From assembly GCF_035594765.1 (NCBI RefSeq), contig NC_085843.1, forward strand, positions 151,815,971 through 151,879,970: a stretch of 64,000 nucleotides of DNA, read 5' to 3'. The first letter of the stretch is position 1. The number at the start of each line of letters is the position of its first letter. Made by a program: the position numbers and the translations under genes. Of the stretch, positions 1 through 64,000 are shown piece after piece. The notes beneath the pieces are model-generated. The model was given only the letters and a program-made list of their open reading frames with translations. It was not told the DNA's origin and ran no database searches. This stretch comes from Anolis carolinensis. Taxonomy: Eukaryota.

Positions 1-1636
1 GAAACAAAATGTGTCTTTTGGGGATAATTCTGGCAAATGTTTAAAGAAGGTTGCCTTCTTTTAATACAGAAAAAGGAAAATCCTTCTTTTAAAATTTTCA
101 CGAAGTCTCACACTCACTCGCTTCACACTTGGAATAGCTGTCAGTCTGTACAGCTTCCTGAGTATCTGCTGCGTTTCCTCTTCTTATGTAAGCTTAGGAA
201 CTATGGAAATAATACCATGTCTTGTTTAAGCCTGGCTGAGTTCAGACCATAACTAAAGGCTTACTGAAAATTTTTACTCACATGTTCTCTCACTCTGAAT
301 AAGGAGAAGGTTTTGCTAGTTAACTGTGGCTTTGAGATATCACATCTCCAGCTCTTCACATTTAGACATAAGGCATGAATGTCTTTCAGGTAGAACTTTC
401 ATGCATACAATTGTATGTGCAATTTCTCAACTCTACAGATTTTGGTAGGATATACAATGCCTGCCCATAATATTGCTCTACTTTTCCCATAGGCATCAAG
501 AGAACATGTAAGTACAGTTTCTGCATTAGGTTTAAGTGGTACCTTGATCATTGCTCTTTGTTGTTGCATTATTGCTGCAGCATAGTTTGCTTTATCCTGT
601 GTTCAGAACCATGCGGGCATACAGCTTTGCCAGAAAGCACATACATAGAGTCATAAAGCAACATAGTAAATTGAATAAGACACCAACATGCTGCTACATG
701 AGCACATACTTATGTAATGATGTGCTTCAGTGAAGTCCTTCAGCATTCATATCCAAATGAACATTTTCAGAAACGTGAAAATTGGCTAGAAAAGCAGCCA
801 GTTTCCAAGGAAGTTGAAAATGAAAAGCAGCAAGTAGCTTCAGTTGAGCTCGACTTACAGGGTTGAACATAATTCAGTGAGGGCAGGAATGGAAAAATGC
901 TATTGAGATTCAACAATTAAATGTTCACAAAATCCAGCCAATTTGTGCATTTGCTTTCTTAGAACGTAATAACAAATTGATATCAATGCAAAGTTGAGCA
1001 ACCAATTAATCACCATTAGCCCCAAATGGCTTTTCAAGTACTCTATGATTGATTTATAAATATAGGGATTGCATGCTTTAAACAGGTGGCCAACTTCTCA
1101 CTACACTTTTAGACTCTAAAATACTCCTGTATGAGGGAAGCCGTGATGTTTTATGGTGACATTAAAGTTAAAATGAAATATATCCTGCTGGCTTTAATAA
1201 TTAGCTAATGTCACTTTAAAAGTCAAAGTAAACAAATTAACCTCAATGGAAAGTACCAGAGGGGAAAACAGACACTTTGTGGTGTCAAGAGGAAAAGTGT
1301 TCTGAAAAGTGAGTTAGAATGAATGACATGTTGCAGGGACAAAGATTCAAGGAGGCCTTCATCTGTTGACATTTGTAGATTTTTCACAGGGAAAAAACAT
1401 ATGCAGAAAGGTAACTTTGTTTTCAATGTGTTAAGGGACTTAATATCACAAATTAAGAATAACAAAGCTATTTTTCTCTTGAGGCAATTGTGGAAAATAA
1501 ACCAACCAGTCAGATATTTTATTTAATCTTCTTGATACAAGCCAGTGATAGAAATAAATTTCCACTTTAGAGGTGTGAGTATTACACCTCTAATTTGTAA
1601 ATTACTCTTACCCACATGAGTCCCCCCACCTAATCA

Positions 1637-2113
1637 GGGCCGGGCTGTGGCGCAGCTGGCTAGTAACCAGCTGCAATAAATCACTACTGACCGAGAGGTC
1701 ATGAGTTCGAAGCCTGGGTTGGGTTAAGCCCCCGGCCATTAAATAGCCCGGCTTGTTGTTGACCTATGCAGCCCCGAAAGACAGTTGCATCTGTCAATTC
1801 GGGAAATTTAGGTACGCTTTATGCGGGAGGCTAATTTAACTAATTTACAACATCATAAAACTGCCAGCAAAACACGAGGAAAGGAATGAGGAAGTACAGC
1901 CACTAGTGGACAGTGAAGCAACAGCCTCCCCTGTGGCTGGAATCATGAAGCTGGGAAAAAAGTGTTAAATGCCTCTGTGTCTGTCTATATATGTTGTTTG
2001 TCTGTTGGCATTGAATGTTTGCCATATATGTGTTCATTGTAATCCGCCCTGAGTCCCCTTTGGGGTGAGAAGGGCGGAATATAAATACTGTAAATAAATA
2101 CTGTAAATAAATC
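1637..2113 (+). mobile_element. tRNA-derived SINE with L2-like 3' tail (Anolis SINE2-like)
   Basis: Pol III A-box-like TGGCGCAGCTGG and B-box GAGTTCGAAGCC. L2-type 3' end TGTAATCCGCCCTGAGTCCCC...GGGCGGAATATAAAT followed by a (TAAA)n tail. Near-identical inverted copy at 26882-27354. Confidence 0.8.
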
Positions 2114-2265
2114 ATACAGACATAGCAGAAAACTCAAAATCACAAGCTGTAATCCTATGATCTCCATTCCATGCCCAGAGCCTGTGCCTCCTCCACCAGC
2201 CACACTCCAAAGCTCCCCAAGGAAAATAAAATCAGCAAAAGCATGACTTTAATTTTGCTAGTCAT

Positions 2266-2587
2266 AGGTAAAGTTAAAGATTTCCCCTTGACATTAAGTC
2301 TAGTCGAGTCCAATCTGGGGGGTGGTGCTCATCTCCATTTCTAAGCCAACGAGCCAACATCATACGTATACGCCTCCTAGGTCATGTGGCTGACATGACT
2401 GCAGGGAGCACCATTACCTTCCTGCTGACCTATTGGTCTACTCACATTTGCATATTTTCAAACTGCTAGGTTGGCAGAAGTTGGGGATAATGATGGGAGT
2501 TTACCCTGTTCTGCGAATTTGAACCACTGGCCTTCCTGTTAGCAAGTTCTGCAGCTTAGCGATTTAACCCACTGCAGCACCGCAGCC
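2266..2587 (-). mobile_element. Sauria SINE (diverged full-length copy)
   Basis: Reverse complement matches the Sauria SINE body (GGTGGTGCTCATCTCCATTTCTAAGCC, GGTCATGTGGC, CTACTCACATTTGCAT) and the (ACCTTT)n tail. Paralogous copies occur elsewhere in the window. Confidence 0.85.
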
Positions 2588-2595
2588 CCTTAAGG

Positions 2596-2919
2596 CAGGG
2601 GTCCCAAAACCTTTTAAACAGGGGGCCAGTTCACAGTCCCTCAGACCGTTGGAGGGCCGGACTATAGATTTTTTTTTAAAAAAAAATGAACAAATTCCTA
2701 TGCACAATGCATATATCTTATTTTTAGGGAAAAAAACAAATACAGCCTCAATGTTAATAATAATCATAATAAAAATAACAAATAAGGTTGGAAGAGACCC
2801 CTTGGGCCATTTAGTCCAACCCCCTTCTGCCTTTGTGCATCAAAAACACAAGTAAAGCACCCCTGACAGATGGCCACCCAGCTTCAATGTTGTAAATAAA
2901 TAAATAAATAAATAAATAA

Positions 2920-2961
<42 letters not shown>

Positions 2962-3064
2962 ATCACACAGTCCTAAATTCTTGGGAAGTGTTCGACTTGT
3001 GATTTTATGATATGAAATCCAGCACATATATCTCGTTTGCTGTGTTATACTGTGTCTTTGTGTC

Positions 3065-3095
<31 letters not shown>

Positions 3096-3405
3096 GTTGG
3101 AAGAGACCCCGTGGGCCATTAGTCCAACCCCTTTGTGCACCAAAAGCATTAGCAAAGCACTCCTCAATAATTAATTATTAATTAAATAATAATGAAAATA
3201 CCATTATAAACAAGCAAAGCTTTGGAAGGTGCGTACCAGGAGACGGAGGAGGCAGGAAAGGCGTGCACTTTTGCCTCCTCCCTCGCGCCGCATGTGCCTT
3301 CCTCAGTAGAGGAGGAGGGAGCTGCCGCCGCGGGGGGGGGGGGGGGCGGATAAATGACTTCAATGGGCTGCATGTGGCCCCCGAACCTTAGTTTGGGGAC
3401 CCCTG
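2596..3405. mobile_element. Non-autonomous hAT (Charlie-group, OposCharlie1/hAT-HT-like) element with captured internal fragments
   Basis: TIRs CAGGGGTCCCAAAAC / GTTTGGGGACCCCTG. Perfect 8-bp TSD CCTTAAGG at 2588-2595 and 3406-3413. Confidence 0.85.
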
Positions 3406-4172
3406 CCTTAAGGTGTCATGCTCCTATCCAAAACAAGGTGTGATATCCAAAAGATTCGTTTACAAAATCAGAAGTGGACTTTTACCCACTTCTGGGATTT
3501 CTGAGTACTGTTTTCTGGTCTATGCGTCCTGCATTAAGCCCTAGAGAACAGTGGCCTCAGTAGTTCAGAGATTGCCCAAGCCCTGCTCTAAGGTCCCATC
3601 TTCACTGATCACTTAGGTTGGTGGGAAAAGCCATCACCCCTCACAGCAGCTAAATGCCACACAGGGCTAACTTGCATTAACCTGGGTTAAAATTGCTTAA
3701 AAGCAGCTTTACCCTAGGTTAAACTAATTTAGGGAAAGGCCTGACTCCTGTAGCAGGAGTCGGGTCCTCCCCTGAGTTAGTAACAGGCCAGACAGCTACA
3801 GCTGATTCCTAAGTGGAAGTGGTGCAGGTGTTACAGTAGCTACCACACATTTCCTGGGCTCAGATAGCCTGGGGATGTGGGAAAACTGTCTCCTTCCCTC
3901 CCTTCTCCAAGTTTTCTTCATGGACCACACAACCTAGTAGTAGGAAGGAAAACCCCCAAGAATTAGGTTAGGCAACTGCCTTGCTGCCATAGCTAGCAGG
4001 GGGAGGGCAGTTGGCCAGTTATGCCAAACCATGTTCAGTGTGGCTGAGCAGTAGAGACTCCATGCTGTTGCTGTAATAGCTTAGGGGGTCCCTTTCTGAG
4101 ATGCCCCTTTAAGCCTGCTTTTTGGGTCATTGTAGAACCATCCACTGCTACAAATCAGTTCTTCAGAATGAT

Positions 4173-4198
4173 ACACACACACACACACACACACACAC
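4173..4198. repeat. (AC)n microsatellite
   Basis: Direct inspection. Confidence 0.9.
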
Positions 4199-4990
4199 AA
4201 ATCTGATTTAGCTTCCCTAAGTCCTTTACTGTAAGTTCAATTGGCAATGTTCTTATGACTGCATAACTAAGGCTGTACATGTGTACTGCACACATGTAAT
4301 TTTACATTGTGGGTAAGGAGATAAAAATTCTATAATTTCCTTCTCATGCAGAGTAGCTACAAAGGCACCCCCTCCCCCCCATGTTGATAAAATTACAAGG
4401 TTTCTACATCTCATTGCTTATTGTTCATCTCTCTCTCTCTCTCTAAATTTCTCTCTCCATTTTTACAATTTGATATTTTCTTTCCAATTTGGCTTCTATA
4501 GAAATATGTTTTTTGCTCACATACAATATATCCTTATGCAAAACTTTAATCTTTTTGTATCAAGGATGCATATCCTAGAATTACACGTATATATGCATCC
4601 ATATTTGACTTCTACAGATGATGCCAACTTATGCATGATTGTGGAACCATTGTTATGATCATAATGTGTCCAGTTCTACTCTATTGGGCAGTAGTCACTT
4701 CAAGCAATAGAGGTCTATTCCACCACTGGTGATGAGACAAACTGATATTTCCAATTCCCTATTTGCAGTGATTTCTTGTGCAAGGAGGAATTGCAACAGG
4801 AATTCTGCTTCTGGCTGTTTCAGTGGAAATCACAGGAAGGAGGGTCTGGGAACATCAATACGCTGCATTTTGATGTATAGAAATGCAGACCTCTATGGTT
4901 TACAGTGGCTCCTTCCCTATAAAGCCAGACTAGGGAGATTATTCCAGGAAACATTACTAAGTTATAATGGGGACTGTCATTTCAGATGAC

Positions 4991-5308
4991 AGAAGTCATA
5001 GGGAGGAGGGAGCAAGCTTGTTTTCTGCTGCCCTGCAGACTAGGACGCGGAACAATGGCTTTAAACTACAGGAAAGGAGATTCCACCTGAACATCAGGAA
5101 GAACTACCTCACTGTGAGAGCTGTTTGGCAGTGGAACTCTCTGCCCCAGACTGTGGTGGAGGCTCCTTCTTTGGAGGCTTTTAAGCAGAGGATGGATGGC
5201 CATCTGTCGGGGGTGCTTTGAATGCGATTTTCTGCTTCTTGGCAGGGGGTTGGACTGGATGGCCCATGAGGTCTCTTCCAATTCTATTATTCTACGATTC
5301 TATGATTC
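4991..5308 (+). mobile_element. CR1 LINE 3' fragment (5'-truncated)
   Basis: Highly similar to the 3' end of the full-length CR1 (about 23086-23397). Encodes ...[29 protein letters not shown]... and ends in an ATTCTAYG tail. Confidence 0.92.
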
Positions 5309-5724
5309 TTGGAAATCACATCCCCAGAATCATCTTGCACTTCCTGGGCTTGGGCAGCCTGGTATAATGGGATGGCAGTGCCTCCTGAGCCTCCCTGCAC
5401 CCCATTCCCACCCAAAAATGCACATAAATGCTCTTTACCATTTACTCATGCATTTGGCTACCCACTCCAAAGCTCCATCATATCATCAGTGAGGGCAATC
5501 CAGGACTAGAACATTCTTCAGCCTTTAGCAATGGTAAGGAGACTTTCTGTGTATTTGGGAGGGGGGGGGGGGATGACAAGAGCCTTGGGATGCTGAGGCC
5601 AAGCTCAGCCATGCCGAACTGGCATCAGTATGGCTGGGATTTATGGCCAGTCCCCACCATTGAGACAGGTATAGCAATTCTGTGTGGCTGAGATGTGGTG
5701 CCAAACCCCTGCATATATATATAC

Positions 5725-5759
<35 letters not shown>

Positions 5760-7129
5760 CTCAGTCAGAAAGTATTTTGCACAAAGAAGTATTTAGCAAA
5801 ATAAATCGGAGATACAAAAATTATAATTGAAAATGTTTGTGTCAAAGATGGTAATTTGTGAGCATTTTGTCATCCTTAATTGAGATATATCTATCTATCT
5901 ATATCTTAATTGAGATATATCTATATATCTATCTATATCTATCTATAGACAGATAGTGACAGATGGTGGTGGTTCAAAACTTCACCTAACTTTTGAAAAG
6001 TAGAATATGCTGAAAAATCCCAATTCCTCAATAAACTGCTTGGTGTCTGAATTTTTTCGCTGCACATTCAATTCCCATGCTAATGGATCCAGTATGCAAA
6101 TTAAATGTTTAGGGTAGAGCTTTCCATATTTTAATTATTTCTGTATATGAATCATGCTTTCATAAGATCAATCATCCCACAAGTATCTTTGAAATTTAAA
6201 AATAATAATCAATTACAAGAAATTAAAAACAACTCCAAAAAGACATTAAAAAGAATTTAAAAAATATACAACAGGGATAGAAAGGTAGCATATTTTTAAA
6301 AGAAGGCAAAGCAAATATCACATATAATCCAAAATTCTATATCATGGTCTGTATTTTGTAACTTTAGAAGTCCATAGTAGAAATGCAAAAAAAAAAAAAA
6401 AAAAAAAAAAGCATTCTAAGTGAATTGTGAAGATGTGCATCCAGGCACCAAAGTGTCCTGATGCACATCGTGCACTTCTCATGTTTACGCTAGATGTACT
6501 CTCAGTACTTCTGTTTGCTCCAACACTTCTTAATTGGTGTCCTGCTGGTGCACGTTGGAGCTCTGGTGCATCAGTCACTTTACACCATTCAATGGGTGCA
6601 ATTGATACTTATCTGTTCTAACATCATGGTGTCCCCTTAGGTGGGTATGAACTTTGCAAAAGCACTCAGTTCTATTTTGCACATATCTAAGTTTATTTAT
6701 GGAGACATTGAGTCTCATACTAAATTGCAACCATTATATTGCCTAAATAAATAAATAGATAAATAAAGTTGTAAATTGCATTAGGATAGTGCACTTGAAA
6801 GAAGGTGAGAAGGGAACTGGAAGCCTCCAATTTATCCTTTGGAGACAACACCTTTTCCCTTATAAACTACAGTTCTATTGCTAAGAGGCAATAAAGGTAT
6901 GAAAAACATATTTTCCAGCTGCACAAATGTTCCATCAATTACCCATGCTATAATAAAAAATGAAAAAGAATTACTAATGTTAATTATTATTAATAATATA
7001 ATATTAGTAATGCCAGAAGACAGCATTTTGCTCTTTAGTTGCATCTTATATCAGTCGTGCTGACTCCATAGGAAGCAGTAATTCCTATTTATTTCATAAT
7101 AACTTCATTTATGAATCAGTTTTACTTCA

Positions 7130-7716
7130 GTAACACATTTTGAGCTCAACGATGTGGACAAGATCCTTGGAGAGGCGAGACCGACTACATGCATCCTGGA
7201 CCTCTGCCCATCCTGGCTGTGAGAGAAGCCAGAGGGGGCTTGGCCGAGTGGGTGAAATTGGTGGTGAATGCCTCCCTTTGGGAGTGCAAGTTTCCAGCGA
7301 GCCTAAAAATGGCTGTAATCAAGCCACTGTTGAAGAAGCCATCACTGGATCTCACTCAATTCGGAAACTTTAAGCCTATTTCCAATCTCCCCTATTTGGG
7401 CAAGGTATTGGAACATGTGGTTGCCTCACAGTTCCAGGGATTCTTGGTTGACAATGATTTTCTGGATCCGGCACAGTCTGGCTTTAGGCCAGGGCATGGT
7501 ACCGAGACAGCCTTGGTTGCCTTAGTCGACGATCTTCACCGGGAGCTGGACAGGGGGAGTGTGTCCCTGCTAGTTCTGCTGGACCTCACAACGGCCTTAG
7601 ATACTGTTGACCATGGTATCCTTCTGGGACGCCTCGCGGGGATGGGTCTTGGAGGTACTGTTTTACAGGGGGTCCACTCATTCCTAGAGGGTCAGTCCCA
7701 GATGGTGTCATTGGTG
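7130..7716 (+). mobile_element. L2-clade LINE ORF2 (reverse transcriptase) fragment
   Basis: Translation includes PLLKKPSLD...NFKPISNLPYLGKVLE...QSGFRPGHGTETAL...LVLLDLTTALDTVDH, typical L2 RT N-terminal motifs. Confidence 0.88.
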
Positions 7717-10700
7717 TAGGAGAGGAGCAGCTGGAGCAATGGCTCTCACCCAGACCACACACCTCAACCTCTTCTGGGCTAAAATGCCTTGAGATAAATC
7801 CCTGAAAAATCAGTTTTGCTCTCAGGAGACTTTGTAAATTTGAAGGCTGCCCTCAAGCTGCAAGGTCCCTGGTAAGAGCAAAAGCCACGAGACCAGCCGC
7901 AAGGATTGTTATTTTTTCCCCACGTGATTCTCAGGGGCAGTTCCAAATTCCCATCCTTTGCCAAACATGCCAGAAAGTTGCTCACCAACTTGATATCTTC
8001 CCCCAACATCTGTTATGAGGACCTATTTAAGATACCACCTAAGCTAATTGTCTAGTCCTCCATGACACTGTAGAATAGACCACTGATGGGGAAAATCCTG
8101 TTACTGATGGGGAAAATCCTTAGGAGGCCAGCAAAATCTTCCCCAAACAACACTAGTTCTCAAAAGTGAGATGATACTTTATATAAAATGCATTTGTTTG
8201 ACCTGCCTACATGCAGATACAGCCAGCCCTCGGTATTCATGGATTCTACAATCATTCAACCATCCATGGTAAGATTTTTTTTAAAAAAAGATCAACTATC
8301 CCACTTTGATTTTGACTTTTATATAGGGTAAGGGGCATCATTTCACAATGGCATTGCAAAAAATGTAAATAATCCATAGATTTTGATATCCATGAGGTTC
8401 CTAGAATTAAACTCCAGTAGACACCAAAGGCCCATTATAATTTGTCCAACAATATGGTAAAACAATTAACCTTAAAAGTTCCTGGAAATGTAGATTTGGC
8501 AAATTAAAAAATAACTAGGGAGAATGGCACTTCAGATTTTTCTCCAATGCAGGAAAATAAATACATGCTTTTGGGGGCTCACTTAACCTTTTGCAGCTTT
8601 CAAAATAAATATCAAACAATTGTTTGTGCATCTTTAAATATACAAATTAAATAGCTGAGAGTAGTTGGGTTTTTTGTTTTGTTTTTTTTTACAAAAAATT
8701 AGTTGCTTTACAACTTACCATATTGTGAATGCTAATGGTGAGGAACAGACAGCAGTTAAGATGTTAAAACTTTTAGAGATTATTTGCATCAATTTTGTCT
8801 CCTCAAAACGTGTCTGCAGCAAGTTGGTTTTGGGTGTAAATGAAATTACTTATTAAATGTCAGTAGCAGTAATAAGTGATTGATATCTAATTAATGTGTC
8901 ATATGTGATAGTTTTTAAATGTTAATTAATGCCTAAAATCTCTCTAAGTGCTGCTTGACCTATTAATTAATATTAGACAAAAACATATAATTGTCTCCTA
9001 AATGAAGTGGATCCCATAAGTGTTTCACTGGAAGTGATTCCAGGAAGGGAGGGTCAGGATGGCATCCTCTTTTTACAAGATGTTTTGGCATAGAAATTAT
9101 CTATGATAGGGTCGTTGTTAAGTTGGAAGAGAAAGGAAGTTCAGCATCAAGGTGATCGACTTGAGAACTGCTGAGCCACCAAATTGGTACTTTTATCAAG
9201 CAAAAATTTTTATGTCAGAAAGTGTCATAAAACTTTGTCAACAGTGCAGGGATGTGATTGCAATAGTTCTGGATAGACACACAAGGGCACTTGATTATAA
9301 TCTATGTATTCCCATGATCACATACAGATTGGTGTGCATGAATGTGTTCTGTGGTTTGTTTAGTTTTCTTTCTTGGGGAGAAAATAAATACAAACAGATA
9401 ACTGAGCTGAACTCCAAATGCACAGCACTCTGAACAATATATACAGAGAAATTTTTTTGGGGAAAATGTCATCAACAATTCCTATCAATTATTTTAATAA
9501 AGGTCTTACATAACCATGGGAACTATTCTAAGGGACCCATTTGGAAGAATAAATGTGTTTTTTTAAATAAAAAGTAAATGTTCAAGAGAATTTTGCAAAA
9601 TTATGTACTGGGTTACATCCTGTTTATTTCAGTGTAGAAAATTTAAATACATCAAAAATTTGGTATGATGCTGTTTTTCTCATGATGATCCATGCTATGG
9701 ATTAGATTACATAGAACATTTCATCATAAAATAGAATAATTTCAAGTCTGTCAAATGAGAAACCCATCTCCCTCCTTAAATCTTGCATGTTAGTGGGTGA
9801 AAGACTGGAGTAAGAATTGGATTGCAATGGGGGATTGCCCACTGATAACCTGAGGCCTCCATTTGTGCCATTTTGACAATAATAGTAACACATGTTTGAT
9901 ACAAACCAAAATTTCAGAATATGGAAGAAGACTTTAAAAAATGAGATGCAACAGTTTAGCAGCAACTTTGTCCAAAATTATTTATAATATTTAGGTAATT
10001 AAATTCATCACCCATGCAGAAAAAAAGTACTGAATGAACTCATTTCAGGTTCCAAGTCATTCATTTGTGCATTCATTGCATTCATTCATTCATTGCTCTC
10101 TAACCAGATGACTCCTAAGGAACTTTTCAAAAAGTAACAATATATCCCATATAACAATGTGACTATGCATAAAAGTAAAACGACAGTAGTACCTATGTTA
10201 AACTTTTGAATGCTCACTGAATATGTCTTCTGAACCATGAGTGAGTTACATGACAGAAGCAACATAGCATTCCTTTGATCAAAACAACCAGAAATATTTC
10301 ATTGTCTTTACTCATGTGTTCCAATCACCTCTTCAATCAACCACAGATTCCACTGAAGTGCCAGCTTGCAACTCATTCAAAATGTGAACCTTTCTGGGTA
10401 AGAAGTGAGTGACTACTACAGTGATGACAAGCTTCATGCCACAGTAGATCAGGATGAGTGGCAGTGTTGGTTGCAACATCAAAAATGGGGATTTTCTAGT
10501 CACTGGACTTCTTCCCATGGCCCCTGGGGCCATGCCGTTTTTCCAAAAGACGCTGGTGAAACAGAAGGCATGAGAGGTGCTTGTGATGCCTTGTGCATGC
10601 TCTTTTCTTCCCCCATCACACGGTGGAGACAGGAAAAGGTGCATTGGGACCTTGTCCCTGTTCTCATCATATGGGTGAAAGAGTGGCAACATGTGTTGCT

Positions 10701-13527
10701 GCATTGCCTTTCCCCCCATCAGATGGAGGAAAGGGCAGAAATATTCAGGTAGCCCAGTTAGAGCTACCCAAAACATGCTTTCCTCTCCTTCAGGAGGATG
10801 GCACTCTGCAAGCCCTGTCCAGAAGAAGAAAAAGGGCAATAAAAACCCCAATGTGATGAGGTCATTACGTATTGACAGGTACCCAACCATATTGATCTTT
10901 ATTGTAAGACCTGATTGCCTCTTTGCTTTGTCATCAATCCCCATTATCCAGTTATCCAAAAAGTCAGTAAGCAGGACATGAAATTGACAATTTTTTAAAC
11001 CCCAACATTTGTTATGGACAATAATTCTGATTGACAGATTCAGAGCCTTTTGTGATCCTTTTGCAAAGAAAACCTAGGTGAATGTATAGGATGCAAAGTG
11101 ACTTTCCTGTTCTCCTATGTCAAATAGGAAAATTAGCAGAAGAGATTGTGCAGAATCATAGGGTTGGGGTCAAGGGTGATTCATAGAGGAGCCCATGCCA
11201 CCTGAGATTTTAGCTCTTCTCTCCCAGTACCTGAGAAGAAAGCTAAATTTCTAAAAATGTCAGACCAATTACTGAAATGAAGCATTTATTGTAGCCATGT
11301 GGGGCTCTTAAATACATAATTAATATATAGATAGAGGGACTAAAGATCTATTATTCTGTTTTTAAAATCAGTTATTTAAATCATTTTTTGGAATAAATCC
11401 ACTGGGGAGAAAATGGAAGGAATTGAAGGACGGGCTTTGACCATAAAACTCCTAAGAGAAACCACAAGAGAGACTGTCTTTTGTGAGGTATGACATCCTT
11501 GTTCTACTCCACTTCTTTTGAGATGAAGGGCAGAGAAGTGTAATGGACCGGGATTAAGCAAATTGCTGGAATATGAAACTGTCAGTGATTACTGGATAAA
11601 CTACCTCCAAAGTCAAAGGGAGAGTTTCTCTTATTGTCATTTGTTGAGAACGTCTTTGGGAAAGTGCTGTTACCTTTGTTTCCTGCTTTTGGGTTTCTTG
11701 TGGGTATGCATTTATTTGAACTCCCACCATAAAATAAAAAGATCAGACACAGAAAATGTATCTAAGGGGCCATTTCTTGATTTATAACTTCTGGAACCAC
11801 CTGTGAAAGAAAACAATGTTAAGATGAATTAACCTGTAAGGACTTAACTCTTGTGTTATTAACCACCTAGTGAGAACTCTCCTTGGTCTGGAGTGTCACT
11901 CCCCATGACCACCCTCCAGGTCATATGAGCACCACAGATCCTGAAGGACAACCACATTTCTTTGATTGCACCTCTCAGCAATCATCATTGGAAGGCTACC
12001 ATGAGGGTGCTCCCTCTCAAACGTCATAGTTTTTCAAGAGTGAGAACTAACATTCCAGTCCTAAGGGTAGCCCCTTATTGCAGGCCCCATCTCCCAAAAC
12101 TTATAGGAACTGTTATCGAAGTAAACTCTTCCCCTCTAAAGGAGGGGGTGCCACAATGCCTACTGGGACTATCTCACCTCTTCAATGCCAAGGGAACTTA
12201 TTTAAGGGGCTCCACTCCTAAGCCAATTACCACACTCAACCAAAATGGTGTGGGGTAGGCAACCCTCCCCCCAAAAACGAAGAAGAAATTCTTACCCAAC
12301 CCATAAGTGATCAGTTTCTACTCACATTGTCCATAGGATAGAAGGGTAGGTTACAGGATGAATGATGAAGGACCATTGGAGGTATGGATTGGCTTTAAAT
12401 AGCCTGCCAATCCACCCTTGTCACATGTTGAGGGGCCAGTCATGCCAGCCGGTCTAAACCAAGTCTGGCTTTCTTCACAGGGGTCTTCAAGTGCCCATCC
12501 ACACCTTAGGCTTCACTTGCTGGCTGAAGGTGGGGTATATTGTGGGAATAGTATCCAAGTCGTGTTTTTGTTTGAGCCAGAATAACACTTTAATGCTTTA
12601 CTCTTGCACCATCCTTAGTTTTTTCTCATCACAATTTCCTGGAAAAGCCTATTTATTCCTGGATTTTTCTTTTTTTCTTCCCTGTTGTTTTCTATGTATC
12701 CCCTGGAGAAAGAGAGGAGAAGACTTTGGCATTCACATTCCTTTATTGCAGTTTTCCTGTGCTCTTTGTTCTTTGTACTATGCTTATCAAGGGACGCTTC
12801 AGAATCAAACACATACATTCAATCCTATTACTGTAGTGTAGTGCCACTTGAAAATATTCTAAATGGTAAGCATCAGACAAAGATTCATAGTCTATCTTTC
12901 TTTATTTCATTTTTAATAAAAATCCCAGCCATTGAGCAGTATGTTTCTATTTATTAAATTGTTTGTTACCTTAGCCAAACTGACATATTATTGTACATAT
13001 TGTATATACAATAATGTTTGAACGGCTGGTTGCCATACAGCTTCAAGCTGTCTTGCCTGAAGGTTATTAGCTAGATCCATTTCAATTGGGTTTCTAGGTC
13101 GGATATGGCACAGACATTGCCTTCTGTATCCTGATGAACAATCTCTGTTGGAAAAGGGGTATAGAGAGTGTGACCTTAACAATTATTTATGGATTTTGTG
13201 ATGGCATTTGAAACCTCTGACCAATGCATATTTTGGATAAACTCTGCAAGGAGGAGGACCTAGGATACCATTTTGTTCCCACTTCAAATGTCCATTGCAG
13301 AAGTACTGCTTGAAGACTACTGCTTGGCTTTCAATCCATTGTTCAGTGTGGTCCCTCAAGGGTCTTGCCATGCATGTTGTTCACCACCAATATTTGGACA
13401 CAGTATAAGGCAATGTACAATGTGAGGCTGGTTTTTATCAGTACTGTAGCAAAATTAAGTCTTGTTTTCAAGAAATTGGAAGGAAACGTGTCTGAGATTC
13501 ATTCATTATTGATTGGCTAAGGGCCAG

Positions 13528-14259
13528 GAGCCTTATCACCAAGGTGAAAGAAGAAAGTGCAAAAGCTGGGTTGCAGTTAAACGTCAAGAAAACCAAGATC
13601 ATGGCAACTACACCTATTGATAACTGGCAAATAGAGGGAGAAAACATGGAGGCAGTGACAGACTTTATATTTCTAGGTGCAAAGATCACTGCAGATGCAG
13701 ACTGCAGCCAGGAAATCAGAAGACGTTTACTTCTTGGGAGGAGAGCAAAGGCCAACCTTGACAAAATAGTGAAGAGCAGAGACATCACACTGGCAACGAA
13801 GGTCCGCATAGTCAAAGCAATGGTTTTCCCCATAGTAACCTATGGATGCGAGAGCTGGACCTTAAGGAAGGCTGGGCGAAAGAAGATAGATGCTTTTGAA
13901 CTTTGGTGCTGGAGGAAAATCCTGAGAGTGCCTTGGACCGCAAGAAGATCCAACCAGTCCATCCTCCAGGGAATAATGCCCGGCTGCTCACTGGAGGGAA
14001 GGATATTAGAGGCAAAGCTGAAGTATTTTGGCCACATTATGAGGAGACAGGAAAACTTGGAAAAGATCATGATGCTGGGGAAAATGGAAGGAAAAAGGAA
14101 GAGAGGCCGACCAAGGGCAAGATGGATGGACGGTATCCTTGAAGTGACTGGCTTGGCCTTGACGGAACTGGGGGCGGTGACGGCCGACAGGGAGCTCTGG
14201 CGTGGACTGGTCCATGAGGTCACGAAGAGTCGGAGATGACTAAATGACTGAGCAGCAGC
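13528..14259 (+). mobile_element. RTE/BovB LINE 3' fragment; uninterrupted C-terminal RT ORF (13544-14239)
   Basis: GLQLNVKKTKIM, VTDFIFLGAKIT, MVFPIVTYGCESWT, LKYFGHIMRR, EGKRKRGRPRARW. Short (GCA)n tail. Candidate TSD AAGGGCCAG (13519-13527) / AAGGACCAG (14260-14268). Confidence 0.92.
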
Positions 14260-16878
14260 AAGGACCAGTAAATTGTAACTCAACCCAGATATGTTGAAGA
14301 TATTACTGATGATTCTTTAGCCAGTTCAAGATGGATTTATGTTGTCTATAAAAAGTGAGTTTTCCAGTTTGTGGTTGGTGTTAGATATAATTTTAGGAGG
14401 CCTAAATAACAGGCGTTCAGCTTTTGAAGCTGGCACATCAAGTATAGTTGCTAATGGAAGTCTGTAATCTTCTCACCTTTAACAATTACCTTGGACTAGG
14501 AAAAGGAAACAATTTGAACAGCTGCCATTTGCTTTAATAGTTGTTTACTGTTTATTATATTGTTTTATTATTAAGCCATAGTGAACATCTTTTTAATTGA
14601 AGGGTGAAATATCTAACTTAGAAAGAAATATCCTTGAATGGAGATTACTATTTGATTGCTACAAAAGTATTATGTGCAATGCAGCATGCAGTTTGCTTGT
14701 ATTCAGCATCACACATTGTTGAAATCCTTCATCTCTCATGGAAAAACTTCCATTCATTAATGTCCCAAGCAGTCTGAAAATGTTTTTGACAGATCAATTA
14801 AAAAAGTGTCACTGCCAATGCAACTTGATGCATAATTAAGACAAGTGAAAATACTAGTACGCGTGTGAGGCACCATAATGATACAGATCTGATTTATATT
14901 GTTGCCTGTGCTTTTGAATGAGGCATATGAATCAAAGTTAAGCCGACTGCAGATAAATCAACACGGGTAAAAATAATGTAATCAACATGACACAAACTGA
15001 ACACCCATGATTGCCTGTGTGTGTCTTGCAAAATGTGACAATAGTATCTGAAAAGCCATAAAGACAAGGGGAAAGGTTCTGGGCATTTCTTATTTTAGTT
15101 ATCCTACAAAATATTTGGATTATTTAGTTTACTGTAAACATCCATAGACAAATAGAAAGCATTTTTTGCATGTGATTATGCATTATGGTATAATAAATAG
15201 ACAACACAAAATCAACCATTCTTCCACTGAAATTAATCCTAGTTTCCAAGTAATGTTTCACTGTTGTTCCTCTGGGTACTGAAATGATAATGAAATATAC
15301 AAACTGCAAAGATGAAAAAAAATCGTTCTTTTGAATACAGAAAAATAACCTCCAGTTATTCAGGTTATCAAATGAAAACAAATGTTTTCTTCTTCTTCTG
15401 ATTGTGTGTGTGTGTGTATCTTAATGGTTTATACTTTAAAAGAGCCACATTTCTATGTGTATAATGGATTTCTTGCTTTATTATTAACTTCCATGGTGGC
15501 ACCTGACAGTGAAACAGATGTATTTTATTTTATTTGAAAATAGAGTGGTTGAAGGGAAATGATGTTTCCAATTAATTTCCATTGACAATTTGTTTTTCAT
15601 TTCTTGGATTATCTCATTTCATTTCCTTGGTCCTCCTTTAGCTTAGAGCTGGAGGAAATTAACTACTGATCACCTGCATTTATGGTTTTGATTTTGCAAT
15701 ACAATATGCATAGTATGATTCAGCAACTAAGAGAAAAAAAAATTCAACCACTGAAACACTTCTTCCTTAACCTACTGTCTTTTTGATAAGTGAGTATTAC
15801 TAGATAGCATCACATAAACTAGCACTACTTTCCTAAAATGCAAAAAAGTTTCCACACTGGTTGTTTGTGAACCATAAATAGAAGAATAAGCAAGAAATCT
15901 GATCAAATTTAGGGAAAGAGAACTACAGCAAGATACTATAGTTGAGAAGCTGTCTGGAAATTGCCTAGTGCTGCCCAAGCTCTATGAAATATACAAATGA
16001 TAGACATACTCTATGCTATGTATACTTTGTATGTGTGTGTGTTTTTTCAGAGAAGAGTGTTAATGGTCAGAGAAATTAGTGTCATTCTTTCCAATGAGCC
16101 AAAGGCATTTTCTTAACTGAAACTATGTTTGGCCCACTGTTTTCTTCATTGTTTAATCTGTTCCTTTTTAAATAAGAGAATGCATTGTGCAAATGAAATA
16201 TGCTGTCATTAGCTTCCTCATTTGAATTTCTGGCATCTAGCATCCATTTTTAATTGAAATGGAATATAGAGATCTAAAGCATCAGAGATGAATTTTTTTT
16301 GACCTTTTGTGTGAACATTTGGATTATTTTATAGGCTCTTTTTCTCTCTCTCAAGATAGAAATGTTATTAAAATAATATTGCTGAAAAATAAAAGATGTT
16401 CATGAATAAGCAAAAAAGGTACAGAAAACACATAATTAAGAAATGCTGCCCTCACCCTCTCTGTTATATTTTTTATTATCTTTTATGCATGAAAGGCAAT
16501 AATCTGAAGAAGAAAACTGTGTTTCTTCTTATAGAGATTCTCCATGAGATATGAAATCTTGACTTGCTATCTTCATAGAGAATGTACCAGAAATGGCACA
16601 ATAGGAGGGATGGTCTAGAAAGATCTAGAAATGAACAGAAATTTCTGCTGTCCAAGTGTAGCATAGCCAGGACAAAGCAGAGCAGAACTCGAGTGGGTGG
16701 AAGAAACTGGAGCTGGATCAGAGAAACCATGGATCTGTCTTTGATCATATCCTGAATTCTGGTTGCTGGGAAACAAAACAACAGAAGAGAATTTGTGCCC
16801 TGGTAGTGAACTTCCAACGGGCAGCTGGTAGACAAAGAGAGAAAGAGGAAAAAGTGGAAAAAGGACTTTGGTTTCATT

Positions 16879-16879
<1 letters not shown>

Positions 16880-16925
<46 letters not shown>

Positions 16926-17510
16926 CAACAACAACAACAACAACAACAACTTTATTTTTATACCCCACCACCATCTCCCCGAAGTGACTTGGGGCAGCTT
17001 ACATGGGGCCATGCCCAGGTAAAAACAATAACACAATAAAATACAACAAAATAAAAAGTGCAATTATAAAATTTTAAACATTCAACATATAAAGAGAAAA
17101 TAACAACTTATTGAAACACAAAATTAAAAAACATACTAGATAAAGTGCACCATCTAAATTTATATACATGAGGTAGCTGCTAAAGTGCAGTAAATTCATG
17201 AGAGGGCAACTTGGGATGGGAATAGGCCCTATGGCTATAACAACTTAACAAGGGCAAAAAAGTACAATTGATGAAGAAATGGTTTCAGGTGCAAGATTTA
17301 TTATGGTGACGGGCAATCCTTAACCAAAGGCCTGTGTGAACAGCCAGGTTTTCAAGCTCTTCCTAAATGCTGCCAAGGTAGGAGCTTGCCTAACCTCTGT
17401 GGGGAGTGAGTTCCAGAGCTGGAGGGCCACCACAGAGAAGGCCCTCTCTCTCATCCCCACCAACTGCGCTTGTGATGGAGGTGGGAGCGAGAGGAGGGCC
17501 TCTCCCGCCA
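16880..17510 (-). mobile_element. L2 LINE 3' fragment with (AAT)n/(AAC)n tail
   Basis: Minus-strand translation RAFSVVALQLWNSLPTEVRQAPTLAAFRKSLKTWLF (L2 ORF2 C-terminus), followed by 3' UTR and microsatellite tail. Confidence 0.85.
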
Positions 17511-17679
17511 AACAAAGAGATGAGAGTTCTTATCTTCTTGTGAAGCTTATTAAATGTCATGAGCAATTCAGTACCATCTCAACCTAATTTACATCATCAG
17601 GTTGTTGAGGAAAAGGTATGAATTCCATGAAAAAGGTGTGGATATACTGTATAAATAAATGGGTTACTACAACATTGGA

Positions 17680-17895
17680 TTATCTTGATGTGTGCTCTGA
17701 ATTCAGGATGGGAGGCCACCTTCAGAAAGGAATATGGAAAAACAAGGTGGTTTCAAATTAGTAAGGAGTCAGGCAAGGTAGCATTATGTCCCCTTATCTG
17801 TTTAATTTGTACACTGAATGTATCATAGGTAAATTTTATTTAGACTGTGAGAAAATAGGAGGAAAAATATCAACAATTAAAGATATGCAGATGAC
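17680..17895 (+). mobile_element. Old degenerate RTE-clade LINE fragment, left part (interrupted by CR1)
   Basis: Degenerate EYG-T-WF, GVRQG-I-SPYLFNLY-E and RYADD (AGA TAT GCA GAT GAC) motifs. Confidence 0.7.
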
Positions 17896-17914
17896 AATTA
17901 AAGATATGCAGATT

Positions 17915-18947
17915 AGTTGGTTCTCGCAGAAGCAGAGGAAGCAGGAGGACATTTTTGCTCCCTGGCTTCAGGTAGAATTTGGCTAAGATTTGGCTAAGAT
18001 TTTAAACTGAGTTTGGGCTTGGCTCCTGTGGTCAAAGTCTAACTGTTGTGTGACTGTTGTGTTGAAAGAGAGCCAGGTACTTAAGTTGATTGACAGCAGG
18101 CATTGTCCCCTGTTAATTGAGTTTCTGGGAAAGCTTTATTTGCCAGTGTGAGTTTCTGCCAGAGCCTGATCCCAGAAGGGCAGTTGGTTCTCGCAGAAGC
18201 AGAGGAAGCAGGAGGACATTTTTGCTCCCTGGCTTCAGGTAGGATTTGGCTAAGATTTGGCTAAGATTTTAAACTGAGTTTGGGCTTGGCTCCTGTGGTC
18301 AAAGTCTAACTGTTGTGTGACTGTTGTGTTGAAAGAGAGCCAGGTACTTAAGTTGATTGACAGCAGGCATTGTCCCCTGTTAATTGAGTTTCTGGGAAAG
18401 CTTTATTTGCCAGTGTGAGTTTCTGCCAGAGCCTGATCCCAGAAGGGCAGTTGGTTCTCGCAGAAGCAGAGGAAGCAGGAGGACATTTTTGCTCCCTGGC
18501 TTCAGGTAGGATTTGGCTAAGATTTGGCTAAGATTTTAAACTGAGTTTGGGCTTGGCTCCTGTGGTCAAAGTCTAACTGTTGTGTGACTGTTGTGTTGAA
18601 AGAGAGCCAGGTACTTAAGTTGATTGACAGCAGGCATTGTCCCCTGTTAATTGAGTTTCTGGGAAAGCTTTATTTGCCAGTGTGAGTTTCTGCCAGAGCC
18701 TGATCCCAGAAGGGCAGTTGGTTCTCGCAGAAGCAGAGGAAGCAGGAGGACATTTTTGCTCCCTGGCTTCAGGTAGGATTTGGCTAAGATTTGGCTAAGA
18801 TTTTAAACTGAGTTTGGGCTTGGCTCCTGTGGTCAAAGTCTAACTGTTGTGTGACTGTTGTGTTGAAAGAGAGCCAGGTACTTAAGTTGATTGACAGCAG
18901 GCATTGTCCCCTGTTAATTGAGTTTCTGGGAAAGCTTTATTTGCCAG
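17915..18947 (+). repeat. Tandem array of 267-bp monomers (three full copies plus one 232-bp partial) forming most of the CR1 5' UTR
   Basis: AGTTGGTTCTCGCAGAAGC starts at 17915, 18182, 18449 and 18716 (period 267). Copies are essentially identical; copy 1 has GGTAGAAT where the others have GGTAGGAT. Confidence 0.95.
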
Positions 18948-19115
18948 GCACCTTTAGTAAAGGCACCTTTACTAACTATTCTTTGCAGTACATACAGGAA
19001 ACAAAGCAACATAAACAAATACACAAAGACGTGGTTTGTTGCAGTCTGCACATAAAGTGCGTGCATATTACTTAACTGTACAAAGATCCCACTTGGCCAC
19101 CACGCTCACCAAGAG

Positions 19116-20387
19116 ATGCAACAAAAGCAAAACATTCCCATCACATGCACCAGCTGTGGCATGTTCCGCTTTTTCACACAAAAACTAGACAACTACATCT
19201 GCTCCAAATGCAAACAGATGACTCTGATGGAGCAGAGGATCCAACAGCTCGAGCACCGTATTAAGACCCTTAAGGACATTCAGGCACTCGAGCTCTTCTT
19301 GGACACTGCACAACACGCTGCTGTAGATCAGCAGCCTGCATCACACCAACACCACCAAGACCATGATCAGGAACCTTATGGGGAGATCAACTCAAAGGTA
19401 GACAACCCTCAGGCTTGGAAGGAGGTCACCCATAGAAGGAGACGCAGGACCAGGCAGCCTCCACAGAACTCCTCTGCTCAGCTGCATTTACACAACAGAT
19501 TTGAAATTCTTACATCATTAACATACAATCAGGAAACACATCTTGTGGAGGACCACAGTTTCTTAGATACCACTCAGTGGACCATCCTGGATCAATGCGC
19601 AGGGGATAGCCCTGACAGGGACAGTGCATCACCACAGTCACACTTATGTAATCATGCAAATGCTCCACCCCCAATCATAGACCAGGAGCAACAGGAACAT
19701 CCTTGGGAGAGTAATGGGCTCTCGGATGTATCTCAATGGATTGTCATTGATGAATGCACTGGGGATGTTGAGGAGGAGGACAACACTTTACACCTACATG
19801 ATTCACTTCAACAGGAACACTCTTCAGGGGACATACACACTGTCTTGCACAAAAGGGACCCTGTCAATCCTCAAAGGAAACAGGTCTTGGTAGTAGGTGA
19901 CTCCCTCCTTAGAGGAACGGAAGCCATCATTTCCAGACCGGATGGGATGGCTCGAGAAACATGCTGCCTCCCGGGGGCAAAAATACACCATATCACTCAG
20001 AGGCTCAGCAGGCTCCTAAAGCCCCATCACCCTCCCCACCTTATGTTGATTCATGTAGGTACCAATGACACCGCTAGGCATACTTTTCAAAAGATCACAA
20101 ATGATTTTCGAGCTCTGGGAACAAAGCTAAAACTGTATAATGTACATGTGATCTTTTCATCCCTCCTCCCCGTTGTAGGACATGGCTCTACAAGGGCCGG
20201 AAAAATAGTACAGGTCAATAACTGGCTCAGAAAATGGTGTCAAGAGGAGCATTTTGGCTTCCTTGACCATGGTCTACTCTTCCAAGAGGATGGACTACTG
20301 GCAAGCGATGGGGTGCATCTCACACAAGTAGGAAAACATCTTTTTGCACACAGACTCACAAACCTCATCAGGCGCACTTTAAACTAA
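19116..20387 (+). CDS. CR1 ORF1 protein: N-terminal CxxC-x14-CxxC zinc finger, coiled coil, basic patch, C-terminal SGNH/GDSL esterase domain
   Basis: CTSC...CSKC; [15 protein letters not shown] heptads; HRRRRRTR; esterase blocks VVGDSL, HVGTND and DGVHL. Confidence 0.93.
20378..20384 (+). other. Candidate -1 ribosomal frameshift slippery heptamer T_TTA_AAC at the ORF1/ORF2 overlap
   Basis: ORF1 ends ACT TTA AAC TAA, giving an X_XXY_YYZ heptamer in the correct phase. The -1 frame is ORF2. Confidence 0.6.
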
Positions 20388-20578
20388 ATACACTGGGGGA
20401 GGGGAACAACAGCCTGGCGAACACTATATTACCCACGACCACAGGGAACCGCCGTAAGGCTAAACGGAGGGCTGCACAAACACAGCAAGGACCAAGTACA
20501 GAGAGCACAATAATCCCAAATAAACAGTTCGAGGGGAGGTCACAGGGGCTTACATGTCTTTACACTAATGCTCAGAGC

Positions 20579-23314
20579 ATGGGAAATAAGCAAGACGAAC
20601 TCCAACTCCTAGCACAGCACCACACATACGATGTCATAGGCATCACTGAAACCTGGTGGGATGACTCCCATCACTGGAATTTAACCATTGAGGGCTATAA
20701 CCTCTTTCACATAAATAGAACAAAGGGGAGAGGAGGGGGAGTAGCTTTATATGTCAAAAACAGTTACGTTGCAGAAGAAATGCAAGACTGTAATCCGGGA
20801 AACCAGCTTGAAAGCATCTGGATAAGAATCAAGGGAACCGGGACTCAAAAAGATCTTGTCGTGGGTGTCTACTACAGACCTCCGAGTCAGGATGAAGGAC
20901 TTGATGAAGCCTTCTGTCAACAGCTGACCAAACAGGCACAAAGAAGAGATATAGTAGTCATGGGCGATTTCAATTATCCCGATATCTGCTGGAAAACAAA
21001 CTCAGCCAAGAGTACAAAGTCCAACAAATTCCTCACTTGCCTTGCAGATAATTTTATGGTCCAGAAGGTAGAAGAGGCAACAAGGGGATCAGCAACTCTT
21101 GATCTAATCTTAACAAATGTGGAAGACCTGATCAATACAGTTGAAGTGGTTGGATCCTTAGGGGCAAGTGACCATGTGCTCCTGCAGTTTGCAATACAAA
21201 GGAATGCTGAAACTAAGACAAGTCAAACACGCATTCTGGACTTTAAGAGAGCTGACTTCCAAAAAATGAAGGAATTACTGAGCGGCATTCCATGGACGCC
21301 GATATTAAAAAACAAGGGAGTTAAGGATGGATGGGAGTTTTTCAAAAGTGAAATACTCAAGGCGCAAATGCAAACAGTGCCAACAAAGAAGAAAAATAAG
21401 ACAAGTGCAAAGAAGCCAGAATGGATGTCCAAAGAACTTCTAACTGAGCTAAAGCTCAAAAGTGACATGCACAAGAAGTGGAAAAGGGGAGAAATCACCA
21501 AAGAAGAATTCAAACGTATAGCCAACTCCTGTAGGGAAAAGGTTCGCAAGGCTAAAGCGCAAAATGAGCTCAGGCTTGCCAGGGACATAAAAAACAACAA
21601 AAAAGGTTTTTTTGCTTATGTTGGTAGAAAAAGGAAGAAAAAGGAGGCGATAGGGCCACTGCAAGGAGTAGATGGGGTGATGGTGACAGGGGATAGGGAA
21701 AAGGCAGAACTGCTTAATGCCTTCTTTGCCTCGGTCTTCTCACAAAAAGAAAGCCATCTTCAACCTCAGCAACATGGAATGGACGAAGGATTGGGGGAAA
21801 TCCAACCCCAAATAGGGAAACAAGTTGTCCAGGAACACCTGGCCACTCTAAACGAATTCAAGCCCCCAGGGCCAGATCAGCTACATCCAAGAGTATTGAA
21901 GGAACTAGCGGAAGTTATTTCAGAACCACTGGCAATCATCTTCGAGAGTTCTTGGAGAACAGGAGAAGTCCCAGCAGATTGGAGGAGGGCGAATGTGGTC
22001 CCTATCTTCAAGAAGGGAAAAAAGAACGACCCAAACAATTACCGTCCGGTCAGCCTCACATCAATACCAGGCAAGATGCTGGAAAAGATCATTAAGGAAG
22101 TGGTCTGCAAACACTTAGAAACAAATGCGGTCATTGCTAATAGTCAACACGGATTTACCAAAAACAAGTCATGCCAGACTAATCTGATCTCTTTTTTCGA
22201 TAGAGTTACGAGTTGGGTCGATACAGGGAATGCCGTGGATGTAGCATATCTAGATTTCAGTAAGGCCTTCGACAAAGTCCCCCACGACCTTCTGGCAAAC
22301 AAACTAGTAAAATGTGGGCTAGACAAAACTACGGTTAGGTGGATCTGTAATTGGCTAAGTGAACGAACCCAAAGGGTGCTCACCAATGCGTCGTCTTCAT
22401 CATGGAAAGAAGTGACAAGTGGAGTGCCGCAGGGCTCCGTCCTGGGCCCGGTTCTGTTCAACATCTTTATTAACGACTTAGACGAAGGGTTAGAAGGCAC
22501 GATCATCAAGTTTGCAGATGACACCAAACTCGGAGGGATAGCTAACACTCCAGAAGACAGGAGCAGAATTCAAAACGATCTTGACAGACTAGAGAGATGG
22601 GCCGAAACTAACAAAATGAAGTTCAACAGGGACAAATGCAAGATACTTCACTTCGGCAGAAAAAATGGAAATCAAAGATACAGAATGGGGGACGCCTGGC
22701 TTGACAGCAGTGTGTGCGAAAAAGATCTTGGAGTCCTCGTGGACAACAAGTTAAACATGAGCCTACAATGTGATGCGGCAGCTAAAAAAGCCAATGGGAT
22801 TTTGGCCTGCATCAATAGGGGAATAACGTCTAGATCCAGGGAAGTCATGCTCCCCCTCTATTCTGCCTTGGTCAGACCACACCTGGAATACTGTGTCCAG
22901 TTTTGGGCACCGCAGATGAAGGGAGATGCTGATAAGCTGGAAAGCGTCCAGAGGAGGGCAACTAAAATGATTAAGGGTCTGGAGAACAAGCCCTATGAGG
23001 AGAGGCTTAAAGAGCTGGGCATGTTTAGCCTGCAGAAGAGAAGGCTGAGAGGAGACATGATAGCCATGTACAAATATGTGAGGGGAAGTCATAGGGAGGA
23101 GGGAGCAAGCTTATTTTCTGCTGCCCTGCAGACTAGGACACGGAACAATGGCTTCAAACTACAGGAAAGGAGATTCCACCTGAACATCAGGAAGAACTTC
23201 CTCACTGTGAGGGCTGTTCGGCAGTGGAACTCTCTCCCCCGGGCCGTGGTGGAGGCTCCTTCTTTGGAGGCTTTTAAGCAGAGGCTGGATGGCCATCTGT
23301 CGGGGGTGCTTTGA
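20579..23314 (+). CDS. CR1 ORF2 protein: APE endonuclease plus reverse transcriptase (true coding start probably upstream; frame open from 20267)
   Basis: APE motifs GITETW, YYRPP, MGDFN, LDLIL, SDH. RT motifs [37 protein letters not shown]. No stops or frameshifts. Confidence 0.96.
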
Positions 23315-23410
23315 ATGCGATTTCCTGCTTCTTAGCGGGGGGTTGGACTAGATGGCCCTTGAGGTCTCTTCCAACTCTACTATTCTATGATTCTATGATT
23401 CTATGATTCT

Positions 23411-23585
23411 ATGACACCATACTACTACCAGAATAAATAGTAAAAACTTGAAGCAATAACTGAAGAAAATCAGGAGGGAAATTGTCAAGGAAGGTTTGCA
23501 AATGAACAATAAGAAAAGAAGCACAATGACCATAGATGTTTTACATAACTTTAAAGTAAATGATGAAGATATTAAAACAGTTCAA
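23411..23585 (+). mobile_element. Old degenerate RTE-clade LINE fragment, right part (continues 17680-17895)
   Basis: Resumes GAC ACC ATA CTA CTA (D-T-I-L-L), then degenerate EGLQMNNKKRSTM corresponding to RTE GLQLNIKKTKIM. Confidence 0.65.
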
Positions 23586-24949
23586 GCTTGGTGGGAGGTA
23601 GGGACAAAGCAGACGTTTTCCCCTAATCTGTGGTGGAAAACAGGTATACAATTTACATCTCAGTATGCACATAAGGCATCAATTTTGGTGAAGGCCAGGA
23701 ACGGGAACCCCCACCTGTGAGTTTGGTCAACTGAGGTGGGGGCAAGCAGAAATTGCCTTAGAGCTACGGAGGAATTCTAATGCCGGAAGTCGCTCGACTT
23801 GGAATTTGAATACTCCATGCAGTTTCCCTACTCAGTTGTGCTGGTTACGACAAAGGAACTCAGATGTCTCGCCCAAGTTAGCTGAGGAGTGAGTCTGGGA
23901 TAGACACTGCCTCGGTTTACACAACACCAAGTTCAAACCCCTACTTTAAGCTAGTTGCTAGTTGCATGAAGAAAGTTTAAATAGGTAACTATTTAATAAA
24001 AGCTGCCTATATTTAATCCAACACAGTTGTCTGATCTCATTATTTCATTGATGGGTAGGAAAATTGCACATTGCTTCTTTTTCTGAACAGAAATATTGTT
24101 TTCTGTGATTTTTTTTAAAAAAATCTCACTTTTTTTCTGCACAAAGAAACCATGTGTAACTTCAAAATGTCCTGACTCATAAGAAACATAATATCAGCAT
24201 TTCTGAATATTTCTCAGGTGATGCAACTGACTAAGTTAATGATTTGTGCATATAATGGTATTTTTTTCATCTCAAAGTAGACTGGCTGGTTGGATTATTG
24301 AGGGATAAATTTATTTAATTTATTTTATGAAGTTATGCATTGTCCTTCAATATAAATATTCCCAAGGCAGTGTACAGCTTTAAAAAAGGACAGACATAGC
24401 AAAAAAAAACAAAACAAAAAAACATAAACATTGCCACATTAGGAAGTAATCTGCTCAGACACAGATAAGAATGCTTGTTCAGCACAAATGCTGCAATGTT
24501 AACTACATGTAGAGTACATTGCAGTAGCCTAATTGGGTTATTACTAGTTCAGACTACTGTAGCTAAGGCCCCATTTACACTGCATATAATAAAGTTGGAA
24601 ACTGCACCAATATTGTCAATGTCGACTTATGTAATGTCATTTAACCTCATTGAACTTCAATGTATGAGTCTACACCAGAGGATTCCAAAGATTTCATGTT
24701 GATGAGATGCTCTTCAGACATGTATCATTTTCAACATGACAATTCGCTTTTTCTAGCAAACCAGAGGTTAAACCAGCCCCTTGTAAGATATACAAACAGA
24801 TATGTAAATTGTAGTAATGACATGTATAGGTACACAACATATTTTACAAAAATCTTTGATTTGTATTTTTTAAATATATAATTTATTGCTCATCTCACAC
24901 AGATTCATTACATTTGTGTGACATACACACTGCAGCCAACACATTAACA

Positions 24950-25350
24950 TGCCACCACACAAATTTTGGAAAGATCTGGTTTACACTGACCATATAACAT
25001 GGCAGTGTCGAATGGTTTTTTGTTATCCTGTCCAGAAAAGGCTGTAGCTGGTACACCAATGTGAGCTAGCTCTAACCTTTCCATGCCAGAATCCACCTGG
25101 ACCTCTAGTGAAAAGATAGAACTACAGCTGAACTGCCCACTTGCTACTTTGGGACAATATAGCCTCATCCTGAGTAAATTCTTACCCAATTTCCAGAGAT
25201 GAGACATACCAGTTTCCAAGGCCTTCATCTTATTGGGATTCAGCTTCCGTTCATTGGCCCTCATCCAACCTGATACAACCTCCAAGCAGTGATTCATCAC
25301 ATATACAGCCTTAGCAGACTCCAATGACAAGGAAATGTGTAGTGAAGTCA
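24950..25350 (-). mobile_element. Old L2/CR1-group LINE RT fragment
   Basis: Minus translation NHCLEVVSGWMRANERKLNPNKMKAL resembles the L2 'CL..I..WM..N.LKLNP.KTE' motif. Confidence 0.65.
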
Positions 25351-26714
25351 TATATTCTCTCTTTCCTACCCAGAAATGTAGATCTGTGCAATTCAGGGCC
25401 TGGGGCTATGTTTAGGAAGGCAAATGTGGCATGCTCTGAACAAAAGGTGGCTGGACTCAGAAAACTTTGTTTTCAAATCAAAAATTAATTATACCCCCAC
25501 TGACAAGGATGAAAGTAGGATAGCAAACATACTTTATGTTGTGCATTTTTATATCAGTACCACTATTAAAATCTCAAAGCATGCCACATAAAACTATGGA
25601 AACATGAAAACTGTCAAAATACGGAAATATAAAGTAATTGTAACCTGGAGAGAATGCACTCTGTGGCAGTAGAGGTTTTGAAACCTATGAACAACAGAGA
25701 TAACTCTTCTCAGCATGATTTGGAAGGGAGGAAGGGACATATGAAAATATATTTCTGGCTTCGTTTTTCACTATAATAACTTGGTTGCGTATTTTGTGTA
25801 TTTCATGGAACTTTTGAAATCACCCTTAATGGTCAGTTTCTTTTATAAACAGAAACAATGTTTCTTCCATACTGTCTGGTCTCAAAGGCCCACTTTGGAT
25901 ATGGAAAAAAGAGAAGGCAGCAGTCACAGAGAGAGCAGAAGAAATCAGGAAGATTGGAATAAATGAGAGCTGAATAAGCAGGGGAAAAGTGAAAGGTCTC
26001 TAATGTATTTTTGCCTGTTTATTTTATTGTTTTCATGATTCTCAGCTTTCTTCAACCCTTTAGAAGTGTTGGGTTCCAACAGACATTTTTCCATAGAATC
26101 CCTACTGCCCATGCTGTTCATGGATGCTAAGCAGTTAGAGTTTAATAGATTTGAAGGGCACTAAGGTCTGGTATTCTGGCCCATCCACTTGTTTTTTTTC
26201 TTCTTGTTGCCTATTTTTTTTTTACTGGACAGCCTCCAAATGTGTTGGATTAGAACATCCTGTATAGTCATGTAGAAGTCTAAAAAATAGTTAAAATCTA
26301 CTCCACAAAACTGGGCCAATTTCTCTGTGGGCCAGTGCAAGTACTGTACCTTAATCCTTATCAGAAAAGGGAGTATAGTACTGAAATGCAACAGCTTAGT
26401 CCATCCAGGAGAACCCAAGAAGCAATGTCCTTTTCTGCTCTTTCTGCTGTGATGCTGCTTCTGGCCTTTTTGAATGCCTGTGCAAGGAAATGACAGTGGC
26501 GAGTCCCCTGAGGTGACCTTGATGCTTTTGTTTCCTTGCAAAATGATCCTTAACTTATCCATGGGTCACATCAAAATCTGCCCTCAGCTTATTCATGAAG
26601 TCAACTTATACATGGATATACATGGTAAGTAGAGTTCATCTTTTTGCCATATTGGGCCCAGAGAGGCTTGTAATTTAAGTTAAAATAAAATAATAGTTAA
26701 AACAATATATAATA

Positions 26715-27513
26715 CAGTAGAGTCTCACTTATCCAACATTCACTTATCCAACGTTCTGGATTATCCAACACATTTTTGTAGTCAATGTTTTTAATACATC
26801 GTGATATTTTGGTGCTAAATTCGTAAATACAGTAATTGCTACATAGCATTACTGTGTATTGAACTATTTTTTCTGTCAAATTTATTTATTTATTTACAGT
26901 ATTTATATTCCGCCCTTTTCGCCCTGAAGGGGACTCAGGGCGGATTACAATGAACACATATATGGCAAACATTCAATGACAACAGACAAACAACATATAT
27001 AGACAGACACAGAGGCATTTAACACTCTTTTCCAGCTTCATGATTCCGGCCACAGGGGGGAGCTGTTGCTTCACTGTCCACTAGTGGCTGTATTTCCTCA
27101 TTCCTTTCCTCGTGTTTTGCTGGCAGTTTTATGATGTTGTAAATTAGTTAAATTAGCCTCCCGCATAAAGCCTACCTAAATTTCCCTAATTGACAGACGC
27201 AACTGTCTTTCGGGGCTGCATAGGTCAACAGCAAGCCAGGCTATTTAATGGTCAGGGGCTTAACCCGACCCAGGCTTCGAACTCATGACCTCTCAGTCAG
27301 TAGTGATTTATTGCAGCTGGTTACTAGCCAGCTGCGCCACAGCCTGGCCCGGGCAATTTGTTGTATAATGTGATGTTTTGATGCTTAATTTGTAAAATAA
27401 TAACCTAATTTGATGTTTAATAGACCTTTCCATGATCCCTCCTTATTATTCAACATATTTGCTTATCCAATGTTCTGCTGGCCCATTTATGTTGGATAAG
27501 TGAGACTCTACTG
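26715..27513. mobile_element. Tc1/mariner (Tigger/pogo-like) MITE interrupted by a SINE
   Basis: TIR CAGTAGAGTCTCACTTATCCAAC / GTTGGATAAGTGAGACTCTACTG flanked by TA. Uninterrupted paralog at 29826-30148. Confidence 0.88.
26882..27354 (-). mobile_element. Anolis SINE2-like tRNA SINE nested in the MITE
   Basis: Reverse complement of 1637-2113. Short AATTT duplication at the junctions. Confidence 0.85.
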
Positions 27514-27579
27514 TATTGAAGTTTTAAAATACATTAAGCAGACAATCCAATTAAAACATTCAAAACATAATAAAGATCC

Positions 27580-28094
27580 CTTCAAGGTGAAAGAATCTTT
27601 TTCCATGTATGGTGGACCTGAAATATAGTTCAAGAATTCTGGAAGAAAGTGGTGAAACAAACAAACAATATGATAAACACAAAGGGTTAAAAAAACAACT
27701 CAGAAATGTGCTTATTGGGACTATTTGGCAGGTGTATTAGCGCAGGAGATGATGAAATTTGTCAATATTGCTTTGTTGCTGCGAGACTAATAAAAACATG
27801 GAAGGGGAAAAAAAGATTGAAGAGATAAATTAGTAGATTATATCCAAATAACCAAGCTGACAAATAGCAGCAGAGAAGGAAATAATGAAGGATTCACAAA
27901 CAAATGGAGGCTGGCACTTGCGTATTTGGAAAAGAAGACAAAGGCAGATTTGAAGATTGCATAAAGGGGATTTAGTGAAAGAAGACGTATGGGTAGTTGC
28001 TGGTTAGTTATGTGATCCATATTAAGGGGTGCCGGACTTCATGGGGGTTGGGTTCAGGAAATGTTTAACAAACACTAACTGTATGCCATTTCGT
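27580..28094 (+). mobile_element. Degenerate L1/Tx1-like LINE ORF2 3' remnant
   Basis: FHVWWT...VQEFWKKV resembles the L1 C-terminal CCHC region. Runs into the gap. Confidence 0.45.
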
Positions 28095-28295
28095 NNNNNN
28101 NNNNNNNNNNNNNNNNNNNNNNNNNNNNNNNNNNNNNNNNNNNNNNNNNNNNNNNNNNNNNNNNNNNNNNNNNNNNNNNNNNNNNNNNNNNNNNNNNNNN
28201 NNNNNNNNNNNNNNNNNNNNNNNNNNNNNNNNNNNNNNNNNNNNNNNNNNNNNNNNNNNNNNNNNNNNNNNNNNNNNNNNNNNNNNNNNNNNNNN
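28095..28295. other. Assembly gap (N run)
   Basis: Run of about 200 N. Confidence 0.99.
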
Positions 28296-29309
28296 TAGCC
28301 TGTAATTTCTATTAATGCAGTTCAATGCCATGTTAAGAGGCAATGGTCAGCATTAAGTCAAATCAGCTCCATTTGTCATGCAACTGCAGCAGAGCTGATT
28401 TGCCACCCGTTTGGTATAAAGCGCCCATGAAGATGCACCCAAAGATCAAGCTCTTCCCCAAATATATTAAGACACAAAAGGGAGATGTGTTTTTTGGAAT
28501 AGAATATAAGCAGTATAGGGTTTTATCGGTCATAATCAACACCTTGAATTGTGACCACACTAAGATTGGTAGACAGTGAAATTATTTCAACATAAAGATT
28601 ACATATTCCCTGGAACCTATCTCAGTCAGCAGTCTGCTTAAAACATATTATACCCACAGAAGTTTCTGAACAGTTTCCAGGCTGTGCTACATCAATTGTA
28701 TCATAGTAATCCAAAGTGGCTGTAATCATGTGTCTCCTTAGCCGGATTTGACATCTCTAGAAATAGGCAGAGCAGGTACACATTTTAACTGTACACACTC
28801 CTGGCTCCCAACAAACCTGGGGGAACTCCTGGAGTCAGGGCTGGTTGCTCCAGTTATAAACCTGAAATTTCAAGGGATATATCCATGTTTCTTGATCTGA
28901 TTTTTGATTCATTGTTTTGGAGAGAGAAACAATGGCAAGAAAATGTTAGACAATGAAGGAAACAAACAAATACAAAATAAATAATAGTGACTGAGAAAAC
29001 AGGACTGCTACAGCAGTTTTTGCACTCATTTTGGGATGATCTTAGAACAAGTTCTTCAAAGCAAGTGGTAGAATAGGGAGTCTAAGAGAAATGTGTATGG
29101 AGAGAGAGGCAGTGGGAAGGCATATATTAATCCTGGGCTGTTGGACCTGCCTTGACTCGTCTGTATGCCTTTTGCAACAGACATATGTTTGTATGCTACA
29201 AAGGAGTATCTTATCTTGTGCCTGTACTTATTATTCTTTTTTATTGCTGAGATATTGGATTGAAAAATGTGCCATGTATGTGAATGTTCCTCCATTCCTC
29301 TCTCCCTCC

Positions 29310-29383
29310 CTCCCTTCCTTCCTTCCTTCCTTCCTTCCTTCCTTCCTTCCTTCCTTCCTTCCTTCCTTCCTTCCTTCCTTCCT
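29310..29383. repeat. (TTCC)n microsatellite
   Basis: Direct inspection. Confidence 0.95.
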
Positions 29384-29669
29384 GTTTTATTGTGTGTTGC
29401 AGGTCTGTAACACGGCCATTTTCCAGCCAGAAGAATGAAGGAAAATTGGAGAGTTTTATTCTTAATAGCTGGGTGAACAGCAATAATATCATTTCTAGGG
29501 GATGATAGGTACTTTGATTTCTGCCTATTCCACCTAGCCACTAGTTCTGTTGGTTGAGCAGCAGCACAGTAATCAAAGACAATACAATATTCCAGCCTCT
29601 CCAGTAGTAAAAAAGAAAGTTCTGATGGTATATAATAGATTTCAGTTAGGGAGAAATCAGGGATATCAA

Positions 29670-29727
<58 letters not shown>
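29670..29727. repeat. (GATA)n microsatellite
   Basis: Direct inspection. Confidence 0.95.
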
Positions 29728-29825
29728 TAATTGACATAAAATCATCATATATACACAGAGGATCCAAGGATAGATACAACTGTTTACCCATCCTCCCATT
29801 TCTTGAACAGGACTTTTTGTATATA

Positions 29826-30148
29826 CAGTAGAGTCTCGCTTATCCAACGTAAACGGGCCAGCAGAATGTTAGATAAGCAAATATGTTGGATAATAAGGAG
29901 AGATTAAGGAAAAGCCTATTAAACATCAAATTAGGTTATGATTTTACAAATTAAGCATCAAAACATCATGTTATGCAACAAATTTGACAGAAAAAGTAGT
30001 TCAATATGCAGTAATGTTATGTAGTAATTACTTTATTTAAGAATTTAACACCAAAATATCACAATGTATTGAAAACATTGACTACAAAAATGCGTTGGAT
30101 AATTCAGAACGTTGGATAAGTGAGTGTTGGATAAGTAAGACTCTACTG
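29826..30148. mobile_element. Tc1/mariner (Tigger/pogo-like) MITE, intact, inverted relative to 26715-27513
   Basis: TIRs CAGTAGAGTCTCGCTTATCCAAC / GTTGGATAAGTAAGACTCTACTG with TA flanks. Confidence 0.88.
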
Positions 30149-31849
30149 TATTGTTATTTGAATCTCTTAACCTCACCACACCTCTTCTTTTTCTTTTTCT
30201 TTTTATAGGGAGTGATAATTTATACTTTTAATACTTTTTTCATGTCTTAAGTGCATTAATGCTCATTTCATGTTTGTGTGTGTGTGTATTTAAATGTGAT
30301 TTCTTTGATGAAATGTCTTGTAAGCTATGGAAATATGCTGATTTTTGAGGCAACATGTGCTTTATCCTGTTACCAGTCATGGAAAGTGTGAAGTGGATAT
30401 TTCCATACTAATCAAAATGTACTGAAATATAAACCTAAGAGATATTCTTTCATTTCCTCATAGTAATTCAGAAGAACCAGACAAGCCCTTGCCTACAGAT
30501 CTGTAATGAACAGACAGTACATGAAGCCTGGGCAATAAGATTTCTCTCCTCACCATGGCTGAGGTGTCTGATTACCCCTATATGCTGAGGAACTGATTTA
30601 TATCCAAGGGACGTCCCTCATTTTTAATAGTAAAATTTTAGTACTTTTATTTACTTATATATTATAAAAACATGCAGGTGGTATTCTTCTTAGTTCCTCA
30701 AGATATGTGTCAACTTCTACCTTTCTATGCAATGTCCAATAAAAATTTCCTTAGGCTTCTCTTATTACATACTTTGAAATTACTAGGAAGTTGTAAATGT
30801 CAAGAGTTGTCCATAGAATAGTTGCTGCAATTTGAATCCGGGTCTGTTGAATTTGGCTTTTTTTAAAAATGCAGGAGATTCTGTAATGGATCTTCCAATG
30901 TTTCATCTAGTTTTGCCCAATGTAATTTTTATTATAGAACTTGACAATCCATGAAAATGTTTGAATAAAGTTTAGAAACAATGTAATAGATGCCAAGAGT
31001 CTGGGCATTGCTTATATACTACATAAACAACTTTTCAGTGGTTGAGGGCAACAGTGGCCTTCAGGAAACCATTGTGAATTGACATTGCCACAGTTGCTAC
31101 TGAAAATGCAGTGCAGGCAGGTGCTAGGACATTCAGAACAGAGATACTAGGTTTTTGTTTTGTTTTTTGAAGCTTAGGAAGGAAGGGATAGGGAAACATA
31201 TCACAACTTCAATGGCAGAGATTTTGGTTTTGAGTGATGTCATAAATTCTGAACAAGAAGGATGAAAAACATCAGGCCACATTTAGCCCCCTCTGCCAGG
31301 TAGATTGTAAATTGTTATATGTAGCAAAAGTACTATGACAGACCTAACCTAGAATGTAATTTTGACATGAGTAAGCACACTAAGGAGTATAACAATAACA
31401 TCATTTGAAATTGGTAGAATTTAAAGTCATAGCTGTGCTAGTCTGGAATATCAGTATTCAAAGGGATCTTGCAGCAACTTACAGACTAAGTGAGAGAAAG
31501 ACACTGGTGGCTTAAGCTTTGCTTGTTTTTTTGTTTTTTGTTTTTTGCATACAGAGAAGCATGCCTGTGCAATATTTGCAGTTTTTTGTGCAAAAAATCA
31601 CTTCTGGATTATTTTTTTTCCAGAATAAATCCTGAACTGTGAATGGTCCTTGAAAGTAGAACAGTTTTCAAAAATTTCCTTGCAACAAGAAGGAAAATAG
31701 TTAAATTTTGTTCATGAAAACCGAAATGTACCAAGATTTATATCTCTATTATTTCATTTAGACATGAATCCATCTATTACTGGGTGAGATCATTAGCAGT
31801 ATTTGGATTGGTGCCATATGTAAGCTCTACTCCTTATAGTTAGTTTGGG

Positions 31850-31990
31850 CCATGTAGGTGTTGGAGTTGTGCCTGGATGCTGTAATGAGCTGGTTATCAG
31901 CCAATAAACTGAAGCTGAACCCTGTCAAGATGGACAGTTTGTGGACTGGTGGATCTTGGATGTGGGGATTAAGTGAACAGTCTAGTCTGG
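31850..31990 (+). mobile_element. Old L2-like RT fragment
   Basis: Translation CLDAVMSWLSANKLKLNPVKMD. Confidence 0.55.
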
Positions 31991-32518
31991 ATGTGTGAGT
32001 AAACATTATGGATGGTCATTCCACCCAACTGAGACACATGAATGTAGAGCTATCCCTTTCAAGAGAACTTTATATTTCTCACCGAATGTAGAGTTTCTCT
32101 TGAACCTAATTTCTTGCTATTTCCTATTTATCCTTTTCCTCAAGGTAGCACACAAAGGCTTTCTACCGCAAACAACAGAATGAGTGCTTCTCCTCTTCAT
32201 GGAGAATTTCTATGTCTCCAGTCTTGGTTCTCTCCCTTTCTGTGTTCCTAATTTTCCAAAGACTCTTTCTTCCCCATCAGTGGTCTCACCTTAGCCTGCT
32301 GCAGTGCCTCTTTCCCTACTATTACTTTGTCATTCACACCTCACACCCCACCTTATTTTCTTCTCTCAGCTTGTGCTTTATCCTTGCACTTGTCTTCCTC
32401 TATATACTGTCTTACTGCATCTCTCACTTTCTTTTCTCTCAGGATCCTTCTACACTGACCCATAAAGCAGGTCCGATCCATAGCCATCCCCTTTCCCATC
32501 GTCATGGCTGGATACAGC

Positions 32519-32613
32519 CATGTTTCTTACTTTTGTGGGTCTAGAAACATTCTGGAGAGTGTCATGAGTACACTCTCCAGAATGTTTCTAGACCCACAAA
32601 AGTAAGAAACATG
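32519..32613. repeat. Perfect inverted repeat (44-bp arms, 7-nt loop)
   Basis: 32519-32562 is the exact reverse complement of 32570-32613. Confidence 0.95.
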
Positions 32614-33999
32614 CCAAGTTAACTGCCAAGTTAACTCTATCCCATTTTAGGAGTCTCCCCCAATGTGCTTAACCCAGAATGAAAGCTTCATTACTCCCCC
32701 TCCCCATTTTGAGGTGTTTAGCTGCTGTGGGGCTGATTGAATCCCATACTAACCTAAGTGGTCAGTGTATAGGTGCCATCTTTTCCATTCTCTGGTTCAC
32801 TTTACATCCTTTCAGTGTTTCCCTCTCTGGTGTCTTGCATTCCACATCTCAACCTTACTTCTCAGTGAAAAGTGGGAGTAAAGACGGGGTAGAGAGAATG
32901 TAGCTGTAATAGAAATAGAGGAACCTTAATTGGTACTCAATTTGTTTCTGGAGAACCAATAAAGATGTGTAATATTATTACATCAAGCAAGGCATTAAAA
33001 GCAATATACTCCTTCAACAGAAATTACAAACAATATCCAGTTCTAATAACTGTATTGCAATGTTTTTCCTACTATGCGTGTATCAACATTGTAGAATTAA
33101 TGCAATTTGACACCAGTTTTACTGAAATGGCTCAATGGTATGGAATTCTTGGAGTTGTAGTTTTGCCTCTACATGGCAAAAGATTTTGTTGATTATTGTA
33201 AAAAAACAAAAAACAAAAAAAACATAAATCAAAGTTTGGAATCCATTTCTGCTGATGGTTCAGACAGGTGTTTGATAGCATTCCTAAATTCTGGGTAAAA
33301 TTTAACTAGCTTATCTTTATGGCATTACTTGGGTTATAACTTGGGTCAAGCCTTCTGGATCCCAGTAAAAGTCATCCATTTCCTGATGCTTTCCTTCACA
33401 TTATTTTAGATATGGAACAATTCAAATATGGTATCTTTCACTTTCAAAATAAATAAAGAAGACCAATTGACAACTCCAGCATTATACCACAACATGTTGC
33501 TGATGTTTCACTGTGCCTTTCTGTAGCTACTTTTAAAAGCTATGTTTATATATCCTGGTAAGTTATAATTTTAATCTTAAAACAGGTTTCTAAAAAAAAA
33601 CCCATTCAATTTTAATGAACTGTTTAGTGTTGCTAATTCTGGTGTTATATATCCCTGTTTGTCTGGGTTGGAGAGCTTCCCTGAAGGTTCAAGTGTTCTA
33701 TTTTTGAACAAAACAAATGAATGTTAAAAACCTTGGGTTAATAATAGGAGTTGCTATTAGAAACAAATTCCAACACACTTGAAGAGAGTGTTAAGGACAT
33801 GACCTTAAAGGAGTTATCGCTTCATGTTTTTTAACCCTCATACCTCAGGCAGGATATTTTCATTTTCCATTCATTTTATTTTTGCAGAGTGTGATGTACA
33901 GTGTAAGCATTCTACACCATTGTCACCTGTAGAGTTATAAATAGCACCCCACACATTTCTTCTCCTTGCCATCTTTTTAATAATAAAAAAACAGACAGA

Positions 34000-35037
34000 A
34001 CAAACCATCACCCAAGTCAAAAAAGAAGCACAATCAAAGCCCTGACAGACCGTGCACAAAGAATCTGCGAGCCTCACCTCCTCCAAGGTGAAGTAAACCA
34101 CCTAAACTGGGCTCTACAGGCCAATGGATACTCCACCACAGACATCAGAAGAGCTGCACGGCCAAGAACAAGCCATGGGAGTCAAGACAAAGATCCACCC
34201 AAAGGAAAGGTGTTCTTACCATACATCAAGGGAACCACTGACCACATAGGCAAACTGATGAAGAAGCTCAATCTACAAACTATCTACAGACCCACAAAGA
34301 AAATCCAACAAATGCTATGGTCAGCGAAAGACAAGAGGGATCCTCTCTCCTCTGCAGGAGTCTACCGGATACCATGCAGCTGTGGACAAATATACATAGG
34401 AACCACCAAACGCAACGCCCAAACAAGAGTCAAAGAACATGAAAGGCACTGCAGACTAATTCAGCCGGAGAAATCAGCCATAGCAGAGCACTTGATGAAC
34501 CAACCTGGACACAGTATATTATTTGAGAACACAGAAATGCTGGACCACTCCAACAACTATCATGTCAGACTACACAGAGAAGCCATTGAAATCCACGAGC
34601 ATGTGGACAACTTCAACAGAAAGGAGGAAACCATGAAACTGAACAAAATCTGGCTACCAGTATTAAAAAACTCTAAAATCAAACAGTAGATAGGAACCAA
34701 CACTCTGAGGGCAGAGGAGCCCCAAGGATGCTAATAACTGAACAAAGGATGCCCCCAGGCAAGAGACAAAACCTTTCCAATGCTAATTAGGGTGATTAAC
34801 TGAAACATTAATGCTGGCTTTCCAGTGACAAAGGACTCTTGCCACACCCTGGACTCTCCACAGATATATATTTTTTTCCTTGCCTTGCCTAGTTTATCCA
34901 TGCCACACAGCCTCTGAGGATGCCTGCCATAGATGTGGGCGAAACGTCAGGAGAGAATACTTCTAGAACATGGCCACACAGCCCAAAAGGCATACAACAA
35001 CCCTGTGATCCCGGCCATGAAAGCCTTCGACGACACA
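34000..35037 (+). mobile_element. Penelope-like element 3' fragment: RT C-terminal/linker region plus GIY-YIG endonuclease (frame open ~34003-34689) and 3' pLTR
   Basis: NHHPSQKRS...ALQANGY, FLPYIKG, GVYRIPCSCGQIYIGTT (GIY-YIG), SAIAEH, REAIEI. PLE-type 3' end CCGGCCATGAAAGCCTTCGAC. Confidence 0.92.
34911..34951 (+). ncRNA. Minimal type I hammerhead ribozyme of the Penelope element
   Basis: CCT-CTGAGGA-(stem II GCCTGC...GTGGGC)-GAAAC-GTC-AGG. Conserved CUGAnGA and GAAA core with a GUC cleavage triplet. Confidence 0.75.
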
Positions 35038-36197
35038 GACAGAACAAATGTTAGAAATGAGATTGATGGCCTCATCACATGGAGCATTTTCCCCATGATA
35101 GGACACTTTATCTCCATTTCAAGGAGGAATAGGCCATCATCCTTTGCCCTTCGTCCTTGAAATGGAGCTTAAGCATACTGAAAGGAGGGAGTTCAGAAAA
35201 TGGGCAAGTAATTGTGTTCTGAGCCCCTGGTGCATGACAGAAACATCACCAATGCCAAAAAACACATGTGATGGGATCTGACAGATTCACACATGTGTTG
35301 AATAATTTCAGTGGTGTCGAGGAATTAATGTTCCTCACTTTGCTGTCCCTGCATTGTCTCCTTAATTGTAATCTAGGTAGCATAGGAAGTGGTGGATTTC
35401 TCCATTACACACCATTTTATGAAGTGCCCTTCCATGATCCTTCTGTTGTTTAAAGTGGTTTAAAGACAGTGTGGGTCCTATTGAAAGAAAGTGTTTTTAA
35501 AATGTGCTGATCTCCTCTAGAGGGAAACCACCGAATTGAAAGAAGTGTTAAAAGTGAAGGGAAGATTCAATCCAAACAGAAGGGGAGGAATTCAAACAGT
35601 TTTTTCCCTGATCACTGTATACTTACATAGGTAGCTAATAGGCTTGAGCGATCCATGAAAAAATTGATTCTAAACTCGTTTCAAAAGCAGGGGGCGCCAG
35701 CGTTTCGTTTCTGATGTCATTTCCGAATTTTGCCCCCCAAAAAATTCGAAATTAACGAAAATTCGTTATTTTCTAAATTAATTCGTTAATGGCGGACGCG
35801 CATGCGCAGTGGCCAAAAACAGCACAGAGGGAGAGGACTTTACAGGACTCTCCCACCCTCATTTTTTGAGTGATCTTCTTCAAACTTGGTACAGTGGTAG
35901 AACACATTTAACACTGATAGCTCACCAAAATTTGGAACGTTTCCCTTATCCTCTGATTTTTGGCGAATTTTCATAGCTTTTATAATAAACCATTTTTTAA
36001 TAATTGCAGAAATCTGTTCCTGGTTTGAAAGTCTTATTTCCTGTTAAATTGGGTTGTCTTTACTGTGAAAGTCATTGTTCTACTTCAGAAACTTTGTTTT
36101 TGTGGCTGAAACTTTGTTAAATTGGTGTGTGTGTGATATATACTGTGTATATATATATATATATATAGTCCCTGCATATGTGTGTGTGTGTGTATAT

Positions 36198-36521
36198 AGG
36201 TAAAGGTATCCCTTGACGTTAAGTTCAGTCATGTCTGACTCTGGGGGTTGGTGCTCATCTCCATTTCTAAGCCCAAGAGCCAGTGTTGTCCATAGACACC
36301 TCCAAGGTCATGTGGCCGGCATGACTACATGGAGTGCCATTACCTTCCCGCCAGAGCGGTACCTATTGATCTACTCACATTGGCATGTTTTCAAGCTGCT
36401 AGGTTGGCAGAAGCTGGAGCTAACAGCGGGCACTCACTCTGCTCCCGGGATTTGAACCTGGGACCTTTCAGTCTGCAAGTTCAGCAGCTCAGGGCTTTAA
36501 CACACTTCGCCATCGGGGCTC
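36198..36521 (-). mobile_element. Sauria SINE (full-length) nested in the hAT element
   Basis: Matches the other Sauria SINE copies, from tail (GGTAAAGG) to tRNA-like head. Confidence 0.88.
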
Positions 36522-36630
36522 ATGTATATATAATATACATACACATACACACAATGTGGAGAATATGTGGAAAGGTAGATACTAGATAAGTTGGGAGCCA
36601 CAGCGAAGGCACCTTCCTGGGAGCAAGGTC

Positions 36631-36689
<59 letters not shown>

Positions 36690-36839
36690 CCCTTACAATA
36701 TCCAAGATGGCTCACTGCTACAGAATCTTGGGAGGTTTAGTTTGGTATGGTACCATTATTGGCAGAGAAAGCCGAGCTGTAGGAGTTGAAATCCAATCAT
36801 TTATCCTCCCTATAGAATCAATTTTATATGCATTTTTAG

Positions 36840-37241
36840 CTACAGAAAAGCTAAAATCAGGACAGTAAAAGAACAACACCCAGAAAATGGGAATTCCAGA
36901 CAGGAAACAATCAGGGCTAGCTAATACCTCCCAACAAAGGATTCCCCAGGTAGGAAGCAGCCAGGCTTTGAAGCTGCAAGGCTATTCAATGCTAATCAAG
37001 GTGACCAATTGCAACATTCACACTTGCCTCCCACAGACGAGAGTTCTTTCTCCCACCCTGGACCTTCCACAGATATATAAACTCCACTTGCCTAGCTTCG
37101 CACAGACGTCAAAACCTCTGAGTATGTCTGCCACAGATGTGGGTGAAACGTCAGGAGAGAATGCTTCTGGCACATGGCCATAGAGCCCGGAATACATACC
37201 ACAACAGTGTGATCCCGGCCATGAAAGCTTTCGACAACACA
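36840..37241 (+). mobile_element. Penelope-like element 3' UTR/pLTR fragment with a variant hammerhead (37115-37155)
   Basis: Homologous to about 34780-35037. CTGAGTA...GAAACGTCAGG; ends GATCCCGGCCATGAAAGCTTTCGACAACAC. Confidence 0.85.
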
Positions 37242-37289
37242 ACCACAGTATCCATTCAAGTTCATGTAGCGTGGTATGGAGACCTGTAT

Positions 37290-37605
37290 TGGGGGGAGGG
37301 AGGGTGCGAATCTGGGCCCCTGGGAGTCATAGTCCTCCCTCCCTCCCTCCCCGGGAGCAGCTGAGGACGGGCCTGGCCCACACCCCCTCGCATCCCGGGC
37401 CTCTTCCTCCTCACCGCCGGGCCCCTCTCTGTCTCTCTCGGTCTCTCCATTCCCGGCTCCAGCCGCCGCCTTCTCGCCTCACAGAGAGACACCAGGCCTG
37501 AGCTGAGGCGAGGCGGCGGCGGCGGCGGCCATTTCCCCCCTCCGTCTTCCTCCTCCTCCTCGGCCTCCTTCCCCCTCGCCCCCTCCCATTGGCTGAGCCC
37601 ATGAC
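37290..37605 (-). promoter_or_regulatory. CpG-island/housekeeping-promoter-like segment carried inside the hAT element
   Basis: Very GC- and CpG-rich. The minus strand reads CCAAT box (AGCCAATGG), GC-box-like GGGGGCGAGG, then AAATGGCCGCCGCCGCC (YY1-like motif/ATG). Confidence 0.4.
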
Positions 37606-39318
37606 ACCCCTTTTGCTGAGGGGCAAAAGGAAAGGGCCTGAATGGTGGGAGTTTGGGTGATTTGCAAAAGCTTTTTTTTCCTAACGAAAAAAACGACGAA
37701 ATAAGAAAAAACGGCCTCTCGCGATTCGAAACCGCGATATCCAGACGTGTGGACAATCAAGGCCGTATATTGCTTCAAAACTAACGAAAATAACGAATTA
37801 ATAACGGGTAACGGGGAAATCGAATTATTTGAGCAAGCCTAGTAGCTAACATACATTACTGACCAACCATAAAAACTGTAAACAAAGATGAAAATGAATT
37901 GAAACTTTTATTCAAACTACCCATGGATGAAACAGGATTCCTTTAAGGTTTTATTTATATGTGCAGAAAATTGTGAAATGTGAACCATGACAGTGCAGGT
38001 ACTAGTCTGGGAAATGTAAAGATGAGAAACATTTCATTCATCCCAGTAGCCAGCTTCTCCAAAGTCAGATTACAACCAGACACACAAATCTTTGATCACT
38101 GAAGCAAGGAGTGATGATTTTCTGATGCAATTGGGACATCACAAAATAATGCCACCAGCCTTTTATAGCATATCACATCATCTCAATCTTTTTTGCATTT
38201 CAGCTGATTAATAGAAAGTTAAAACAAACTGTGTATATTGGAGACTGGCTTCATTCACAATACTAGGTATGTTTTCAGTACAACATTAGGAAAATGTCCC
38301 TCTCAAAACAATCTCTGTAAGCTGAGCCCTCTCTTAATCGAGAACTGTACAAACCCTTCAGATGGTGAATGTCCAAAAAGTGTTCATGTTTAAGCAAGGG
38401 TAGAGAAACATACGTGTGATTTAAGCCTGACCTAAAGCAACAGCTGCTGCTGTTGTCATCATAAGGTAAATGAGCTGTCGGATTTTAAAACATATCTGAA
38501 ATACTATCTCTTCCAGCAGGCCTACCCAGCCAGTTTTAATCATGAATTTTAAACTCCCATTTTGTGTTCACTATATTTTAATCTTTGTTCTAAGTATTTT
38601 AATATATTTTTTGTAGAAATATGTTTTAATATGATAATTTTATATGATGATTATGTGTTTTTAGCTATGTTGTAACCCAGCACAAGCCACAAGGAGAGGC
38701 GGGTAAGACATAAAATTATCATCATCATGTTTGGGACTTAAGGTGGCTTACAATAGCCAAGCATAGTTAAGAATTAACAGCATAAAAGGTAAAAAGTAAT
38801 AAAACTATCAAAAATGTTGAAGCCAGTTAAAACAAACTACTAAACAAGAACAAATAAAAGTTCAGAGGCTTCTAGAACAACAAAAGAAATGACTGCCTCC
38901 CACACTGACATCTCTCTATACCCTCTTAACTGATAACAGAAGTAACAATTAAGACAAAATGTAGGTCTGTAACTAACATCAAAACTTTTCTTCCTCTCCA
39001 TCATTTTAGACATCTTTGCCTCATGAAGAAACCAGTGAAACTTCAAAACATGCATGGTATGTTTTTGACATTTTGTGAAACACAATAAATGTATCATTGT
39101 GGGTGGCAAGGGGGGGGGGTGTTGCCTTCATGGCGAACAGTGACACAGTCATCTTTGAACACCAATAAAATCATTCAGTCACTTCCAGAACTGAATAGGA
39201 AAAAAAAGTTTCCTCCCTCTGATAAAAGTTCAAAAAAGTAGCAAAATTTTGCCCATGCCAACTAGATGGTATAAGAAGCTTTTTTTTCACAGCATGAGTT
39301 GTCTTTCAAGATCTGAAG

Positions 39319-39539
39319 AGTAAGGTAAAGGTAAAGGTTTTCCCCTGATGTTAAGTCCAGTCGTGACCGACTCTGGGGGTTGGTGCTCATCTCCATTTCT
39401 AAGCCGAAGAGCCGGCGTTGTTCGTAGACACCTCCAAGGTCATGTGGCTGGCATGACTGCATGGAGCGCCGTTACCTTCCCGCCGGAGAGGTACCTATTG
39501 ATCTACTCACATTTGCATGTTTTCAAACTGCTAGGTTGG
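39319..39539 (-). mobile_element. Sauria SINE, 5'-truncated
   Basis: (AAGGTA)n tail and 3' body matching the other copies. Confidence 0.88.
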
Positions 39540-41970
39540 TCTGAAGAGAGCTATGTACAAACCTCACACATCTGGAAGTTTCCCTACTTTGCTTTTAGGT
39601 GACTGTGGAGCTAAATTAGGGTGAAGTTCAGATGCAAGCAACAGAACTAGCAAAATTGTAGTTAGTTCTTTGCATTCTCCTTGGATCTTATCCCATGTAA
39701 GTTTTCACTTTCTCTCTGTTTTTGCACGCTGACAAAATGGAGTCTCGCAAAGGCCATTCCATGACACATGGACACTTTCAGTGGCCAACCATGGGAATTC
39801 ATCTTGTCAATGTGTAAACATGAAGAGAAGACTGCTTTTTCAGGAAGCTGAGGGAAGCAGGAAGAAGACGGGGAAAGGATGTGGGATGGCTGGTCATCCC
39901 CAGATATGGACCTTGCCAAGGTAAGATGAGTTCCCGCTCTTCCACATGCTTTCCCCTGCTTTCCTCTTTCCATGGGATAATATCTTATGACTGCATTTCA
40001 GACTCTTAAAAATACTGCCTAGAGGACTTTGAAAACATACTGAAGGAGACAAGCTGTGGATGACACAAACAGTGATGTGACTCATCTGTGCAATAACTCT
40101 TTCCACATGTTCTTGTGAGTCAGGTTCACTCTTGAAACTTGAGTGCTTTGAAATAAACCAAGGCCATTTACAGAGCTGATTTCGGTGCACAAAAGATGGA
40201 CACTGAATTATGAGTTTTGGGATTCACTCAAGAAAAGGGAAAACACTTTGGTGTAAAGATAGAGCAGCATGAGAAAGGGAGGGAACAAGGAAGATGGGGA
40301 ACAATCAAACCCCTTTCTTCCCTTCTCTGTCTCCAGAGTGCTGACCCAACAGTCGCTCACTACCACAAAAGTAGGGATGGATCATAGTTTCAATATTTAA
40401 ATTTTGGGAATATTTTTCATGGAACTGTGGGTACTTTGACAAACAGTCTTAGAGCAAAAGTCTTAAACTAACATTACTGCATATTAAGTTGCTTATATTA
40501 AGAGAACTATGTTCAGACAAACTGTCATGTATTATGTAAATACAAGAGTTTGAGGAGAGTCTGTTTTGAAGCATAATTAAATTATGTCAACTTGACTCTG
40601 TGGGAACTTTGGTTAGGAGACAGATATACTGCTGTTGTAAATTAAACTGTGCCTTATTAGTTGATAGGTAGGAAAAAATTGAGAATATAAAAATGGGAAA
40701 GAAAAAATATGCTGTACATATGATGAATGCAATGACACCTTGAAGGCTCTAGACAGAATAGCATTTTACAGTATATAAAATACACAAATAAACCAGTGGG
40801 GAAGAATATAAGTAAGTGTTTAATGCCTCTACTAATGGGCCTAGATCTACATAACTGAGACTGACTGCGATGACAGAAGTATTATCAAGTTGCAAGTTAA
40901 AAACTCTGTGATTCCTTCTAGCACTTATTTTGCACAGTAATATGCTCCTAAAATAATGATGAAATGGAGTGCAGATGATATTGCTATGAAAGTGACAGAT
41001 TACTCTCTGGATGGGAGCTAGCAGAAATGGAGTTTTCCACTTCAGAATTCCCCTTTCAAATATCCACCCTGAAATATGGATATTGGGAAATTATAAAAGA
41101 CAACAGTTCTGTTATTATTCCTTGAGTAACCTTAACAGATCATAGATTCCTTGAACACAAATGAGTTCCAAAGTATATCTGCGTTCTGATCTATGTCCTC
41201 TTCATTTAATAATGATCAGAACTGTGACTCATTCACCCCAATATTTGAGGAAAGGAGGATGTAGTCACATCCATGTCCTGCTTCTAGATTTCCTAGGAGC
41301 ACATGGTTGGCCGCTGTGTAAACAGTAGTGCTAAACTAGATGAGCCTTTGGTTTAATCCAGCAGAACTCTCTTATGTTTTCTCCCCCTATGCTTTTTTTG
41401 CATTTGCATTTGATTTATCATTAAATGGTCCCAGAAGCCAACCCCGAAGGTATTTCCCATGACAGCAGCTGCAAATGTTGAAGCTGTGCCTTTCAAGATA
41501 TAATCAGAGAGTGAGAAGATGGTTTTCTGTTGTTTTCTTTAAACCTCACAAGAAAACAACAGTTTTTCTGAGGAGGAATGAAGAATCATTTTCATTTGTG
41601 ACCATTTTCTATGTTTGAAAGAAATTGGAACAAAATAAATGAGTGCATGAAATGCCAGTGTTATTGACCACAACAGGAAATCCTGTGGAGGAGATGACAG
41701 TTCAATTTTGTGAGTGATTCTCAACTCCAGTGGTAAGTCAACTTAATGATAGCCAGGCAAAATGCACAACAGATCTCGCAACTTGTCTGATTCAAACCAC
41801 AGTACTCTTAGCAGAATAAAGAAATGAATGGGCTACTTTTGGTTAATTTCATATGGAAAAGAATACATGTCTGGATTTATATTTCTGGCCACACATAGGA
41901 TGAGCTTCAGGAAGCAGGGCTTACTGGCCACCCTTAGACTCAATCATAGTGTAGGAAAGGTCATGTCTAA

Positions 41971-42048
41971 GGCCCCTTCTACATTGCCATATAAAATCCA
42001 GATTATCTGCTTTGATAATCTGGGTTTTATGGCAATGGAGAAGGGGCT
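41971..42048. mobile_element. Short palindromic PIF/Harbinger-like MITE
   Basis: GGCCCCTTCTACATTGCCATATAAAATCCAGATTATC followed by its near reverse complement; TAA/TCA flanks. Confidence 0.6.
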
Positions 42049-42078
42049 TCAGTGCATCTTTCAATTGGTTGGGATTAA

Positions 42079-42418
42079 GGACCTCATCACATTGAGGTCC
42101 TGAAGCCAGGCAATAGTGGGAAGAATCACTAGCCAGCATTGCAAATCCATGGGGCAGTGGGAGAAAGCATTGCCCTGTGCTTTGCATTGCCCACTGCACC
42201 ACTTTTCCCATCACATGGGGGGAAACGTCACCATCTGGTTCCCCCCTCTTATCTAATGAAAACATGATAAACCTCCCGTGTTCTCTGGGAGCACCCTAGA
42301 ACGTTTCCTGTGCAGAGCCCTACCGGAAGTAGCTTTATAGAATGAGCTCTGCATTGTATGATGGGCTTCATTGGGGAAGAGTCCTAGTATGATTCTCAAA
42401 GACAATGTGACAGGGTCC
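42079..42418. mobile_element. PIF/Harbinger-like MITE
   Basis: TIR GGACCTCATCACATTG / CAATGTGACAGGGTCC with TAA flanks. Related copy at 54527-54774. Confidence 0.6.
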
Positions 42419-42659
42419 TAAGACTGTGGTTGATGCCTTGAATGAAAAGCATCTTTTAAATATCTTAGTTATACCGAGCATGAAATTAGACTCATAAATT
42501 TCTATAGTGATGGGTGTACTTATTTACATTTGACTAGTCAGTTATTAGCTTTTCATTCTGATTTTGACAGAAGTTCAACCTTCGGATTACCAGTATGTAC
42601 ATTATTATCTTTAGGTTTTGCCATTCTAGGAAAGGGCAGAGATGACATATTAGCATCAA

Positions 42660-43108
42660 AATAATAATAATAATAAAAACTTTATTTATACCCCGCCACC
42701 ATCTCCCCAATGGGGACTCGGGGCGGCTTACATGGGGCCATGCCCAAAACAATACAATGTAAACAGCATATAAAAGAACAGCACAACACAATACAATAAG
42801 CAATACAGTAAATAATATCCATTACAAAATAAAACAAGGAGACAATAAAAACAAGGGCAGACCACATGAACATTAAGTTAAAACTCGGGGTCAGAAAGAC
42901 ATAAAAATAAAAACCACAGCAAACAGGGTCATAAGGGAGTGGGGTATTCTGGAGGATAGATATTAGAGGGAGCAACGGAAAAGAAATATAAAATGGTTAC
43001 TCTCCAAAAGCACAGCGAAAGAGCCATGTTTTCAAGTCTTTCTTGAAGGCTGCTAGTGTGGGGGCTTGCCTAATCTCAGTGGGCAGAGAATTCCACAATC
43101 GGGGGGCC
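42660..43108 (-). mobile_element. L2 LINE 3' fragment
   Basis: Homologous to 16880-17510 and 43970-44478; (AAT)n tail. Confidence 0.82.
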
Positions 43109-43969
43109 AAAAAGTAATAGAGATAGCGGTGCTTTTAGGGAGTTAAATAGGAATGTTTTATTCTTCGCCTTGATTTATTTTCTCTAGGAAGGTAAATTGT
43201 TCATCCATTCACAGAAAGAAGGTTAAGCATGGGTGAGACAGACAAACAGAACAAATAATCTCTAATCCACTAAATGAAAGTAGCCACCATTAAGTAGAGT
43301 GATACATTTGCCTTTAGCTGATAGGTCCTTAGATCATGTGAAAACCCAAATTGCAGACCACTTGGTTGTTCCTCCTGAAGCCCTCCTTGCCCAGTCATTC
43401 TTTTAGTTTAGAAATTTTAATTAAAAAATCACCCCCTCAAAAAAACAAAACAAAAAAAAAACATGGCCAATCTATTGACAGATCAGTGAGTAGTATACCT
43501 TGACTGTTGTCAAAAGTTGCATCCTGGGAAAAGCTAGACAAAGGCCCCCTCCACTCTCTCCAGCATGATGCCACTTCTGCCTTTTTGAATACCTGGGAGA
43601 AATGTCAATATCCATAATTTTGTCAAAGACATGTCAAAATCCATAATTTTGTTCCCTTGAAAGTTTGCCTTTAATTGATACGTAAGGCCAGTTTATACAT
43701 ATATGAGTATGTATTGTAAGCAAATCCCATAATTTCTTCAACTCTTCATTTGTTAAATTACACAATTCCCTTCCCCCTGAATTTCAGTACCCATTACTGC
43801 TCAGACTATTGGCTGTTGATGATGCTGTTTTTATGTTATTGTCTTCTTGTAATGTCATTGATTTTATTGAGATTTTTTAAATCTGTGTTTGATTTTAATC
43901 TTTGTTGGATTGGGCTTGTCCCCATGTAAGCTGCCCCAAGTCCCTTTGGGGAGATGGAGGCATGATGAT

Positions 43970-43970
43970 G

Positions 43971-44020
<50 letters not shown>

Positions 44021-44478
44021 CTTTATTTATACCCCGCCACCATCTCCCCAACGGGGACTCAGGGCGGCTTACATGGGGCCATGCCCAGAACAATACAATA
44101 TAACAAAATATAATAGAACAACAAATCATAGCACATTAAACAACACAATAAAAGACAATATACACTACATTAAACAAGATCAAAAGAACAATAAAACCAA
44201 GGGCGGGCCACATGAACACTAGATTAAAACTCGAGGTGAGAAAGGAAGCAGGAGTAAAAACCACAGAGGACAGGGTCATAAAGTGGCGGTGCAATCTGGA
44301 GGACAAGTATTGAAGGAGAGCAGCAAAAGGGATGTATGTAGTGATTACTCTCCAAAGGCACAACGGAAGAGCCATGTTTTCAGGTCTTTCTTAAAGGCTG
44401 CTAGTGTGGGGGCTTGCCTAATCTCACCGGGCAGTGAGTTCCACAGTCGGGGGGCCACAGCAGAGAAGGCCCTCCCCC
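43970..44478 (-). mobile_element. L2 LINE 3' fragment with (AAT)n tail
   Basis: Minus translation RAFSAVAPRLWNSLPGEIRQAPTLAAFKKDLKTWLF. Confidence 0.85.
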
Positions 44479-47126
44479 TTGATATAAAAATAAAGTTGTT
44501 GTTGTTGTTGTTGTTGTTAAATACAAAGAATACTTTGCAGTATTGTGTCACTCCTGATTGTATTGCAAAGAGAACATAATGCATTAGCCACTGGCACATA
44601 TTGCATAAACTTTTTTCATAGCTAAACAAAGAAAGAGTTGGCCAAAAAGATAATTTAGAATTTTTTATACAAAGCAAAGGTAGGCCTGTTGTCATATTCT
44701 GTCCATGCTTTCCCCCACTCCCTCACCACCCAAATGCATGTAGTACATTGCTTTTCTTAGGCCAAATATGAGAACGCAAAAGTGTGTGCAGACTTTCAAG
44801 ATTAGGCAAGATGTTATAAAAAGCCTGAAAAAGAGAATGGAAAAAACTGACTTGATGTTGAATGACTTCTGGGTAGTGATGTGGTTTAGGTGTCATCTAG
44901 AGGGTAATTGTGAGGAATATTGGGAGCAAGAAATACTGGAAAGTTCAGTTTTTTCATTTGGAAAATACATAATCCACCTGGAAGAACAGAGAAGTATTGT
45001 TGTTGGACAAAGAACACCTGCCCCTTTATTGTCAGAAAACAAAGAAATATTGCAACTTTTCATTGGAGTAGGTAACTTTATAGTCTATTTCATCTCATAA
45101 CAACACACATATCTCAGCCAAGCACACATTTTCATCACAAACATTGTTCCTCTCCAAAAGGCTTGGAGGTGGTTTTAACTATAATCTCCCTGAATAGTTT
45201 TAGACCTCAAGAAAAACCTTTTTGTTAAGAAACAGGAAGTGCAATGTAAGGGCTAAAACAAAGACAGAAAGACATTTATGCTATATGTGACACATTTTCC
45301 ATGGTTTTCAAGTCCTAAACAAAACTTCAAAGACAGTGGAAGTTTGACAAAGAGGACGGGGAAAGTGGTAAAAAAATAAACCAAGGATTTCATCCCATGG
45401 GTTTAGGGCTCTGTTTCCATGCACTTCAAAAACAGAGTCCCATGGGAGTCCCACTAATATAATGGCACTTTCAGTGGCCATCTGTGGTTTCTGCAGTGCA
45501 TGGAAACAGAGCCGTAAACCCGTCTTCAGGAGAAAAGCAGGAGAAAGCGGATGAAAAACAGACATTGATGCAGAAAGGACATGGGATGGCTGGCCAACCT
45601 AAAAGATGGGGAAAGACAGGTGAGAATAGGTAAAACAGTTCACTTCATGATTCCCGCTCATGTGAAGTCCTAAAATTAACCAGGTTCCTCTTCCTCTTCA
45701 TAATTAAAAAAAAGGTTTGTACCACCATGTCAGAAAAAGTTCTATTAGTATAAATATAAAATGTCATTTCAGGCATCTTTATATGGAAAAAGCCTGACCA
45801 TTTAAAGTTTTCAATAAAAGAACAAAATAATCCTGGTACTTTCAATTGGGCATACTGACTTATTAATGTCGGAGATAAATAAAGTATTTAAGATTAGATT
45901 TTAACTGGTTGAATTATAGTGCATTATTCTTTATTAGTAACTTCATTTTTGTTTTGCCTAAACTGAAGGGCTAGATATGATTTCTGTCTAAATCACCATT
46001 GCACAAAAATGAGATCTGACCCCAAACATATGTATACTTGTATCTAGTGTCTAAACATGCATCTCTTTGATGAATTTATTCTTTTTTATTTATCATCTAA
46101 AACTATGCATAGCATAAGAAATTATTATAAATAGCATAATTTGCTCACTGGATTATACTTTTAACTCTCAGAGAGTATACATACATTGAATTATACATTC
46201 AGAACCATTAATCATATTCTTGCTCAATATGTCAGGTTCTAAAATGACCTAACTGGAAGCTGAATTCTAATGTTTGCTTTTCAAGTCAGGAGAGAATGCT
46301 TACTTATATAAAGACTGATTTTATACATACTGCAAGAATGTCATGCATAATTTGCAATTTGCAGCCTACCAACATGCCACTTGGAGCTCCAGTGGGCAAG
46401 AACGGTTATGTAGACATGTTAGTGTTGTGCACAACTCTTCTAAGATTGCATCTGCTTCTGATAAAGTTCACTTCCAGAACTTCATGCAAAGTATGAAACG
46501 TCCTCAAAGGGGCAGAAGCAAAAAAAAAAAAAAAAAAAGGGGGGGGGGACAAAAAGTCAGAAAACTGAAGCTCATGTTCTTCCCTAGAAGAGAAAACCTT
46601 TCTTTCCTCTGTAGTTTGTGGGTAGTTTGCCAATGAAGCAGAAGTAAAGTTGTTTTTTTTTCTCATGTGATCTCTGAGATATTGTTTGATTTCTCAAATC
46701 AATGTTTACTGTGTCATCTATTTTTAAAGCAGTTTTGGTTCCTGATGTTGGCAACAACCAAAAATAAAACACAACCAACAACAAAATAAAAATAAAAATG
46801 CATTGACTTGAGTACTTAGTCAAGTACTCAAGTATGGGCTCCATCATTCCCCCTCCCCTCCCTACACACTCCCTGCTGGTAGAGGAACAAGAGTAATGAG
46901 TGAGCTGCTTCAGCCTCAAAAAAAAAGTTTGCACTCCCTCAATGTTTTTTTCAGTATAATGGGTTCACAGTCTGTCTCCCTATCATATTCCCTCAGGGTA
47001 AGGATAATATCTTTTTCCTACACATGTTTCTTTATCCATCCAACCTTCACCATTATCTGCAACTTTCTTCTTCTTTCTCTTCTGCTATTCTCAATTTTCT
47101 CAACTAGGATCATCTTCTTTCTCTCT

Positions 47127-47200
47127 CCTTCCTTCCTTCCTTCCTTCCTTCCTTCCTTCCTTCCTTCCTTCCTTCCTTCCTTCCTTCCTTCCTTCCTTCC
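47127..47200. repeat. (CCTT)n microsatellite
   Basis: Direct inspection. Confidence 0.95.
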
Positions 47201-49415
47201 ATTCCCTTTGTTGTTTCACACCTCATTTTCTATGGCAACTTCTTCCTTCTTTCTGTGGTTCTCCAAACTCTTTTTCCTGCTCCTAAAAACAACCTAAAAC
47301 TATTACTTGTGGCATTATCAGATATTTATATTTGTGTGACCCATCATATTCAGTAGAACTAACATCTGAGTAGGATAAGATAGGAGTAGGCAGCATACAT
47401 AGATAGAATCACCTTGTTGTTGTTGTCTAGATGGTTGTTGTTTGCAGAATCACTGTATCAGACACCAAGGGAAACTAAAATCAGGAACAACATATTTATG
47501 GTGTCCTGAAAGGTACAGAGGAAAGTGGGAAACATGGTATTCACTTCAGTTTCCAGAAGGCAAGTTTGTTTGAATTTCATTTGGGAGTAGTTCAGTAATT
47601 TCATTAGAGGAAGATAACTTTGCTTTGGTGGTGATCTAGGAATTGTATGTTTTTAATGAAGCAAGTCCACATTCCATATGTATTTTATTGAGATCATCAA
47701 AGAATCTCAACCAAATACATGAAAGAAACAAAGAAAAAAAGTCTCAGGTCTCCAGTATTATGTTGTGAAAATCAATTGAAATAGAATGGAAGGCTTTCAG
47801 TGTTTATGATATTACACTTCATAATACACATCAATATCAAGAAAAGTTGAAATTTCAACATATCTCAAAGCCAAGTGGATACAACAGCTATAATTCAGGA
47901 TGGGGATTACCCACAGTCTATACATCTAAATGAAGTTCTTAAGAACCTGCTATTATATGCAAGATGTGCATTACAGCAGACCAATAGGCCAAATATAAAT
48001 TGAGTGTGCTCTAAAATTAAAAATGTCTTGAATAAATGGTAGTAATGAAGACTTTGATAGCTCAATGTCTTGTTCTGATGAGTCCCTTTTCCACCCACAC
48101 TTCTTGAAGAATGTATGCAGGACTGTAGCTGTGAGGAAGATGCTAATGGAAATCAGTAATAGTAATTTAATCACGGGAATTAGCATAACCAGCATTTCTT
48201 GCTCCTCTAAGCATATGCAACCAATAATGAGAGGTTAATTAGTAATGTAATTGTGCTTTATGGTTTTTTCTGTCTCAGGGCACAATTTCCATCCACCAAC
48301 TTTATCAGTATGGCTTTGAAGTGTAGTACTTCATTCCAACTGGTTGGGTTTTACTCTCTTTTTCTTTGAAGTGAAAGCAGAAATTAACATGGCCACACTG
48401 CTGGGTGTGCAGTCCTTGTAATTGTTCTGAACACAGAAAGTTGACAGGCAACAATAAATATACTGTATTGATTTATATATGTGCCCTGCTGTTTCAGCAC
48501 AATGTCATTTGAAATTTTGGATACAGTCTGAACTAAGTTAAGAGCTTGAAATCTTTCTGATTCTTGGACCTAAAACTCAAGCACATGTTTAATAGCTCTT
48601 CAGCAAGTGATGAGACTTCAAAAACACATACATCAGATTTAGATTAATCTGAAACACAATTGGTTTGATTTCACCAGATCTATGATTCACCTAAAGTCAA
48701 ATAAAAATGAAAAATGAATCCAAAGAAATGATTTTATTGTGTCTTATGGATCATAATGTTCAAAGGATATTGAAGTAACTTAATTAATTAAAATTTTAAT
48801 TAATTTTAAAATGCAAAGAATTCTACTTCACTAAAAAATTAAGTCACAACAGTAAATACATAGTCAAACACAGTGAAAAGATAAAATGATAGCACATCTC
48901 ATTATGTCAATGACCAAACAAGGTGACTGACATATACTTACGAAATCTTTTCCTAGTAGTAATGTTGAAATATGTATGATATTTAGGAGGTTTTTAGCAC
49001 CTGTTTTTACAAGTACCTACCTATCTTATTGATAAAGAAGTTCTCACCAATCCTTTTCCATTCTGTCTAATCCCAAAATCCAATTCTGAATCATTTTGAT
49101 TTATTTTTGCAGTTATTTTGTATCTATCTTAGGTGATTGCTTGTTAATAGACTTATAGAGACAGTGTCTCCTCTTCCCCACTCCAGATTAGCTTAGTTTC
49201 ATATGTTTATTATTGATTAAACAATGTTTTCTAATTGTCTCCAGGTGTCTTTTGCTTCTAACTATAGTAATACTTTATTTTTGTCTCATTCTGTGTTTTT
49301 TGTGTGTGTGTGTGTAAGGGAAAATTGCATAAACGATCATGTTTCCTACATGATTTGATGCTGATGTCATTGTGGAATCCAAAGATCATATTTATGTAAC
49401 TGTACCATGTTCTAT

Positions 49416-49619
49416 GGAGCCCCGGTGGTGAAGTGCGTTAAAGCACTGAGCTGGAGACCGAAAGGTCCCAGGTTCAAACCTCGGGAGCCAATGTGAGTAG
49501 ATCAATAGGTACTGCTCCGGCGGGAAGGTAATGGCGCTCCATGCAGTCATGCCAGCTACATGACCCCAGAGTCGGTCACGACTGGACTTAACATCAGGGG
49601 AAAACCTTTACCTTTACCT
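49416..49619 (+). mobile_element. Internally deleted Sauria SINE
   Basis: GGAGCCCCGGTGG head and ACCTTTACCTTT tail. 13-bp TSD TACCATGTTCTAT at 49403-49415 and 49620-49632. Confidence 0.85.
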
Positions 49620-50577
49620 TACCATGTTCTATAATCCATTGTTCTCAAAACAATGCCATACTTTACATATTGGCAAATATATTGTTAAAAACAAAGAAAT
49701 CATTACTTATATGGTGCCAATTTTGACTCTTAATACTAGATTATCAAAGGTTTTTTGTCTTTGTTTTATTACAAGCATAGGCTACAACATTATATTGTTA
49801 TATCACTCTTGCCCTTTTCATGCTACAAATGCTTTCAACTGGCAAATGGAGAGGCAAAAACATTCAAGTCCCCAGTAGGGAGTCAATTTAATTTTCAAGC
49901 TAATTTTAAACAATTGTCCCCAGTGGCTTAAGTTTTCTGAAAACCTCTGGGATTCATCTTTACATTCCCTGCTGTGCGCAAAATGCTCCCTAAACACAAC
50001 ATTTAACACTTATTTAAATATTTCCTTAAGCACTGAAAGATTCTAATAATATTTGCCATTCAGCAGTGTGCTACGAGTTATGATCGATAAATATGAATTG
50101 CAAGTAGACTTTGATGCATTAGGCATGGAGATGCCTCTTGCCAGAGTTTGCACATATTAGAAGAGGCATGTTGAAAGGGTAAGAAAGTGGGAGACTGGAT
50201 CTCTGTGCATATTCAAGAAGTCAAGATTCTTTTTAAAGTACAAAGCGGAATTTCCATCTAAAACTTATTTCCTAATACTGACAAGGAATATTCCCATTCA
50301 GGAGAGTAATCAGTTTTTAATTGTCTTGCTGGCTTCCACTGAATGGAGATCCCACTTAACTAGCTTAGAATGGCCCACACATTGTTTTCACTAGATCATC
50401 TAAGAGTCATTGCCAGTTGTCAGAGAGTGACAGACAGAGGTCACATTCACATCTGCTATTTACACAAAAATCTTTGTACACAAGGTTTAAGCTTTGTATT
50501 CGTCACTTTAAGCACATGGGTCCTTTTAAAAATCACTCATAGAATAACATTAAAGTCAGTTTTTGCACTACCCGGAA

Positions 50578-50890
50578 AGACAGGGCCTTCTCAGTGGTGG
50601 CCCCTTGGCTGTGGAACTTCCTCCCTAGTGGGATTAGATTGGCCCCTTCTCTATTGTCATTTCACAAACAAGTGAACACTTGGCTTTGGGAGCAAGCATT
50701 TGGCCCAGCATAATTATCTGTGCAATGTAGTTGGAATGGGCTTTGGATTGATGAATATGATTATCTGATTAACTGGCTTTGGATCTATGCACAATACTTG
50801 TCTAATGTCATATGTTGTTTCAATGTTGTTTTAATTGCATTTAATTGTTGTTGTTTGGGCATGAAATAATGCCACTCATGTAAGCTTTGC
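50578..50890 (+). mobile_element. Older L2 LINE 3' fragment
   Basis: AGGGCCTTCTCAGTGGTGGCCCCTTGGCTGTGGAAC (RAFSVVAP.LWN), followed by a T-rich UTR. Confidence 0.6.
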
Positions 50891-51423
50891 CAAGAAGTTG
50901 CCCTCTTACTATGCTTCTTCCACTAATTTCTTTAAATATGCTGTATGTTCCTCAGACTGTTGTTTTCCTTTTCCTTATTTATTTATATTGGTATTGCCAA
51001 AATATGTGCTTTGTTTTATCCTCTTCATTTGAGGATCTTCCCACTGCTGCCTTCCTCTCCTCTTTAAATGGCATGTTTTATAACTTCATGGCTCTGCTCA
51101 TTAAAGTTTTGATATCCTTTGGGTCCTGCTAATATCCTACCTGACTTATCCTTGATATACATACCGTCTTGCATTACCATGACTTTTATAAAACCACAAG
51201 CTTCCTGGAAAAATGTTAGCCTCTTGAATATCTTATTCAACTCCCTTTGAATGAATACTTCCATATTTTTCCAATTTTGATTATGACTTTTTGGCCTTTG
51301 TGGGCAAATATATGTTTACACACAGTCATACACAGATAAACATATTGAAAAGCACTGTTTCCACATTCTTTGCATGTTTGTGTAATTATTAGGCATGTGC
51401 AAAAAAGTAAGTCAGATGAGTTT

Positions 51424-51931
51424 TGTATCAGTCGTACTTAAGTCGTGATATCCGATGAGCACACGTTAGGGATTCCTCGTCTTCAGAAGAGGAAGAGGAG
51501 CAGGAAAGTGTTCATGAATCTGAGGGTGAGTTGGGATCTGAGGAGGAGACTTTGCAAGTACCCTCATTCCAGGAGAGGCGAAGGGAAACAAAGCAGAGAC
51601 ATCGTTCAGCTAGATTAGCTGCCAGAAATGCAGCTGAGTAATTAGGAACTGCCCTAGCAGCTGTGAGAGGACCCAGGGCTATAAAGCAGAACCAGGTGCA
51701 GCCAGCTCTTGCTGGTAGCAAACTGACTCTAATGCCTTCGCTCTCTGTGTGCTTGTTCTGAGTCTGCATCTGGATTTATTGCTATTTCTTTGTCTGAAGT
51801 AAGACTTCCTGGCTTTCTTTTGCATTATTCGACTGAGTGTGCTGTACTTTATGTTTTGCTGAAGTAAAGCAGATCTTATTTACTTTACACAGTGTCTTAA
51901 GGCTGTTCTTGAAAGACAAAACAGGACAACA
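51424..51931 (+). mobile_element. Possible solo LTR (Gypsy/BEL-like)
   Basis: TG...CA boundaries, TATA-like CTATAAAG near 51680, and AGTAAA poly(A)-signal-like motif. No TSD found. Confidence 0.4.
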
Positions 51932-54526
51932 TGCGGTACATGCCAAAAATTAAGAAATCAAAACTTACCCCATACTTCTTTTTAGTTTTGTAAATTTCTG
52001 AAGGCTCCCAAAGTCAGCTTCATATTCAGGGCAAGGAAGCAAAGCTCAAAAAACAAAGCCAAAAAGAGTGCCTTAGTGTCTGCCTTGCCTTTCATCTGTA
52101 AATTAATGATTTACCATTAGGAGAGGGGAACAGAGGGAGCAGTATTTTCTGGGAACAGCACAGAATTCTGGAAAATGTAGTTTGGGAAGGGAGGAGTCCT
52201 ATGCCAGAGAATTCAAAAGGCCCTGCCTAAGTAGTTTTTTTTAAAAAAAATTGCCAAAACCTTTTTTAAAATCCTTAAAATCAGTAGATGTATGAATATT
52301 TCTGAAAGTTTGGGGGAATGGTTCCCTGTTATCTCCTGTCATTGTATAGAAAATTCAAGGAGATAGCTCTTGTAACTATCCCTCTCCATAAGAACCCTAC
52401 TCTTGTTTGAGTACTCAAAAACCATATTGGGGAAGTAGCGTGATGTGCATTGTTTTTTGGAGGGGGAAAAAGAGAGAGATAGGGTGAAGTTTTGTCTGAG
52501 TGGAATTTTGTGGGCCATTTCCTGGTGCAGGATTTCAGACAATGATTCTCCCTTCAGCTAAGAAATGGACCTAGTCCCAACACTCTAACCCGCATCTTTA
52601 GAACCACTGCTCAAACAAAATTTCTGACATATGTCCCATCTCCTTAGATTGCGTCATGTGGAAAAGAAATTCTGTGGTGTGTGACAAACACATCACATAT
52701 AAGAAATAAGGAAAAGGGGGGAAATAGATGCAACATGCATTAGAATTGACATCCTGTCAGACCACCAAGGTGATGGTGAACAATTTTCATACTAAGGGGA
52801 TTGCCAAGAGAGTCGGAATTAGACCTGCTAGCAGATGGATGATTGTCTTTGGCAGCAAAATAGTCTACACTTTCTCTCATGCCATCATTATACTTTGAGG
52901 TGCAAGAGAGAATGCTTTTCTATTATCACTGTTGTAGAAATATAATTTGTCAGTCCATCCACTTTTTCTACATGGACCTTTGGATAGGAGGATGATAGGC
53001 AGAAAAGGGATAATTCCCTCTGCTCCCCGACCCCCTGATATTAAAACATCTTTGACTAGCCCTGAAGTCAGCTACTAATGTCCAGATGCAACTATAAGAA
53101 TACCAATCAAGTTCTCGTCCTGCTCCCTAGTTTCTGTAAGGTGCTTCTTTTCACATAGTGCTTCAGGGTAGCTTCATAATTGCTTTTCTTTAAAAAAAAC
53201 CTTAAATTAAATATACATCCATAATGCTAGGCACATTTGTCTCATACCTTGTTTCAGCAGCATGACACTTTTGAAAGTAGTGTTGCTGATTTATAACCAA
53301 TATGCCTTGATTTTCAGTCATTTCTGTGATTTATAAATCAGGACTTTATATACTCTGGGCATTAAGGTCTATTTTATGAATCCCAGTTTATTTGTTAAAG
53401 AAGACTGATTTAGGAGACAGATTTATTAATCATTGCATAGAAATTCAAGCTAAAGTCTTGGTTTAAAGTCTTACATTTATAAATGAGATACTTAAATCAA
53501 ATTCCAATTTATACATAATGGGTTTGGTTACAAGGGATGTGCAGGGCAGTCATACATCTGCTACTCGCTTGTACCTGAGGATACAAAAATATGTCATGCT
53601 CATCAGGAGTAACTTGGTTATTACCAACCAAGCAGAAAATGAAGGTACTTTTAATCAAAATCTCTCCCCTGGGTAGAATTTATACATCTAGGGGTCAGTA
53701 GTTACTTGTATTTCCAAAGGCTACAACCCTTAGTCTACTTCAAATGCCTTATTCTTCCAAAGTTTAATTTAAGTCAATAGCGTAACTCCAGGGCTTTTAA
53801 AAAGTAATAAGTAAGATGACTAAGCATGCAGTAAGTGACAAAGTTATCCCTCTTTCCTTCCAGTGTTCATTCGCAAATAAGTGATAATATCGGAGTAGTA
53901 AAAAGTATTTTTTTTATTTTTCATCTGTGACTGTTCAGAGATAATCCCTAGCACTTCCTAGGACCCTTATTCCACATTCAGAAGAAATCAGATGCAGCTG
54001 GAACATTAAGGTGGAAATGATAAATATGCTGCCCCTCCCCCCTGCCAAATGACTTGCTTCCTTGTTGCCTGGTTCATTTGATCAGGGAAGATGTTTTATC
54101 ATAAGCAATACCAGTTCATGAGTAAAGGTATATTTTCTGGTTTTTGAGATCTCAATCTGCAAGGCAAGAGAGGCAGAAAATGGATGTAGTTGGAGAACCA
54201 TATGTAACAGTGCAGAGGACGAAGGTTACTAAAGACTCAAATTCTTCTCATTTAAGGGTTCTTTTTAAATTTATATTTTCAAACTCACAGACTGAAATTT
54301 TGAAAATTCTTATCTTTTTCATATTTTGAATGAAAATAAATTCAGGAGATTATCACACAAGTCTATAAACTGTGTTGGAGGTACCATAGACATGAATAAA
54401 AGCACTGTCACATAACATTGTTGTAATCTTGTACCAAAACAAGCTTCAAGTCATGTTAAAATTGTATTTAATGAAAATGGGTTTCCTCCATCTTTTGGGT
54501 TCTAAATACACTTTCAAAGAGATTAA

Positions 54527-54774
54527 GGACCTCATCACATTGTTGAGGACTAGTGTTCTGATTTGCCAGCCTCTGTGGGGAAGCGTCGTTGCATGGCTTG
54601 CCCCTGTGGTAGCCCCATTGTTCCAAATAACACCCTACAATGCTTCTGCCCAGTGGATCCATGGAGCCCCACCACAAATGAGGCTACATTATGTGGTGGG
54701 TGGTGTGGGGCTCCATGTGTCAACTGGGGCTGAAGCACTCTAGGATGCTGAATTTCCATCATATGATGAGGTCC
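54527..54774. mobile_element. PIF/Harbinger-like MITE
   Basis: TIR GGACCTCATCACAT / ATATGATGAGGTCC, same family as 42079-42418. Confidence 0.6.
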
Positions 54775-55897
54775 TTAGAAAGTGGATTTTACAGTTCAGT
54801 AGGAGAAATCTGCTTTAGTTATTTGTGACATTTATTATAGGCTGTCTTCCTTGACTGCAAACCAAAAACTTCATCCTTTCTCTCCCTAATCATTATAATC
54901 ACTCCCTTTTAAAAATAAACAAAGGAATGGTGATGGTCTTTGCCTGCACCAAGCTTCTAATATGAATTTCCCTGTTAACTGAATATTTCCTTTTCTTGCA
55001 AGACAACAACATTTTGCAGCACTTCCCACTCATGTATGCTTTTGTCTCATCACAAAAGTTTAAAAAGTTAAAAGTAATCTTGCCAAATAAACACAATAGT
55101 ATGTCAAATGCAAAGTGCTTTTTAAAAAAAGAAAATGTATGAATAAAGCTTCATAATTGTAAAGACATGAGAGCTCAGGACATACTCATCTTTGAACTTC
55201 TCAACTCTTATATAAAACAAAGGGGGGCATGTATGAAGACAGGGACAGTACGGATTGGGAGGAGTCACATTCCTGCATTTGTAGTAAGGTTAATGCACTC
55301 TGAGCTTTCTCAAAGTGTATTCAAAAATGTAAGAAGAGGGGCTGGGCAGGCATGCTACTGTTTCAAGTATAATGGGTTTACCACAGCAGAAGCATTTTAG
55401 GAGATGCGTATGATAATGTTCTGAGATTTTAATAAACAGTAGTCTCTCAGTTAACTGACACCCTTGGGATTTGGTAAATGCTGAATAGTGTCTGGTTGCT
55501 CGATAGCTACTATTAACAATGGGCTTAACTAATAATATATGCCATACTATACCATACCATTATCTCTGTATTGTCTTGAAATTAATATCAAAATACAGTA
55601 ATTAAAAGCAAATAAAGATAAACTTAATGTAACACAGTTTACTGTACTTTGAAAAAAGATTTGTGAATGAAGTTTGTAAGTTAAATGGCAGTCAATAAAC
55701 TTTTCAACCTAATGAACTTCACTAACATGTGGTATTAACACTGCTCACAGCACATTAAGTTTAAACTTAGATTTCTACTAAAATTGATTTTATTTTAACT
55801 TGTATTATTGTTTTTGATTTTTTGACAGTTGTTGAAATTTCTGGTTGGTTGAGTTCCTGTTAATTGAGAGTCTATGATATATTGACCGATCAATAGA

Positions 55898-55908
55898 TGA
55901 TAGATAGG

Positions 55909-55954
<46 letters not shown>
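55898..55954. repeat. (GATA)n microsatellite
   Basis: Direct inspection. Confidence 0.92.
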
Positions 55955-56189
55955 TTCAGAGATTCACAGGAGGCTTGCCATTATCTTCCTTTGAGACTGA
56001 GAAAGTGAGACTTGTCTAGGAACACATAGTGGGTTTCCATGGGTGAAGAGGGATTCTAACAATTGTCTAGAGTCCTGATCCAGTACTCAACCACATTGGC
56101 TCTTTGTGACTTTAAACATTTGAATGTCAAAAAAAATGGAATTGAAAAAGAATGCACATTAAGAGTTTTCTTTCATGTGGAGTGATACT

Positions 56190-56315
56190 TTGTCTGCATC
56201 TGTGGCTGGCATCTTCAGAGGATCTGATCCCCTGAAGATGCAAGCCACAGATGCAAATGAAATGTCAGGAGAAAATGCTGCTAGATCATGACCATACAGC
56301 ATGGAAACCACACAA
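56190..56315. mobile_element. Penelope pLTR remnant as an inverted pair containing a degenerate hammerhead
   Basis: TGCATCTGTGGCTGGCATCTTCAG and its near reverse complement CTGAAGATGCAAGCCACAGATGCA, then GAAATGTCAGGAGAAAATGCTGCTAGA, homologous to 34914-34970. Confidence 0.7.
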
Positions 56316-57342
56316 TGGTGTAGATGGGATATCAGTCACAGATTGGGGAAGTGTACATGCACTCCTTCTCCACCATCTGCCCCAGTGCGAGACCCATGCA
56401 ATGAAATAGAATAAAATATACTGAACAATATGTAAAACAGATCCCTCAGTGAACACAGACGCTTACATCTTTGAAAGTGATTTTTTTTAAAAGAAAAAAA
56501 GATTATTGCCAAAACTAGATAATCAGCCACCCTCTAATTACCCCACTCCCATTTCACCTGATCCTAAATTGAAGCACAAGACATACATTGGAGGTAGGGG
56601 AGATAAGTTTTCTAAGAAGCAAAAAGAAATGCTTTCCCTTCAAAAGGAGATGAATGTTGTGTGTTGCTGCAGCAGCTGCACAAAGGTAAAACCAAATTAT
56701 TTTGCTTTTGTTGCATCCAGTCTTGGTTATCATTTTTACTCGCTGAGATAGAGTAGAAAAACATCTCATGACCTTCTTTCTGAGCGAGGAAAGTGCAATC
56801 CCAAAGATTGTCATAAACTTTTCTTGGGCGAAAAAAGAAAATATGAGAACCAGGGGGACGTCTATTTCCTGATACTCGTTCTTCTTATTTTGCTTCTAAG
56901 GAATCTGGCAGGTGTTGGAACAGGTTGCCCATAAATTTAAAGACTTGGGAGAGAAAGCATGCAGACTCAAGGGACTGTATTGCATATTGCCTTCTCAGAT
57001 AGAACTGGTTCACCTCTGGTACTTAGGCCACATTGTGGGCAATTATTTTCTCCCTCCACTTTCACAAACACACACATCACTTTATTAACACATATTTTTC
57101 CATATTTATACAAAACATGTGATACATTTAGGGAGTGCCACTTTTGCTCCTTTTGTTTTTGAAAGGGATGGGCTATTATCTGACTAATGGCAGCTAAAAA
57201 TAAAAAATAAACACAGGATAAACTTTTAAAGATCCGAAAGCCAAAACTGTACATTACTGATCATGTAACATCTAAGGCAGATTAAGCAATCTTTATTTTG
57301 GTTTCCTAGAATGACTCATTTGATTTCTAGAATAACATGATT

Positions 57343-57649
57343 AAAGTTAAAGGTTTTCTCCTGATATTAAGTCTAGTCGTGTCCAACTCTGGGGGTTGGT
57401 GCTCATCTCCATTTCTAAGCCAAAGATGCCTCCATAGACGCCTCCAAGGTCATGTGGCTGGCATGACTGCATGGGGCACTGTTACCTCCCTGCTGGAGTG
57501 GTACCTATTGATCTACTTACATTTGCATGTTTTTGAACAGCTAGGTTGGCAGAAGCTGGGGCTATCAGCTCACCCCGCTCTATGGATTCGAACCACTAGC
57601 CTTTCAGTCAGCAGCTCAGTGGTTTAACCCGCTGTGTCACCGGGGGCTC
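57343..57649 (-). mobile_element. Sauria SINE
   Basis: Body matches the other copies; TSD AACATGATT on both sides. Confidence 0.87.
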
Positions 57650-58823
57650 AAACATGATTTATTATTAAGGTATAAACAAGTGAAAAGTAATTTGGCAAAA
57701 CATAGTATTTCTAATGAGCTCAATGGGTTGTCTTTGACTCTGGACATTCCTTAATATTTAATCAAAAGAATAATAATCAAAATAATAATCTGTCATTGTC
57801 AAGATGCAGTGGTTGCTAGAGAAAAATAGGGTGGGAGGTGTTCAGTCCAGAAATAATATCAGTAAAAATTAGTATCATATTGTAGCTTGTATGACTCATT
57901 CTGGAAAACATATCTTGGGGGTGGGGGTGTTAATAATAAAAATGTATGGAAAATCTACATAGTGTATTTGCTATCCAGAAGGAAATCCAGCAGAAATTAT
58001 GTATGCCAACAGCTGCCGTAAAGACAGAACTAACATTTTCCTACACACAAGGCTCTGGCATGAGAGAGGAAGGCTTTTGCAGTTATGCTTTGGACTTTTT
58101 TTTATATCTGGTGCCAAATGCTTGATTTGGGAAATCATTAGTAGACATTATCCTTGAGGTTGTATGACTGGGGAGACGATGAGCAGAAGTAGTGGCATCC
58201 CTCCCAGCCCATCTTCTGACAAGATAAGCCTTCAATTGAGAAAGCTTCCTTTTTGCGTTCATCCAGGTCCTCTGTACTTTCTCTGCTGAAATCCCTCCAC
58301 ATCTGTTCAACAAACTCATTTCCAACTGTGAAAAAGGTACTGATATATTGCACAGTCATGTTCCACATTCTGTTGTTCTTGGCTGTAACTTCCCCTTCGC
58401 AGCATCCAAAGACTACGATAGCTGCAAGTAGGTTTCATGAGCTACACCCTCCCTTGCATACTGAAACAAATTGGATAGCTTTGATATGACATGTACTAGC
58501 ATGAAAGGCCTTGAGTTTGTCCCTGGAGGTGTCAGCTGGCACTAGGAAGCACATCTTAAGCAGCGTGTGACATTCTGACGGTGAGCACAGAGCCTTGGGT
58601 GATATGAAAGAAATGAGTATCTCTCAACCAGAGTGTAACATTTATTAATTTTTTAAAAAAATATTTCCCGAAACCAATGCTATTGTAATGCACTGTTAAA
58701 ATGTGTATGCTTCAACTGGACTTTGCTGAGGAATTTTGGTAAAGAGAGCATTTTATTGCAGAAATTGTAATCCATCAATAGGGATATTCAGGAAGGTTAG
58801 ACATCTGTATTAGTATAAGACCA

Positions 58824-59010
58824 AGGCCCCAACTACACTGCCATATAATGCAGTTTGAACTACATTATATGGTCAGTGTAGATTGCAGTTCTATCTGCAT
58901 CATATAATGCAGATTGAACTGGATTATATGAGTCTATACTGCCATATAATCCAGTTCAATGCAATAAATTCATTCAGAAACTGCACTAAATTGTAGTGTA
59001 GATGGGGCCC
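58824..59010. mobile_element. PIF/Harbinger-like MITE with internal repeats
   Basis: GGCCCCAACTACACTGCCATATAAT ... GTAGTGTAGATGGGGCC; related to 41971-42048. Confidence 0.6.
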
Positions 59011-59674
59011 AAGCCATTGTGCTACCTGAGGCAAAGAACAAGATCACACAACCTCTCCCCATTTTATGCGCAGAAGTTGATTGGACTGTCAACTATTTTT
59101 GGAAGCCTAAAAAAGACTGTTGTGTTATACTCAGCTATGTCCTTTAACATAGGAGAATGGTCAGGGTCTCTTGAAGAAGAGTCAAGGGGATGAAAACTAA
59201 GCTTCAAGCATAAGTCCTCCTAATAGAAGATCAGTGCCAGTGTGTACAGCTAATATTGAAGGACCCCTAGCTATTTGTTTCTGGGAACACATCTCTGTTG
59301 GCAAAATCTCCTCTTAGCTTGCTTCCATTACACATGCCTTTGATTACATGAAACTTTTTGTCTGCTTGTGAGAAACAAAATATGCTAAAATAGTTGAATG
59401 ATTTTTAGACTAAGGGGCAGACATTTATTGTTATTGGCCATCAAGCTAATTTCAACTTATAGTGACTATGAATGAGACTTCCAAGAACCTTGATCATCAA
59501 CTTCAGGGGTCAAGATCCACTGCTCAGCATAGAAACTGACCATGCTAAATGAGGGATTCAGATAGCTCAGGCATGGACAAATTTTGGCCTTTCAGGTGGT
59601 CAAGATCCACTGCTCAGCATTGAAATTGACCATACTAAATGAGTGATTTAGATAGCTGAGGGATTCAGATAGCT

Positions 59675-59803
59675 CAGGCATGAACACACTTCGGCCTTTC
59701 AGGTGTTTTGGGCATCCACAATTGCTAACACCCGGTAACTTGGCTGGGATTTCTTGGAGTTGAAGTCCAAAACACCTGGAGGGCCTAAGTTTGCTCATGC
59801 CTG
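59675..59803. mobile_element. Short hAT MITE
   Basis: TIR CAGGCATG...CATGCCTG. 8-bp TSD AGATAGCT at 59667-59674 and 59804-59811. Confidence 0.8.
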
Positions 59804-61814
59804 AGATAGCTCTTCACTGCCACAATTGAGTCTCAGAATCCTAAGCTGATTGGACATAAAGCAATTAATAATCACACGTGAAGTAAGGGAATTTCAAAGG
59901 GCAGTCCCATGAATTGCAGGGCCATATGAAATAGTCAAATCCTCAGTGCACCAAGTAGTCATATATTATTCACATTTTGGAATGCACTTGAATGTTGCTG
60001 ACAAACATTTTTATTGCAGTGTTCAGGAAGTGGGCTTTAAAAATAAAAGACAAATGGTATAATAAAATAAACAATCAGAAGCATTAATCATTCCAGAAAT
60101 TAATCAATGATTGACAGAAATAGTGATACAATCATGTATGTATGGATGTATGTAAGTGTATGTGAGTGTGTATACACACATACACAACCACAATCATATA
60201 CATACATATAGCAAAATAATTAGATTGCAAAAGCTTTTGTAACTTGACACAAGTCAGGCCTCTAAAATTATGAAACTCCATAACTTTGTGGCACTGCTGA
60301 GAAGCCTTCTTTCTCAATGTTCTTATACACTGTATTGCTCCTATTGGTAAGACATGCAGGAGCACCCCTCCAGCAAACCTTAGGCAGATAGAGATTGCTT
60401 GCAATATCTCTTCCTTGCGATTTTTCTTACTGTATAATTCTATCATTAAACCACTTGATCTGCACTACCTTAACAATCTTTTCGGAAATCATGTATTTAT
60501 CAAGTGTTTCCGAAATATGACTGAGCTTGTCTGCTCAATAAATAAATAAATGGGTTTGAAGAAAATTCAGTAAGAACATGGGAAATGGGGTGCTTGGTTT
60601 TATGGACCACCATTTAAATAAGCTAGATATACAGTGAAATGAGCAGTTAACAGAGGGTCTTATCTCAAATTCATATCTCAAGTTTAACAGGCTTCTTTCC
60701 TTTTAAAAAAGTTTTAAACTTTTTCCCTAACTTTTACAATTTTATACTGGTTTGGAGAACTATCCGACATGTTCACATGTTGAACCTTGTGGGGGATTAA
60801 GTTCTACATGTTGGCTAACGTCTTTAAGGTTTGCATTAATTCCTGGCACATTTACCCCTCTGTGAATTAGCTCAGTTATGACCACTACTACCACCTTTCA
60901 TAAGCCTTCATATGGCATTTTTCCTAAATGTTCAAAGTACTTTTCACAGATGAGTCATTTTTGCAGTAACTCTGCAAGCTATATCAGTGCATTACCCCTT
61001 GATTGTAAATGGGGAGAAGGGCACAGAAGAATGATATGCCTACGGCTACTTTGAAAGTTACTTCATATCTAGGATGACTGTAAATTGAACTGTGGACTTC
61101 TCACAATTTTCTCTTAGTCTACTCCCCACTAACGTTCCTCTTTCTCGGGGGGCAGTTCTATGCTACCAATTATTTTGGCAAACTGAATAACCCAGAGTCC
61201 CTGGACTCCATAAAATCAATGCCAGAGTCTGTGATTTAAAACAGTGAGTGAATGCATCCTCTATTATTTTGATCTCAACACCACAGGCACCTCTTTGTTG
61301 TTCTTGAGGAAAGTAATGCCTTTGAGCAACTAGTCAAATGCCAGTCAAATCACTGTAAATTTTTGTACATATGTCTACACAGCCTTCAGAGATAGGTGTT
61401 TTGCACTAAAAGATGTACAGAGAGGGACAGAAAAATCGCTATTGGATTTACCATAAAGAGACAATGGCAAAAATAAACACTGAAAATAGAGTCGTCACAG
61501 AGACAAATAATGATTTTGACATAAATACTTGAAAAAAAGTAGTACGACAAATAACTATGGAAGAATAGCATAAGTAGACAGAAATCAACAAGAATGCTGA
61601 GGGAGGCACGTGTAAACACAAGACATACCTGAAAGCATGACAGCATGTTGTGGAGGAAAAAGGTAAAATATCTATAAACATGATGAACTAATAAGGAAAA
61701 GGGGAAAGGTGTAGGGGTTTACAAAGCAGACAAAATAAAACCAAACACTAAAACATGATAAATATTAGAATAATTGAAAAAAGAGGTAAGTATTGGGACT
61801 ATGCCATATGCCAT

Positions 61815-63142
61815 TTGCCAGCAAATACAGAAAACACAAGAATGGCCATCAGATTGGAAAAAAACAATTTATACCAAAAAAGGGAAATGATAAAGAATGC
61901 CCAAACTTTCATACAGTGGCACTTATTTCACATGCCAGTAAGGCAATGCTCAAGATCCTGCAAGGCAGACTCCAGAAATACATGGAGCGAGAGTTGCCAG
62001 ATGTACAAGCTGGGTTTAGAAAAGGCAGAGGAACGAGAGACCAAACTGCCAATATCCACTAGATAATGGAGGAAGCTAGGGAGTTTCAGAAAAACATCTA
62101 TTTCTGCTTTATTGACTATTCTAAAGCCTTCAACTATGTGGATCATATTAAATTGTGACAAGTTCTTGGTGGTTTGGGGATACCAAGTCACTTTGTCTGT
62201 CTCTGAGAAATCTGTATAAAGACCAAGTAGCCACAGTAAGAACAGACCACGGAACAACAGACTAATTCAAGATTGGGAAAGGAGTGCGGCAGGGCTGTAT
62301 ACTATCGCCCTACCTACTCAACTTGTACGCAGAACACATCATGCGATGTGCGGGGCTTGACAAATCCAAGGCTGGAGTTAAAATTGCTGGAAGAAACATT
62401 AACAAACTTAGATATGCAGATGATACCACTCTGATAGCCAAAAGTGAGGAAGAGCTGAGGAGCCTTATCACCAAGGTGAAAGAAAAAAGTGAAAAAGCTG
62501 GGTTGCAGTTAAACATCAAGAAAACCAAGATTATGGCAACTAGACTGATTGATAACTGGAAATTAGAGGGGGAAAATGTGGAGGCAGTGACAGACTTTAT
62601 ATTTCTAGGTGTGAAAATCACCACAGATGCAGACTGCAGCCAGGAAATCAGAAGACGTTTACTTCTTGGAAGGAGAGCAATGGCCAACAATGATAAAATT
62701 GTGAAGAGCAGAGACATCACACTGGCAACGAAGGTCCTATGGATGCAAGAGGTGAACCATAAAGAAGGCTGAGTGAAGGAAGATAGATGCTTTTGAACTG
62801 TGGTGTTGGAGTAAAATTCTTAGATTCCCTTGGACCGCAAGAAGATCCAACCAGTCCATCCTCCAGGAAATAATGCCCAGCTGCTCACTGGAGGGAAGGA
62901 TATTAGAGGCTCCATAATGAGAAGACAGGAAAGCTTGAAAAATATCATAATGTTGGGGAAAATGGAAGGAAAAAGGAAGAGAGGCCAACCAAGGGCAAGA
63001 TGGATGGATGGTCTCCTTGAAGTGACTGGCTCGACCTTGAAGGAACTGGATGTAGCCATGGCTGACAGGAAGCTCTGGCGTGGGCTGGTCCATGAGGTCA
63101 CGAAGAGTTGGAAGAGACTGAACGAATAAACAACAACAAACA
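61815..63142 (+). mobile_element. RTE/BovB LINE 3' portion, decayed (frameshifts and deletions)
   Basis: FIPKKGNDKECPNFHTVALISHASK, QAGFRKGRGTRDQ, RQGCILSPYLLNLY, LRYADDTTL. Same family as 13528-14259; (CAA)n tail. Confidence 0.92.
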
Positions 63143-64000
63143 ATTGGGAATAGATTTTATATTGCAAACTTAGTAATCTGGGGCAGAGAACTCAAAAAGC
63201 TGAACATAGACACCATGGATATCAAATTGGAAGCATATTTCATCTAAAACAGTTGAGTAGTTGGAAAGCTTAGCTGTACAAAATCAAATGTCTGGAACTT
63301 GATTATATGAAAGGAGATAAGAGTTTTGGAGCATTTTAGGCAATAATAGAACAGAGACCATTGCTAATATTCCTCCTTAGTTTATTCTGAATGAAAAAGC
63401 TTGTGTGAGTTCAGTGACACCCATGTCAGAATTTTACCCCAGACATTCACTTAGTATATTCTATGGGGGATGATATATCCTGTAATAAATGACAAAAGGA
63501 CATTGTAAAGGGACCAAAATCAAAATGAAAATACTCATTGTGCTTCACAAAGGGATTTTGTTGGAGTCAAGGACAAGCAGGGAGATTGAGCCACGTACTG
63601 CATAACTTCCATTCTCAAGTGTCTGCCAGGGCAGTCTACATTATAAAAGGAAACTGGACGAAAACATAGCTCTATTTTTTTTTAAAAAAGGGGGGGGGTG
63701 TAGGGTCCTGACTGCAAACAGATTTTCAGACAGTTCAAACAAGTAGAGAGACCTTTCACAAAACTTCTGCCCCTAATGGAAATGTCTTTAAAGATGCTTG
63801 AGTTGCCACTGGTGTATGTTCCTTCTACAAGCCATATTCAAACAGTATTCAAAACACTCTCTTTAACAATTCCAGGTACAGCCAATGCTGACATAAATTA
63901 CCTCAATGACATGTCTGAAAAGGAAAATCTCCTCTTATGCAGAGGTTTTTCCCATGAACAAAACCCCCAATTTCCAGTGCTCTTGTTTCCAGGGCTTTTC

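Follow-up and report, generated by a model that had tools for sequence, protein, structure and literature searches.

A tandem array of 267-bp units at the 5' end of an Anolis carolinensis CR1 element: a putative monomer promoter

In a stretch of 64,000 nucleotides from Anolis carolinensis (hereafter the window), the two open frames of a CR1-like element are preceded by nearly four copies of a 267-bp unit. Does this array belong to the element, is the tandem state the usual condition of the unit in the genome, and could the units act as promoters, as a first-pass annotation of the locus had proposed? The features on which the answer depends are the following.

17700..17896, + strand: left flank, a decayed reverse-transcriptase LINE fragment that served as insertion target; reads ...RYADD to the junction
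17891..17896, + strand: left copy of the target site duplication (TSD), ATGACA, 6 bp
17897..17914, + strand: 18 extra nt at the 5' junction, a 17-nt copy of 17876-17892 plus one T
17915..18181, + strand: monomer 1, 267 bp, G>A at 17976; 5' end of the element at AGTT
18182..18448, + strand: monomer 2, with an exact TGATTGACAG (18354) and an initiator-like GGC-A-GT spanning the junction with monomer 1
18449..18715, + strand: monomer 3, same as monomer 2
18716..18947, + strand: monomer 4, partial, 232 bp, without the last 35 bp
18948..19115, + strand: tether, 168 bp, non-repeated, with a perfect 10-bp hairpin at 18954-18975
18970 and 18988, + strand: splice-like signals in the tether, branch-point-like TACTAAC at the former position and an acceptor-like pyrimidine tract with terminal CAG at the latter
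19116..20387, + strand: ORF1, 423 aa, with CxxC..CxxC, a coiled-coil-like stretch and an SGNH/GDSL esterase
20267..23314, + strand: ORF2, a frame open over 1015 aa between stops, with an AP-like endonuclease and a reverse transcriptase
23315..23413, + strand: 3' UTR, with a hairpin at about 23339-23378 and a (ATTCTATG)4 tail at 23382-23413
23411..23416, + strand: right copy of the TSD, its ATG common with the last tail unit

The array, the element and its insertion site

The tandem array was confirmed both by TRF (period 267 bp, 3.9 copies over 17915-18947, 99% matches) and by comparison of the copies; its score of 2059 is the highest among the 37 TRF rows of the 64-kb window. Units start at 17915, 18182, 18449 and 18716. 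Copies 2 and 3 show no difference from each other, the only change in copy 1 is the substitution already annotated (G>A at 17976), and copy 4 matches over 232 bp before diverging, its last 35 bp being absent; the copy number in the reference assembly is thus 3.87 (three 267-bp units and 232 bp). Two internal direct repeats had been described as 11 bp long. This holds for ATTTGGCTAAG (11 bp, at unit positions 63 and 74) but not for ACTGTTGTGT, which has 10 letters and recurs with a period of 11 (positions 128 and 139). Each unit contains one CpG (observed/expected 0.07), and no further unit copies were found elsewhere in the 64-kb window. The predicted RNA fold of the unit gives a weak signal (z = -2.5; 3 of 200 shuffles equally good), two Rfam matches lie far under the gathering score and were not accepted, and a 24-nt unit motif had no match among metagenome contigs.

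Judged by its sequence, the element behind the array is an intact LINE of an anole lineage and, as annotated, a CR1: its ORF1 has the esterase, its ORF2 the endonuclease and reverse transcriptase, and its 3' end the hairpin and octamers. ORF1 matches PF13472 above cut-off, with the CxxC..CxxC motif visible in the alignment, and the profile of this alignment finds PDB 4c1b ('ORF1-encoded protein', E = 5e-30); the ORF2 frame matches PF03372 and PF00078, both above cut-off. The 3' end of CR1 has been defined as a hairpin followed by repeats of the octamer ATTCTRTG (PMC8665684), and here a hairpin (-18.8 kcal/mol, z = -1.7; 8 of 200 shuffles equally good) is followed by the octamer tail (ATTCTATG)4. 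ORF1 shares 99% identity with A. carolinensis proteins in a cluster of 71 members and differs at 3-21 residues from the 11 proteins of equal length among the 15 members listed; therefore, this CR1 family is young. Proteins related to ORF1 come from squamates, turtles, crocodilians and frogs. Four CR1 families with 117 full-length copies of 4.6-5.8 kb have been reported from A. carolinensis, where 27,802 polymorphic insertions were counted and CR1 is the most polymorphic LINE clade (PMC5389967).

The target of the insertion is a decayed LINE fragment, 77% identical over 44 bp to a reverse-transcriptase fragment at 62380-62423 that matches RVT_1; by motif likeness we take it to be of RTE type. 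Its reading frame resumes to the right of the element (DTILL...) and is continuous across the site. The 6-bp TSD encloses both array and element and, therefore, the array lies inside a recent insertion. At the 5' junction, the 18 extra nt create a 21-bp tandem of target DNA (17873-17913), and a cap-derived or extra G is absent. We infer that, on reaching the end of its RNA template, the reverse transcriptase switched to target DNA, in which case AGTT would be the true RNA end and not a point of truncation. A sequencing run that probably represents genomic DNA (X2; 1,734 million letters) contains a 714-bp contig (contig 8, depth 28.6) which matches 17650-17896 and then, without interruption, goes on with 295 bp that do not resemble the window; the match stops exactly at the last base of the TSD (17896). 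This appears to be as expected of an empty allele, and the insertion is probably recent and polymorphic. The TSD and the empty-site pattern fit insertion by target-primed reverse transcription.

Other retroelement remains are scattered over the window. A 5'-truncated CR1 3' end with a short tail lies at 4992-5312 (94% identity over 318 bp to 23085-23402), and reverse-transcriptase matches at 7144-7719 and 62266-62772 mark further fragments. Two more fragments (13496-14239 and 33907-34689) have no Pfam match; by their motifs the first is presumably RTE-like and the second Penelope-like. The window, which has 39% GC, also contains a GC-rich island at 37300-37700 (60-70% GC), possibly a host promoter or first exon, and a 201-base assembly gap of Ns at 28095-28295.

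The unit in sequencing runs

Contigs from 4 of the 24 listed runs (X1, X2, X3 and X7, belonging to four studies) were aligned to positions 17650-18225 only, i.e. to the flank, unit 1 and 44 bp beyond it. None of the listed runs is recorded as RNA; X1, X3 and X7 were called RNA by guess, and their want of flank coverage proves nothing alone. Contigs show neither transcript starts nor strand nor level. In these three of the four runs, a closed 267-bp loop of the unit was assembled. X2 yielded no row for a loop joint; 1,606 of its contigs cover both the unit junctions and the interior, with a summed depth of 0.83-0.95 million in the junction bins, no lower than the 0.74-1.02 million of the interior bins, and 28.6 in the flank. 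Such sums of contig depth do not amount to copy numbers: the estimate for X2 is about 600-1,100 units if contig overlap inflates the depth 31-fold and 18,000-33,000 units if it does so 1-fold, the low estimate being close to 117 full-length copies with 4-5 units each. Position 17976, where unit 1 of the window is deviant, reads G in all four runs. Two conditions under which the annotated array would have lost its meaning, namely a single unit multiplied by the assembler and a purely local duplication, thus find no support at the contig level, since unit junctions and the tandem state occur in the runs of four studies. That the array is the usual genomic state of the unit and not an accident of this locus is well supported.

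The way in which the array ends was also followed. In two of the three runs called RNA (X1 and X3), the unit exits into the window's own tether. In X2, three contigs exit into diverged sequence, of which 23 of 30 letters match the tether; the tether is the best match for it on the + strand of the window, and only 1 of 2000 shuffles did as well. It seems from this comparison that a second subfamily shares the 267-bp unit. The left arm of the tether hairpin is absent from the diverged exit. Among other variants, X1 has two forms of the unit one letter apart (depth 497 and 1112) at 17983-18042 (unit positions 69-128) and X2 a one-base deletion at 18057 in eight contigs; units thus vary across the family, in contrast with the homogeneous array at this locus. 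In X2, one loose end (two contigs) connects unit position 84, and not AGTT, with other sequence; a further 104 loose ends exist.

With 1-5 units, the element would have a length of 4.70-5.77 kb, compared with the 4.6-5.8 kb published (PMC5389967), although the published span may merely reflect four family consensuses. The ratio of loop to exit depth is 10:1 in X3 and 168:1 in X1, while no exit was seen in X7. Ratios of 10-168 exceed what is expected from 4-5 units per element and are, therefore, unexplained by them. Longer arrays, arrays free of CR1, or short or antisense RNA could explain the excess of loop. These depths are also what one would look for if the unit were mainly a transcribed tandem repeat, satellite-like or in much longer arrays, that the CR1 had captured at its 5' end or had given rise to from there; what it does for the element would then be secondary and the working promoter possibly the last unit or the tether. 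Such a reading agrees with the loop excess in X1 and X3 and the missing exit in X7, with the upper DNA bound of 18,000-33,000 units and with a word share of 0.80 in 15 of the 20 matching runs, which equals the share of the array in the query; moreover, satellites born from parts of transposable elements, CR1 included, have been published (PMC9659126). We nevertheless consider it unlikely, given that the lower bound of 600-1,100 units is near what the full-length copies would supply, that two distinct tether exits exist, that the array sits within the TSD, that ATG is depleted on the sense strand of the element (see below) and that the RNA status of the runs is itself a guess.

Leader sequence and the putative promoter

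Array and tether make up a leader of 1,201 nt before ORF1, in which neither ATG nor AATAAA occurs. When unit plus tether was shuffled with dinucleotides preserved, 3 of 5000 sequences came out free of ATG (83 of 5000 for the unit alone), and none of 260 background stretches was free of ATG. The lack of ATG is consistent with selection acting on a translated leader.

The start of the element at AGTT had been annotated as initiator-like. The initiator consensus is BBCA(+1)BW, and the first A of the element matches it only if a previous unit supplies GGC, i.e. in tandem context; this context is present at unit junctions and missing from the inserted 5' end. Positions matching the consensus number 6 among the 267 of the unit. 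An exact TGATTGACAG occupies unit position 173 and so precedes the start of the next unit by 95 bp, a site that was spotted after the fact and whose degenerate form occurs at two places outside the array in the 64 kb. This sequence is the Prep-Pbx DECA motif (a TALE site), which is occupied near NF-Y sites in the zebrafish blastula (PMC6023610). The unit was searched for TATA, a DPE at +28, a CCAAT partner of the DECA site, a GC box, an E box and the YY1 motif (CCATNTT, either strand), and none was found. The features that are there are compatible with a start at one unit being driven from the unit upstream of it, as the annotation had suggested.

The explanation that we favour, with moderate confidence, is a bipartite 5' UTR in which variable numbers of 267-bp monomers, acting as putative promoters, precede the 168-bp tether. 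Each monomer would most likely be a promoter module for RNA polymerase II. The DECA site at -95 in one unit would serve the initiator formed at the junction with the next, and RNA would start at the AGTT of a unit. A daughter copy would then begin at a unit boundary; the part upstream would be lost and promoters kept in the remaining units. By analogy with mouse L1, slippage or unequal exchange among near-identical units might restore their number and homogenize them. Several observations speak against this explanation: (i) the unit is CpG-poor and devoid of the TATA, DPE, CCAAT, YY1, GC box and E box elements sought, (ii) the loop-to-exit depth of the runs guessed to be RNA exceeds the 4-5 units per element, (iii) the degenerate DECA site recurs outside the array, (iv) one X2 loose end lies at unit position 84, and (v) the 5' junction carries no extra G. 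A bolder version, which we hold only tentatively and think rather doubtful, would have the green anole's most successful LINE carry a self-renewing promoter free of CpG islands that arose independently of rodent L1, with DECA aimed at an initiator that exists only in tandem, transcription in the early embryo or germ line, arrays far longer than assembled and abundant monomer RNA.

Alternatively, each unit might act from downstream of its own start, as an internal promoter or enhancer in the manner of human L1, and be multiplied for strength; an upstream unit would then not be needed and no unit would be lost per cycle. The element does begin at unit position 1, with unit 1 complete and all motifs downstream of the start, and in chicken the 5' UTRs of CR1 act as internal promoters of reporter genes (PMC2734521). 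At odds with this arrangement are the initiator-like context, which is confined to unit junctions and missing where the inserted element begins, the absence of a DPE at +28 and the spacing of DECA at -95, which suits the next unit; we regard the arrangement as fairly improbable.

The unit and the tether also contain sequences resembling the consensuses of splice sites: the unit has donor-like CAG|GTAGGA and AGT|GTGAGT at its positions 58 and 234, and the tether has TACTAAC with a pyrimidine tract and CAG, an acceptor-like end that is retained in the diverged exit of X2. The array could accordingly be imagined as part of a 5' UTR intron, with ORF1 expressed from a spliced mRNA with short leader and the unspliced RNA being copied, an arrangement compatible with the monomer-promoter explanation. 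No loose end or joint was found at either donor in the three runs guessed to be RNA, despite 30-bp overlaps; this counts weakly against the intron, given that contigs drop rare forms, and we give it a small probability. An assembly artefact or a duplication private to the locus is hardly credible, near-perfect identity of the units and the lack of an aligned record spanning the array notwithstanding, in view of the unit-to-unit junctions in four runs from four studies (the 5' junction of the locus being in none of the listed records) and of X2, in which tandem units abound although the insertion appears to be absent.

Two other origins were discarded. A Pol III origin was set aside by eye, as the unit shows no match to the B box consensus of Pol III promoters and a T5 run is present; a circular RNA formed by back-splicing would, from the donor and acceptor positions, measure 268 and not 267.

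Comparison with known systems

The first-pass annotation held such arrays to be untypical of CR1. This was slightly overstated, because 32-bp direct repeats, with E boxes, have been described in the CR1 5' UTRs of turtle and pufferfish (PMC2734521) and the published range of element lengths fits a varying number of units. No 267-bp array was found in print: the available parts of PMC5389967, PMC11303007 and PMC4316615 make no mention of a monomer array for anole CR1, and the literature consulted describes no 267-bp monomers for it, although the original description of the families (Novick et al. 2009) may hold one. The present element resembles the A. carolinensis CR1 families of that study (as given in PMC5389967) in that its ORF1 is 99% identical to host proteins. 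CR1 5' UTRs differ among subfamilies, and that of chicken CR1-B has about 240 bp (PMC2734521). The anole element is similar to the CR1 of turtle, pufferfish and chicken in the role of its 5' UTR as a promoter (putatively so in the anole) and to that of turtle and pufferfish in having direct repeats there; it differs in its 267-bp units, 1.2-kb leader and lack of an E box. Among 30 loci with distant relatives of ORF1 (31-73% identity over fragments), many of them apparently decayed and with 5' ends that are not delimited, none matched the unit or tether and none had tandems with a period above 33, a result of little weight given their condition. Other repeats were noticed at two of these loci: a 22-bp minisatellite of about 22 copies adjoins a CR1-like ORF1 fragment (L026, 565-1042), and a 73-bp direct repeat lies upstream of another such fragment (L020, 2368-2521).

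The closest counterpart is found in another LINE clade and another host. Rodent L1 has monomers followed by a tether; its youngest subfamilies have 3-4 units, its 5' ends are clustered at preferred unit positions, one Tf element needs at least two units, and mouse monomers show antisense activity (10.1101/2021.12.03.471143). As in mouse and rat L1 (L1Md A, Tf and Gf), tandem units of a few hundred bp are followed in the anole by a non-repeated tether before ORF1. Rodent L1 monomers are CpG islands, and the 5' UTRs of lizard L1 have no tandem duplication (PMC5381506). The anole unit is CpG-poor, with its one CpG, and has no YY1 motif, so that the CpG-island and YY1 features of a promoter of the rodent L1 type are both lacking. 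On sequence grounds, the 5' end of this CR1 looks constructed in the manner of mouse L1, without the CpG and YY1 features of that promoter class. The best reading of the analogy is a monomer promoter and tether like those of mouse L1 that would have evolved independently.

Both the architecture of monomers plus tether and the CR1 family were already known, which limits the surprise. The 5' ends of CR1 have so far been poorly resolved. To our knowledge, what is understood of how LINEs retain a promoter despite loss of 5' sequence in each cycle, and of how monomer arrays regrow, comes almost entirely from mouse L1; a CR1 family that is active and polymorphic and has near-identical 267-bp units would be an independent case from a reptile.
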